The notes under the pieces were generated by a model. That model was given only the letters and a program-made list of their open reading frames with translations, searched no databases and had not been told where the DNA came from. This document shows positions 1 to 64,000 of a DNA stretch of 64,000 nucleotides, piece after piece (positions within the stretch are counted from its first letter, which is position 1; each line of letters starts with the position of its first letter). A program made the position numbers and the translations under genes. This stretch comes from Macrostomum lignano (Eukaryota), in assembly GCA_002269645.1 (NCBI GenBank), contig NIVC01001737.1, positions 62,001 through 126,000 on the forward strand. Reading direction: 5' to 3'.

Positions 1-2891
<2,891 letters not shown>

Positions 2892-3439
2892 GGCCGATTT
2901 TCTTTATCGGATCCCATTACTGGATCGACCAGCAGTGTTGAATCATTTAAAACTGTACATATCACTTATCATTTTTAAACTGTTGGCATCAATCTCGTAG
3001 AACTTGGAAATGAAAATCATTCCGATTGGAATCGATTAGAACTTGGAAGTTGGAAAGGCATAACTGTTTATTCTTCTTTTAAATACTATAGATCAAATAT
3101 CTTTAATTTAATCGGTATAGGTATTCACTATACTATGATACTATCCACGTGTTGGGTCAGTTGAAGTGGTATGGTGAACAACAATATTCTGTATAAGTGT
3201 CGGCGAATGTTTAATACGTGAAACACGAAGACTTTTAGAAATTCGACCACTAAACATTTCGATTATCGCCTTCTCATAGTTAAACAAAGTTTGTAAAGTT
3301 TTAAACTTGCATCAAGCCTTCCTAAAATAAATAACTAAGTGTAAGTCCCTTACCGAAGAGCAGCTTTGTTATAAGATAGCGTTATACAAATGTATTGCTT
3401 TTTTAGATTTCTGTTTTTTGTTTCCGAATGGCCTGGAAG

Positions 3440-3572
3440 CACAGACCAATTAAGTATAACTTATACTAAGATAAGTATAAGTATAATAAGTATAAATTTA
3501 TACTTATTGGTACTAAGATATAAGATATAAGTTATACTAAGATAAGTATAAAGTTACACTTATTGGTCTGTG
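3440..3572. mobile_element. 133-bp MITE with CACAGACCAAT TIRs and 8-bp TSD
   Basis: CACAGACCAAT...ATTGGTCTGTG termini; the direct repeat CCTGGAAG flanks it at 3432-3439 and 3573-3580; the interior consists of AT-rich TAAGTATA/TAAGATA repeats. Confidence 0.8.
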
Positions 3573-4556
3573 CCTGGAAGTAATAATAATCTAAAATATA
3601 CGTTCCTAATTAAAGTACACATGAACTGAATTTTCAAATTTTTAAATTTAGCTAAGTATCAGATATTGTCGTGAATTTTTCACAAAAGCATTTATGAAAA
3701 GAAGTCTATTCGCTAAATTTGGCTCCACATTATGTTTACTGATTGCTAGACCTATTTAGCTTTTGGTCTAATTTTATTTATTTTTACCACTATGCCTGGG
3801 ATAATTATTTCGACAACTTTAGTTAGGCAACCACTAAACTTAAGAAGGCTGTAAGGCCTAAGGGCTTGTTAAAAATTCTTTGTTGTTAGCTAGGCCTAGC
3901 TTTTTTATAGACTAATTTCCAGAGCCACAGCCATAGTTGCATAGGCCTAAGCTATAATACTATGTTAGCCAGGTATATCTAATAAAATTCTGATTAATGA
4001 CTAAAGTGAAATATATAATATAATCTAAACCTATAAAACCCTTTCCTTATTATTATTATCTTATGTTTTGCTTTAGGGTGAGCCTTGCCCTTGGACCCTA
4101 TAGACTATATTATATTACATGATTATTATTTATTTAGTATTAAATTAATCTATCTTACTTATAGAGTTAGAGCTATATATACACATTTTAATATAGGCCT
4201 AGCTATATTGTAAACAACCAAAACAATTGGCACCCATATTTATCAATCAAATATCTTATCAAAGCCTAAACTTCAAAGTAAAACCATCAAAATTAGATGT
4301 TTAGTCAAAGCTTTAGCCCATTTTAAATTAAATAAAGAGATTTTTTTATATCAAATTATAAAATATAATTTAATTGACTTGCTTAATTATAATTTTTCAA
4401 TATTTAGGGGCCTAGACAATAATCCAAGGTTTTAAGTTAGGCCTAATATTATTATTATTATTTGTATTATTATTAGCGAATATTTTATTATATAAGATCA
4501 ATTAATATATATATTTAATACTATTCTTATTTGTTAATTTCCAAGCCTAACAAGCA

Positions 4557-4680
4557 GGGGTTATAGCCTAATGATTAGAGCATTGGACTTACAATTGAAG
4601 GTTGGAGATTGAATTCCTAATCAATATTAGAATAATTTATATCCTTGAGCAAGCACTTAACTTTGCATTGCTTTAAGTTT
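4557..4680 (+). mobile_element. Decayed tRNA-derived SINE head with CORE-like motif
   Basis: A-box-like TAGCCTAATGA (4564-4574), B-box-like GATTGAATTCC (4607-4617), then TCCTTGAGCAAGCACTTAAC (4642-4661), which resembles the CORE-SINE central motif. Confidence 0.45.
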
Positions 4681-5399
4681 AGTTCATCCAACTAAAAAAT
4701 TGGTATTAGCATTAGCTAGTATAATTGAGGCTGAGTGCCAACTACCTAGTCTTTGGACTGAAAAGCCATATACAGCCTTTAGATAAACTGCATAATAGCT
4801 AAGCCATTGATTGCCCATCTGGCCATTGGGATATGTATAATCAATTATTATTTATTTAATATTAATTTTTTAAGCTTTTATATAGTTATTAAATAGCATA
4901 AAAATTACACCTAAATAGCCAATAAATAAATATTATATTGTTTACAAAAGAATTTAATTGCTCATGAAGTCAGTTAATTGCTCATGAAATCAATTAATTA
5001 CTCGAGATCAATCAGTTAATAGATAGATAGATGACAGATAGATAGATAGATATCTAGATATATATATATATATATGATTACAAAGACTATGATTATATGT
5101 CATCTCCTAAAATGATAAGGTCTAAAAGTTTCTAAAAGTATATTATATATTATATAAACTATATATAAATAGTTTTAATTTTTTTATAACAGATGCTTAA
5201 TATTTTTTAATATTCAAGATTGACTGCATGACCTCACAATCAACTGATTGATCTCGAGATGACAGATGACAGATAGATAGAGATATCTAAATAGACTCTA
5301 AAGATATCTAAATATCTAGATACTAAAAATACTCATTCTATATACTAAAAATGATAAGGTCTATATGTTTCAAGTCGATCAATTTACCATAAATCAACA

Positions 5400-6365
5400 A
5401 TGATTTCGATAAAAAATCTCATGCAGCAAGAGCAGGCTTTTATTGGTGGCAGCAGTGGCGGCAGCAACCTCAGTTTGCCATCAGGATCGGCAACAGCAAT
5501 GCCAGCATTGCCATTCAATCCTGTTGGTCAGCGGCGTCATACCAGCTTGCTTACCACTGGCCAATTAGTGCAAGGAGCTGATGGCGATATCTATGTTGTG
5601 ATTTTGCCTCAGCATCAGCAGCAGCATCAGCAGCAGCAGCAAGCATCGTCGTTTGCTCAACTTCCTCCACCGCCTCCACCTCCATTAGAGGCTGCACCCA
5701 CGCCCAAGTCTAGTGTTAAACGAGCTCGCAAAACTCTAGCCACGCCGGCCAGCTTAGCAACAATGGCTGCCGCCACGGCCAGCACCGCCGCCACCGCTGT
5801 TAGTCGTTCCTTCCTGGCGCCATCCTCGACTACTTCAGCCGCAGTCGCGGCGGCAGTAGATCGTCGACTAAGTCACAACGAAGTTGAACGTCGACGTCGA
5901 GATAAAATCAATGCTCTGATCGGCCAACTAGCCGAGCTGATGCCGCCAATCAGCAATGGCCAAATGGCTGGCAGTGGCACCTCCAATGGGGCCTCAACTA
6001 ACTGTTGCGCGCCTAAAAGCGCTGTACTAGATCGAGCTGTTGCCTATTTCGATAAAGTCAGACGCGAGGGCGATAGGTTGACTAGCGAGCGAGACTGTTT
6101 GAGAGCTCGATTAGACCAGTTGGAGTCCAAGTCGAGCAATTTGCGAAAAGAAAATGCCCAACTTCGCCAACAATTAGGCTTAGCAACTGTTGATGATGCT
6201 GCTCCTGCCGCTTGTTTGTTGTCGGCGAATTTTAAAGTCGACTTCGAAGATGAAGAGTCGGAGGCTGGGACTAGGACAGCCGCCCAGTTTGACGAAGACC
6301 CGTCCAAGTCTGAAAGCGCTATTTGCAAAAATTTCAAGTGCTATAACGATGATGATGATGCTTAG
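5400..6365 (+). CDS. USF: USF-family bHLH-leucine zipper transcription factor, intronless over this ORF
   Basis: Basic/helix 1 RRLSHNEVERRRRDKINALI matches the USF signature HNEVERRRRDKIN. Helix 2 KSAVLDRAVAYF is followed by a heptad Leu repeat (LTSERDCLRARLDQLESKSSNLRKENAQLRQQL). AATAAA at ~6495. The start codon is uncertain (5400 or 5421). Confidence 0.85.
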   Translation: MISIKNLMQQEQAFIGGSSGGSNLSLPSGSATAMPALPFNPVGQRRHTSLLTTGQLVQGADGDIYVVILPQHQQQHQQQQQASSFAQLPPPPPPPLEAAPTPKSSVKRARKTLATPASLATMAAATASTAATAVSRSFLAPSSTTSAAVAAAVDRRLSHNEVERRRRDKINALIGQLAELMPPISNGQMAGSGTSNGASTNCCAPKSAVLDRAVAYFDKVRREGDRLTSERDCLRARLDQLESKSSNLRKENAQLRQQLGLATVDDAAPAACLLSANFKVDFEDEESEAGTRTAAQFDEDPSKSESAICKNFKCYNDDDDA

Positions 6366-6614
6366 GCTATAGCCAAGCTTAACTACTTTTTGCTGGTTGC
6401 CTTCTTTGGTTGCTAAGTCAGTAACAATATTGTGCCTGGTTTTTGTGCGTGAAATTATCTTCTTTCTGAGGGATGCTGTGGGGTCTGCTGCTTAATAAAA
6501 AGGTCCAGTTGTTTAAAGAAAATTAGTTGTCTTATATACTTCGTATTAATAGTGTAAGACTGCGCTAATTGGCTCTAGATTCTATTCTTGTAATTGACTA
6601 GCAATTTTTAATTA

Positions 6615-6712
6615 AAATGACGTGGTTAATTTTGATTGGCTAGCGATTTTCAACTAAATAACGTGGTTGATTCTGATTGGCTAGCGATTTTCAACTAAAT
6701 GACGTGGTTGAT
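6615..6712. repeat. 41-bp tandem repeat (~2.4 copies) containing TGACGTGG and GATTGG
   Basis: Units start at 6615, 6656 and 6697. Confidence 0.75.
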
Positions 6713-9700
6713 TAGCTAACGGTTTGAAACAAATCACGTGAAAAACGTAATCTTATTAGTACCAGTTTTCAACGACTGTTAAACCGCACTGTTGACCCAG
6801 ACGTTTTAATATTATATCTTTCATAATTTCTCTCTGACCCAGTTTATTTTACATCATCTCATAATTTATCATGCCTAAGCATACTGAACTGATTACTATT
6901 GTCGTTCTTAAGTTGCTTCACTTGCTTACTGCACTTTCCTTTAAAGGTGCTTGGCTTAACAAAACGAGTCAGTTGTTATTGAATTCAGAAGTCTATGAAA
7001 CATAAAAATCTTCCGTTGAATTAACTGAATAAACGCTACACTGTAAGTTACGTAAAGTATGTCTACTTAGTGTCGCAGATTTTTTTAAAAAGATCGTTAA
7101 TTTTATTTTGTTAATGAGGTGTTTCATTGGTGTTTCCTGTTTTTGCACTCTTGCTTTTATAGTCGTTTCTGCACCCCTCTTAATAATCCTATTTCTAACT
7201 ATATTAAAATATGTTTCAAAGAGCTGTCTAGATATGTCTAGATCATTCATATATCCTTATTGATTAATATTCTTTCAGTTAGTATTACTTGTAGTAGTTT
7301 GTCGCTCCTTTCTGATCGTTTTAATAGAAAGTTATTTTTTAGTAATTTTATTCTGTAGCAAAAAGATCAGAGATACAACAGCAACTGCTATTGATGTTAT
7401 ATATCTGTTTTTTATAACAGGATCCTCTAGAAGTTCCTAAGTCAATAAGAAGTGAATAGCCCTCATAATTTTCCAAGGAACTAAAGTGTCTGTCCAGTCC
7501 TACTACTTCTAGTAGTTGATCGTCAGAAATGATAAAACTAGCGTTTAGCGCAGTATAATATACACGTAGCGTTTAGTTTTTTGTTATAATTTTGCAGATT
7601 TATTTTCTTTATCATAACTCTTGTTCTATATACTAATTAAAAACTGCTCGTATGGCTTGTCATTTATAACAGTTTTGTTTTTCTGGCCGCAAGTTACACA
7701 ACTGATTCTATTGTGCACCATTCAAAACCATGTTTGTTCTGAAAGAAAAATATTATTTTGACAAGTTAGGACTTAAGCCCGGGGCTTGACGAATTTAACA
7801 TTTGTGTATTTTACTGTGCTAACAACAGGTGCGCGCACCCAGTGAATTACTACTATTATACACTGAGTAGTTTGTGTAATAATAACACTCGCCCAAATTG
7901 ATATTAGCTTCTGAAAAGCTTTAAGTATACGTCATTGGTCATCGTCATCTGTTCGTTTCATTGCGTCATTGCAATATGCAATTCATTCACATGAACAGCT
8001 TTGTTTATTAGTTTTTTCTTTGTTTTATTTTTCGAGTCATCATCGCCGGAGTCTTTTGTTCGGTTTCTAGTGCCAATAATTATAGCCTTCATCGGATAAA
8101 TTAACTATAAGGAAAAAAGGTGGTATGGATTGGGTTCAAAGGTATTTATTTTCATAATTTCTTGCAAATTTCTTTACTTTCAAGTGAGCGGTGTAAGCTC
8201 ACCTAACACTGTCCCGAACCGAACACTGAACAACACAGCTTTAAAACTGACAATTTTTAATTCATTTCTATCGGTCTAGCCCCTCCACCCATGAGATCAA
8301 GGTCTCCAATTGTCTTTTAAGTCTTGGGTTTTGAGTGCCCTATATTACTAGATACGGGAACTTGATATGAAAAAGGTGTTCTTGTGACCATATCCGTATC
8401 CACATGTTCTATCTAAAAACCTCCGTATCTGTAACTTCCCAATGTCGTATCTGTAGCTATGGCGGAACTCGACCAAAGAGGGTTCTGTTGTAATCAACCC
8501 ACAGCACCTTTCCTCTTCTAACGAAGTGTCTCCCAGTAGTTCATCCGAGGCATTCAAACCAATTAGGAGATTCTCAGCGTAATCTCCGGGGATTACTCTT
8601 CTATCTTTGTGCCTTCTGAATCCGTGTTAGTCGCCTTTCGATATTCGTCTCCCTTTGGAGGGCCCATTGGGTTTGAGTACTCAGTCTGCACGATCGGTTC
8701 CGCCGATTCCGGTAGATGGACTGTTGAATCACCAGGTTGTCTTCAGTCTCAAAAGTTTGCGTGGTTGCTACCAGCCTTGTACGCACGACTTCATCAGCTG
8801 AACTTGTGTAGTCATCAGTGGAGCGGAGCTCGGATGTTGCGAATGAACAGCCAGGCTGTGTCAATGGCTGAACCCTTGAAAGATGAGATCATGAGAAATT
8901 GGTCCAGATTCCTTTGAGGCACACGGCCACAATTGACAAAATACTCCACAAGAACGTTACGGATGGTACGAGCTAAGGTGGTGTCCTTGTGTTTGCAGTC
9001 AGCTGTCTCTGTTGACACAAACAACAACAGCAACAAAATACATTGTCAGCCAGTCAAGCGTATGACAATGTCACCGAGCGTTTAAAAGGCCGGGGCGCAA
9101 ACGTAGGCCGCACCGCCGGCAGTGTCCGGGGCGCCGGCGTCAGCCAGCAGGCAGTCAACAAAACGCTGAGAACGCGTGCCCCCGCCGGTAGGGGGCCTGC
9201 AGCGTCAGCAGTACGTCTCGGATCGGATGATATGGCCAATATCAGCTGGAGTCGCCGAAGGCGCAATATATCGCTGGGACGGGACAGGCTTGTGCGGCGA
9301 TAGAGCTGTGCCGCATTGGTGACTCTCTCGTAGCTGATTTTGAAGGCGGCGCCAGCAGACCAGCGTGCTCCGCATCGACCAGCTGGTCGAGCGATTCCGT
9401 CAGCGTCCAGGTCTAGGCGTTGTACAATAGGACGGTCTCGATCACCGCCTGGAACAACGCCGTCCTTTGGCGGTCAGGCAGGGCCTCGGACTGCAGGACA
9501 GCCCTCACGGAACGGAAGGCAGCCCAGGCAAGTCCACGGCGACGTCGCAGGTCCTCGCGAACGTCAGGAACCAGACCGCCGAGGTAGACAAACTGCCGAA
9601 AGCGCGGAAGCCTCGTAACCTGTCCGTCAGCGCCTCGGCAGAAAATTGCAGCCTCGATGTCGTCCGACACAGAGCACGACGGTCTTCTGCGTATTGACCA

Positions 9701-10178
9701 CCAGGCCGCAACGCTTAGCAGCCGATCCAGTTGGCGTTGGGCGCCTCGACGGTCGAGGACAGCAGGGCGAGATCGTCGGCGTAGCCAAGCACGCTGAGCC
9801 ACCTCTCCAGCTGGCGTCGACCCACGCGTCGTTGCAGCAGTAAGCCATCGTCGTTAGAAATGTGAGCAGTCCGCAGCACCCGTCAAGCACCAGACCGAAC
9901 AGGAACGGCGCAAGCGTATCTCTCTGAAACACCGCAGAGGATGTGTTAGCACAACAGCGTTCGTGCCATGATACAGCGCCATGACAGGGGAAATCAGCTG
10001 TTCTGGCATGTTATACACACGAAGCACCATTGTGAGCACGGCCCTCACGACTGAGTCTAAAGCCTTCCTGAAGTCAATGAAGAGAGCAATCAGGCTCGAC
10101 TGGCGGGTCCGCGCTTCCTCAATGACTCGGTGAAGAGCCAAGATCTGCGCCACTGTGTCGCGATGGGGCCGGAACCCG

Positions 10179-10448
10179 GGGAGCACGAGAAATGCCCGCA
10201 GACGAATTGCCCGCCGAGATTTGCCCGCAGTGCATTTTGCACGTGAGCGAATTGCCCGTGGAGATTTGCCCGCAGTACATTTTGCCCGCGAGTGAATTGC
10301 CCGCGAGCGAATTTCCCACCGAGTTGCAGACAGAATCTAGCTACCAAATGCGCTGTAGGAAAAAAGCACTGTGGGCAAATCTCGGCGGGATAAGCTCGGC
10401 GGGCAAATCTCGACGGGCAATTCGTCTGCGGTCAATTCTCTTGGACCC
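10179..10448. mobile_element. Foldback-type MITE (CCCGCCGAGATTT family) with 9-bp TSD, inserted in the RTE RT
   Basis: About 50-bp imperfect TIRs GGGAGCACGAGAAATGCCCGCAGACGAATTGCCCG / revcomp GGGTCCAAGAGAATTGACCGCAGACGAATTGCCCG. Flanks CGGAACCCG (10170-10178) and CAGAACCCG (10449-10457). Removing the insert restores HNGFRPHR. Confidence 0.8.
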
Positions 10449-10797
10449 CAGAACCCGTTATGCTCAAACCGCAAATACGGATCCAGCACGGGCTGCAACC
10501 GCGATGGCTCATAGCAGCATCCTGTTAAACAGCTTCTCAACGCAGGACTGCAGCCAGATACCTCGGTGCTCCTCGAGCCGTGTGGTGCCCGGATTCTTCC
10601 GAATAGCGACTATGTCTGCCGTCGTCCATTCGTTGGGTGCCGTCTCACCGAAAAGCACGCGGTTCATCACACTGGCGACCTCGCTGGCCACACAGTGGAG
10701 CCGCAGCGCCTCGGTGGGCACCTCGTCCGGACCCAGCGCTTTGCCGCTCGGAGTCTTCTGGGCGAGTATGACAACGTCGGCTGTGCTGACTGGGGAT

Positions 10798-11159
10798 TTT
10801 TTTTATTAGAGGCAGGGGGGTTGTGTGCACCCTGGCGCACTTTAAGCGACATAGGCACACAACCGGCGAGAGGCATTACTGCCCATTCCGCCGACTCCCC
10901 TGAGCAGGCATACAAGCGCGCGGATACTTACGCAGGCACACACTCACACAGGAGTGTACAGCGGCCCTAACTTTATATTATCGTTAGGCATGTACACTTC
11001 ACTGCGCCTTGGGGGGTTGGCTCTCAAGGCCGTTAATTGCACGAGCAGAGCCAAGCCGAGATTCCAATTCAGCCCTAAATTAATGTGACTGCACTTGGAA
11101 TCGAGCCTGGGTCGCTGGCACACCAGAGCCTGCGCTAGACCGCTGGGCTACGGCCCCCC
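10798..11159 (-). mobile_element. tRNA-derived SINE with 14-bp TSD
   Basis: The minus-strand head GGGGGGCCGTAGCCCAGCGGTCTAGCGC...GGCTCGATTCC carries A and B boxes. It ends in a CTAATAAAAAAA tail. TSD TGCTGACTGGGGAT at 10784-10797 and 11160-11173. Confidence 0.85.
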
Positions 11160-12733
11160 TGCTGACTGGGGATACATTGAAACTCTCCTCTGCCGGCAAC
11201 GGCGTCCCGGGTGGCAGCCTCAAATCGCTTGGCGGCGGGGGCGGCGGCAGCTCATTTCTGCGCTCATCCGGAGTGTCGCCATCGCTACTGTTGCCGCTGC
11301 AGGTAGACAGCCGCCAGAGCCTCCTCCGCCTCGCGTGTTGGCCGCCTACTCAGACGGAGCCTCCAGCTCTGCCCTCGCTTGCCGAATCGCAGGGTCATCC
11401 TGCCAGACCGGCTGCCTACGTAGCCGGTTGCATCCCCGGGACTGCTTGCTCCGCTGCGGCTCTGATCGCGGCACTTACCTCCGTGTACTCGGCGCGCCTG
11501 CACGTGTCACCAATGCGCTAACGAAGGCGCTAGCGAAATGGCGACGGGCCTGGGTCTCCTTGAGCGCACGGTAGTAGCGCCGCGGTGGCCGCTTCGGCGG
11601 ACGGTAAAGCAGGTCGCAGACGAGGAGCCGATGGTCGGACCGCAGAGCCAGCGGCGTGATGGTGCGGCAGTTGACGGCATGCCGGCGCTTACGGAGACGC
11701 ACAAGCACGTGGTCGAGCTGTGCCTGCCTCCACGTCGCATTCCAGCCGCGCGAATTCCTCCGCCTCCGCTTGCAGCCCACGAAGGTCGCGAGCCTGCCGG
11801 GTGGCTTGCGGAAGCGGGTGTTGGCCGACACCATGTCCTGCCTCTCCAGGAAGTCCTCCAGCGCTCCGGTGTTGCCGTTCTCGCGCGGTGTAACAAACGG
11901 CGACCGCTTGGACCTACGCAAAACCGCGTTCAGCTCTCCAAGGACGACCATTGTGTGAGTCGTCTCCTCCACCTGCGCTGAGAGCTGCTCGAAGAAGACT
12001 TGAGCCTCATCAGGTCGGGTGGCAGGAGACGCGTACGCGCAGAACAGGCGAGCGTTCCGGCCGCGAAGCCGGACGTCGACCCGAAGCAGCCGGTCAGACA
12101 GGGAGATGCAGCGACAGCTCTGCTGCAGCCTCGGTCCGATCAGCGCTCCAACTCCTCCACGGCCTCGTTTTTCCGCCGACGTGTACCAGAGGGTCCAGCC
12201 GGCGCCTAGGTCCTCCAGTGAATTCCTGGGTCGGCCCTGATCGACACCTCTTGCAGCGAGATGACATCGCATCTGAGGTCAAGCGCTAGCTGCGCCAGCA
12301 GCCCTCTCCGCCAGTGGCCTTGAGAGTTCGGCAGTTCAGCGTCCCGACCCCAAGCGTGCCCTGTGGTACGGCTGGGGCTCGATGACAGTGAGCCTCACGG
12401 TCTCTGATACCCAGAAGATCCGATTGGCCAAGGATGGCAGCAGCTCGACGGGCGGAACCTCGTTGCCGACCTCGCCGGTTTCGTTCACGCCGACACTCAA
12501 CTCGCCGGCGCTCGCTTCGCTGCCCTCGCTTGGTCTTGCCGCTGTTGGCCGCCGCAGCAGTTAAGCGCGGCTCTCCGACTTCACCAAGGGGGGGGTCGCG
12601 GCATTATATCTGCACCGACAAAAAAACGAGGACCATTATTATCAGCCACCAAAGAACTCAGAACCCCGATTTGCGAAAATGTGTGCGTAAGCCAGCTGGA
12701 GTCGGTCGCTGGCTGATACACAGCTGCGTTGGT

Positions 12734-12845
12734 CAGGGGCGTCGCCCCCCGGGGGAGGGGGTACAGGGGACAGGGGGGACATGTCCCCCAGTAAAAGCTA
12801 TGAGGGACATGGCAATGCTTTGCCTCTCCACCCCACCCACCTTGT
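12734..12845. mobile_element. Truncated end of the CAGGGGCGTCGCC hAT-like MITE family
   Basis: Starts CAGGGGCGTCGCC; the internal GGACATGTCCCCCAGTAAAAGCTAT matches the reverse complement of the 3' part of the 44602-45425 copy. Confidence 0.55.
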
Positions 12846-12849
12846 GACC

Positions 12850-13140
12850 GGTTATGAAAATCCCATGGCGTTGGTCATTCGCTCGTAGCCGATCTTGAAG
12901 TCGGCGCGCGGCAGGCCAGTGTGTGCCGCTTCAACTTGCTGCTCGGGCGAGTCCGTCAGCGTCCAGGTCTCGGCGTTGTACAATAGGATGGTCGATCTCG
13001 ACCATCATCAGGAACAACACCGCCTCGGGTACATTGTAGGGCCTCGGACGGTGAGGAAGAAGTGCTTGTAATCGATCTCTCACCGTGGCTTCGGGTGCAC
13101 TGCTGGGTGCACCACCTCTTAGCCAAGACGAACAAGTCAT
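12850..13140 (-). mobile_element. Second RTE fragment (post-RT region)
   Basis: Homologous to 9330-9520 (ILLYNAETWTLT-like motif). Confidence 0.65.
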
Positions 13141-13237
13141 TCAATGGTTCTTTGAGCTCTTTTGGAGTTTGTCTGATTTTCTGCTTATTACAAGCGTAGA
13201 CAAAATATGATCTGCCAGGCTAAAACCTTAGTGAAAA

Positions 13238-14124
13238 TGGGAGCACGAGAATTTCCCGCCGAGCTTTTCTCGCTGAGATTTATCCGCAGTGCATTTTGAC
13301 CGCGAGTGAATTGCTCGTCGAGATTTGCCCACGAGTGAATTGCCCGCCGTGGTTTGCCCGCAAATGTTTTTTTCCAGCAGCGCATTTAGCCACGTGGTAG
13401 ACTTTGTTTGAATTGCCCTCCAATCCTTAGTAAGTCTTAATAAAAGACATTTACCCGATCAAACGTTTTGATAGTAACTGCATATTAAATTCATATTTTT
13501 CTTGTACATGTAGGTCTCAGTTCTACAAGCTATATTCATGCAGGAGTACATCAGCGAGCTATTAATTCATGCATATGCCCAGGGGCGTCGCCATGGATTT
13601 TATGGTGGAGGGACAAAGCCACGAATTCTAAATGCACGTGTACATGACTAAATTCCAGCATGTACATTATTTTTAAAATCGGTGTTGTCAGCGCTCATTT
13701 TAGCGCCACAGGCACTCATTTTAGCGCCACGGGCACTCATTTTGGGGCTGCAGCCACTCATTTTGACGCCGCAGGCGCTATATTTTGTCGCCCTGAAGCA
13801 AAATTATTATTTCCACAACGGGTCACAACGTGGGGTGGGGGGACGAAGCATTGGCATGTTCCCCCATAGATTTTACTGGTTTGGGGGGTCCCCCTGGCGT
13901 CGTTTCCCGGTGGCGACGCCCCTGTATATGCCGTTTCGCTTTGTCCCCCAAATCTCTTTACTAAGATCTACTTACTCGGTACAGTAGCATTGGGAGCGAA
14001 CAGAATCTAGCTGCCGGGTGGCTAAATGCGCTGCTGGAAAAAAATTGCGGGAAAACCTCCGTGGGAAAAGCTCGGCGGGCAAATCTCGGTGGGCAATTCG
14101 TCTGCGGGCATTTCTCCTGGACCC
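13238..14124. mobile_element. Foldback element of the CCCGCCGAGATTT family containing a nested hAT-like MITE
   Basis: Left end GGGAGCACGAGAATTTCCCGCCGAG; right end GGCAATTCGTCTGCGGGCATTTCTCCTGGACCC; inner inverted block TTCCAGCAGCGCATTTAGCCAC/GTGGCTAAATGCGCTGCTGGAA. No TSD found. Confidence 0.7.
13580..13924. mobile_element. hAT-like MITE (CAGGGGCGTCGCCA TIR)
   Basis: TIRs CAGGGGCGTCGCCA...TGGCGACGCCCCTG; 8-bp flanks CATATGCC (13572-13579) and TATATGCC (13925-13932); short internal ~21-bp repeats. Confidence 0.8.
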
Positions 14125-15378
14125 GCTATGAGTTGGGTTCAAAGGTCTTCAACTCGACGGATGAGCGTATATGACATTACGCACTTTCTGTAATTACTTC
14201 GCTATCTGTAGCGTAAGCTTATCGTACATGCATTACAGGCATAGATATAGGCACCTCAAAGCTACGGATGAAATTTTGAGATCGATCAAGCACACCTAAT
14301 TTTTGTTTACTTTTAGTTTTGCAATCGCATGTGAGATGTTTAAATCCTTTAAACATTTTTTGAAGATTGAGATTTTGATGTTGATAGGCTCACCCAATAA
14401 TAGAGTGATATTTTAATGACAGAAATGAGACTTAGAATTGCAAAACTTAGATTTGAAACCATTGGGTAAGATTTCGTTACCTACTTAAAATTGGAGATCA
14501 TTCAAACACATGGAGGTAAGAGTAGATTTTTTAAAGAATTTGACGAATTATTGATAGAATTAGGTAATTTAACAATGCAAGCCATTAACAAAATTTCTCT
14601 GTAAACAAAAACAATTTTTCTACTACTTTCTTACGACAAAGAGTAGAAATAAAAATTCTCAATTGTTCTTGTAGATTTTTTGCAACGCAACGCTTTTGTT
14701 GTAATGAGAACTACACGAATTGGACACACGAATGCAAACAGTTTATAGAATAATTATTTTATGTAAATGTATGTACAAGTTGTGCACAGAAAATTGGTTG
14801 CGTAGTGGGTCAGTATAATGAAAAATGATTATTGTAGCACCATATAATATGTACAAACAAACAAGCGACCGTGATCCACGCATTAAAACTTGTCAACAGC
14901 TATTTGGCTTCTCTATTGTATCGTTGTTCGCATGTACTAAGTGCAGATAAAAACAATGTTAGTGCGGCGTGAGTGCAAGTCATTCTTTAAGGCATTATAG
15001 AAAGTGAAAGTTTTTATGCTTAGAAATAAAAGTTAATTATCGTTTATAAGCAAAGCCATGTAGTTCATAGTAAGAAGACAATACCTCGAAAGGTAATTAT
15101 CATAAATTATAAAAAGTCCAAAGCAGTTAAAATCGAACTAAGTTAAAAAAACAAAATATAGTTTTGAGTATTCAACGAATGATTCAAAAAGTTGTTAAGA
15201 AATTTGTTGACGTTTTAAACAAAAAACATTATTAATTAATAAAAATGATAGGCAGAAAAATGCTGATGCCGCTAAAATAGTCCTTAACACGTCTTGAAGG
15301 CGGACTGAAGAAACAGATTATAAAATAAACTTGAAAGAGGGAAGAGAACGATATAGCAAATAAGTTATCAATTCAGCT

Positions 15379-15938
15379 TTAGTCTGTTGGTGACACATCA
15401 TTGGCAGCACTGCTGGCACCTGCAGCAGCTGGAGACACCAGTCGAACTGGTTTGCTAGCTTTTCGCCTCGAATGCTGCTGCTGCTGAGGTTGGTCTGTCT
15501 GCTTCGGCTCTTGCTGTGCAGCTGTACTCTTCCGCAAATCTAGCCCATCGCCCTCCTCTGCAGCAGCCTGCTCAGAGGATCGATTGACTCCGAGAGTTGC
15601 CGCAGAACCAGATACAATTTTATTCCTCATCCGATGATTATGAAACCAGTTCGTAACGGTTTTCACTGGCAATCGGAATTCGTTAGCCAATTGTTCAACT
15701 GTGCCAACGGCTGGATAAGGCTCCCTGCTGAAGGCCTCCAGCAGTATCGCCTTCTGCGTCTCGGTGAACATGTAACGCGACTTCTTGCTCGGAGTCGCTC
15801 CGCCCTGAGGCGAATCAACGGAGCTGGCAGCGTCGGAGAAAATCTCGCTACTGTTGTTGTTGTTATTGTTGCTATTGGGCAGTGCAGAAGTGAGAGTCAG
15901 TGAAGCCGCCGACGTTAAGTTTCGGACAGATGATCCGG
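15379..15938 (-). CDS. cux: cux last exon with homeodomain
   Basis: [54 protein letters not shown]; acceptor TTCCAG at 15939-15944; stop TAA at 15381-15379. Confidence 0.9.
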
Positions 15939-18900
15939 CTGGAATAATTCAACAAAACAGATATTGTTGAATTGTCTATGACACTGTTTGTATCTGTGTG
16001 TACCTAGACCTTGGGACTACTTAATGCTACTTTGAATTCACCTTTTAAAGCTGAAATATAGTTCGAACAGTTTTTCAATTCACGATAAACGTTCAATAGA
16101 TTCAAAATGGAGGTCTTCTATTGAATTAAAAGAGTAGAATGAATGCTAAGGCCAATTTATCTGACTTCTAAGTTATCTGCACAGTAATACACTAATTTAA
16201 TGCTTGTCATTTTCAACTTGGAATATTCCTAATAGGGTGAGGAATAAAATCACATTTGCATTAGTGTAGTTGTCTATGGTCTCATGTCCAGATGGTTATG
16301 AAATTAATTCGGTGAAACGAGAATCGGCGAAACGAGAATCGGCAAAATGAGATTCAGCGAAACGAGAATCGGCAAAATGAGATTCAGCGAAAAGAGAATC
16401 GGCAAATGAGATTCAGCGAAAAGAGAATCGGCAAAATGAGATTCAGCGAAAAGAGAATCGGCAAAATGAGATTCAGCGAAAAGAGAATCGGCGAAATGAG
16501 AGGTACCCATTTCTTGCCGCAAACAAATGTAAGATTTATAAAATTTTATAACCCCCTTTCTGGACTGAAGCTTTCTAATAAAAAACGGAGACTTCTGTGG
16601 GTCCGCGACATAGACAGTGCTTGGCAGTATAAGACCGTATTTAAAAACATCTCAAGAACAAACCCGATTCTAAATTGTCTGGGGTTGTCTGGAAGTGAGA
16701 ATTCATGGTAATGGCCATAGACATGAGCGGCGATAGCCATGACTCAATTTGGCCATTACCATGTTTTCTCACTTCCAGCTAACTTCATTGGTCAATTCGT
16801 CCATCAGGATCCGTGTGGGAAGGGGGAATGGTGTGTGGGGCGAAACCCCCACCAACCATAGACTATTTTATTTTACGCTCATAGACTAGTTCGTTTTCTA
16901 AAATGATATCCCGGTAAATTGTTTTATGGTCAATTTCAAACAATGACTGGTCATTGCTTGAATGTCATTGCCTTAACGTAAATTACCATAGACATTTTGA
17001 ACAATGACATCCTAGGACAGACCCATCGCGAGACATCAAACACTATTCAGAAACCAATAATGCACTGTTTTGAAGACTATTAAAGAAATTTAACGCTCTT
17101 TAAAAAACGCTGACAACCCTCTTCGGACGTGTAAAACCCTTCGAGGGTTCTGGTTTGAACTTTAATCCTAATTGCTCTGTCAAAGCGACCCTGACTTGTT
17201 CGTCTCAGCATAGAAATCCTGCACCTGAATCTAACATTGACTGGTGGGCAGTGCGTAGCATTAACGGATCATTGTTAAAGAAGCAACAAACCTTCCAAAG
17301 ATGACAGAGTAGTCTGATCCGGACTAGCTAGCCACAGGTTAAGCCGCAGGTAGGGCTCCCGACCCTTAGCGCTGAGCTGGTTCCAGGGCACTGGCGACTC
17401 AAGCAGTTCAGCGGTGGCCTCGGCTGACATTCCGAGCACTGACTCGCCAAGCTGCGCGTAGTTCAACTGACTGCGGTTCATTGCCTGTTGAAAAGGAAAG
17501 CAAAATGTTTATTGGGGATATGCGAATAAATTCGTGAAGTTTAAAATTCAGTAATTGAATTATAGTGTCAATAGGGTCAATTGACCCCAGGATCAGCTAT
17601 TCAGGTGTCAATTTTATTAATAAATGATGAATTACTTACCTCCAGCACAGCGTCGCACACCTGCTTCGTGTCAATGTCAAGCGTAATGCTGCTAGCTAGC
17701 TGGGCAATGGCGCTATCTGGGAGGTAACTGGCCGCATTGGCGCAGATTGACGACATTAGCGTCGTGCCAATGGGATCGGCGCCCGATAAGACCTTCTGCT
17801 GCTGCTGCTGCTGAAGTTGAGCCAAAGCTGCCAACGATGATGCCGACTGTCTCGACGGCATCGGCGGATTGTTGACAATGAGGCGATTCAAAGCCTCGGG
17901 ATCGTCAACGAATAGGCGCATTCGGATGAACGGTTCGCGACCTTTCTGCGTCAGCATCGACCATTGCTTTGGCCTGGCAAGCAGGTCGCTAACTGAACCC
18001 TGGCTGAGCCCGAGGACCTGAAACGCGTGGTTCAGTTGCTATGTTGGAACAAATCATAAAAAGTCATCGTGAAGCTACCAAGGACGACTTAACTAGAAGG
18101 ATGCGGAACCTAAGGAACTATATTACTTGAAGAATTGTATCTCCTGTCTACAGATCGAATAATAATTGATTGCATCTTTATTTAAAACGTGTTTAACTCG
18201 AAGGTTTAGACTTATATGAGGTTAGCTTTAGAAAATTTCTAGTCAAGATGTACCTAACAATATAGAGTAATTCTAAGAAACATACACTAACTTGATTGGG
18301 ATTAGAATCATTAGATATTCAAAAGCGGGGCTTCAATTATTAAGTATCATATTGAACAAAAAGCATCTTATTAAAAGTTCGTATCTTCGTAGTTGTATTC
18401 TTTCGCGTAAAACCATCCATCATTTTTTAGGAATAGAAGTTTCCCATCCTACTTAATTCGCCCTTGGTGGCTACAGCCTACAATACAGTCAGAATTCAAT
18501 TTTACCTGCTCTCCAAACAGTCTCTGACTAATGGAGTATTGATTAAGCAACTCCTTGACCTCCTTGACAAGGTCCTCAGTGTTGAGATCCCAGTACTTCT
18601 CCACTTGCTCCTTAGTGATTGGCGGTAGAAGCATTTTACTCTGCTTCAGTGTAGACATGGAACTGCTTGGTGAAGCCCCTAGACTCAATGTGGGAAGCTG
18701 ATGCGAATCATCCAACTGCTGCTGTTGCTGCTGCTGCTGAAATTCACCAGGTGACAGGAACTGCAGCGACTGACTGGAGTGCCGCTTCCTCTTCCGCGAT
18801 GCGCCGCCCACCTGGCTCCGCTGATCGGCGCCGTCGTCAACTTTGACGCTCTCCATAATGAGAGAGTCAGATTCCAGGGCGCGCATTTCCAACGCTAGAC

Positions 18901-20120
18901 GCTCAGCCGTCTCTTTGTCACCGTCTGCGTTGGCCTGCGCAAGAGCGCTTCTAAGTTGTTCCTATCGAATAAGGTAGTGACGTGCTCGCTAATGAATACC
19001 TGTTTCACTTCTCAAACTGATTATGTAGTTTTAAAATAGCGTATCTTTCTGCTGCACCTTTTGTCATTAAAAACACTATTTACGAGGACTTCGTATGAGT
19101 TATGAAATATGCCACAGTCTCAGGACAAACATCAAAACTTCTTTCTAAGTTATATACCTCAGCATTATCGACGGCTGGCAGCTATATTCTTGTTTTTAAG
19201 AGGTGTGCAACAAGAAGCTTTCGTATTTCGTACCTTCGTATTCTAAAACTTTGTGTAATTGCGCTCTTCTTTTCTTCGGTAAAGGGAATTTCACCTTGTG
19301 TATTTATATTCCTACTGTAGTAAATATTGTATTGTATAAAGTATTATTTACCTGGTAGATGCCTCGCACAATGTCCCGCGTGGTGCCCTGCTGCCCGGTA
19401 ATGCCAGCCGAGTCATCCTTCTGTGCGCTTGCTGATGCAGGCATTGGCGGAAGCAGCAACGGCTGCTGCTGCGGCTGAGGCGCGTCCATCACCAGATTAC
19501 CAGAGAACTCGCCCGACTGGCTGGATGACGGGCTGGCGTCGCTTTCAAGTGTTGCTTCAGCAACGGCGTTCGAGTCATCGGCTGCCCCAGCTGTTGCAGT
19601 TGGTTGCAGAGTCAGCGAGAGTTGCACCTGCGGTTGTGTGGACTTCTTCGGCTGCTGCTGCTGCTGACGGCGAGAGTCCAGACTCAGTAAAGACAAGGGC
19701 TCTTGATCCATTGATGAGGCTTGCTCGGAAGCTGCAGTATGTTTTTTTAGTAGTTCTCATTACTTTCCATGTTTTCAACAAAGGATGAAAACAACATACT
19801 ATTAAAGGGCAATAGAAATTCATAAAAACATCATTACCCTCACCTTGATTTCCTCTCTTAATAGGCGCCATGGCTTTCAGAGCTAATACGCTGCTCTCGT
19901 CGGCAGCCCAAATGCTCATCTTTCTGTAGCTTTCTCTACCCTTCTCCGTCAGTTTATCCCATTGTTTTGGCTTGCTCAACAATTCGGACACGGTGCCCTG
20001 AGATAGGCCAAGCACCTGTTTAGCAAACAGTCTCTGGCCGATGTTGTGCCGACTGAGTAGAACTCGTACATCAGCAGCGATCTGGTTCGTATCGAGTGGC
20101 GGCCAAAGCATTGACTGCTG

Positions 20121-20151
<31 letters not shown>

Positions 20152-20262
20152 TGCATGTTCAGCAGTTCTAATTGTTTGTCCTTATCCACCGATTTTTTCC
20201 CTCGCGAACTGGCTGTAGTTGAAGAAGACGGCTTTAGAGTTGGGTCCTTATTCGGTTGCTGC

Positions 20263-20294
<32 letters not shown>

Positions 20295-22185
20295 TTGCTG
20301 CTGCAACATCTTGAGCATATCAATACCATAGGCTCCGCCGGCGGTTGCAGCCGAAGTGAATGCAGATGTCAAGTCAAATGCTGCACCACCAATCCCAGAG
20401 GTGCCCGGCGTAGCTAATAAGAAAGGCGCCTGCAAACTCAGCAGATGCCCGATCTGCATCTGATCGATCAAGGATGTCGCCGAGGGCTGCTGCTGCTGCT
20501 GCTGTTGCTGATACTGACTGCTTGCTGACGTTGACGGAATGGCTGTTAAAGACAACCGAATTTACTACTTAATTAGATCTAATTAAGTTAATTAGACAGA
20601 TTAAACTCAGTATAAATAACACCTTAAGCTCGACGAGCAAAAAAAGTATTTTCTCTTCGTTGCAATTTTCCAATTTTTACTACGACCTAACTATTAACTG
20701 TATATAATTCATACCATATCAAGCAACTATCTAGGATTGAAACAAAATTCTCTACGGTAAAGATTTAAAACTACTGAATAAATAGTGCGCTCAGCTTCGT
20801 GGCCTCAAAATTATGTCAAAATTTTAAATGAGATTTCAACCATATTCGATGTACATGGACAGGTTAGCAACCACGTAATTAAGTTAACAATAATTACTTG
20901 TACGCACCTGAACTAGCGCTAACTCGGGTCTGTGGCTGTCCGAAGTTGCCAGCCTGCTGACTACTGTCTGGTTCTAGTTGAACTTTCAAGTCTGACGCCT
21001 GTTAAAGTACGCGCGCATGTAGATTTGATAGGATAGTCTCAGTTACAAGGTACAGATGGCACAATGGCACAATGATTAAATTATAATAATCAACAAATTA
21101 CGAGCGTACTTACCTTCTGACGTATTCCAATCAGACCTTCGAGAAGTTGGTTAACCTGTTAGAAATCGAAGTGATAGACAGGGAATAGGTTTGTTAATAA
21201 AGCAATTTCACGATTGGGCTGCATTCAAAGTACAGAATTGTATATTGTATTATAATTGGAATAAGAGTTAATAGTTTACTCGTAAACAAAATCAATAAAG
21301 AAATAAAACTATGGTAACCATTTTCTTCGGTCTGTCACGTAATAATCTTTTTCAGAGTTTCGTCTTCTTTTTAAAGTTTTAAAATATTACTAAAAGTAGC
21401 AATGCAAAACACAAAGCATCGAGCTAAAATCGCTCCTTTACCTCAGATGCTTGAATGCAGTATCCATCAGCGCTTTTCAAGCTTTCTTCTTGAATCTTAA
21501 CGAGATGAGATTCGATTTGAGAAGCGTCCTGTGTGGTAAGGATTGTAAAAAATGCATTTATTTCGAAGAAATCTGGGAAAACTCATTCAAAGCCGACTGG
21601 ACTGTATTATACTCACCCTTTCGATGCACTTTATTAAATCTTCAGGAGACAGCAGCAGAGGCATGTGATGATTATTGGCACTGTATGGAAAAAATTAATA
21701 AATTAATTACAGGCTTAAAGTCAGGCTTAGACTTAACACAATTTTTTTCAAGGCAACTTACGAGAACAGTCCTCGACCATTCAAAGAATCTCTGGATGTA
21801 CCTTGTTTGGATTTACCTGCAAGGATGATGCAATAACAGATTGATAGAAAATAAATATAGTTTACCAAGGTATAGGATTAAATTTTAGGCCGGCATGTTG
21901 TATAGTGATAACAACGCCTCTGGGACTGGTGCCTTTGCTTTTTTGCTTTTGGCAAAAGTTCGTGACGTTTTAGCGCAATCAGTTATACTAAAATAAAAGC
22001 TAATAATTGATCTTTGAAGTCTAAAATTTCTGGAATAGGCGTAAGGAACAAAGGTTAGCCGGAGGAGGTCGAGGATAATCTAAGTGTTTTAAAATAACTT
22101 CAACACTTTACTCACATTTTTCCGAATCCATCTTCTTTTCATCGTGCAAAGTCAAAAGTGAGTTGTCGAATAGAACTCCAGTCAT
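15379..22185 (-). CDS. cux: Cut/CUX-family homeobox transcription factor (3 CUT repeats + homeodomain), 12 coding exons, ~1024 aa
   Basis: Phase-consistent GT-AG exons: 22185-22116, 21816-21762, 21680-21617, 21528-21442, 21155-21114, 20998-20908, 20542-19844, 19731-19352, 18961-18506, 18017-17640, 17484-17292, 15938-15379 (sum 3075 nt). CUT1 [44 protein letters not shown]; CUT2 QRLFGEQ|[17 protein letters not shown]; divergent CUT3; homeodomain ending NWFHNHRMR (Cut type). The N-terminal exons and the start codon are less certain. Confidence 0.9.
16305..16508. repeat. ~31-bp tandem array (GAGAATCGGCAAAATGAGATTCAGCGAAAA) in a cux intron, ending in a GGG-type terminus
   Basis: Direct tandem units; the right end reads GGGTACCTCTCATTTCGCCG on the minus strand. 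Confidence 0.8.
19844..20542 (-). CDS. cux: cux exon with polyQ tracts and CUT1
   Basis: Acceptor TTTAACAG|CC, donor AAG|GTGAGG, complete CUT repeat. Confidence 0.9.
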
Positions 22186-22240
22186 GATCTGCAATTCAAT
22201 TCCAAACGTTGTTGCTAGCGACCAGACCAGCAGTTGTCGA

Positions 22241-23200
22241 ACTGAAAATTAGACAACAGAAGCTTTAGCCTTATTATAGTGAGATTAAAAACAGCCTTTC
22301 GTTCCGTGTCACTCAGTCTGGGTTCGCTTGGGGGAGGTGGGTGTATTTTCGATTTTGTATTCAGTTCGGCGCCATATATATGTACACAAAAATACGCCGC
22401 AACAGAAGACAAGCAATAATTTTGCCTTCCTGGAGCTGACTAGTTCTGTCCCCGATTCATGCCCGAGCCGGCCTCCTCACTCCTTCAGCCCACCTCTCCA
22501 ATCCACTGACTGACTTTGCTTATGTGGCTGGAAAACCTCTCTCTCTCGGCAGCCCACCCCACTCACTCCATTAACAGCCGATCGCGAGCTATTGATTAAA
22601 TGGAGGAGGGGTGGACTCTCTGCAGACGGAAAACTTTGGACTGACTGAGGAGGGGGGTTGGAACTGACTGACTTGGGGTCGGAGGCGTGGGGAGGGGTTG
22701 AACTGAAAAATCGTAAAATGATAGTCAAGGCAAAGGGGGGTTTGGCTTGGTGTACGGGCCCGCCTGATTTTCAGTGTCGCATACAGTTGCGTTGTGTGTG
22801 TGTGTGTGTGTGACTCAATTAAATTGGGTATTGGTTCAGTCCGTCAGTTTCGCCAGCTCCACCTTTCCTTACCAAAGCCCCCCAACCCCAACTCCGGCTC
22901 CGCGCACGCGCTCTCTCACTTGCACAAGGTCCAAGTGCAAACACATGCAATGGCAATGCTAGTTTTTAAAATGGCTGACTGAAGGGATGAGGTGGGCTTT
23001 TGATTTTGGCTGGGTGTAGATTGCGTTACAAGGAAAATCGAGAATAGACAGTATTAAATAGGGGCTGCAAGCCTGCAACACTCAAGGCAAGGTTTTTCAA
23101 ATTTATAAGCCCCGGGCCCAGTTCCACAATCTCTTGCCGATGTGTGTACATTAGCGCTAGAACGCTGAATTGTGCTGTGCACAGGCGCTCCCAACCCAAC
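22241..23200 (-). promoter_or_regulatory. Putative cux 5' region/promoter
   Basis: An acceptor TTTTCAG just upstream of 22241 implies a further 5' exon or a trans-splice site. G/C-run and (TG)n-rich non-coding sequence lies upstream. Based on position only. Confidence 0.3.
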
Positions 23201-24138
23201 TAACTATATCTTTAATCCAATAAGAGTACTGAAAAAATGACGCTTTACTTTGAGGTGTTGCAGTTCTTATTAAAAGAAGAGGTTTATTTCTTTGCTTTTT
23301 TCTCTGCTGTCGATCCAAAAAAGACTATGCAATGAGAAAAACAGACATACACAGATAGAGTGGAGACAGTTTTAAGAGGGTTAGTTGGACTAACGACTCG
23401 GTTATTTTGGTTTTTTGATTCGGCATATTTAAGTTGCACAATGCACACAAGGAGCTCACATCCGCATTCTCCACCATTAATGCCATTCCATAACCACAGT
23501 TTTGGTAAATTAAAAACCTCAAACATCAACTTTCATATTCTCTTTTTAACTACAATTGCTTGTAAAGCATTTCTGTATTTTCGCTTTGTCAACATAAAAA
23601 TAGTCAATAACTGCAGATAACGATTTTCAGCCAAATTGTTTACACCACCTTTTGTTGGCCCACATGTACTCAGCAACATTGAAAAGTCGCCACTCTTTGC
23701 GCCAGACAGCAATTTCTTTTGGAACTATTCGGAAATACGAGAAAATTGAGGGGTAGCTTTAATCCGTCCAACCCTCGCACACCGCTCCCCCACTTCATTC
23801 CTCAACTCAAGTCGGCCGCGTGGCGTAGATGAGTTGCATCACTCGCAAAGATTGAGAGACTTTGCCTCATTGCCTGCACTCTCAAAAGTGGCGACCACAG
23901 ACGGAATCTTCTGTGATGGCGACAGAAGATTCCAAGAGAGAATAGTCCAAGAGAAATTGCTCACTGACGCATAGAGTGCATGGTGACTTTTTAATGTTGC
24001 TGAGTATTTGTACAAATATGTGCAAACCAAAGCAGTAGTTCTCAGCCCAAGCGTCGTTATCCGTCGATTTAAAATGTATAAAAAGTACATATTTGTCAGC
24101 GGCGTCGATTCACATCGGAAACGTCGGCCCGACGTCGG

Positions 24139-24318
24139 CAGGGGCGGATCCAGAAAATTTTTGAGGGGGGGGGCAAGCTACACCAAGCACTACAACCCAA
24201 TTTTGGAAAATAGACCTTACATAGTTACAGGCCAAAAAAGTATTGTCCAATTTTTTTTGGCCTCGGCTGAGGGGGGCCATAACCCCCTTGCCCCCCCCCT
24301 ACCCCCGGTCCGCCCCTG
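24139..24318. mobile_element. 180-bp hAT-like MITE (CAGGGGCGGA TIR) with perfect 8-bp TSD
   Basis: CAGGGGCGGATCC...GGTCCGCCCCTG; TSD GACGTCGG at 24131-24138 and 24319-24326. Confidence 0.85.
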
Positions 24319-27300
24319 GACGTCGGATTGCTGTATACGAATTTCAATTCCAAGAGACGCAGAATTCCACTGAAATAAACATAGCCCTGATGTTCCCTTC
24401 TGTTTTAGTGACCCCGCCGAAAACCACTACATGGAAACCTTGATAGAGTCGACTCAAAGGCTAAAGAGCACCGCGAAAGAGCACATCAAATGGAATAAAA
24501 AAACTTTTTCAGACTACTGTTTATATAAAACTGATAATTCAATAGCAATTAAAGCAATTAAATACAGGTACAGCCTTCACCTTACCTTCTTACTTACAGA
24601 TCGATTATGCTATCGCAATGGATACAATACCAACGATTGCACGAGCGTATTTATGCGAACTTCTGATAATATATGAGCAGTGTTTATTTCAGATAAATAC
24701 GCTCATTTAGTTCGTATAAGTTTGTGCAGAAAACTCTTTCTGCTGCTCAGCGATTCAAACGCCCGAGCGGGCGCCGAGCAGTTAAATAAATCGAAAAATA
24801 CCCCCGGCCAATTGCCCTCTCGCGTGGTATTGCATTCCTATTGCACTAAGCGTTCAAGAGTCGCTCTCGCTCCACTATTTTTTACTCCTGACATGAGGGG
24901 GCTTGCATTTTCCAATTGGGTATAGTATAGGGCCGGCTGCGAGTGCGTCAATACCCTCAATACCCTCAATAGGTGAAGCGCTCTCTGGTCTAATTAATAA
25001 TAGAATGCTCTTCTTCTCCTGGGGGTGGGCTCCTTGCCAATGAACAATGAACACGGCGTATTGGTAAATACAGATCGTGTGCATTGATCTGAAGTGGAGA
25101 GAGAGAGGGCTTACGCTGGCAATAGCTCGCGCACAATGCCATCGGGCAGTGGGGTCACCCCTTCCTGCCGCATTGGATTGAATCGGAATCCGAAAGACTG
25201 AGGAGAGTGAGGTTGGCGAACTTGTCTCTTATTCAATTCTTTTCCTGCCTTTTCCTGAGGCAGCCGCCTCTGCACAATTCAGAATAAGGGGAGGAAGGGG
25301 TGGGTTAGTTGTTAAGGCAGGACGTCGAACCGAACCGAAGCAAACTAATATTGGATTTGATTTGCGCGCCCCGCCCGAGTCTCGGCTCGAACAGAGAAAG
25401 AAAATGACGTGGGTTGCTCTCAGCCAAGGAGACCTCAGATGAGAAACTGGAGAGCTGTCAACTCTTCCCCAAACCCTCGATCATTTTACATTACATGGGT
25501 ATCATAAGTCTCCGTAGCCCGTATCCTACTTAAAATTCATGGCATTATCCAGAGTAATATTGAAAACTGGTTTCTGCAGAAGTTTTGAGCACAAAAAAGT
25601 TCGAAATTTTGAACTTGACACGTTCTCAAAAGTTATTGCAGAATTTGTTTTTAATTTCTCCTGGACCGATTTGAAATTTTATAGTGACGTTTGACATTTG
25701 AAGTTGATTGTTTCAAAATGGTTCTGTACTGAGGATAAGCAACTTATACGAGCGTACATATAGGCCGGCACTGCCTCCCTCTCAAATCCTGCTCAATTGC
25801 AATGAAGCCTTTCTATGGACTCTACTTGTTCCCATGAACATTTTTCCTTCGAAGCCTTCTTATCTTAGGTCAACTCACACACTCACAGACTGTTTCTTTA
25901 TCGCTAATCACCTTCTGTCATACTTAATCATCGTATCATGCTTACAAAATTGTGGAATAATTAAGAATCCCAAAAATTTGTAATTTTGATGACGAGGTGA
26001 TGAGGAATCGGTTAAATCAAATAGAATTATTTATGATACCAGGTAGCTTTATCAAAAGTGTTCCGTGCAGTGCAGACTCATACAGATTGCTGTAACAAAT
26101 GCCTAGAAAATCTCCAGATTTTCGTTCTAAAAAGTCTCCTCGTCTTGCCGTTCCGATCGTCACCCACCCGCCCTCCAATTTCAGAGCACGCGGAAAGAAA
26201 AGCAGCCGTTTTTACCTCGAGAGGGTTTTTTCCAGTTTGAGAGGAGAGAGAGGGTTGCCGCAGCGTGACTCTCAATTGAATCGATAAAATGGTTTTGCAG
26301 TCTTCCAGTCGTTCGTACACCTAGGCAACTATAAACTCGGCTTTGTTTTGTTCGCATTGCAGATGAGGCGGGGACAGAGTTTATAGTGTATAATTTTAGG
26401 CATGCTTCAGCATGGACTGACTCACTTGTATTCGATTCAATTCAGCCCCCACTACCCTTATTGAATTGTTGAATTCTTGCCTCAACTCTATTCTGCTCAA
26501 ACTAAATTGCTTTTCTCCACTAGTTTGTGTACAATAGCTATAAACTGCGTATAGATGGGTCTTCGAATTATAAAACGAACGCGATAGCATTCTATTTTGC
26601 TTGTCGAATATATGCATACATACTATAGGGCTCTGTATTGTGATGAAAGACAGAAAATATGCAATGCATCAAACTATATATCACTGTTTGCGTCAACAGT
26701 TGATTAATTTTGGCCAACAAGACGCAGGCCAGAGAGAATTCAGTTTTCAATTGAAGTTTTCAACTATATGTAAATATATATAGCCTCGGAAGTTTTTCTT
26801 ATCGAAAAGCTTTTCTTCCAGCATTTGAAGCTCTGTAGGTGTGCAATGTGCATGTTCGGGTTAAAGTATGCTATTAATCGAAATTATCAAATAAAACGCA
26901 CAAAGTTCAGTTCGACTTGTTGCTTTGCATAGGAATCTATAGCCAGTAGGCAAGCGCAGTTGAGAAAGAATAAAACTTATACCAAATTGCGTATATTGTT
27001 TAATGCGCATCGATTTTCGAATATGATTTGATAGCTCATAAGTCCGATGAAGTACTCGATAAGTCCAAACTATAGGCTTAGCTAACTACTGTGTATTCAT
27101 GTACGGGTATTCAATATTCAAATATTGCACCGCTGCATCATCCGCACGCTTTTATTTTAACAGTTTTCCACTTAAGTTCTTTTCGACTCGCGATAGATTA
27201 CTTACGCCGTGATGGAGAGCCATCCAGTGGAGATAAATAGCTGCTCTGGACTCGGATATTATCGTTTTTGTTATTGAAACTTTCATAAGTTTGACATAAG

Positions 27301-27999
27301 GCCGCGTACTGTAAAGTGCATGGCTTGTACAACGTAACAACGAAATATTACGCAGGTAAATGGTAATAGAGCACAAAAAATACTATATAGCGGCTATAGA
27401 CACAATGAGTAGCGATCTCAGGCCTCAAGGCACCTTCATGATTAAAAACCTTACCCATGACCCCGTCCACAGGGCCCGCAGCTGAAATTATGGCGCTCAG
27501 CTCAATGTCCACAAAGACACGCCGTTTCTGTTACGTTACTCCCCCATGAAAAAGTTTAGCAGTCTACGCCAATATAAATGAAAATGATAGATCAATGTGC
27601 CTTGTGTACAAATTATGCAGCTTAAATTTACTAGCAAAAAGTTGCTTTCGCTTGACGCTATAAAGATTACGATGCAATAAATAGAAATAAAGTAGTATCG
27701 TAAGACTATGAACAGTGCCGACAAAATTGCCCCCCTAAAAATAGGGGGTTTCCTCCAGAAACTACTCCTCCAGAAACTCCTCCAGGGGGTTTCCTCTAGA
27801 AACTACTGACAGCTCGATTGTTATCACTACTTGGACGTGGTATCGTGGTACGTGGGTACGCTCACGTAGGAGATAGGGGCGCCAACCAAGACATCAAATG
27901 TTGGTACCCCTAAGGGTTGCGGCCCTCTCCAGTTTAAAATTCCTAGACGAATTAAGCTGATTCCTCTTCTAAATCAATTTCATTTAGCGATTGATTTTT

Positions 28000-29930
28000 G
28001 GTTTTGAACATTTAAGACCCAACCTAACGGTTCGATACGAGAGAAACTTACATCAATTTGCACGTAAACCATGCAACCTTGCACGTATTGTACGTACGTC
28101 ACCTCAATGTGCAACTGGACTAAAAAAAACCGCACAGAGAATGCGGATGGCCGTGTATAACATTTTCCCTCCCCCAATCGAACTTTTAGACGACAGAATC
28201 CCCTTTGATCTCGTAGACCGGCCAGGGATCGATTTCGAAGGGGGTGTCCGTCTTAGAGAGCTTGACTAGCCTCCTCAAAACCTTGTCCCCGGTTTTGATG
28301 CGATGCTTTCTTACCATTTTTTTAGCACCAACGTGAATTTTCATGGCGGCCTTGTAGTCGTTGTCTCGCCTCTTGGCCGCCAACACTGGGATCCCCTTGG
28401 TTGTGCTCAGAATTCAGTCCTGCTGAACTGGCCTCTCAAACATCAGATCGGCCGGCAACGCTTCCGTGGCTCCCGTTGCGATACGTGGCGAGCCACTTTC
28501 TATAGTAGTGCAATCCACCAGTCGGTGCCTTGGGTGCTGGAGATGCGTAGAAACTTGTTAATTCAGGGGCCTGTTGATGCGCTCCATATGGTGCCATTGG
28601 CCTCAGGATGGTACGGCGAGATTCGACGGTGGCTGGTCCACTGACTCTTAATAAAACCGATGAATGCTTTTGACGAGAATGGTGGGCCGTTGTTAGTCAC
28701 GATCTGCTTTGAAATTCCAAACATTTGCTTCCATTGCCGATTGATGCACTCTGCGATGGTGGACTCCGATCGGATAGCGCAAATGGTGGTCCACAATCAC
28801 TAAAAGTTGTCGTCCGTTGATGGGACCGAGAAATTCAATTACTATGATGGACGACGATAACTCCGGCAGTTCGGTTCGTAGTAGTGAGGCCGCTGGGGCT
28901 TCAGCTTGATGATTCGCGGCGGCGCACTCTACATAGACTCTTCGCCATCATTCGTTTAGCCTCAGCCGATATTCCTGGCCACCAGAGTTTGAGTTGAGTC
29001 GCAGAAAAGTTTTTGTCTCGCCTTGGTGCCTTCTTGTGAGCTAACTAAATAACGGTCGACTGTGGAGCTTCGGAGATCACACGTCGCTGGTCTTGTTAAT
29101 AGAACTCTTGATAGCTCCGTTAGCTTCTGTCGAGCCGCGTCCTTTTGCCGATGTTTTCGTTCCGCAGATCCGAACTGCCGGTACGCAATGAGGACATTGC
29201 TGATGAAAGGAGGGGCCGTACGTTGCTTCCTTGACTTGCAGCAGATACAGTCCACTTAGTGTCGTTGGACGATGCTGTAGTTAGTGTTCAACATCTAGCC
29301 GAGGTTGACCATTTTTGGACTGGGTTCGGGCCTGCCGACTGAGAATGTCACGTGGAAATGGATGCGTGGAAATGGGCGCGAACTGCGCTAAAACATGAAG
29401 GTCAGAGGCTTATGATCGGTCACGATTGTGAAGTTTGCTACACCGCTGGGGTAGTGCCGAAACTTCTGACGTCCGTACTTGATTGCTAAGCCTCTCACTC
29501 TGTCTGCGAGTATTAGACTGGAGTGCAGACAAAGATCTACTTGCGATGCAACCGGCCAAGACGCTCCGTCGGTTGGACCACCTGGCAGAGAATTGGCACC
29601 GAGTCTTGTACAAGGACCAAGTTATATACAGTGGTCCTTGGTATTGTAGCGTTGTAGGGCTGGCGTCAACGAGGAGTTCGGTTTGGCAGCGCAAATCAAA
29701 GAATACCAGCGTAGTGTTGCATGCATGCAATGCGGTCCCGGACTGTTTGAAAGGCTTGTTGCTCGCTCCTGTCCGAGAGTCCCGGAATAAAACGACTGAT
29801 GAATTCGATCAGGCCGAGAAACGGCTCAACTGGCTGGCTGGATCCCTTTTGCGGACAACCTTTCGCCAAGAATTTGACCCCCTGAACAGCGTATTTGCAC
29901 TTTGCTAGATTTAGAGTTCGACCATTTTCT
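28000..29930 (-). mobile_element. Degenerate Gypsy LTR-retrotransposon pol remnant with PPT and start of the 3' LTR
   Basis: RT/RNase H remnants (LNLAKCKY, FLGLIEFISRFIPGLS, LLVDASP) at ~29400-29930. Integrase core QIVTNNGPPFSS...SPYHPEANG at ~28560-28800, integrase C-terminus at ~28190-28390. PPT GGGGGAGGGAAAA (28175-28163) is directly followed by TGTTATAC at 28162. Confidence 0.8.
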
Positions 29931-29944
29931 CGAAAAAGCGTTGG

Positions 29945-30075
29945 AGGCAGCTGGCTAGACGACAACTGCACCTGCGCGACAACTGCCTGCGGCGAAAACT
30001 GATTGCAGCGACAACTGCCTGCAGCGAAAACTGCCTGCGGCGACAGCTGACTGTGGAGACACTGACTGCTAGCGC
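29945..30075. repeat. Short GCGACAACTGCCTGC-type tandem repeat
   Basis: Several degenerate ~15-bp units, related to the 30326 family. Confidence 0.55.
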
Positions 30076-30325
30076 TGAGCTTGTTCATACAGAAACTCAG
30101 AGCGCAACATCATAGTTATTATTAGTAATTAACAGAAAATATCAAAATACCAAACAGAGAAATAAAAACATATTTTAGTTTTTGAATGAATTCAAAAGTA
30201 TTATTATTTTTTTAACTGCACAATTCTCAACCGACAGAACCTATTTGCTCACTTAACTTTCAGACTTTTGCATACGATCACACGTGACAAAACAAATACG
30301 CGTATATCGCGTTAACTTAAAAAAT

Positions 30326-31360
30326 GGGAGCACCCCAACTGCCAGCCGGAAAACTGCCAGCCAACAACTGCCAGCCGGAAAACTGCCAGCCAACAACTGC
30401 CAGCCGACAATTGCCAGCCGACAATTGCCAGCCGAGAAAACTGCCAACCAGAAAACTGCCAGTCGACAACTGCCAGCCGACAAGTTCTAGCTAATTAAAT
30501 CTACTGTAGCCTTCTTATTAGCTAAGTAAAAAGCACGAAACTGTTTGGCTAGCAAAAGGCTTGTGCGGTAGCATTAAATGTCGCCCTTCCCTTCCCTAAT
30601 TTTTTCAGATTTCCATTAGAAGTATATATGTGAAGGAGAAGGCATTCTGTAATGCCCATTGTGAATATTTTTGTACTGAAAGTTCATTTACTTTATTATT
30701 TAATTTGTGATTGCGATTGCTATATGACGCAATCCTAGAAAAGTCTATTAAATTACTTTACTTAAATACAGCTTTCAAAGAAAGAGCAAAGGCTACCTAA
30801 AATACGAAATTTGAACCAAGATGTTCGTGCAGGAGCCGAAAGTTGCCAGCTCTGATTCGCGCACATGCCGCACAAGCTTACAAACTTTTGTTGGCGATAA
30901 AACAAAACAACTTGTAGCTAGGCTAACTGATTTCTGTAACAAATGCAATGGCAACCTGTTTTTGCTGAATAATTAACTAATTTAATAAATAGTCAACAAA
31001 GTTGTCTACTTTCTAGCTAGATCCTGAATGCCATATTGCGGAAGATGTAGTATACGCAGGAAAATTCCGGCGTACAAACGATTTGTCTGGCGTACATCTA
31101 GCGTTTTTCTCGGCTGGCAATTGTCAGCTGGCAATTGTCGGCTGGCAGTTGTCGGCTGGCAGTTTTCTCGTCTGGCAATTGTCGGCTGGCAGTTGTCGGC
31201 TGGCAGTTGTCGACTAGCAGTTGTCGGCTGGCAGTTGTCGGCTGGCAATTGTCGGCTGGCAGTTTTCCGGCTGGCAGTTGTCGACTAGCAGTTGTCGGCT
31301 GGCAGTTGTCGGCTGGCAATTGTCGGCTGGCAGTTTTCCGGCTGGCAGTTGGGGTGGAAC
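30326..31360. mobile_element. Non-autonomous foldback element with tandem-repeat TIRs (CTGCCAGCCGACAA family)
   Basis: Left arm 30326-30485 and right arm 31090-31360 are inverted arrays of ~14-bp units; both termini contain CACCCCAACTGCCAGCCGGAAAACTGCCAGCC; flanked by TAAAAAAT on both sides (30318-30325, 31361-31368). Confidence 0.8.
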
Positions 31361-31584
31361 TAAAAAATAGAAGGATACAAAAACTACATTAAGCGTTTGA
31401 TAAAGTGAATCATTCATAAAATATCTTAGTGTTTATGTGCAGTAATAAATACGCAAAAAAGCCAGTATTTTTACATTCAACTTGTCAACACTTTGTTTTT
31501 GTCTGGAGCACCGATTTAAATTTTGTAGCACCGATTTAATTTGAATTCGCTGCACCGAATTCTATTCGAAGGCAAGTTGAAGAC

Positions 31585-32335
31585 GTATCTGTTTCCCCAT
31601 AGATATTCGTATTGATATTCAATTTCTAACAAATGCAACAAAATAAACCTACTTGTACAGCTCGGATTTGCTTGAAAATTTACAGAAAAATTATTACACA
31701 CAAAACAAACACCTCTGTGAAACTTCAAGTCCATCAGACCACGCAAAGCGGAATGGCAAGAGTTTTAAAGGTGCTCGTATTTATAATGCATTGTATATGC
31801 GCACAGTGTATAACATGTATGCCCATTTGCAATACTTGTACAGCTCGGATTTGCATGAAAATTTACAGAAAAATTATTACACACAAAACAAACATCTTTG
31901 TGAAACTTCAAGTCCATCAGACCACGCAAAGCGGAATGGCAAGAGTTTTAAAGGTGCTCGTATTTATAATGCATTGTATATGCGCACAGTGTATAACATG
32001 TATGCTCATTTGCAACACTTGTACAGCTCGGATTTGCATGAAAATTTACAGAAAAATTATTACACACAAAACAAACATCTTTGTGAAACTTCAAGTCCAT
32101 CAGACCACGCAAAGCGGAATGGCAAGAGTTTTAAAGGTGCTCGTATTTATAATGCATTGTATATGCGCACAGTGTATAACATGTATGCTCATTTGCAATA
32201 CTTGTACAGCTCGGATTTGCATGAAAATTTACAGAAAAATTATTACACACAAAACAAACATCTTTGTGAAACTTCAAGTCCATCAGACCACGCAAAGCGG
32301 AATGGCAAGAGTTTTTTTAAGGTGCTCGTATATCG
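31585..32335 (+). repeat. Left TIR: ~67-bp unique end plus ~3.7 x 183-bp units
   Basis: Units start at 31652, 31835, 32018 and 32201. Confidence 0.9.
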
Positions 32336-33724
32336 TATATTTATATGATGCACATATAGCTTGCTAGCTCGTAAGCGCGATGCAACGCGAAGTGCAATAC
32401 CTGCATATAGGCCCGTATATTATACATGTTACATGTACCCAGCTCATGCATGCGTGACTGCGAATTATGTCGGCACTGTTTTGGTGAGTATTCCACTCAC
32501 GTTGCAAATGTAAAATTCAATTAGCAGAATGTAATTTTCATTGCTATTAATGCAAATAGCTATTGTCCACAAACATTTCTGTTGTTAACCCTATACCAAT
32601 TCAGTCTCTGATCGTAGCTGCGTAATAAGTCATAAGTCTGAATTACTAACGCGAGCCAAATATTGCATGTACATGTATAAGCCAGCCCTGTGAAGCGCAG
32701 GTGCCAATTGTAGACTCCTCTTGGCTTGGCACGCAAGCCTAGCACAAAAATAACGCAACATTTGGCCTAATTTCTACACCACTCTATGCAACCGTTGGGA
32801 TATGCAGCTTGGGTTAAAAATACAAACTTGTTTCGAAATTTTCAAAGTGCCAGTCGCTGAGAACTTTTGATGTATTTAGTATTACATGTTACGTACATGT
32901 GCATTTATGTATATGCACGCGTGGTACTTCTAATAACATCAATAAAAGCGTGGACAGTTTTGATGAAATGCATGTAACCAATAAAAAGGTTATAACAGGA
33001 ATTTAAATTACAACAAAGATGAATACTTAAATAGATTTACATACAAAATGTACTGAACAGTTCGGCTCATAATCGCTCTATACCAACCATTAGATCGAGC
33101 ATGTGTTCCCTAATAATATTACTCTTAGTAGTCATCACGCTGTTGTCAAGCTCTCGATTAAATCGGAGCCACAAAGATCCACTGTGGCGAGAGGTCCTAC
33201 TTTTAGTGTAGAAGAGGCCCGATTGAAAACCCTGAGAAGTCCCATGAAAGTTGCAAACTGAACTATTTAAATGAGCGCTGCTCCACTCTCTGAAAGAATA
33301 TCGAACACCTGCATGGGCCGCGGTTAGAGCCCCCTGTTTTGTTCGAGTGGGAATGGTTGTTCGCCTGTTCATGTCCATGTCGGTCGATCCCCAATTCGAG
33401 TGGTCCTTAGCATAAATTGATTATATTGCATTCCATGGCTCGTAATCGAACATCTGCATAGGGGGATGAAAAAAGCGGGCGAACAAACAAAAACAACGGG
33501 ATGGGAGGGCGGCCATACATATTTTTCTAGTCAGAAAATTAGCAGCAAAAAGCAGCAGCCTCACGACCCTTCTGTACATGGAAGATTGGCCGTCGCGACT
33601 GCCACAGGTGCACTCAGAACCAGATCTAGAGAACCTCTTGCTCCAAAAATAAGGAACTGGAGAGATCCATTTACGAGTAATGGCGACATTCACGTACATG
33701 TACAGTTGTGTAAAAATCAAGTAA

Positions 33725-36700
33725 CTAATGCGAAAACATGTCTTTGCACGTTGCGCAACAAAAACCTGGATCGGTCGACCCTTCGACGCATTCTGTGTGA
33801 TACCAACGAAGACAGGAGGGACATTCAATCTAGAAATGAAGGGGTGAGCGAAAATTAACCGCATTATGCTGTAAGCACAACTCGACTGCATATTCGATCG
33901 ACTGCATCTTAAGCTGGAGTTCAATCTGTATGACTGCTTTAAGCAATCTGCTTGGCAAAAGTGAAATTCGTAGTTAAAAAAATAAAAAAAGGAAAATTAC
34001 TCGTATTTTACCCAATTTATGCGACGACTAACGCCCGAAGCGTCAGGTTCTGTGTTGCTACAGGCTGAGCACTCTTCCTGCGTTCCTCCATAGCTGTAGG
34101 CCTGGATCACATTCCAGATATACTGTCTGTATCTTCCGAGAGCCGTCGGATTGTTCTTGAACCGGAGACCAGAACCAAGAGCTAATGCCCTAGCGTACAG
34201 GCATACAAACACTCCGCAACTATGACCATCAGATTGCATTGTTCTCGACATTGTGGCCAGCTCATATGGCTTCGATGTGCTGCTGGTGAATACCGGAGCG
34301 CTTTGGTCAACAAATGCCATTATTCCATCGGAAGCCAATATGCGGCTAGAAAGTTAACAGAAATTTTACAGATTTGCCACATCAGTACTTAAGTTCACTT
34401 TTATTTATTCTCTGGACATGTACACAAACTATTGTACTCACTTCCATTTGCGAATTAGAACATGAAACTCTTGCTTCTCTTGCGCATTACGCCGAATCGA
34501 ATCCAGCACAAAGACCTTTCGTTCAACGCCGCAAATAACGATCAAGTAAAAATGCCCGCTGTTTAAAATAGGCACGATTATTTGATTCAGGCCCTGCAAC
34601 ATCAAGAGAGCAAATAATTTTATACCTCAAATTGGTGCATGCGTAAGATTTTCATTGAGAATTCACTACAAGTGTACAAATTTATTTTGCATCAAAAACG
34701 ACATTATTGTTTCATTAACAGAACTTGCCTTCCATCCGAGAGTTCTTCTCAGCAAGTTCTGGACTCCATCGTTGAACTTATCTCCTGATAGATTCAATAT
34801 GTAGTAAAAGTCGCCCTCACTTATTACAATCCTTTGGGCGTTGTTCGATGTGATAGCAGTGCAATAGGCCAATAAAATCTATCGCGAGTAATGCAAGAGG
34901 GACAGGAAAAGATAATGGTGAAAATAGGTCATAAGTCAACTGAATTTTCTATTGTAAGTATTTACGTATACTTACTTAAGTATTTATTGTAAGTAAGTAA
35001 GTATTTATGAAAATACTTACCGTGTAGTCTAACAGGTTGCTTCCCAACAAACTTTGACGATGCTCTTGCGTTACGGGAATATCCGTTCCAGAGCCAGGAA
35101 GGGTGAAGAGAATCTGGCTATTATCGCTTTGCACCGTTCTTCCTTTCTGCCGCGTGCTCCTCTTGCTTTGCCACCTGCTTCTACTGTTATCTGCGGTTCC
35201 ATTTTGACTGGAATTTTTATTGGGTCTGTTCCTACCAGCTGTGCATCCCGGAAGTTTTGATTTTGGGTTGCTCTGTTGGGACTGACTGCTACTCTTTTCC
35301 GTTTCGTCAGGATCGGCGACATTAGCAAAATACTGATTGCTACTAGTATCTGAGTATCTTGAACGCTTGCTATTTCTCGACCTTTTTTGCCAACCTTCAG
35401 TTGCAGCTTCTTCTGAGATTGATGACTTCCTTTTTCTGCAAAAACTTGGAGCAGGTACTTTGCTCGAGATGGTGCACTCTGAAACTCTACGAAGTACAAA
35501 GGGTACATAATTCTCTACGAAGGTACTCAGCCTGGACTTGGTGTTAAATCGACTTTTCACAGAAGAAAACCAACTCTCCACATGAGCATTTGAGTAAAAA
35601 GACTTTGAATTTTTAGCAATCAAATGATTCCATGTAAATATAGCCCATAGAGGGAGGATGGACAGGTATCTAAGCAAGAAAAAGTTTATCAATCGAGGGT
35701 TGTAGAATTCATTATCTGTCAGATGCGAATGACCGGTTTTATGCGCGAGAGTATTTTGAATTGTGGTAAATTCCTTTTTAAAGTATTCGTAGTATGGAGA
35801 ATTTTTCAGTATCGCGTCACCTTCCGCGTTCATACTTGCATGATCCTTGTCTTGAAGTATAAATGAGTCTTTGTTGATTGATTCGGAATACTCTGGAACA
35901 TGGCCATCTCTCAGAAAATTTGCTACCCTAGTTCTAGCAGCAACGGTTTGCTCGGCATACGGAGATCCAAATATAATAAGCGTGTCCATGATGAAGTTGA
36001 CGGATAGTTTTTGCGTACTGGAATACTGAATTAAAGAAAATAACTTCAAAAATAGCTGACGGCTTCGCTGGTTCAAGGAGTGTTTTTTGCAGTGGTCCGA
36101 AATTGACTTTATAATATGATTGCTACACAGAAAAACGCCATATTGAATCTCGCTAGGGGTGTCCGTAATAAAGTAATTGTAATGCATTTGGATGTACGTT
36201 GTCACGTCCGTGTGGTGGAAGTCTAAGCATGAATGAATTTGCGCCCATGAAAAGTCGGAAATAAAAAGAATATTTAGGTCAACAGAAAAAGGTGAGTTTA
36301 CACAGTGCAGAATTCTATGGCGGAGGAGTTTTAGAAAGTGAGAAATGGATGCAACGTTATGGGAGTCTGTAATCATATTCCCAACTGGCGACGATGGAAC
36401 AGAATCAGTAGCAGTTGTGATGACAGAATAGAGTAGAACAGGATGAGGTGAACAGTTTTTTTCTATTAACGAGCCAGTAGCGTCGATATGCAGCACTGTT
36501 GGAGTACGAGCTGACATAATTGCTCTAAGAAGCTGTATTTCAAGGTTGGACAATAATACAACACGTAGTGGATCTAAACTACGCTCCATTATGACTCCAG
36601 GAAAAATCGGATGCGGATATCGAAGTTTAAAAATGTCTTGTAGACCTCCAAGCTCAACAAAAAGAACAGAGTGTAACCTCTCGTCTTTCTCCATTTTACT

Positions 36701-37690
36701 TTTTAAATTATACATCACAGTTTTGGTTTTGCACGCATCAAAGTTGCACGACAGAATGAATGGTAAATTTTCGATCGCAAGAAAGCGTCTTCTGAATGCT
36801 TCAACGGCACCGGCCTCTTTTATATCGTCGTAAATTTCACGTTTTTCTGATTCGGTCGTTCTACGAAAACAACTAGCCGTAGCATCTTGATGGTTTAACC
36901 TTCCCGTGATAATAACCTCCCAAGACCATGTTGTTCCGTCAACACGTGGTGGTCTTCTCATTATTAAAGCGTAATTTCTTCTGCATCCTTCAATTTTGCA
37001 TTCCGCTCTAATTGTCCAAAAATTCTGCTTACTTTTTCTTGAATTCTGCTTTCGAATGTGATTATAGCCCGTCATCCTCAAACAGCACGTAGCGACTTGT
37101 CGCATAGCACGGCAAACTGCTTCATTAAGAAAACTTTTTGAAAACGTATACTTTGGTCCAGATTGACTATCTTCCACCGATAGGTTAATTTTGCAGATAT
37201 CACTCTCCGATAGTTCGATCCGATTCTCCCCAGTTTCATCAGAACTTTCCTCAACTTCTGGTGGTTGTTCGTTTGACGTCGATTGTGATGAGCTTGTAGC
37301 ATTCAAATCTACTTGTACACGCGTTGTTCTCTCTTCTCTATTCTCTGCGTTGCAAAAATCTTCGCTTTTCTGTCCATCGTCGTTTTCTACTATAGGGTCG
37401 CTGGGTTCATAAATCGTTTTATCAGCCTGACGTCTCCCGTTTAACGTTGAATGTTTTTGGCCAGCTGTATTATATGCACGTCTATTTTTCGATCTCTGAG
37501 CTTTCTTTCCTTGGACTTTTCCAGTCGGTTTATTTTTCTTGCTCTTCTGGCTACATGCACTGTTGGAACGTCCTGCAGCATCAGTCGTCTCAGTTGACTG
37601 GGGTACATGTAGCGACCTATTCATTAGACCCCAAAGATATACCCGCGATCGCAGTCGGTTTCGAATTTTGAGTGCCCGACATAAGAACAC
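33725..37690 (-). CDS. MULE/Rehavkus-type transposase fused to a Ulp1 (C48) cysteine protease and a PHD finger, 5 exons, ~1136 aa
   Basis: Exons 37690-35021, 34878-34729 (GC donor), 34593-34442, 34345-34012, 33829-33725 (sum 3411 nt, phases consistent). DDE: LHIDATG, ISDFSWA, LCSNH (CxxH), NAHVESWF. Ulp1 triad: SGHFYL, VLDSI, QSDGHSCGVF. PHD: CSAC..NW|IECPSC..WYHTEC..CATC. The start codon is uncertain. Confidence 0.85.
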
Positions 37691-38374
37691 ATAAAGTGGT
37701 GTAGAGTGACGAAAGCCAGTTGGAGGAGGATAAATTCTACTGGCTTCTACCAGGACAGATTGAGCCTAAAATAGGAATAACCCATTTAAAATTACGGATA
37801 AAGATCCAGTTTCGACATTGCATGCATTCAGAAAGTTATGAAACTGCAAATACCTGCTCTTTTGATGGCAGTCCAAAACAGAAAGTTACTAGAATTGTGG
37901 TCAGTACTACGAAGAAAAATACGAGTCCACGAGTCCACATATTTGAAAAATTCAATGGTCAGTTAAGTTATTGCTTATATAGAATCTAGTATTCGTTCAA
38001 GAGAAAATGAGAAAATTTACTTAGAATTGAAATTAAAGAAGCAACTAGTAAGTGGGACGCAGGGACCAAGCGTGCAGGTCTACATTTATCAGAGATTAAA
38101 CTAAAAGAGAGGGGTGGGGAGTGTGCTGATAGAAAAATAGGGGTGGGTGCGCGACTAAAGAAAGAGACGATAATAAATAGCCAATCAGAATGCAGCAAGG
38201 GAGAGAGATAGCTGGACAGAGAGGCAAAAAACAGTAAACAGGACGAGTGCACATGAACTGAAGATAGATATAAGAAAGTAGCTACGCAATATAGGTTGTT
38301 AGACTGCTGGAGTGCAGTGGAGCTGGAGATACACAAATTCCTCTCAGGGCTGCAAATTGGAGGAGAAAGAAGAG

Positions 38375-38439
38375 AGATGAAATGAGGAGAAGAGAGAGTA
38401 GAAAGTAGAGATGAGAGAGATGAGATGAGACAGAGAGAG

Positions 38440-38528
<89 letters not shown>

Positions 38529-38715
38529 AGGAGATAGATGAGATGGGAGAGAGAGGGAAGAGGAGAAAGTAGAGATGAGAGAGAAGAGAGTAGAGATTAG
38601 AGAGTGGAGAGAGAGGAGAGAGGAGAAAGTAGAGATGAGAGAGAAGAGATTAGAGATTAGAGAGTGGAGAGAGAGGAGAGAAGAGACTGGAAGAGAGGAG
38701 TCATAAGAGGGGAAA
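38375..38715. repeat. (GA)n microsatellite and purine-rich tract inside the transposon
   Basis: Pure GA run at ~38443-38524, flanked by degenerate GAGA/GATGA repeats. Confidence 0.95.
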
Positions 38716-38761
38716 GAAAATAGTACAATATTAAAATAAATTAATAAATTAAAATAGTAAT

Positions 38762-40029
38762 ATTCCGCTTTGCGTGGTCTGATGGACTTGAAGTTTCACA
38801 GAGGTGTTTGTTTTGTGTGTAATAATTTTTCTGTAAATTTTCATGCAAATCCGAGCTGTACAAGTGTTGCAAATGGGCATACATGTTATACACTGTGCGC
38901 ATATACAATGCATTATAAATACGAGCACCTTTAAAACTCTTGCCATTCCGCTTTGCGTGGTCTGATGGACTTGAAGTTTCACAGAGGTGTTTGTTTTGTG
39001 TGTAATAATTTTTCTGTAAATTTTCATGCAAATCCGAGCTGTACAAGTGTTGCAAATGGGCATACATGTTATACACTGTGCGCATATACAATGCATTATA
39101 AATACGAGCACCTTTAAAACTCTTGCCATTCCGCTTTGCGTGGTCTGATGGACTTGAAGTTTCACAGAGGTGTTTGTTTTGTGTGTAATAATTTTTCTGT
39201 AAATTTTCATGCAAATCCGAGCTGTACAAGTGTTGCAAATGGGCATACATGTTATACACTGTGCGCATATACAATGCATTATAAATACGAGCACCTTTAA
39301 AACTCTTGCCATTCCGCTTTGCGTGGTCTGATGGACTTGAAGTTTCACAGAGGTGTTTGTTTTGTGTGTAATAATTTTTCTGTAAATTTTCATGCAAATC
39401 CGAGCTGTACAAGTGTTGCAAATGGGCATACATGTTATACACTGTGCGCATATACAATGCATTATAAATACGAGCACCTTTAAAACTCTTGCCATTCCGC
39501 TTTGCGTGGTCTGATGGACTTGAAGTTTCACAGAGGTGTTTGTTTTGTGTGTAATAATTTTTCTGTAAATTTTCATGCAAATCCGAGCTGTACAAGTGTT
39601 GCAAATGGGCATACATGTTATACACTGTGCGCATATACAATGCATTATAAATACGAGCACCTTTAAAACTCTTGCCATTCCGCTTTGCGTGGTCTGATGG
39701 ACTTGAAGTTTCACAGAGGTGTTTGTTTTGTGTGTAATAATTTTTCTGTAAATTTTCATGCAAATCCGAGCTGTACAAGTGTTGCAAATGGGCATACATG
39801 TTATACACTGTGCGCATATACAATGCATTATAAATACGAGCACCTTTAAAACTCTTGCCATTCCGCTTTGCGTGGTCTGATGGACTTGAAGTTTCACAGA
39901 GGTGTTTGTTTTGTGTGTAATAATTTTTCTGTAAATTTTCATGCAAATCCGAGCTGTACAAGTAGGTTTATTTTGTTGCATTTGTTAGAAATTGAATATC
40001 AATACGAATATCTATGGGGAAACAGATAC
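38762..40029 (-). repeat. Right TIR: ~6.6 near-identical 183-bp units plus the unique end
   Basis: Reverse complement of the 31585-32335 array. Confidence 0.9.
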
Positions 40030-40531
40030 GTTACGATATGTTGTGTTGAATAAATTGCCACAATTGTTGCTGCGGCCTGCGGCTGGGATAATATACTATC
40101 CTTGTGTATTAATCACGCGTGCATGAACTGGCTGTAGTTGTATTTAATTTTAGCTACCTGGTCCTAGACTAGACGTAGTCAGTAAACAAACCACGTAAGC
40201 AGAGCAAAGAGCAAGTTGACCTTACCAGAAAACAAGTTGGATTCCGTCATAAATTTTACCCTCGTCTTATCTGTGCTTTTTAATTTTGATACTTCTTTAA
40301 TATTCGCAGTACTGATTTTCTAAGTCTCGGATATCAAATATTTTTTTCTTATTATCAGCATTCTATAAATTAATAAAATAGGCCTGCCTTTGCCTAAGAC
40401 TAAGTGGCTTAGTTGAGTTATTTACATAGGTCTACCACATTGATATATTTTTCTTTTTCACCAAGATAGAAGATACTTATAGATTAGAATAGCAAGAAGG
40501 TTTAGGCCTACATTGCCCTAATTAGTTTATT

Positions 40532-43500
40532 ATGTCTTGCCCCCAAGGATATGACAAAGCTACTATCTTTATAAAGCCAATTGCTCATGATGCCACGTAA
40601 GTTTTCAAAGTCATATCTGATGTATTATACTTTTTTAACCTAATTAACTTATAAATATTGATTCTTTTGATCACATTGCAAGCTTAATAATTATTTATAC
40701 TTAATGCAATTTTAGTTACTTATTTATATAGGTTATTTTATAGTTTAAACCTAGATATTAGGCTATGCAATGATATATACAAGCCACAAAGTTGTTCTCC
40801 TAATTGCTTAGACTAAAAGGATAATAAAGGTCTATGATACAGCAGCCACTAGGCTGAGTACCACTTTCTGTTCTATCTTTTATTGGCCTTTGACCCAGAC
40901 TAAACAATCATCCATTGTGTCATCCCAAAATTGAAAATCCTAGTTATATCACTGATGTGTTCTATATTATTATTTGAGCCTATTAAGCCTATTGAAATAA
41001 ATTTAAATCCTAATAAGTTCATAGTTTTGATTTTGCTTTGCTTGCTAAACTATTATTTCTTATATTATTATTGATTATTTCAATGAAAGCTAGGCCTATT
41101 ATTTATAAATTATCAAAGCTTTGTGTTTTAATATAAAATTATTAAATAATATTTTTGACCCTATTAATATTGCACACCATTTTTTCTTTAAAATATTTTC
41201 ATTAAATAATATACATTGACTAAGTAAAAGTTGATAGAATATGATATTGTAGTAATGTATAAAATGTTTAAAAAAGTAGTATGAAGACGCACATGTCTTT
41301 TTGCCACCAGTGAACGGGCTTCTTTTTAGATGTGGGTCTTCATACTACTTGATAAACCTAGTTTTGTACCGATAAAAAAGAACTGAGAATCTCAAGAAAA
41401 ATTTAAATCTTTACTTATCCTATTTTTCTCTGTCTGTTCTGTTTTTCTCCTTTCTAATCTCTCTCTAGTCTCCCCTCTCCTCGCTTTTCTCTCACCGTGC
41501 CTTATCTTTATCTCTTATCTTCTCTTTTCTCTTCTTCATCTATTCTTTTTTATTTCCTCTCTTATCTGGCCCGCAACCATGAACTGGAATCTTCTACAAT
41601 AGGCCCTCCTCGATCTAAAAAAATTGTCTAAAGTCTCTAGAGCGTAGCAGGGTTATACAACTCCATTTTAGCTGGTTGTTTCGGCAGAAGATCCTCTAGC
41701 TTCAGCTTAAGTGCTTGGAAAGCCAGGCCAGTCTTGTGGGACCTAATACTCATACTGACTGATACTATCAATCAGATAGTTCACTAAACTGACATAAGAT
41801 ACCTTCCGTAAGCCTCTTCTTCAACGGGGTTGCAAAGAAAGCTATAAATAAAGTTATTCCAAAACACTATACATACCTACTTAATAAGCCACGTATCGCC
41901 TGACCTTTTAGCCTGGGGGATGTACACGTAGTGACTTGGAGCTTGCCACCGGCCAAACTTTGTACTGGGCTTGCAATTCAAATGTGCCAGTTAAAGAGCT
42001 AAATTTAATACAAAATTCTAATCACGTGATGCTCGTTTATTGATCTAATTTTCCTTGGTCTGTGCGTGAGTCGCATGAAGCTCTTATTACATGCCCTCCA
42101 AACCAAGCCGCCAAGCCCTCTCGCGTTGCCACAACCCCACTTGGAAGGGACGGGTGTGTACATTATATGTACGAATATTCCTTCCTTTCCTTTCCTTTCC
42201 TTTCCTTTCCTTTCCTTTCTAACCAGCTTAACTTAGCCTAACGCCAAAGCTATGCAATGCAAGCAATCGCATGCAAATGCAGATTATGCAAATGCAGCTT
42301 AATGTGATGAATTTCGATGCAAAAAGGCATTTTTTACATGAAAAAAACATTGAATTGTTATGAAATTCAAGAAATTTGTTAAATTAACTAGATATAGAAC
42401 ACTGTGCATTGGTTTCAGTGCAAAATTCCTACCATTTCCAGTTTAAATACCTGTTAGTCCTGTTAGACCTGTTAGTACTAAATTCCAGTTAGTTAAAGAA
42501 CTAACATAAAAGTAAAAAGTCTAGTTTTCAGTTTTTTATCGATAATTTTTTACCCAATGAACTGAATCTCTAGAAATTGCACACAAATATGCCTCGTTAT
42601 GTGGGAAATCAGGTGTCATTAAAATATTGCCATCCTATTGCGTTTTTTGCCTGATTTCAAGCAAAATATTAAAAAATCACTACTCTGATCGATTTCTAAT
42701 CACTTTTGACACATGAGCACTTGTTGCAGACACTCAAAAACTTGGTCAATTTTAGCCAGACATTAGTACAACTCGTTGCAGTATCCGCATTTGATCTACC
42801 ATTGTTTTAAAAATTTAATCACCCATTTTTCTGGCACCCAATCAGCCAAAAATCACAAATTATCGATTTCTGATCAATTTTTCAACCCGAAAGCAGCAAA
42901 ATCAGACGGCGGCAATTTAAACCAATATAGTACAGCAACTATGCTATAGAAATTTGAAATCGGCTTATTCGCACCATGCTCTCAAAATTATAATGAGCAA
43001 TAATGCGAAAGTCGTGATTTTTTTAAAAATCGATTTTTGTCAATTTTCTCAGCACTGCACAATTGTAGGGAAACAAAACTCTAGACACTTGTAGATTTTT
43101 GCATTGCGCATCCAACTGCACTGCTTTGAAGCCTAAACTCAAAAAGCTTTGTAGGAAAAATTGGCAAATAATAAAATAAAGGTCATTTTTTTACCCAAAA
43201 AAACTATCAAAACTGCATAAAGATGCCGAAATAAATTAAAGTGCCATACACCATTTTGTAGGAAATTTAGTTTTACAACTTTGATCCTTAGATGTCGAAG
43301 CCGTATCTCGTAAGGTGTACCAGAATTTTGAGATCTCCCAGAAGCACTTTTGAAAAAATCATCTTTCCACTTAATTTATGGCTTAGTAATAAAATCTCTG
43401 CACTTAAAAGTATATTCATTTGATAGATTTAAAAGTTTTCTATCGATTGACACCTCACTCAACTCAATTGGTGCAGTGGTTGCAAAACAGGAGCATTTTT

Positions 43501-46500
43501 GGCGAAAAAACGTGAAATTTAAAAATGCATGGGAGTCTAACTTATTTACTCGCCCTCGGCCCCTAGTGGGGCCTCAGGTTCTCTCGCTCTCGCCCGACGC
43601 CGCCTTCGGCGGCACCAGGCTTGGCTCGTTCACTGGTGGAACTAGAAGTATTATATTTATTAAGAGTTATAGAAAGATATTCTAGTTCCTAAAAACCATT
43701 CTCTTTTAAACTGTATTTTGGGATAAGAGCCAAAGATTCTAGATAATAAAAGCTTAAACTTATTAAAACTTCAAATATATGGCTAGTATGAGCTGCCTAT
43801 TGTAATTTGGTCAGTTTTTATCATTGATGGGTGAAAGCATATCTAGATACAATGGTTTTTTATGAAATGATACTCACTATTGCTATCAAACAAGATTTAA
43901 TTTGCATCAAATCTAGTATATTTAAGCAGTTTTCCACTAGGCATGGATTGAGAAAATTTTTGAGAGAGAAAGCAAGCTATACTAAGCACTATTGGAAAAT
44001 AGGATTGGCATAGTTGCAAACCAAAATAGTATAGCCTATTTTTTGGCCACAGCCTGCTAGTTGTCTGCTAGTTGTAAAAGTTATAGCTAATCAAATGATA
44101 TCTCTATTTGTGTGATGCAAAATATATTGCTATGCCATGAATATGAAAATAAAATTTGTTAATTCTGTTTAGTATTTTTATTTAAAATATAACTCTACTT
44201 TTTATATTTAAAAAAATTGAATATTTAATTTGATTGATTATTCTAAAGTAAAAAATGTAACATAGATGCTATTCAATCTAATATTTTTGTACCTTTTTAC
44301 TAAAGTTACCTAATAAAACTTCACTTGCATTTTAGTGTGGAAGAGCTACAACTCTACTATGAACAATTTGGAGACATTCTTTCAGTAAATATACCAGCAG
44401 ATCGACTGACTCAACAATTCAAGGGCTATGCATTCATTGAATATCCTTTTGTTAAAATTTTATTTGATACACCATTTGATAATTCTTAAAAATAACGCTA
44501 AACCACATTTTTATTACTGAATGAGTTGGCATTCATCCCCCCTGATTCTTTTGGTCTGGCAGTGTCAGTCATGCTTCAAAATTCTTGTATTAAACTTGAA
44601 GCAGGGGCGTCGCCATGGATTTTATGGGGGTACAAAGCCAAGAATTCAACATGTACATATACATGACTAAATTCCTACATTTCCATTATTTTGAGGATCG
44701 TGTTGTTAGCACTCATCTTAGCGCCGCAGCCATTCCTTTTAGCGCCGCAGGCACTCATTTTGGCGCCGCAGGCACTCATTTTAGAGCCGCAGGCACTCAT
44801 TTTAGAGCCGCAGGCACTCATTTTAGAGCCGCAGGCACTGATTTTGGCGCCGCAGCCATACCCTTTTTAGCGGCGCACTCATTTTAGAGCCGCAGGCACT
44901 CATTTTGGCGCCGCAGGCACTCATTTTGGCGCCGCAGCCATACCCTTTTTAGCGGCGCACTCATTTTAGAGCCGCAGGCACTCATTTTGGCGCCGCAGGC
45001 ACTCATTTTGGCGCCGCAGCCACTCATTTTGGCGCCGCAGCCATACCCTTTTTAGCGGCGCACTCATTTTAGAGCCGCAGGCACTCATTTTGGCGCCGCA
45101 GCCATACCCTTTTTAGCGGCGCACTCATTTTAGAGCCGCAGGCACTCATTTTGGCGCCGCAGCCATACCCTTTTTAGCGGCGCACTCATTTTAGAGCCGC
45201 AGGCACTCATTTTGGCGCCGCAGCCATACCCTTTTTAGCGGCGCACTTATTTTAGAGCCGCAGGCACTCATTTTGGCGTCGCAGGCACTCATTTTGGCGC
45301 CCTGAAGAAAAACTATTGATTACCACGACTAATAAAGGTGGGGTGGGGAGGACAAAGCATTGACATGTCCTCCCAATAGCTTTTACTGTGGGACATGTCC
45401 CCCCCCCCCGGTGGCGACGCGCCTGACTTGAACCATTATTTCCCCTATTACAAGGTTAAGCATTTTTAATTTCAAATCATCTGTCTGTCATCATTTCAAA
45501 TTTCTTGACACATCGGACCACTATAGGAATAGCCAGACTGCTATATGATTGAAATTTTTCTTGCCTTGTTTTCTATTGAATTTAGTTTCCTTAACCATTG
45601 AGCCTTAAAACGCATCAATTATGGCCACCCAATCAATCTGCTGTCATCTCATATGTGCTTCTTGGCTGTCTGTCTGTACATTTCTTCACCCCGACGATGC
45701 CGCAACTGCTAGAGATCGCACCAACGGATCGATTCTGTTAGGCCACAATGTTACAGTGGAGATCGCCGAAGGACCCAGAAAAAGTGAGTCTGTCAAGTTT
45801 TATGACTTCTGATTCCGTATTTTTGAATTTTTGAGTCATCACGCGAAGTTGTATGCAATATTTTACTGTTAACATCAGACTGCACACAAGCAATAAGGTT
45901 TAAGCTGTTTCAACTTATTTTCCAGCAACCCAAACATGTCGTTCAGTGCCGCAGTGCTTTATCACAGTGTAAAACCAGTGTAAAATTACAGCGCAGTCAG
46001 TTTGATCAGCGGTAAATCAGCTCCATGAATTGCATCCTTGAGCGCATGGATTTCGCAGTCACAGAAAGCATTGGATTGTCTTATGAATTATGAGTTGATA
46101 CTGCATGCTCTCTCTTTCTGATAAGGGAGCTGGTGCACTTTAATAGTGCTTGACTCAGAAAATCAGAAACTTCATGGTTACAGTTCAGCAATTTTCTCAT
46201 CAGTTTCCGAAGGTGACATGCAGAGTTTAAAACGCAGAACGTAGTGCGTCCTGTACAGAAATTTGCAGTCGTGCAGTTTGCCCCATGTGCATTCGTAATC
46301 ATGAAGGGTTCTTCTTGAATGCTAAACAATGTAAGCGATTCGATTATATCTGAATTTTTTACTTTCATATTTTTAGAACATTACGCTTTTAGTCTTTATT
46401 TAATCGGTCTTTTTGTTTTTGATAGATTTGCTATGGCTTAGGAGGGGGCCATCACAAGCTCGAAAAATCACATCGTTGAAAAGCATCCACCATCACAAGC

Positions 46501-48052
46501 TCGAAAAGTCATATGCTCGAAAAATCACATCGTCGAAAAGTTTAGCAACCACCATGATAAACTCGAAAAGTCATATGCTCGAAAAATCACATCGCCGAAA
46601 AGTTTAGCAACCACCATCATAAGCTCGAAAAGTCATATGCTCGAAAAATCACATCGCCGAAAAGTTTAGCAACCACCATCATAAGCTCGAAAAGTCATAT
46701 GCTCGAAAAATCACATCGCCGAAAAGTTTAGCAACCACCATCATAAGCTCGAAAAGTCATATGCTCGAAAAATCACATCGCCGAAAAGTTTAGCAACCAC
46801 CATCATAAGCTCGAAAAGTCATATGCTCGAAAAATCACATCGCCGAAAAGTTTAGCAACCACCATCATAAGCTCGAAAAATCACAAGCTCGAAAACTCAC
46901 ATCGTCGAAAACTGATTTAGCATCCTCCATCACAAGCTCGAAAAGAGTTAGGGTTAGTGCTTGTGCCTTAGGGTTCAGGGTTAGGTTAGAGTTGGTGCCT
47001 TGGGGTTAGTGTTAGAGCTAGAGATTGTGGTTGCTAAATCAGTTTTCGACGATATGACTTTTCGAGTTTGTGATGGTGGTTGCTAAACTTTTCGACATTG
47101 TGATTTTTCGAGCTTATGATGGCGACCCGCGTGGGAAGAGTCCCAATATCTTCGGAATAGCAAACGGGATTTAGATCAACTATATTGCTCTAGATTTAAT
47201 TTTAAAGCTAATTGATTTAGTTTTAAAGCTAATTGGATTATTCTAAACTGACACTGACAGTTTCGTGTAAACTTGAAGCTTGTGTTTCCCATACTTACTC
47301 CCATTCCCATCTTACGTACAGTTGTATACTGCTGTTCCCCTCAAGGGAGAGTATTCAGCTGCCTGCAGGAAGGAATGTATATACATTACTAGTGCTCCCA
47401 CAGTAGTACCCTTTAAAGGTGTTATGTCGTAGTTTCTCACGCACCAGGGCCCTTGAACGAAGGTATTTACAGACTCTTCATTGAAGGTATTCGTAGTTGC
47501 GCCCACGGCAAAACCCATCTACAAGCTTTACATGCTAATAAAAACAGGTGACTTTTTAATATAGAAAGCATGCTTCAAGGTCGTGTCCAAATGCCTGCAA
47601 TTAAACTGCAACATCCGAACAAATCTAAAACAGCGCCAGCTGAAATGCAGCACCGAAAAGATGTTCGACGCCGATTTCAAAGTAGTCGCGACTATCGCGG
47701 CCGTTCGGATAGAAGCTATCATCAGCATCGGTCTTCGTTTGGCAATGCCGGCAGGCATCCCCGAGACCAATACAGATCATCTGAGCAGGCGCATCGCCGA
47801 CCGCAATTTGAGCGGTCGCGTTCTCGTAGACGCGAGTTCGTACCCACGAGGAGACGACACATTGAGCCAATTATTCGTGTGAGTCCGTCCACTTCGCCAT
47901 CTGTGGACGGTTCTCAGTCTCATAAGCGATCGGTGTCCAGGTCGATGTCTAGGTCTAGGTCTAGATCAAGGTTTGGACGCAAATTCGAACGAGATTTGCG
48001 CTCGATCGAACGGTCGCGATCTAATTCACCGTCGAGACTGGAGTCTCGTTAG
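40532..48052 (+). CDS. SRSF10: SRSF10/SRSF12-like SR protein (one RRM + RS domain), 4 exons, 230 aa
   Basis: Exons 40532-40596 (65 nt, AC|GTAAGT), 44336-44440 (105 nt), 45680-45783 (104 nt, A|GTGAGT), 47634-48052 (419 nt), total 693 nt. Protein MSCPQGYDKATIFIKPIAHDAT|VEELQLYYEQFGDILSVNIPADRLTQQFKGYAFIE|FLHPDDAATARDRTNGSILLGHNVTVEIAEGPRKT|PAEM... aligns without gaps to the SRSF10 RRM as I recall it (..RGFAYVQFEDVRDAEDA..IQFAQGDRKTPNQM). C-terminal RSRSRSR tracts. Confidence 0.88.
41274..41350. other. 77-nt stem-loop in intron 1 of the SRSF10-like gene
   Basis: AAGTAGTATGAAGACGCACAT (41274-41294) pairs with ATGTGGGTCTTCATACTACTT (41330-41350) with one mismatch. Confidence 0.6.
42178..42222. 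repeat. (TTTCC)n microsatellite
   Basis: About 8 direct units. Confidence 0.9.
43938..44060. mobile_element. Decayed copy of the 24139 MITE
   Basis: Shares AGAAAATTTTTGAG..GCAAGCTA.AC.AAGCACTA..TTGGAAAATAG..CATAGTT with 24139-24318, with many C>T/G>A changes. Confidence 0.65.
44441..45679 (+). other. U12-type (minor spliceosome) AT-AC intron 2 of the SRSF10-like gene
   Basis: 5' splice site ATATCCTTTT at 44441; branch-site consensus TTCCTTAAC at 45587-45595; terminal AC at 45678-45679 restores the RRM reading frame (GA|A = Glu). Confidence 0.88.
44602..45425. mobile_element. hAT-like MITE (CAGGGGCGTCGCCA family) with an expanded ~21-bp minisatellite, inside the U12 intron
   Basis: Same family as 13580-13924; flanks ACTTGAAG (44594-44601) and ACTTGAAC (45426-45433); GCAGGCACTCATTTTGGCGCC-type units at ~44720-45300. 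Confidence 0.8.
46444..47128. mobile_element. Foldback-type MITE with a 62-bp tandem array in the left arm (intron 3 of the SRSF10-like gene)
   Basis: Left end GGGGGCCATCACAAGCTCGAAAAATCACA; right end revcomp GGGTCGCCATCATAAGCTCGAAAAATCACA; 62-bp period (46611, 46673...); GGGTTAG-rich spacer at 46945-47015. Confidence 0.75.
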
Positions 48053-49039
48053 GATTCTTAATACAGTAGAAGTTTCTGAATTGTTATTCGTTTGATATTT
48101 TCTGCCAAATAGACAATACCAGAAATTATCCAAGCTATCATTTTATGGTTTTTCCCACTCGATGCTTTGTATTTCGCCAAATATTTATTGATTTTTTGTC
48201 AGTTACAGAGTAATTCATTGAGGTACTATTGACATATTATATCCAGGTGTGACGGCTCACGGTGTGCTGGCTTATTTAAATGTTTCCGATCTACTTGCCT
48301 TCTGTGTGCTTAATGGAAATCAGTGCATACTAATTATTATATAAAAATTAAAATAGAATTTCAGCGTTTGCATTTTAATTTCGCTCAGTAAGGCTTTTAG
48401 TAACCTGTTTGCCAATATTCAATTATACAAACATTCTGACTTCAAGACTGCTGAAATTACTCTATTATGGTGCATTACTAATGTGTGCTACTCAAAGTAG
48501 ACTATAAGACGTCTTATTTGTGTTTCCTTTTAAAGGAAGTATTTCTGAAATCTTAGTACTAAACCCAAAAGTTATTGATGGTACACACTTAGTGACCTTA
48601 TTGTTACATTCGACGTTTGCTTTTTGCTATTCATCCTTGTGTGCTATATTCAAGTTTTTCATTTTTTTCTGCCTTTAACTACCTTATTTTTGCCGTGTTA
48701 TTAAGCTGTGCTTTTTCCCCTCAATATTCAAGAGTTTCGTTTATTCCGTTGTTATTTATATTTTCTTGTGTGATCAATTGTTATCGATTTTTGAAATCGA
48801 TTTGAAATAGAGCGTAGGCACTAACTGATTGCGTTGCCTTGACCTTGAGCATGTGTTTATACTAGTTTTCCTTTGCAGTATGCATTAAAACATTTAATTA
48901 TCGCTTGGTCTTCCCATTTAAGAGTGCAGTGAATTAGGAGTCTTATGAAACTTTTGGACAGCACTACCTGAAGCTCTGCATTACACCACCTACTACATTT
49001 GATAGGCTGCTGATTTTACCAGTCGCTACATTTTAAAGG

Positions 49040-49400
49040 CTACTGGACTACATTATACCATTTGCTACATGTACATTTGAAAGGCTGCTGCATTACACCA
49101 GTTGCTACATTTGAAAGGCTGCTGCATTACACCAGTTGCTACATTTAAAAGGCTGCATTACACCAGTTGCTACACTTGAAAGGCTGCATTACACCAGTTG
49201 CTACATCTGAAAGGCTGCATTACACCAGTTGCTACATTTGAACGGCTGCTGCATTACACCAGTTGCTACATCTGAAAGGCTGCATTACACCAGTTGCTAC
49301 ATCTGAAAGGCTGCATTACACCAGTTGCTACATCTGAAAGGCTGCATTACACCAGTTGCTACATTTGAAATGCTGCATTACACCAGTTGCTACATTTGAA
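49040..49400. repeat. 30-33-bp minisatellite (TTACACCAGTTGCTACATTTGAAAGGCTGCA)
   Basis: About 11 direct units. Confidence 0.9.
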
Positions 49401-50274
49401 ATGCCAATGCAGCTAATATAAGCGAGAGCTTTATTTGATGGTCAAGGTCACGAGTGCGCGTATGCTGCATATACATAAATTTCGTCAGTTGCTACATTTA
49501 ACAGCCTACTTAATGCATTTCACCGCTTGCTTGTTTGATAACCTTGAGTTCACCTAGATAGCTTCATTCTAGATCTAAATGTATTCATTATATACTGCAG
49601 CTGCATGTAACACATGTAACACATGTGATACATGTAACACAAACGAGCCGTACATGTACAAGGCTATAAATTAACTTACATGTTGCACGAAGTGTAGTAG
49701 TGTATATAGAGAAGTCTATAATTGGCGATTTAGATAAGATATGACAATCGTGCATACAGGCATGCTGCATACAGTTAAAATGCTTGTCAACAGTATTACA
49801 ATATAATGTTGCATGTACACGCTCGGAATTAGCTAAAATGCTTGTCTAAAGCTTACTTTATTAGCTGTGCACAACTTAATTGTAAAATGCGTCCACGTGT
49901 ACGCGTACATATTAATTATTTCTACGCATACATATGTACATGTCGATTACGAGCTGAGTTTACATACATCGATCAGTTTCTTAGTTTTATTATATGTGCT
50001 TTTCTTTCGTTTCGTACGCCCGTATATGTACGTGCACTACTTAACAGAATAGAGTGGAGATCGCTGCTGCGGCACTTACAGAAAAACTCCTTTCTTATTC
50101 AAAATTAGGCTATAAGTAGTGCTCGACCTTTATTTCGGTAAAATTAGGTAGAATATACTTATTTTTCTATATTTATATGCTAAAATTATTATTTTAACTT
50201 TCTTGCAGGCGCAGTGCAGGTACATGTACATATATGCGCTGATTAACATGAATACCAACGGCCATTTTCCGCCC

Positions 50275-51378
50275 GTAGAACTACCAAGAGGAAGAATGTC
50301 TCCACCCCTCATGTTAATTTCTTGCTGCGCCAGAACGGAGCAACACAGGCACACGATCAAGTTAATTGAACACGGCGAACTTTTTTGCACACTCTCAATT
50401 AGTCTCAAACAAGAATCAAGTTGCCAGCCTTCCGGACCGTCGGGATATTCGATGATTCTGCCCGCCAGAATTTGTCTATAAGCGCTGGTGTGTTCAGTAC
50501 ACCCCTGTGCGCCAATCAGCACTGCGCCTCAGTGCAGCCTTGCCAAGTCTCCAAATTTCATCAGCGCGTCGATCACATGTGTCTGTCTCTCAAGCATTAA
50601 GTCATCGCCCCGACGCCGTCGGCACCTTCAGGCACCAGGTGACTATGGGCATCCTGTTGGAACTATGTCAGATTTTTCTTATCAAGCTTCAATAATGAGC
50701 AAACCTCAACTGGCGGACATCCTCAGCTAGTCTTTCAAACATTCAGTCATCACCCGGATGCCGTCGGCGACTTCAACCGATTACACCAGGTGACTATGAG
50801 CACCATGATGCCAATTTCCAGAGTTTCGCTGATCAAACCTCGACAGTGCGCATAGTCATGTTTTTGTCTCCTTGAGGGTGCCGACGGCGTCGGGGTGATG
50901 ACTTGATGCTTGAGAGACTAGCTGAGGATGTCCGGCAGTCGAGGTTTGCCCACTGCCCGAGGCTTGATTAGCGAAACTTGAGAAATTCGCATCAGGGTGT
51001 CCATATAGTCACCTGGTGTCGCCTGTTGAAGGCCCAGAAGCTCCGCCTGGGTAAAGGTCAGTGATCAACGAAGTCAGCTGTTGCAGACACATGTGATCGA
51101 CGCGCTGATGAAATTTGGAGGCTTGGCAAGGCTGCACTGAGGCGCAGTAGTACTGATTGGCGCACAGGGGTGTACTGAACACACTAGCGCTTATATAGCC
51201 AAATTCTGGCGAGCAGAATCGTCGAATATCTCGACGGTCCGGAAGGCTGGCGACTTGATTCTTAATTGAGAAGGTGCGCAATAAAAAGTTCGCTGTGTTC
51301 TTGAATTTCGTGTGTCTGCGTTGCTCCATTAAGACGCAGCAAAAAATTGTCAGGGGATTCCCCCCTTCGTAGTTCTAC
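50275..51378. repeat. ~1.1-kb imperfect palindrome with internal ~150-bp duplicated units
   Basis: Arms ~50275-50585 and ~51084-51378 are reverse complements (e.g. GTGTTCAGTACACCCCTGTGCGCCAATCAG / CTGATTGGCGCACAGGGGTGTACTGAACAC); the interior holds direct and inverted copies of one unit. Confidence 0.8.
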
Positions 51379-52058
51379 TGTTAGCTCGTAAGGAGTCGCC
51401 AATGCAGTCAAGGAGCGTCGGGAACAGAGGGGAACTCGATGTCTTCATCCAATTCAAGCCAATTCACCGTAAATTCAAGTCATTGGTTGGACTCTCTGCG
51501 CTAATTAATTGCATAATACACAGTTCTCGATTCGCTGATCATGTTTCCTCGCGCACGGTGCGACGGCTGACTTGATTTGTAAATACCGGAAGTTCTCAAG
51601 CTATATAATGTAGAATAGAGCTTATACAAATAGTATAAGACTTTGTCTGCCTGTTTATAATTCGACCCGATGAACACACTGCAGGCTATACAGCAGACGC
51701 GCCAGTTCACGTGACGATATGCAGATTAGGTGCTGAAACTGCACGTGACAATTGGACTCTGTATTGCTCGTTCGCGTGCAGTCACAATATACTAAATCTC
51801 TAATATTGTCTAAGTTGTTTATATGCATAATTCTTGCCCTTGCCCAGCTGGTTGGGCGTTTCTAATTCACAGCAAGGGTGGCGCGTGCCCATGCAGTTGC
51901 CAGCTGATTTTTACGCCCCCACGATGGCACCGCGATATTGTACCGGTCCCGATGTGAGCCCCTGTTAGTACTGGCCCCTAGAGACGCTGACCTCCAATAA
52001 AAATTTTCTACATTGTAATCAGGATTTCATAATATTACCAATTCTACAATGAAAAATC

Positions 52059-53395
52059 GGGTCAATGAGATTTGCCCGCAGACGAATTGCCACCGAGATT
52101 TGCCCACCGAGCTTTTCCCGCCAAGCTTTTCCCGCCGAGATTTGCCCACCGAGCTTTTCCCGCCAAGCTTTTCCCGCCGAGATTTGCCCGCAGGAGATTT
52201 TCCCGCCGAGATTTGCCCGCCGAGATTTTCCCGCCGAGATTTTCCCGCCGAGATTTGCCCGCCGAGATTTGCCCGCCGAGTTTTTCCCGCCAAGCTTTTC
52301 CCGCCGAGATTTTCCCGCCAAGCTTTTCCCACCGAGATTTTCCCGCCAAGCTTTTCCCGCCAAGATTTTCCCGCCAAGCTTTTCCCGCCGGGATTTTCCC
52401 GCCAAGCTTTTCCCGCCGAGATTTTCCCGCCGGGCTTTTCCCGCAGGAGATTTGCCCGCCGAGATTTTCCCGCCGAGCTTTGCCCGCAGGAGATTTGCCC
52501 GCCGAGATTTTCCCGCCGATATTTTCCCGCCGAGATTTGCCCGCCGAGATTTTCCCGCCGAGATTTGCCCGCCGAGATTTTCCCGCCGAGATTTTCCCGC
52601 CGAGATTTGCCTGCCGAGATTTGCCCGCCGAGATTTGCCCGCCGAGTTTTTCCCGCCAAGCTTTTCCCGCCGAGATTTGCCCGCCGATATTTTCCCGCCA
52701 AGCTTTTCCCGCCGAGATTTTCCCGCCAAGCTTTTCCCACCGAGATTTTTCCGCCGAGATTTTCCCGCCAAGCTTTTCCCGCCGAGATTTTCCCGCCAAG
52801 CTTTTCCCACCGAGATTTTCCCGCCGAGATTTTCCCGCCGAGATTTTCCCGCCGAGATTTTCCCGCCAAGCTTTTCCCGCCGAGATTTTCCCGCCAAGCT
52901 TTTCCCGCCGGGATTTTCCCGCTAAGCTTTTCCCGCCGAGATTTTCCCGCCGGGCTTTTCCCGCAGGAGATTTGCCCGCCGAGATTTTCCCGCCGAGCTT
53001 TGCCCGCAGGAGATTTGCCCGCCGAGATTTTCCCGCCAAGCTTTTCCCGCCGAGATTTGCCCGCCGATATTTTCCCGCCAAGCTTTTCCCGCCGAGATTT
53101 GCCCGCCGATATTTTCCCGCCAAGCTTTTCCCGCCGAGATTTGCCCGCAGGAGATTTGCCCGCCAAGCTTTTCCCGCCAAGCTTTTCCCGCCAAGTTTTT
53201 CCCGCCGAGATTTTCCCACCGAGATTTGCCCGCAGATATTTTCCCGCCAAGCTTTTCCCGCCGAGATTTGCCCGCAGGAGATTTGCCCGCCAAGCTTTTC
53301 CCGCACGAGATTTGTATTCCGGGCTTTTCCCGCTGAGAACTCGGCGGGCAAATATCGGCGGGCAAATCTCCTGCGGGAAAAGCTTGGCGGGCAAG
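52059..53395. repeat. Expanded 13-14-bp array (CCCGCCGAGATTT/CCCGCCAAGCTTTT); TIR of the 10179/13238 foldback family
   Basis: Begins with the family terminus GGGTCAATGAGATTTGCCCGCAGACGAATTGCC; orientation flips at ~53337. Confidence 0.9.
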
Positions 53396-53944
53396 TATGT
53401 AACATTCCTATGTTCACAATACATTGATTAAATGGGGTTACCGTTAAATCACGTGTACAAGCTTTAGAAAGGCCAGCTATTGAATGACTGCTATTTTAGT
53501 TTATTGACTCTGCGCTTGTTGTGTAGGCAGTCATTATTTTATTTTCTCATGCCCTCGTGTTTTTTTAGTCCTGACCAAATCGACTAAAATTACATTTCAT
53601 GTTTTTCTTTACCTTCTGATTATAACAAATGCTTGGTACAGAATGTGTATCCAGTGTTTGTGCCCGCGGCCACGGGGTTGAAAATTTATGCAAAAATTTA
53701 TCGTTATATTTTATAACCCAACTGGCTCCTTGCAACATGTTGGTGTATACAATCAGAATGTATATTCGTATGTGAAAATTATTCTTGGTTGGGTGGATAT
53801 TGTTTCTGGCCCTTCTTCTCAGTCTTGTGTTGTGCATGCATGTAGCATATGTTGGCGTACCCAAGGGGTGCCGGGTAGGGTAGAGGCAGGGGCTATGCCT
53901 CATGGCTGACACTCAGAATTATTTGGCTGAGTTTTGCCACTTCA

Positions 53945-55668
53945 CTCAAGCGGAATGGCGCTTCCTTAAATGAAATGGCGCCCCACTCAAACCGAATGGC
54001 ATCCCAATCAAATGAAATGGCATCCCACTCAAATGAAATGGCATCCCAATCAAATGAAATGGCATCCCACTCAAATGAAATGGCATCCCACTCAAATGAA
54101 ATGGCATCCCAATCAAATGAAATGGCATCCCAATCAAATGAAATGGCATCCCACTCAAATGAAATGGCATCCCACTCAAATGAAATGGCATCCCAATCAA
54201 ATGAAATGGCATCCCAATCAAATGAAATGGCATCCCAATCAAATGAAATGGCATCCCACTCAAATGAAATGGCATCCCAATCAAATGAAATGGCATCCCA
54301 CTCAAATGAAATGGCATCCCAATCAAATGAAATGGCATCCCACTCAAATGAAATGGCGCCCAACTCAAATGCAATGGCGCCCAACTCAAATGCAATGGCG
54401 CCCAACTCAAGTTAAATGGCGAACAACTCAAGTGAAATGGCGCTCAACTCAAATGCAATGGTGCCCAACTCAAGTTAAATGGCGAACAACTCAAATGAAA
54501 TGGCGCTCAACTCAAATGCAATGGTGCCCAACTCAAATGAAATGGCGCCCAACTCAAATGAAATGGCGCCCAACTCAAATGAAATGGCGCCCAACTCAAG
54601 TGAAATGGCGCCCAACTCAAATGAAATGGCGCCCAACTCAAATGAAATGGCGCCTAACTCAAATTCAATGGTGCCCAACTCAAATGAAATGGCGCCCAAC
54701 TCAAATGAAATGGTGCCCAACTCAAATGAAATGGCGCCCAACTCAAGTGAAATGGCGCCCAACTCAAATGAAATGGCGCCCAACTCAAATGAAATGGCGC
54801 CTAACTCAAATTCAATGGTGCCCAACTCAAATGAAATGGCGAGCAACTCAAATGAAATGGCGCCTAACTCAAATGAAATGGCATCCCAACTCAAATGAAA
54901 TGGCATCCAACTCAAATGAAATGGCATCCCAATCAAATGAAATGGCATCCCACTCAAATGAAATGGCATCCCACTCAAATGAAATGGCATCCCAATCAAA
55001 TGAAATGGCATCCCAATCAAATGAAATGGCATCCCACTCAAATGAAATGGCATCCCACTCAAATGAAATGGCATCCCAATCAAATGAAATGGCATCCCAA
55101 TCAAATGAAATGGCATCCCACTCAAATGAAATGGCATCCCACTCAAATGAAATGGCATCCCACTCAAATGAAATGGCATCCCACTCAAATGAAATGGCAT
55201 CCCAATCAAATGAAATGGCATCCCACTCAAATGAAATGGCGCCCAACTCAAATGCAATGGCGCCCAACTCAAATGCAATGGCGCCCAACTCAAGTTAAAT
55301 GGCGAACAACTCAAGTGAAATGGCGCTCAACTCAAATGCAATGGTGCCCAACTCAAATGAAATGGCGCCCAACTCAAATGAAATGGCGCCCAACTCAAAT
55401 GAAATGGCGCCCAACTCAAATGAAATGGCGCCCAACTCAGGTGAAATGGCGCCCAACTCAAATGAAATGGCGCCCAACTCAAATGAAATGGCGCCCAACT
55501 CAAATTCAATGGCGCCCAACTCAAATGAAATGGCGCCCAACTCAAATTCAATGGCGCCCAACTCAAATGAAATGGCGCCCAACTCAAATGAAATGGCGCC
55601 CAACTCAAATTCAATGGCGCCCAACTCAAATGAAATGGCGCCCAACTCAAGATAAATGGCAACCCCCA
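53945..55668. repeat. 21-bp minisatellite (AAATGAAATGGCATCCCACTC) with higher-order structure
   Basis: 21-bp period; CATCCC-type and CGCCC-type blocks alternate; the variant block GTTAAATGGCGAACAACTC recurs at ~54411, 54474 and 55294. Confidence 0.95.
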
Positions 55669-56899
55669 CATGCTACATGTAATTCCGGACTACCACATCG
55701 GCAAATCAGGATACAACGAGAGTCCAGGACTGCTCAAGAGCAAAGAAGGTCCTGCTGTGTAAAATTTTGAATTTCAGATAATTGCACGCTATACTTTTAA
55801 ATAGGATGGGCGTGTATGCATACTGTATGCCCATACAATATAGAAATACATTGTGTTTGTTGACCCATTCCGAAATCCGAATAAATAAGAGAGCTACCGA
55901 GTTTGTATATTGACCCTCAAATTTTGACAAATGCAGCCAGTCTGACTCATTCTGCATAGTCAACGCATCTCAAAACGCATCTCGTATGCATACACAATGC
56001 GCGTTCCTTTCGGTTTTAGACGGCCGGCCTTCTCTTGCTTGCTGCTTCTTCAGTTCTTCTCTCGACTCTTTGCAGGCTCGGGAGGGGGGCTGCGCGACTG
56101 CGCACAGCAACTCAAAATCAGCCATGCACGCGCCCCAACTTATATGCCTGTATAATATTAATAATGCTATTATTATATGCATGGCTCCAGTTCCTGCGCG
56201 GCGCGGCGCATTTGGTAGAATCGTAGCAGATTTCGTATGCCATTAAGCAGGATTGCCCCATTCGCGCACCGCATTACCTTTGTTAGCTTTTGTAAGAACT
56301 TCAGTCAGTCTTGGGCGGCTCGCATGAATGGCCCGCGCAAGTCGCAGCTCGCCTTCCTTTGAATTTGAACTCGCGCCCAGTGGTCCTCCCCCCCCTGAGC
56401 CCAAAAAATTCTCGTCTCAACTCGTTTCGCAATTGAGAACAAAGCGCCAAGCCTTAAACTAACCTGGCCCGCAACTGCTGCTCCAATTCTTTCAAGTTTC
56501 TTCTTCCGGCCCTAAATGCATACGGGTCTCATTCGATCTGAAAAGTTAGTTGGCACTAACTACCTGCATGGATGAACAGCTGTTGCCGCAGTTCTCCATG
56601 CCTCCAGGCTTGCTAATTATTGTGCTTATGCTGTATTTACATCTCAGCTATAGAGCTACATGTAGAATTCTATAGTGAAACCTGTCTACGACAAACCTAA
56701 CTTAAACATAACGTAACCTAACTTTGTCAGCTTGCAATATCGGGTGCTAATTTGTGTTTTGGATTGCAACGAACCGTTTTGGATTGCATATTCTGCGCAG
56801 CGTTGGAGCTATACGGTTTTTTTTTATTTCAGGTCAACGAAAGACTTAGCCTAAACTTAGAAGTGGCAGGTTGTGCCGAGGTGCTCTATATCTAATCAA

Positions 56900-57620
56900 A
56901 AACCCAAAATCTATGAAGCGATTGCTACGAAGTTTTTTGGCATGAGGGCGCTTGGGGTCTGTAAGGAGAGAGAGAGGAGGGTGTCCACTTCTTCTGCTGC
57001 CGCAACTGCCCACGCATATCGCGACTGAGACGCGCTGCTACTTGTTTTGCCTCTCTCTCGCTCTTTCAGCTGGTGAAAGAGAAGGTAGACGTTTGGGTCG
57101 GGTCAGACAGGCGGACAGGTATAGACAGGTAAGGAAGGTAAATTGGCGGCTGACTGGCTGCATAGCTCACTTCTTAGCGTGCGCTGTGGGCGGTGAGCTA
57201 TCGAGCAGAGAAAATCGATTCCATCTCTCTCTGTCTATCTTTCTCTCTTCACCTTTGCGCCTGCTGTGCTGTGCTTGTTTGCGTTTAGGTTTTAATCACT
57301 TACCTAGCCTATCCTGCAGTCCTACAGCTGCGCACTGGGGTGCGGTGCTGCTGCACTCGCCTGGGGCAATGGGGTGGTGGGTTGGGGGGGGGAGGCTTTG
57401 GTTCGGTTTGGCTGGGCTTGGGCGGAGGCCCCGCGGAAGGTGCCGCCCCCGCCCCTCCACCCCTCGCAGCCCGACCTCAACCCCCCCCCCTCCCCCAATT
57501 TCAGGCGATTCTGTCTCGCTATTTAAAGCAAATAGGTAAAGGTCTGGAGAACTCGAGGCGCTGCATCGGCCTTGGCTCTTGGCTTGGCTAGGAGAGGCCG
57601 CGGGTAAGCTGCTGCTTCCT
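56900..57620 (+). promoter_or_regulatory. Putative coe promoter/5' UTR region
   Basis: GA/CT-rich and GC-box-like non-coding sequence with strong donors (GCGG|GTAAGC ~57604, GTG|GTAAGC ~57634) upstream of the coe exon. Based on position only. Confidence 0.3.
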
Positions 57621-59984
57621 ACCTGCAAAAGTGGTAAGCTTTGGAAGCAAACTATATATGCTTGAAATTTTCAGTTTTAATTATTATTGCTTTATATAGA
57701 ATTGTGTGTTATAATCTGTTTACAGTGTGCAGCTGGGTGCAAACTGCTATAAATATAGCTGCAACGAAACCAATGGCTTCCGTTTTGTTCGCTGGCAAAC
57801 TTCCAATCGGCAATGCAGCATCTAAACAGGAACCTGGTGACACCTATTAGCGTCTGGTGTGGGCAGACCCATCTGCAAATCTGATCTAGAAGAAGATAGA
57901 AGAAAAGAAAGAGGTGAGAATGAACGCAGAGCTGACTTCAGCCGCGGAGTAGTGAGTATGGACTGTGAATATGTAATTGTTTTAGTGGCTAAGTTTTTTA
58001 TTAACTATAATACCATACCATTCACAAAACTTCAACTGGAAGTTTGGCAAAGCTAAGAAGTGAATATTAAAATAATAGAATATAATACTAATGAATATCT
58101 ATGAAAATATTGAAATATAGGTTAAATTTTCTACGTAGTACTTGACATTTCTACTCAGCATCATTCCAGGATTTTGTTGTCTGTCTCAGTATTTCGTATT
58201 GTATCTAAGGTATCTACTATCATTATTCATCAATAAGCGCTATTGTGTTTGACAGCTTAGTTCGTCGATATAGTATACAGGGAACTTTGTTTTAATTAGT
58301 GACTTTATGAATGCCATGTACAGTTTTTTTGCTTGTTGTTTTTCTCACATGCGGCAACAAACGTCACAAGGTCTTCCACTGACTGTAACTACCGTATAGC
58401 TACTCGTATTTGTACTGCTTATTATGAATTTGCACCCTTTGTATGCTATGACTATAGATTAATAACAATGCTCATATCAACAAGGTGCAATTGACATGTA
58501 CTATCACGAATGTATATTAGGCAAAATGTATATAACATGTTTTTCACAATTTGCAGCGCAACTTTCTATAATGCTTATATAGTTTTAGAACTGTTTTGTG
58601 ACACTGGCTTTTATTTCACCGTTCTGCTGCCTTAAACTGTACATATTTTTGCTGCTTTGACAGATCTGATTTTTTATGCTTAGTTAGTTTCCCTATCTTC
58701 TTTATAATGTCACTGTTGTAAAGAAGTTGTTCCGTAGTGAAGGTTATTTAACCATTCCTTCTTACTCATCTGTTTCATCGATTTCATCTTAGTTTTACAG
58801 TACAGTTTCGCCAGCGCATATTAGTAGTACATGATTGATTGACAAGTCTGTGCAACAATTAAAGAAACAATTTCACACATGGAAATTTAGCGATCGACTC
58901 TGTTAGCTTGGCCTAATGCACTATTACCTGCCAATCTATACACTGACGATGCTGTGAAGCATTTCCGAACTTGTACATTTTTTCCATTTGTTCACTAGGG
59001 CGAGTCATTAATATCTCACCGAAAATCGCCTCATTTTTACTCAAACTCACCCTGTAATGGTTGCTTTTTGTGCTCTTTTTTGTAACTCTGCTATCAAACT
59101 TGTCTAAACTAAGGCATCATCAAAGAAGGCTGTGATTTGCTCTGTGAATAGTTGTTGCGCGTGTATTAATGATTCTAAACTAACTTTTATTTGAGTTTTT
59201 TGGTATCATTTTGTCTACTCAGGCTACTTAGATGAGTAGCGCGCTTAAAACTTAGTTATTTAGTATTATAGCACGCTTAATTTGTTTTTGCCTATGGCTC
59301 ATCATCTCAACTAGTTCGCTGTGCTCTGTAGATAAGTTGCAAGTCAACTTAAACCACGATTTAATAAAAAGTATTGAAACACACGTTTGCAATCTGCATA
59401 TTTATCAATTTGCGCAATCCTAGATATTTTATTATGCCCGTCACACACTTTAATCTCAAATTCTATTAGAAAATTAGCACCTTCTTAGACAATTACACTC
59501 CATTTCTGGTTCTCAGTGTTTTTCTCAAATCAATTTTGATTTTGTTATTCTAGTATTGTGAATCATTTTTGTTTGTTTTGTTGAGATTTTCAGTTATAGT
59601 TTCTTTGAGCAACAGTTCAGAAACGTGCTACAGGTTCCTCATAATTTCCTGATGCGATAAAAGGCAAAGTTATAAATTTTTACGCCGAGTAAACAGGTTT
59701 TTGTTTCAAATTTTAACACGCATAAATAAATGCTTCAATGACTACTTTTTGAGTAGAGTACTCGTGACTAGCTTACGTTTAAATGAGTTTAAGTGTCTTT
59801 TTTTACTTAATCTGTGTGTAAACATAAAAGACATAACTTTTAATACATATAAATATATTTATTGCTTCAAATTCTAATACAGATTTCAGGGTTAGACTCG
59901 TTTAATAGAAAAGGTAATACATTTGAATCAAAGGAAAACGTTTTTGGAGATGATTAGTGGATGTTTTATTAGGATCAGAGCATT

Positions 59985-60283
59985 TGCTGATCAGAGGGTA
60001 TGTTTTAGCATCAGAGGGTATGTTTTAGCATCAGAGGGTATGTTTTAGCATCAGAGGGTATGTTTTAGCATCAGAGGGTATGCTTTAGCATCAGAGGGTA
60101 TGTTTTAGCATCAGAGGGTATGTTTTAGCATCAGAGGGTATGTTTTAGCATCAGAGGGTATGTTTTAGCATCAGAGGGTATGTTTTAGCATCAGAGGGTA
60201 TGTTTTAGCATCAGAGGGTATGTTTTAGCATCAGAGGGTATGTTTTAGCATCAGAGGGTATGTTTTAGCATCAGAGGGTATGT
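59985..60283. repeat. 20-bp tandem repeat (TCAGAGGGTATGTTTTAGCA) x ~15
   Basis: Near-perfect direct units. Confidence 0.95.
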
Positions 60284-60614
60284 ATGCACTGCAGTCTCTA
60301 GAATCAAAAAATGTGCATTATTACGCAGTTGGGGGGTTTTACTTTGTTATAACATGTACCTATTTTTAAAACTCATACACTACTTTTAGTAGTTTTAATC
60401 AGTAGTCGTGGTAATTTCATCGTGTGATAATTTAAATTTTGTGCTATATTAAATAAAGCGTATTTCATAACATGTTCGGTCGATGAATAAATATGAATAT
60501 TGTACGATTCAGATGTCAATACTCGATTAGGAACTTTTGTGTAGGGGATCAAGCAAATGTTGTTATGAAACTGATAGACCATAGCCTCATTAGCCCCCAA
60601 TAGGTAATGACACC

Positions 60615-61052
60615 GGGATCCTCCCCCTCCTGAGTCTTGATCTAGGGATCCGCCCCTCCTGAGTCTTGATCCAGGGATCCGCCCCCCTTCTGAGTCTTGA
60701 TCCAGGGATCCGCCCCCCCTCCTGAGTCTTGATCCAGGGATCCGCCCCCCTCCTGAGTCTTGATCCAGGGATCCGCCCCCCCTCCTGAGTCTTGATCCAG
60801 GTATCCGCCCCCCCTCCTGAGTCTTGATCCAGGGATCCGCCCCCCCTCCTGAATCTTGATCCAGGGATCCGCCCCCCTCCTGAGTCTTGATCCCCGGGAT
60901 CCGCCCCCTCCTGAGTCTTGATCCCTGGGATCCACCCCGAGTTTTATCCCAAGAATCCGCCCGCTCCTAAGTCTTAATCCCCAGGATCCGCCCTCTCCTT
61001 AGTTTTGATCCCTGGGATCCGCCCAACCACCTGAGTCTTGATCCCCGGGATT
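60615..61052. repeat. ~30-bp minisatellite (GGGATCCGCCCCCCTCCTGAGTCTTGATCCA)
   Basis: About 14 units with variable C-run length. Confidence 0.9.
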
Positions 61053-62084
61053 CGCCCCTCGTTGGGACTTGGGCTTCCTGAAATTACCTTCACAGACTCT
61101 GTTGTAGCCTGCTGGTGTATTGACTGTTCAACTTGTCTAAAGAAAATCCCCACTGAATTCACTTCTCTCCTGAAACTCCGAGCTGCCCTCCCATTGGCTC
61201 CGTTGAATTTCCCAGATCCCACCATCTCTGGTCGATAATTGGCTTTCAACTTGGGGGCGGCGACAGAGCAACCGCAATTGGATAGGATGAGGCGATGGGC
61301 CGCTGCGATGACCCGATGGTGGTCTCACCGGCCCAACCCCCAGCCTCCCCCAGCCCAGTGAGACGTGTGTAGGTGAGGGGTGGGTATTAAGCTGAGGAGA
61401 CGGAACTGCAGGGCAATAGGAGATCTCCCACGAGAAATTCAATCATTGCGGAAGCAGCAACAGAAGCGGTCATCGCAGTCCCTGGAGGAACAGATATTTT
61501 CTAGGCTCACACAGCGGCATCATCACAGCCTCTCTCATCTATCTTAACATACTGCTTCCTCTATTGAAAGATTTTTCCCACCAGGGACATATTTAAACTA
61601 TTAGGGTGTATTTACTATATACCAGTAATTATTACAAGTGGTTGCTAGGCCGTCTCTTTGTTAGCGCCGCGTCTGTCTGTAACACAATTTGCATAACCAA
61701 CCAGTCTTGAGCATGGTGAGCATCAGTTAAAATTTATCATTTGAGTTGTTTATTTATTGATTTGAATGCATATTATTATAAACTATCTTTGTACTAGCCT
61801 TCTTTCTGACACACCTGTGCTAGCGATTCTTCTTTAAGCACACATAATTTGATAAATCGCCCAATGAAAATATTTCCCAGGAAATAATCGGTAACAACGG
61901 GATTAAACACGAATCTCGAGGCCCGATTGTGCGCAACTGGATACAGACGGCAGACTCCGCTGGCAGCAAGTGAGTTTCTGTGTGTGTCACTTTATGATTA
62001 TGAAAAATCATTTAAATTTCAGTTGAATCACGACCACGTTGATTTATGGCTGATCTATACACTATAGAGTCTGATATAGATATT

Positions 62085-62892
62085 CATATTCAACATAAAT
62101 CAACCTAGGATAAATCTACCTATTCAAAAGCTATAGATCTATACGATAGATTTATCCAGTCAACTGTAGATCTACGATAGATCTTTCCAATCAACTTTTG
62201 ATCTATACGATAGATCTCTCCAATAAACTATAGATCTACGATAGATGTCTCTAATCAACTATAGATTCACGATAGATCTTCCTAATCAGCTATAGATCTC
62301 TACAATCAATTATAGATCTACGATAGATCTCCTAATCAACTATAGATCTACTATAGATCTTCCTAATCAGCTATAGATCTACGATAGATCTCTACAATCA
62401 GTTATAGATCTTTGATAGATCTCTCCGATCAACTATAGATCTACGATAGATCTCTCCAATCAACTATAGATCTATACGATAGATCTCTCAAATAAACTAT
62501 AGATCTACGATAGATGTCTCTAATCAACTATAGATTCACGATAGATCTTCCTAATAAACTATAGATCTCTACAATCAATTATAGATCTACGATAGATCTC
62601 TCCAATCAACTATGGATCTACGATAGATCTCTCCAATCAATTATAGATCTACCATAGATCTCCCAATCAACTATAGATCTACGATAGATCTCTCTAATAA
62701 ACTATAGATTTACGATAGATCTTCCTAATAAACTATAGATCTACGATATATCTCCCAATCAACCATATAAATCCACGATAGACCTTCCACGATAGACCTT
62801 CCTAATCAGCTATAGATCTAAGATAGACCTTCCTAATCAGCTATAGATGTACGATAGATCTTCCTAATCAGCTATAGATCTACGATAGATCT
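62085..62892. repeat. ~30-bp ATAGATCTACGATAGATCTCTCCAATCAACT minisatellite
   Basis: Degenerate direct units rich in AGATCT. Confidence 0.9.
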
Positions 62893-62971
62893 CCCGACTC
62901 CAATTTCAAAAACTTCGACAACACGAATCTGAACCCAAATTGATTCCCCGTCGCAGTCCCCTCCTGTTCAG

Positions 62972-63128
62972 CACTCTGGGAATTTCGCGTGCCCACTTCG
63001 AGAAGCAGCCGCCGTCCAATCTGCGCAAGAGCAACTTTTTTCACTTCGTGATCGCCTTGTACGACCGACATGGACAGCCGGTGGAAATTGAGCGGGCAAT
63101 GTTTGTCGGCTTTGTGGAGGGCGACATG
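62972..63128 (+). CDS. coe: COE/EBF (Collier) transcription factor, internal exon of the DNA-binding domain; the gene continues beyond the window
   Basis: Acceptor CTCCTGTTCAG, donor ATG|GTGAGC, 157 nt; encodes [52 protein letters not shown], the COE signature. Confidence 0.93.
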
Positions 63129-63189
63129 GTGAGCTGGGGCCGGAGTGAGAGTCAGAGTGACAGGCTAAGAATGATAGGCTTAGAGTGGC

Positions 63190-64000
63190 AGGCTTACGTG
63201 ACAGGCTAAGAGTGAAAGGTTTAGAGTGACAGGCCTAGAGTGACAGGTTTAGAGTGACAGGTTTAGAGTGACAGGTTTAGAGTGACAGGTTTAGAGTGAC
63301 AGGTTTAGAGTGACAGGTTTAGAGTGACAGGTTTAGAGTGACAGGTTTAGAGTGACAGGTTTAGAGTGACAGGTTTAGAGTGACAGGTTTAGAGTGAAAG
63401 GTTTAGAGTCATATAGAGTGACAGGTTTAGAGTGACAGGTTTAGAGTCATATAGAGTGACAGGTTTAGAGTGACAGGTTTAGAGTGACAGGTTTAGAGTG
63501 ACAGGTTTAGAGTGACAGGTTTAGAGTGACAGGTTTAGAGTGACAGGTTTAGAGTGACAGGTTTAGAGTGACAGGTTTAGAGTGACAGGTTTAGAGTGAC
63601 AGGTTTAGAGTGACAGGTTTAGAGTGACAGGTTTAGAGTGACAGGTTTAGAGTGACAGGTTTAGAGTGACAGGTTTAGAGTGACAGGTTTAGAGTGACAG
63701 GTTTAGAGTCATAAAGTGACAGGCTTAGAGTGACAGGTTTAGAGTCATAAAGTGACAGGCTTAGAGTGACATGCTTAGAGTCATAGAATGATAGGCCAAG
63801 TGTCATAAATCTAGGCATAGATTCACTCTATGAATCATTTCATACAGTGACAGAGTGAGAATCATAGAGTGACAGAGTGGGAATCGTATAAAGTGACAAA
63901 GTGAGAATCATAGGGTGACAGAGTGATAATCATTTCATAGAGTGACAGAGTGAGAATCATAGAGTGACAGTGGGAATCGTATAAAGTGACAGAGTGAGAA
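63190..64000. repeat. 14-bp GTGACAGGTTTAGA tandem array grading into related AGAGTGACAG repeats (coe intron)
   Basis: Near-perfect units at 63240-63710, degenerate on both sides. Confidence 0.95.

Follow-up and report, generated by a model that had tools for sequence, protein, structure and literature searches.

Our analysis indicates that the Macrostomum lignano gene BOX15_Mlig005216g1 is very probably a rapidly evolving offshoot of the SRSF10/SRSF12 family of SR splicing factors that has kept the family's ancestral minor-class intron at the second intron position. The gene occupies positions 40532–48052 of the window, i.e. of the 64-kb stretch of contig NIVC01001737.1 (assembly GCA_002269645.1) that was analysed, and encodes protein PAA64597.1. 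A four-exon model with coding exons of 65, 105, 104 and 419 nt yields a protein of 230 amino acids that is 100% identical to PAA64597.1 over these 230 residues, and all coordinates originally predicted for the exons of 65, 105 and 104 nt, which join into a gap-free RRM, were correct. The gene is not 'hidden', as it had been called, but is already present in the GenBank annotation, where its product carries the label of a hypothetical RRM protein. At least three near-identical copies exist in M. lignano, and in three out of three the 230-codon open reading frame is intact (pN/pS 0.16–0.48). The locus has the following features:

40532–40596, + strand: coding exon 1, 65 nt, from ATG to ..GCCAC, ending in phase 2 and followed by donor gtaagt
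40597–44335, + strand: intron 1, GT-AG, 3739 nt, acceptor ttttag
44336–44440, + strand: coding exon 2, 105 nt, for the RNP2-distal part of the RRM as far as KGYAFI-E(GA)
44441–45679, + strand: intron 2, AT-AC, 1239 nt, phase 2, starting with ATATCCTTT and ending in gtAC
44441–44449, + strand: U12-type 5' splice site ATATCCTTT, 9/9 match to the consensus
44709–45301, + strand: tandem array in intron 2 with 21-, 61- and 82-nt units, its length varying among the gene copies
45587–45595, + strand: U12 branch-site motif TTCCTTAAC, perfect consensus, presumed branch A at 45594
45596–45677, + strand: spacer between branch motif and acceptor, with gAG at 45601–02, aAC at 45610–11 and cAC at 45627–28
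45678–45679, + strand: AC at the 3' end of intron 2, annotated as its productive acceptor
45680–45783, + strand: coding exon 3, 104 nt, the remaining RRM as far as GPRK, then donor gtgagt
45784–47633, + strand: intron 3, GT-AG, 1850 nt, phase 1, acceptor aaacag
47634–48052, + strand: coding exon 4, TPAEM linker and Arg/Ser-rich tail, stop codon TAG at 48050–48052

Intron 3 also contains a tandem array, with 62-nt units, at 46482–46945.

That the second intron is of the U12-type AT-AC class, as the original prediction held, is borne out by its terminal dinucleotides, its perfectly matching donor and its homologous position. In spliced mapping, AT-AC was the sole recognised terminal pair that reproduced the annotated protein, without alternatives; no GT-AG pair for intron 2 can yield PAA64597.1, and moving the junction by 1 nt is neutral in one case only, which leads to TA-CA. 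The canonical U12-type AT-AC consensus used here was /ATATCCTTT ... TCCTTAAC, 10–20 nt, AC/. The donor ATATCCTTT is identical in all three Macrostomum copies and matches the U12-type consensus /[AG]TATCCTTT, and TTCCTTAAC, which fits TCCTTAAC, is likewise kept in all three. The intron had been placed right after RNP1; it does split the RRM, but falls inside the end of RNP1, where it interrupts the codon of the seventh residue of this motif (KGYAFIE/F). In the mechanism that we propose, the U11/U12 di-snRNP would bind a U12 branch site together with the ATATCCTTT donor; the minor spliceosome would join 44440 to 45680 with AT-AC termini, a joining that would restore the RNP1/beta3 strand of the RRM.

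The AT-AC junction 44440^45680 is present in transcript-derived GenBank models at three loci. RNA support for it is indirect and comes via the transcript-built annotation, the annotation of this assembly having been generated from RNA-seq, Trinity transcripts and TransDecoder only (PMC5730564). By themselves, the donor and branch motifs do not stand out from chance in 64 kb, with RTATCCTT occurring five times in the window versus 3.9 expected and TTCCTTAAC once versus 0.61 expected, the single occurrence lying within the last 93 nt of intron 2. The other RTATCCTT matches (4639, 7251 and, on the opposite strand, 31378 and 40552) were rejected as sites, being chance matches in AT-rich non-coding contexts. 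It is position that gives the two motifs their significance: the donor 9-mer begins at the exact nucleotide of the U12 donor in six orthologues, and the window's single TTCCTTAAC is found near the end of this very intron.

These six SRSF10 orthologues, which we mapped onto their genomes, come from Paramuricea (a cnidarian), Priapulus (a priapulid), Aplysia (a mollusc), Lingula (a brachiopod), Tetraodon (a teleost) and Limosa (a bird). A pattern of 65(68)/105/104-nt exons with intron phases 2/2/1 is common to all of them and to the three Macrostomum copies, with exon 1 of Macrostomum equal in length and phase to that of the Aplysia and Priapulus genes. In 6/6 orthologues intron 2 is of U12 type and lies at the same codon and in the same phase, with donors of the form [AG]TATCCTT, i.e. 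ATATCCTTC, ATATCCTTG, GTATCCTTT and ATATCCTTT. The deposited Tetraodon and Limosa models, in which the U12 intron is given GT-AG or other incorrect junctions, were corrected by hand, and a Scyliorhinus SRSF10 sequence was set aside as an intronless retrocopy. Because one site, one exon pattern and one set of phases are common to all six orthologues, the SRSF10 U12 intron is older than the cnidarian–bilaterian split. A homology search with the SRSF10-like RRM returned only short metagenome fragments and no second flatworm locus, and Macrostomum is not listed in the available part of the supplement text of a pan-eukaryotic minor-intron survey.

The intron's 3' end is another matter. TTCCTTAAC had originally been given as the branch site, but its spacing is not canonical: in 3/3 Macrostomum copies, the presumed branch A (45594 in this gene) and the last intron base downstream of it are 85 nt apart, well beyond the 10–20 nt from the 3' splice site, with an optimum of 11–13 nt, that has been reported as a functional constraint on U12 introns (PMC8199999). 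In the six orthologous introns, by contrast, the branch A of a CCTTRAC-like motif is always found 9–13 nt from the acceptor. Between the Macrostomum motif and the annotated acceptor there are three other AG or AC dinucleotides, and the final 26 nt of the spacer form a T/G/C tract without any A. A run of 219 identical nucleotides surrounds the branch site in comparisons between Macrostomum paralogues; it was rejected as a sign of constraint, since an identical run of 1885 nt exists downstream of the gene and gene conversion accounts for both.

Either a branch site this far away is acceptable to the minor spliceosome of the flatworm, or splicing proceeds from a cryptic branch point. That the A of TTCCTTAAC, at 85 nt, is the real branch point for the productive AT-AC junction seems rather unlikely. 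In some yeast introns, RNA structure shortens the effective distance between branch point and acceptor. In the MFE fold of the Macrostomum spacer, a closing helix (45601–04 paired with 45664–67) would reduce the distance between branch A and acceptor to about 17 nt. The same closing helix is found for the 83-nt spacer in all three copies, without compensatory change, and because the fold is no more stable than those of shuffled sequences, this structure is only a lead. A scan for duplexes between intron tails and the branch-binding segment of U12 was dropped as non-discriminating, because T-rich stretches score as high as true sites.

Acceptor choice offers another way of looking at this spacer. 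The intron may be U12-dependent without the distal acceptor at 45679 being the main or only one, so that aAC (45610–11) and cAC (45627–28) would mostly be used, with 45679 as a competitor. These two sites, at 17 and 34 nt from the branch A, fit the 10–20 nt rule better; splicing to aAC would cause a frameshift and a premature stop with a truncated product of 99 amino acids, whereas cAC is in frame and would add 17 amino acids. Unproductive splicing as a means of autoregulation is common among SR genes (PMC7244321), and four of the five paralogue substitutions in the last 51 nt are at synonymous third positions of the extended frame (p ~0.045), a pattern which, however, involves only five sites. 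Moreover, 45679 is the acceptor in 3/3 transcript-derived gene models, aAC lacks the usual pyrimidine at −3, and the 17-residue Cys-rich insert resulting from cAC would separate RNP1 from helix 2 within the RRM. On balance, predominant use of these proximal acceptors appears improbable.

Alternatively, the intron could have escaped the minor spliceosome altogether, its U12 motifs being relics and its removal being carried out by the major or a hybrid machinery with a U2-type branch point in the region of CTCAT (−29) and with the T/G/C-rich tract in front of the AC. The 3' end is indeed unlike that of a U12 intron, given the distance of the branch motif and the A-free pyrimidine/G tract in front of the acceptor, and vestigial U12-like introns that have turned into the U2 type have been described in nematodes; these converted introns, however, are U12-type-like GT-AG introns, and U2-type AT-AC introns are defined by a donor that fits the U2 type except for the terminal dinucleotides (Sheth et al., PMC1557818). 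In Macrostomum, not only are the perfect ATATCCTTT donor and the AT-AC termini still present, but the donor and branch 9-mers are both intact, which is unlikely for relics, while the putative U2 branch region varies between paralogues. Recognition of donor and branch site by U11/U12 is cooperative, which also counts against escape to the major spliceosome. We therefore regard such an escape as highly unlikely and retain removal by the minor spliceosome as the preferred reading.

The assignment of the gene to the SRSF10/12 family is a question of its own. The protein has a single, gap-free N-terminal RRM (Pfam RRM_1, residues 12–81, 54.5 bits), followed by a C-terminal region of 139 amino acids with 47% R+S and 25 RS/SR dipeptides. 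Between the two, the linker reads GPRK/TPAEM versus GDRK/TPNQM in the family, with a phase-1 intron at the same nucleotide, and the alignment with the orthologues is gap-free across the exon junctions. Residues 9–100 align without gaps to positions 9–100 of an SRSF10-family profile, which was built from 88 SRSF10-like N-termini. Identity to SRSF10 orthologues, however, is 25–29%, no better than that of a generic RRM, and the profile score of 57.5 bits compares with 83–130 bits for clear or related members and up to 65 bits for single RRMs of unrelated multi-RRM proteins. An exhaustive representative search with the Macrostomum protein found no relative with >50% identity outside M. lignano, and its top matches were multi-RRM proteins, whose dominance of the ranking makes this search useless for orthology. 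What supports orthology to SRSF10/12 is the structure of the gene together with the RKTPxxM linker and the RS tail, sequence similarity alone being insufficient; accordingly, the four-exon SRSF10/12 architecture of the originally predicted 'SRSF10-like' gene stands, but a placement in the family by sequence similarity alone does not. That we are dealing with some other RRM and RS protein that resembles SRSF10/12 by chance or convergence, as the low identity, the generic profile score and the search ranking might suggest, is hardly credible with three introns at identical aligned codons and phases, identical 105- and 104-nt exons, the gap-free alignment, linker and RS tail, and one shared intron that belongs to the rare U12 type in each of the mapped species.

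With a perfect donor and an AT-AC junction in the transcript-built annotation of three copies, the inference that this flatworm has retained a minor spliceosome is sound. As U11, U12, U4atac and U6atac are already known in flatworms, i.e. in Schistosoma and Schmidtea (PMC2770079, PMC6312358), this finding leaves the picture of flatworm splicing unchanged. An Rfam scan of the 64-kb window found nothing at the gathering threshold, minor snRNAs included, and the lone match in a permissive scan of the gene, a miRNA-like one, was rejected as chance.

Vertebrate Srsf10 carries an AT-AC intron at this location (Meinke et al. 2020, eLife, PMC7244321). The proposal that the link between SRSF10 and its minor intron is ancient is therefore supported for the intron itself, with the same site in four invertebrate phyla as well as in a teleost and a bird, but not for the associated autoregulation: over the initial 400 nt of Macrostomum intron 2, a crude PWM scan found no GT donor scoring >4, a strict cut-off given scores of 3.9 and 5.0 for the gene's own annotated donors, and thus no competing major donor like the vertebrate one.

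Overall, the genomic sequences of seven phyla-level lineages, ranging from cnidarians to birds, show the SRSF10 U12 intron at a single, fixed nucleotide, and it persists even in a flatworm in which the protein has in other respects changed almost past recognition. Such an intron is a useful marker for SRSF10 orthologues and for retention of the minor spliceosome in fast-evolving lineages. If the distal branch site is functional, the rule of a short distance between branch point and acceptor is not universal for U12 introns: the 3' splice site would be chosen 4–8 times beyond the 10–20 nt limit set in vertebrates and plants, and the minor spliceosome would skip both the out-of-frame aAC (+17) and the in-frame cAC (+34). 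Competition among the acceptors could then serve as a switch, specific to this lineage, for adjusting the output of SRSF10-like protein, in place of the competition between donors in vertebrates.

In vertebrate Srsf10 (FUSIP1/SRp38), the minor intron between exons 2 and 4 has the same position, after 65+105 nt of coding sequence, in phase 2 and within the RNP1 codons, as well as the same ATATCC-type donor, AT-AC termini (at the bird and teleost loci), a 104-nt next exon and the RKTPxxM linker. The major GT donor that competes with the minor one from some 27 nt further downstream in vertebrates (ATTA/gtgagg at +27 in the bird) and the poison exon 3 with its GA-rich SRSF10-dependent enhancer and alternative poly(A) site within the minor intron, however, are not evident in Macrostomum, where a tandem array that varies among the copies makes up most of the intron. 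The vertebrate branch motif is 10–11 nt from the acceptor as opposed to 85 nt, and the flatworm protein shows only about 27% identity. The invertebrate SRSF10/12 genes of Aplysia, Lingula, Priapulus and Paramuricea share exon lengths, phases and the site of the U12-type intron 2, which is of the AT-AC, AT-AG or GT-AG subtype; their proteins are 61–75% identical to human SRSF10, whereas divergence has gone much further in the Macrostomum protein and the branch motif of its gene is displaced. Canonical U12-type AT-AC introns have the donor 9-mer, branch 9-mer and terminal dinucleotides to which Macrostomum provides perfect matches, but differ in having 10–20 nt between branch site and acceptor instead of 85 nt with an A-free, T/G/C-rich tract in front of the acceptor. 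In this latter respect, intron 2 resembles U2-type introns with distant branch points (alpha-tropomyosin, cited in PMC1557818), which likewise combine a long branch–acceptor distance with a subsequent A-poor tract, but which, unlike the Macrostomum intron, belong to the major spliceosome.

The SRSF10-like gene of the window consists of four exons, whose spliced model translates into a protein of 230 amino acids:

40532-40596, exon 1
intron 1, GT-AG (gtaagt ... ttttag)
44336-44440, exon 2
44441-45679, intron 2, 1239 nt, AT-AC (start ATATCCTTT, end AC)
45680-45783, exon 3
intron 3, GT-AG (gtgagt ... aaacag)
47634-48052, exon 4

Every base of the window is the same as in the fetched locus NIVC01001737.1 (GCA_002269645.1), the host of this DNA is eukaryotic, and the protein matches PAA64597.1 ('hypothetical protein BOX15_Mlig005216g1', Macrostomum lignano) at 100% identity from end to end. 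The original prediction had described the gene as hidden, which is not borne out, as GenBank annotates it over the same range (40532-48052). It was correct, however, that exons 1 and 2 are absent from the ORF list, because exon 1 has only 65 nt and exon 2 lies inside an ORF of 54 amino acids. The spliced model also confirms the exon sizes of 65, 105 and 104 nt, and the joined product contains an uninterrupted RRM (Pfam RRM_1, 54.5 bits). In an exhaustive search for intron 2 junctions that had to reproduce the protein, AT-AC was the sole recognised terminal pair yielding the annotated sequence. Since RNA evidence alone, i.e. STAR/StringTie/TACO, BLAT-mapped Trinity transcripts and TransDecoder ORFs, went into GenBank's annotation of the assembly (PMC5730564), the annotated join 44440^45680 reflects transcript data and thus indirectly answers whether this junction is used. 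Intron 3 contains degenerate TTAGGG-like (telomere-type) repeats at 46947-47023, which adjoin a 62-nt tandem array (46482-46945).

On whether this gene belongs to the SRSF10 family, sequence similarity by itself is ambiguous. Over its first 106 residues the protein shows a gap-free alignment with SRSF10 orthologues at 25-29% identity, compared with 61-75% between other invertebrate orthologues and human SRSF10, and an exhaustive library search found no relatives with more than 50% identity outside M. lignano. A profile of 88 SRSF10-like N-termini gives it 57.5 bits, whereas clear SRSF10-like sequences reach approximately 130 bits, plant and protist SC35-like proteins 83-92 bits and single RRMs from unrelated multi-RRM proteins 40-65 bits. 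What decides is the combination of features: residues 9 to 100 match profile positions 9-100; three introns, including one of the rare U12 class, agree exactly in position and phase between the Macrostomum gene and SRSF10 orthologues; the linker GPRK/TPAEM corresponds to GDRK/TPNQM of SRSF10 and is split after K by the same phase-1 intron; and the C-terminal tail contains 47% Arg+Ser with 25 RS/SR dipeptides. The gene is therefore placed in the SRSF10/12 family and, on these comparative grounds, regarded as a fast-evolving descendant. The core of the original prediction, a gene of the SRSF10 type whose U12 AT-AC intron is conserved, was right, as was the sequence observation behind it.

For the intron comparison, the human SRSF10 N-terminus was used as a query, which matched named SRSF10/12 proteins from many phyla. 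Proteins from six loci were placed on their own genomic DNA with a spliced mapper, with junctions corrected for Tetraodon and Limosa. In all six, the coding exons measure 65 or 68, 105 and 104 nt, the intron phases are 2, 2 and 1, and intron 2 is U12-type; the first base of the Macrostomum donor is the exact homologous nucleotide of the six orthologue donors.

Intron 2 in six SRSF10 orthologues (donor; branch motif; 3' end; distance from branch A to acceptor)
Aplysia (mollusc): ATATCCTTC; CCTTAAC; AG; 9 nt
Lingula (brachiopod): ATATCCTTG; TCCTTAAC; AC; 11 nt
Paramuricea (cnidarian): GTATCCTTT; TTCTTAAC; AG; 10 nt
Priapulus (priapulid): ATATCCTTT; TCCTTGAC; AC; 13 nt
Tetraodon (teleost): ATATCCTTT; CCTTAAC; AT; 11 nt
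Limosa (bird): ATATCCTTT; CCTTAAC; AC; 10 nt

The deposited SRSF10 models of Tetraodon (locus L008, 3293-4243) and Limosa (locus L009, 3300-5063) are wrong at the U12 intron, with the ATATCC donor read through or junctions invented, and the Tetraodon intron appears to be of the rare AT-AT subtype. In Scyliorhinus torazame (locus L006, BFAA01005017.1), the 'SRSF10' model P0036 has RRM and linker within a single 488-nt exon and looks like a processed retrocopy devoid of all three conserved introns.

The branch-to-acceptor spacing is the one really unusual feature of the Macrostomum intron. This distance is reported to be 10-20 nt in U12 introns, with an optimum at 11-13 nt, and has been called a functional constraint (PMC8199999). 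All six orthologues keep to this short-distance rule, whereas in Macrostomum TTCCTTAAC is located at 45587-45595, with its putative branch A 85 nt from the acceptor. The branch site originally proposed thus lies outside the short spacing that is a defining anatomical trait of U12 introns, and intron 2 is classed as a variant rather than a plain member of the U12 class. An accidental occurrence of the motif is unlikely, as approximately 0.0005 chance copies are expected in the final 100 nt of the intron. The final 26 nt of the intron are free of adenosines, and no alternative motif scoring above 4.5 of 8 is found within 71 nt of the acceptor. Three other candidate acceptors precede the annotated one downstream of TTCCTTAAC: gAG at +8 from the branch A, which is out of frame and too near; aAC at +17, also out of frame, which would give a 99-amino-acid product; and cAC at +34, in frame, which would add 17 residues inside the RRM. 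The paralogues differ by five substitutions in the final 51 nt of the intron, four of them synonymous changes at third codon positions when read in the exon-3 frame; this hints weakly (p about 0.045) that some isoform may use the cAC-extended exon as coding sequence. Returning to the distal branch site, in the minimum free energy fold of the spacer a helix of 45601-04 with 45664-67 closes in all three M. lignano copies and would leave approximately 17 nt between the branch A and the acceptor. The fold energies do not improve on those of shuffled sequence (z of +0.4, -0.2 and +0.9), nor do compensatory changes support the helix.

Neither motif is enriched in the 64-kb window, with five RTATCCTT matches versus 3.9 expected and one TTCCTTAAC versus 0.61 expected; the four other donor-like RTATCCTT matches were set aside, lying in non-coding AT-rich surroundings. 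As far as sequence goes, the weight of both U12 motifs is in their position, as shown by the orthologue comparison.

M. lignano has at least three copies of the gene, i.e. Mlig005216g1 in the window, Mlig005216g2 (locus L010, protein P0136) and Mlig015740g2 (locus L002, protein P0002). All three share the same four exons, ATATCCTTT, TTCCTTAAC and AC, and in each the reading frame of 230 codons is intact; pN/pS is 0.16-0.48, from small counts. The GenBank model of P0002 splices exons 1-3 not to the RS exon but to an exon approximately 15 kb downstream (L002 28068-28343), whose homologous acceptor in the window (57505, tttcag/GCGATTCTG) is 9.4 kb beyond the stop codon of the SRSF10-like gene. 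The model probably reflects a chimeric or read-through transcript from a transcriptional unit that is trans-spliced. Around the branch site, window and L002 are perfectly identical over 219 nt (45410-45628), the copies otherwise being 3-11% different. Reading this run as a sign of constraint was rejected, since a perfectly identical run of 1885 nt (48345-50229) exists outside the gene; such runs suggest gene conversion or mosaic homogenization between duplicated regions of a polyploid genome.

Elsewhere, the window contains the following:

199-2336, forward strand, non-LTR retrotransposon ORFs with reverse transcriptase and RNase H, GC-rich (58%)
5400-6365, forward strand, 321-amino-acid open exon with a basic helix-loop-helix domain (Pfam HLH, E 6e-10)
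15379-20555, reverse strand, exons of a CUT-homeobox (CUX/ONECUT-like) gene, with homeodomain (15379-15771), CUT domain (19575-20555) and long poly-glutamine runs
31633-32367, forward strand, and 38741-39981, reverse strand, the same tandem array twice, inverted, flanking the 904-amino-acid ORF
34976-37690, reverse strand, 904-amino-acid ORF without a Pfam match
52000-55800, kilobases of short-unit tandem repeats, open in six frames, which cause strong composition skews

The ORF and the inverted arrays on either side may together be a large transposable element whose ends are inverted repeat arrays.

In vertebrates, the autoregulatory layout features a major GT donor shortly 3' of the minor donor (in Limosa, ATTA/gtgagg at +27). 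A crude donor scan found no Macrostomum counterpart, and most of intron 2 is made up of a tandem array that differs from copy to copy; because of both, the proposed link to autoregulation is unsupported. From the perfect donor and branch 9-mers, the AT-AC termini and the transcript-derived junction we infer that M. lignano retains a minor spliceosome. No snRNA genes were found in the 64-kb window, and our literature search found no paper naming this species together with the minor spliceosome. Its retention is unsurprising and not new for flatworms, because earlier papers describe all four minor snRNAs in Schistosoma (PMC2770079) and in Schmidtea (PMC6312358) and report minor introns in Schistosoma (PMC10639083). 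The ancient association of gene and minor intron is supported for the intron itself: a U12 intron shared at one site from cnidarian to bird is older than the cnidarian-bilaterian split. The position of the Macrostomum donor also fits what has been described for Srsf10 of mouse and human, an AT-AC minor intron (PMC7244321).
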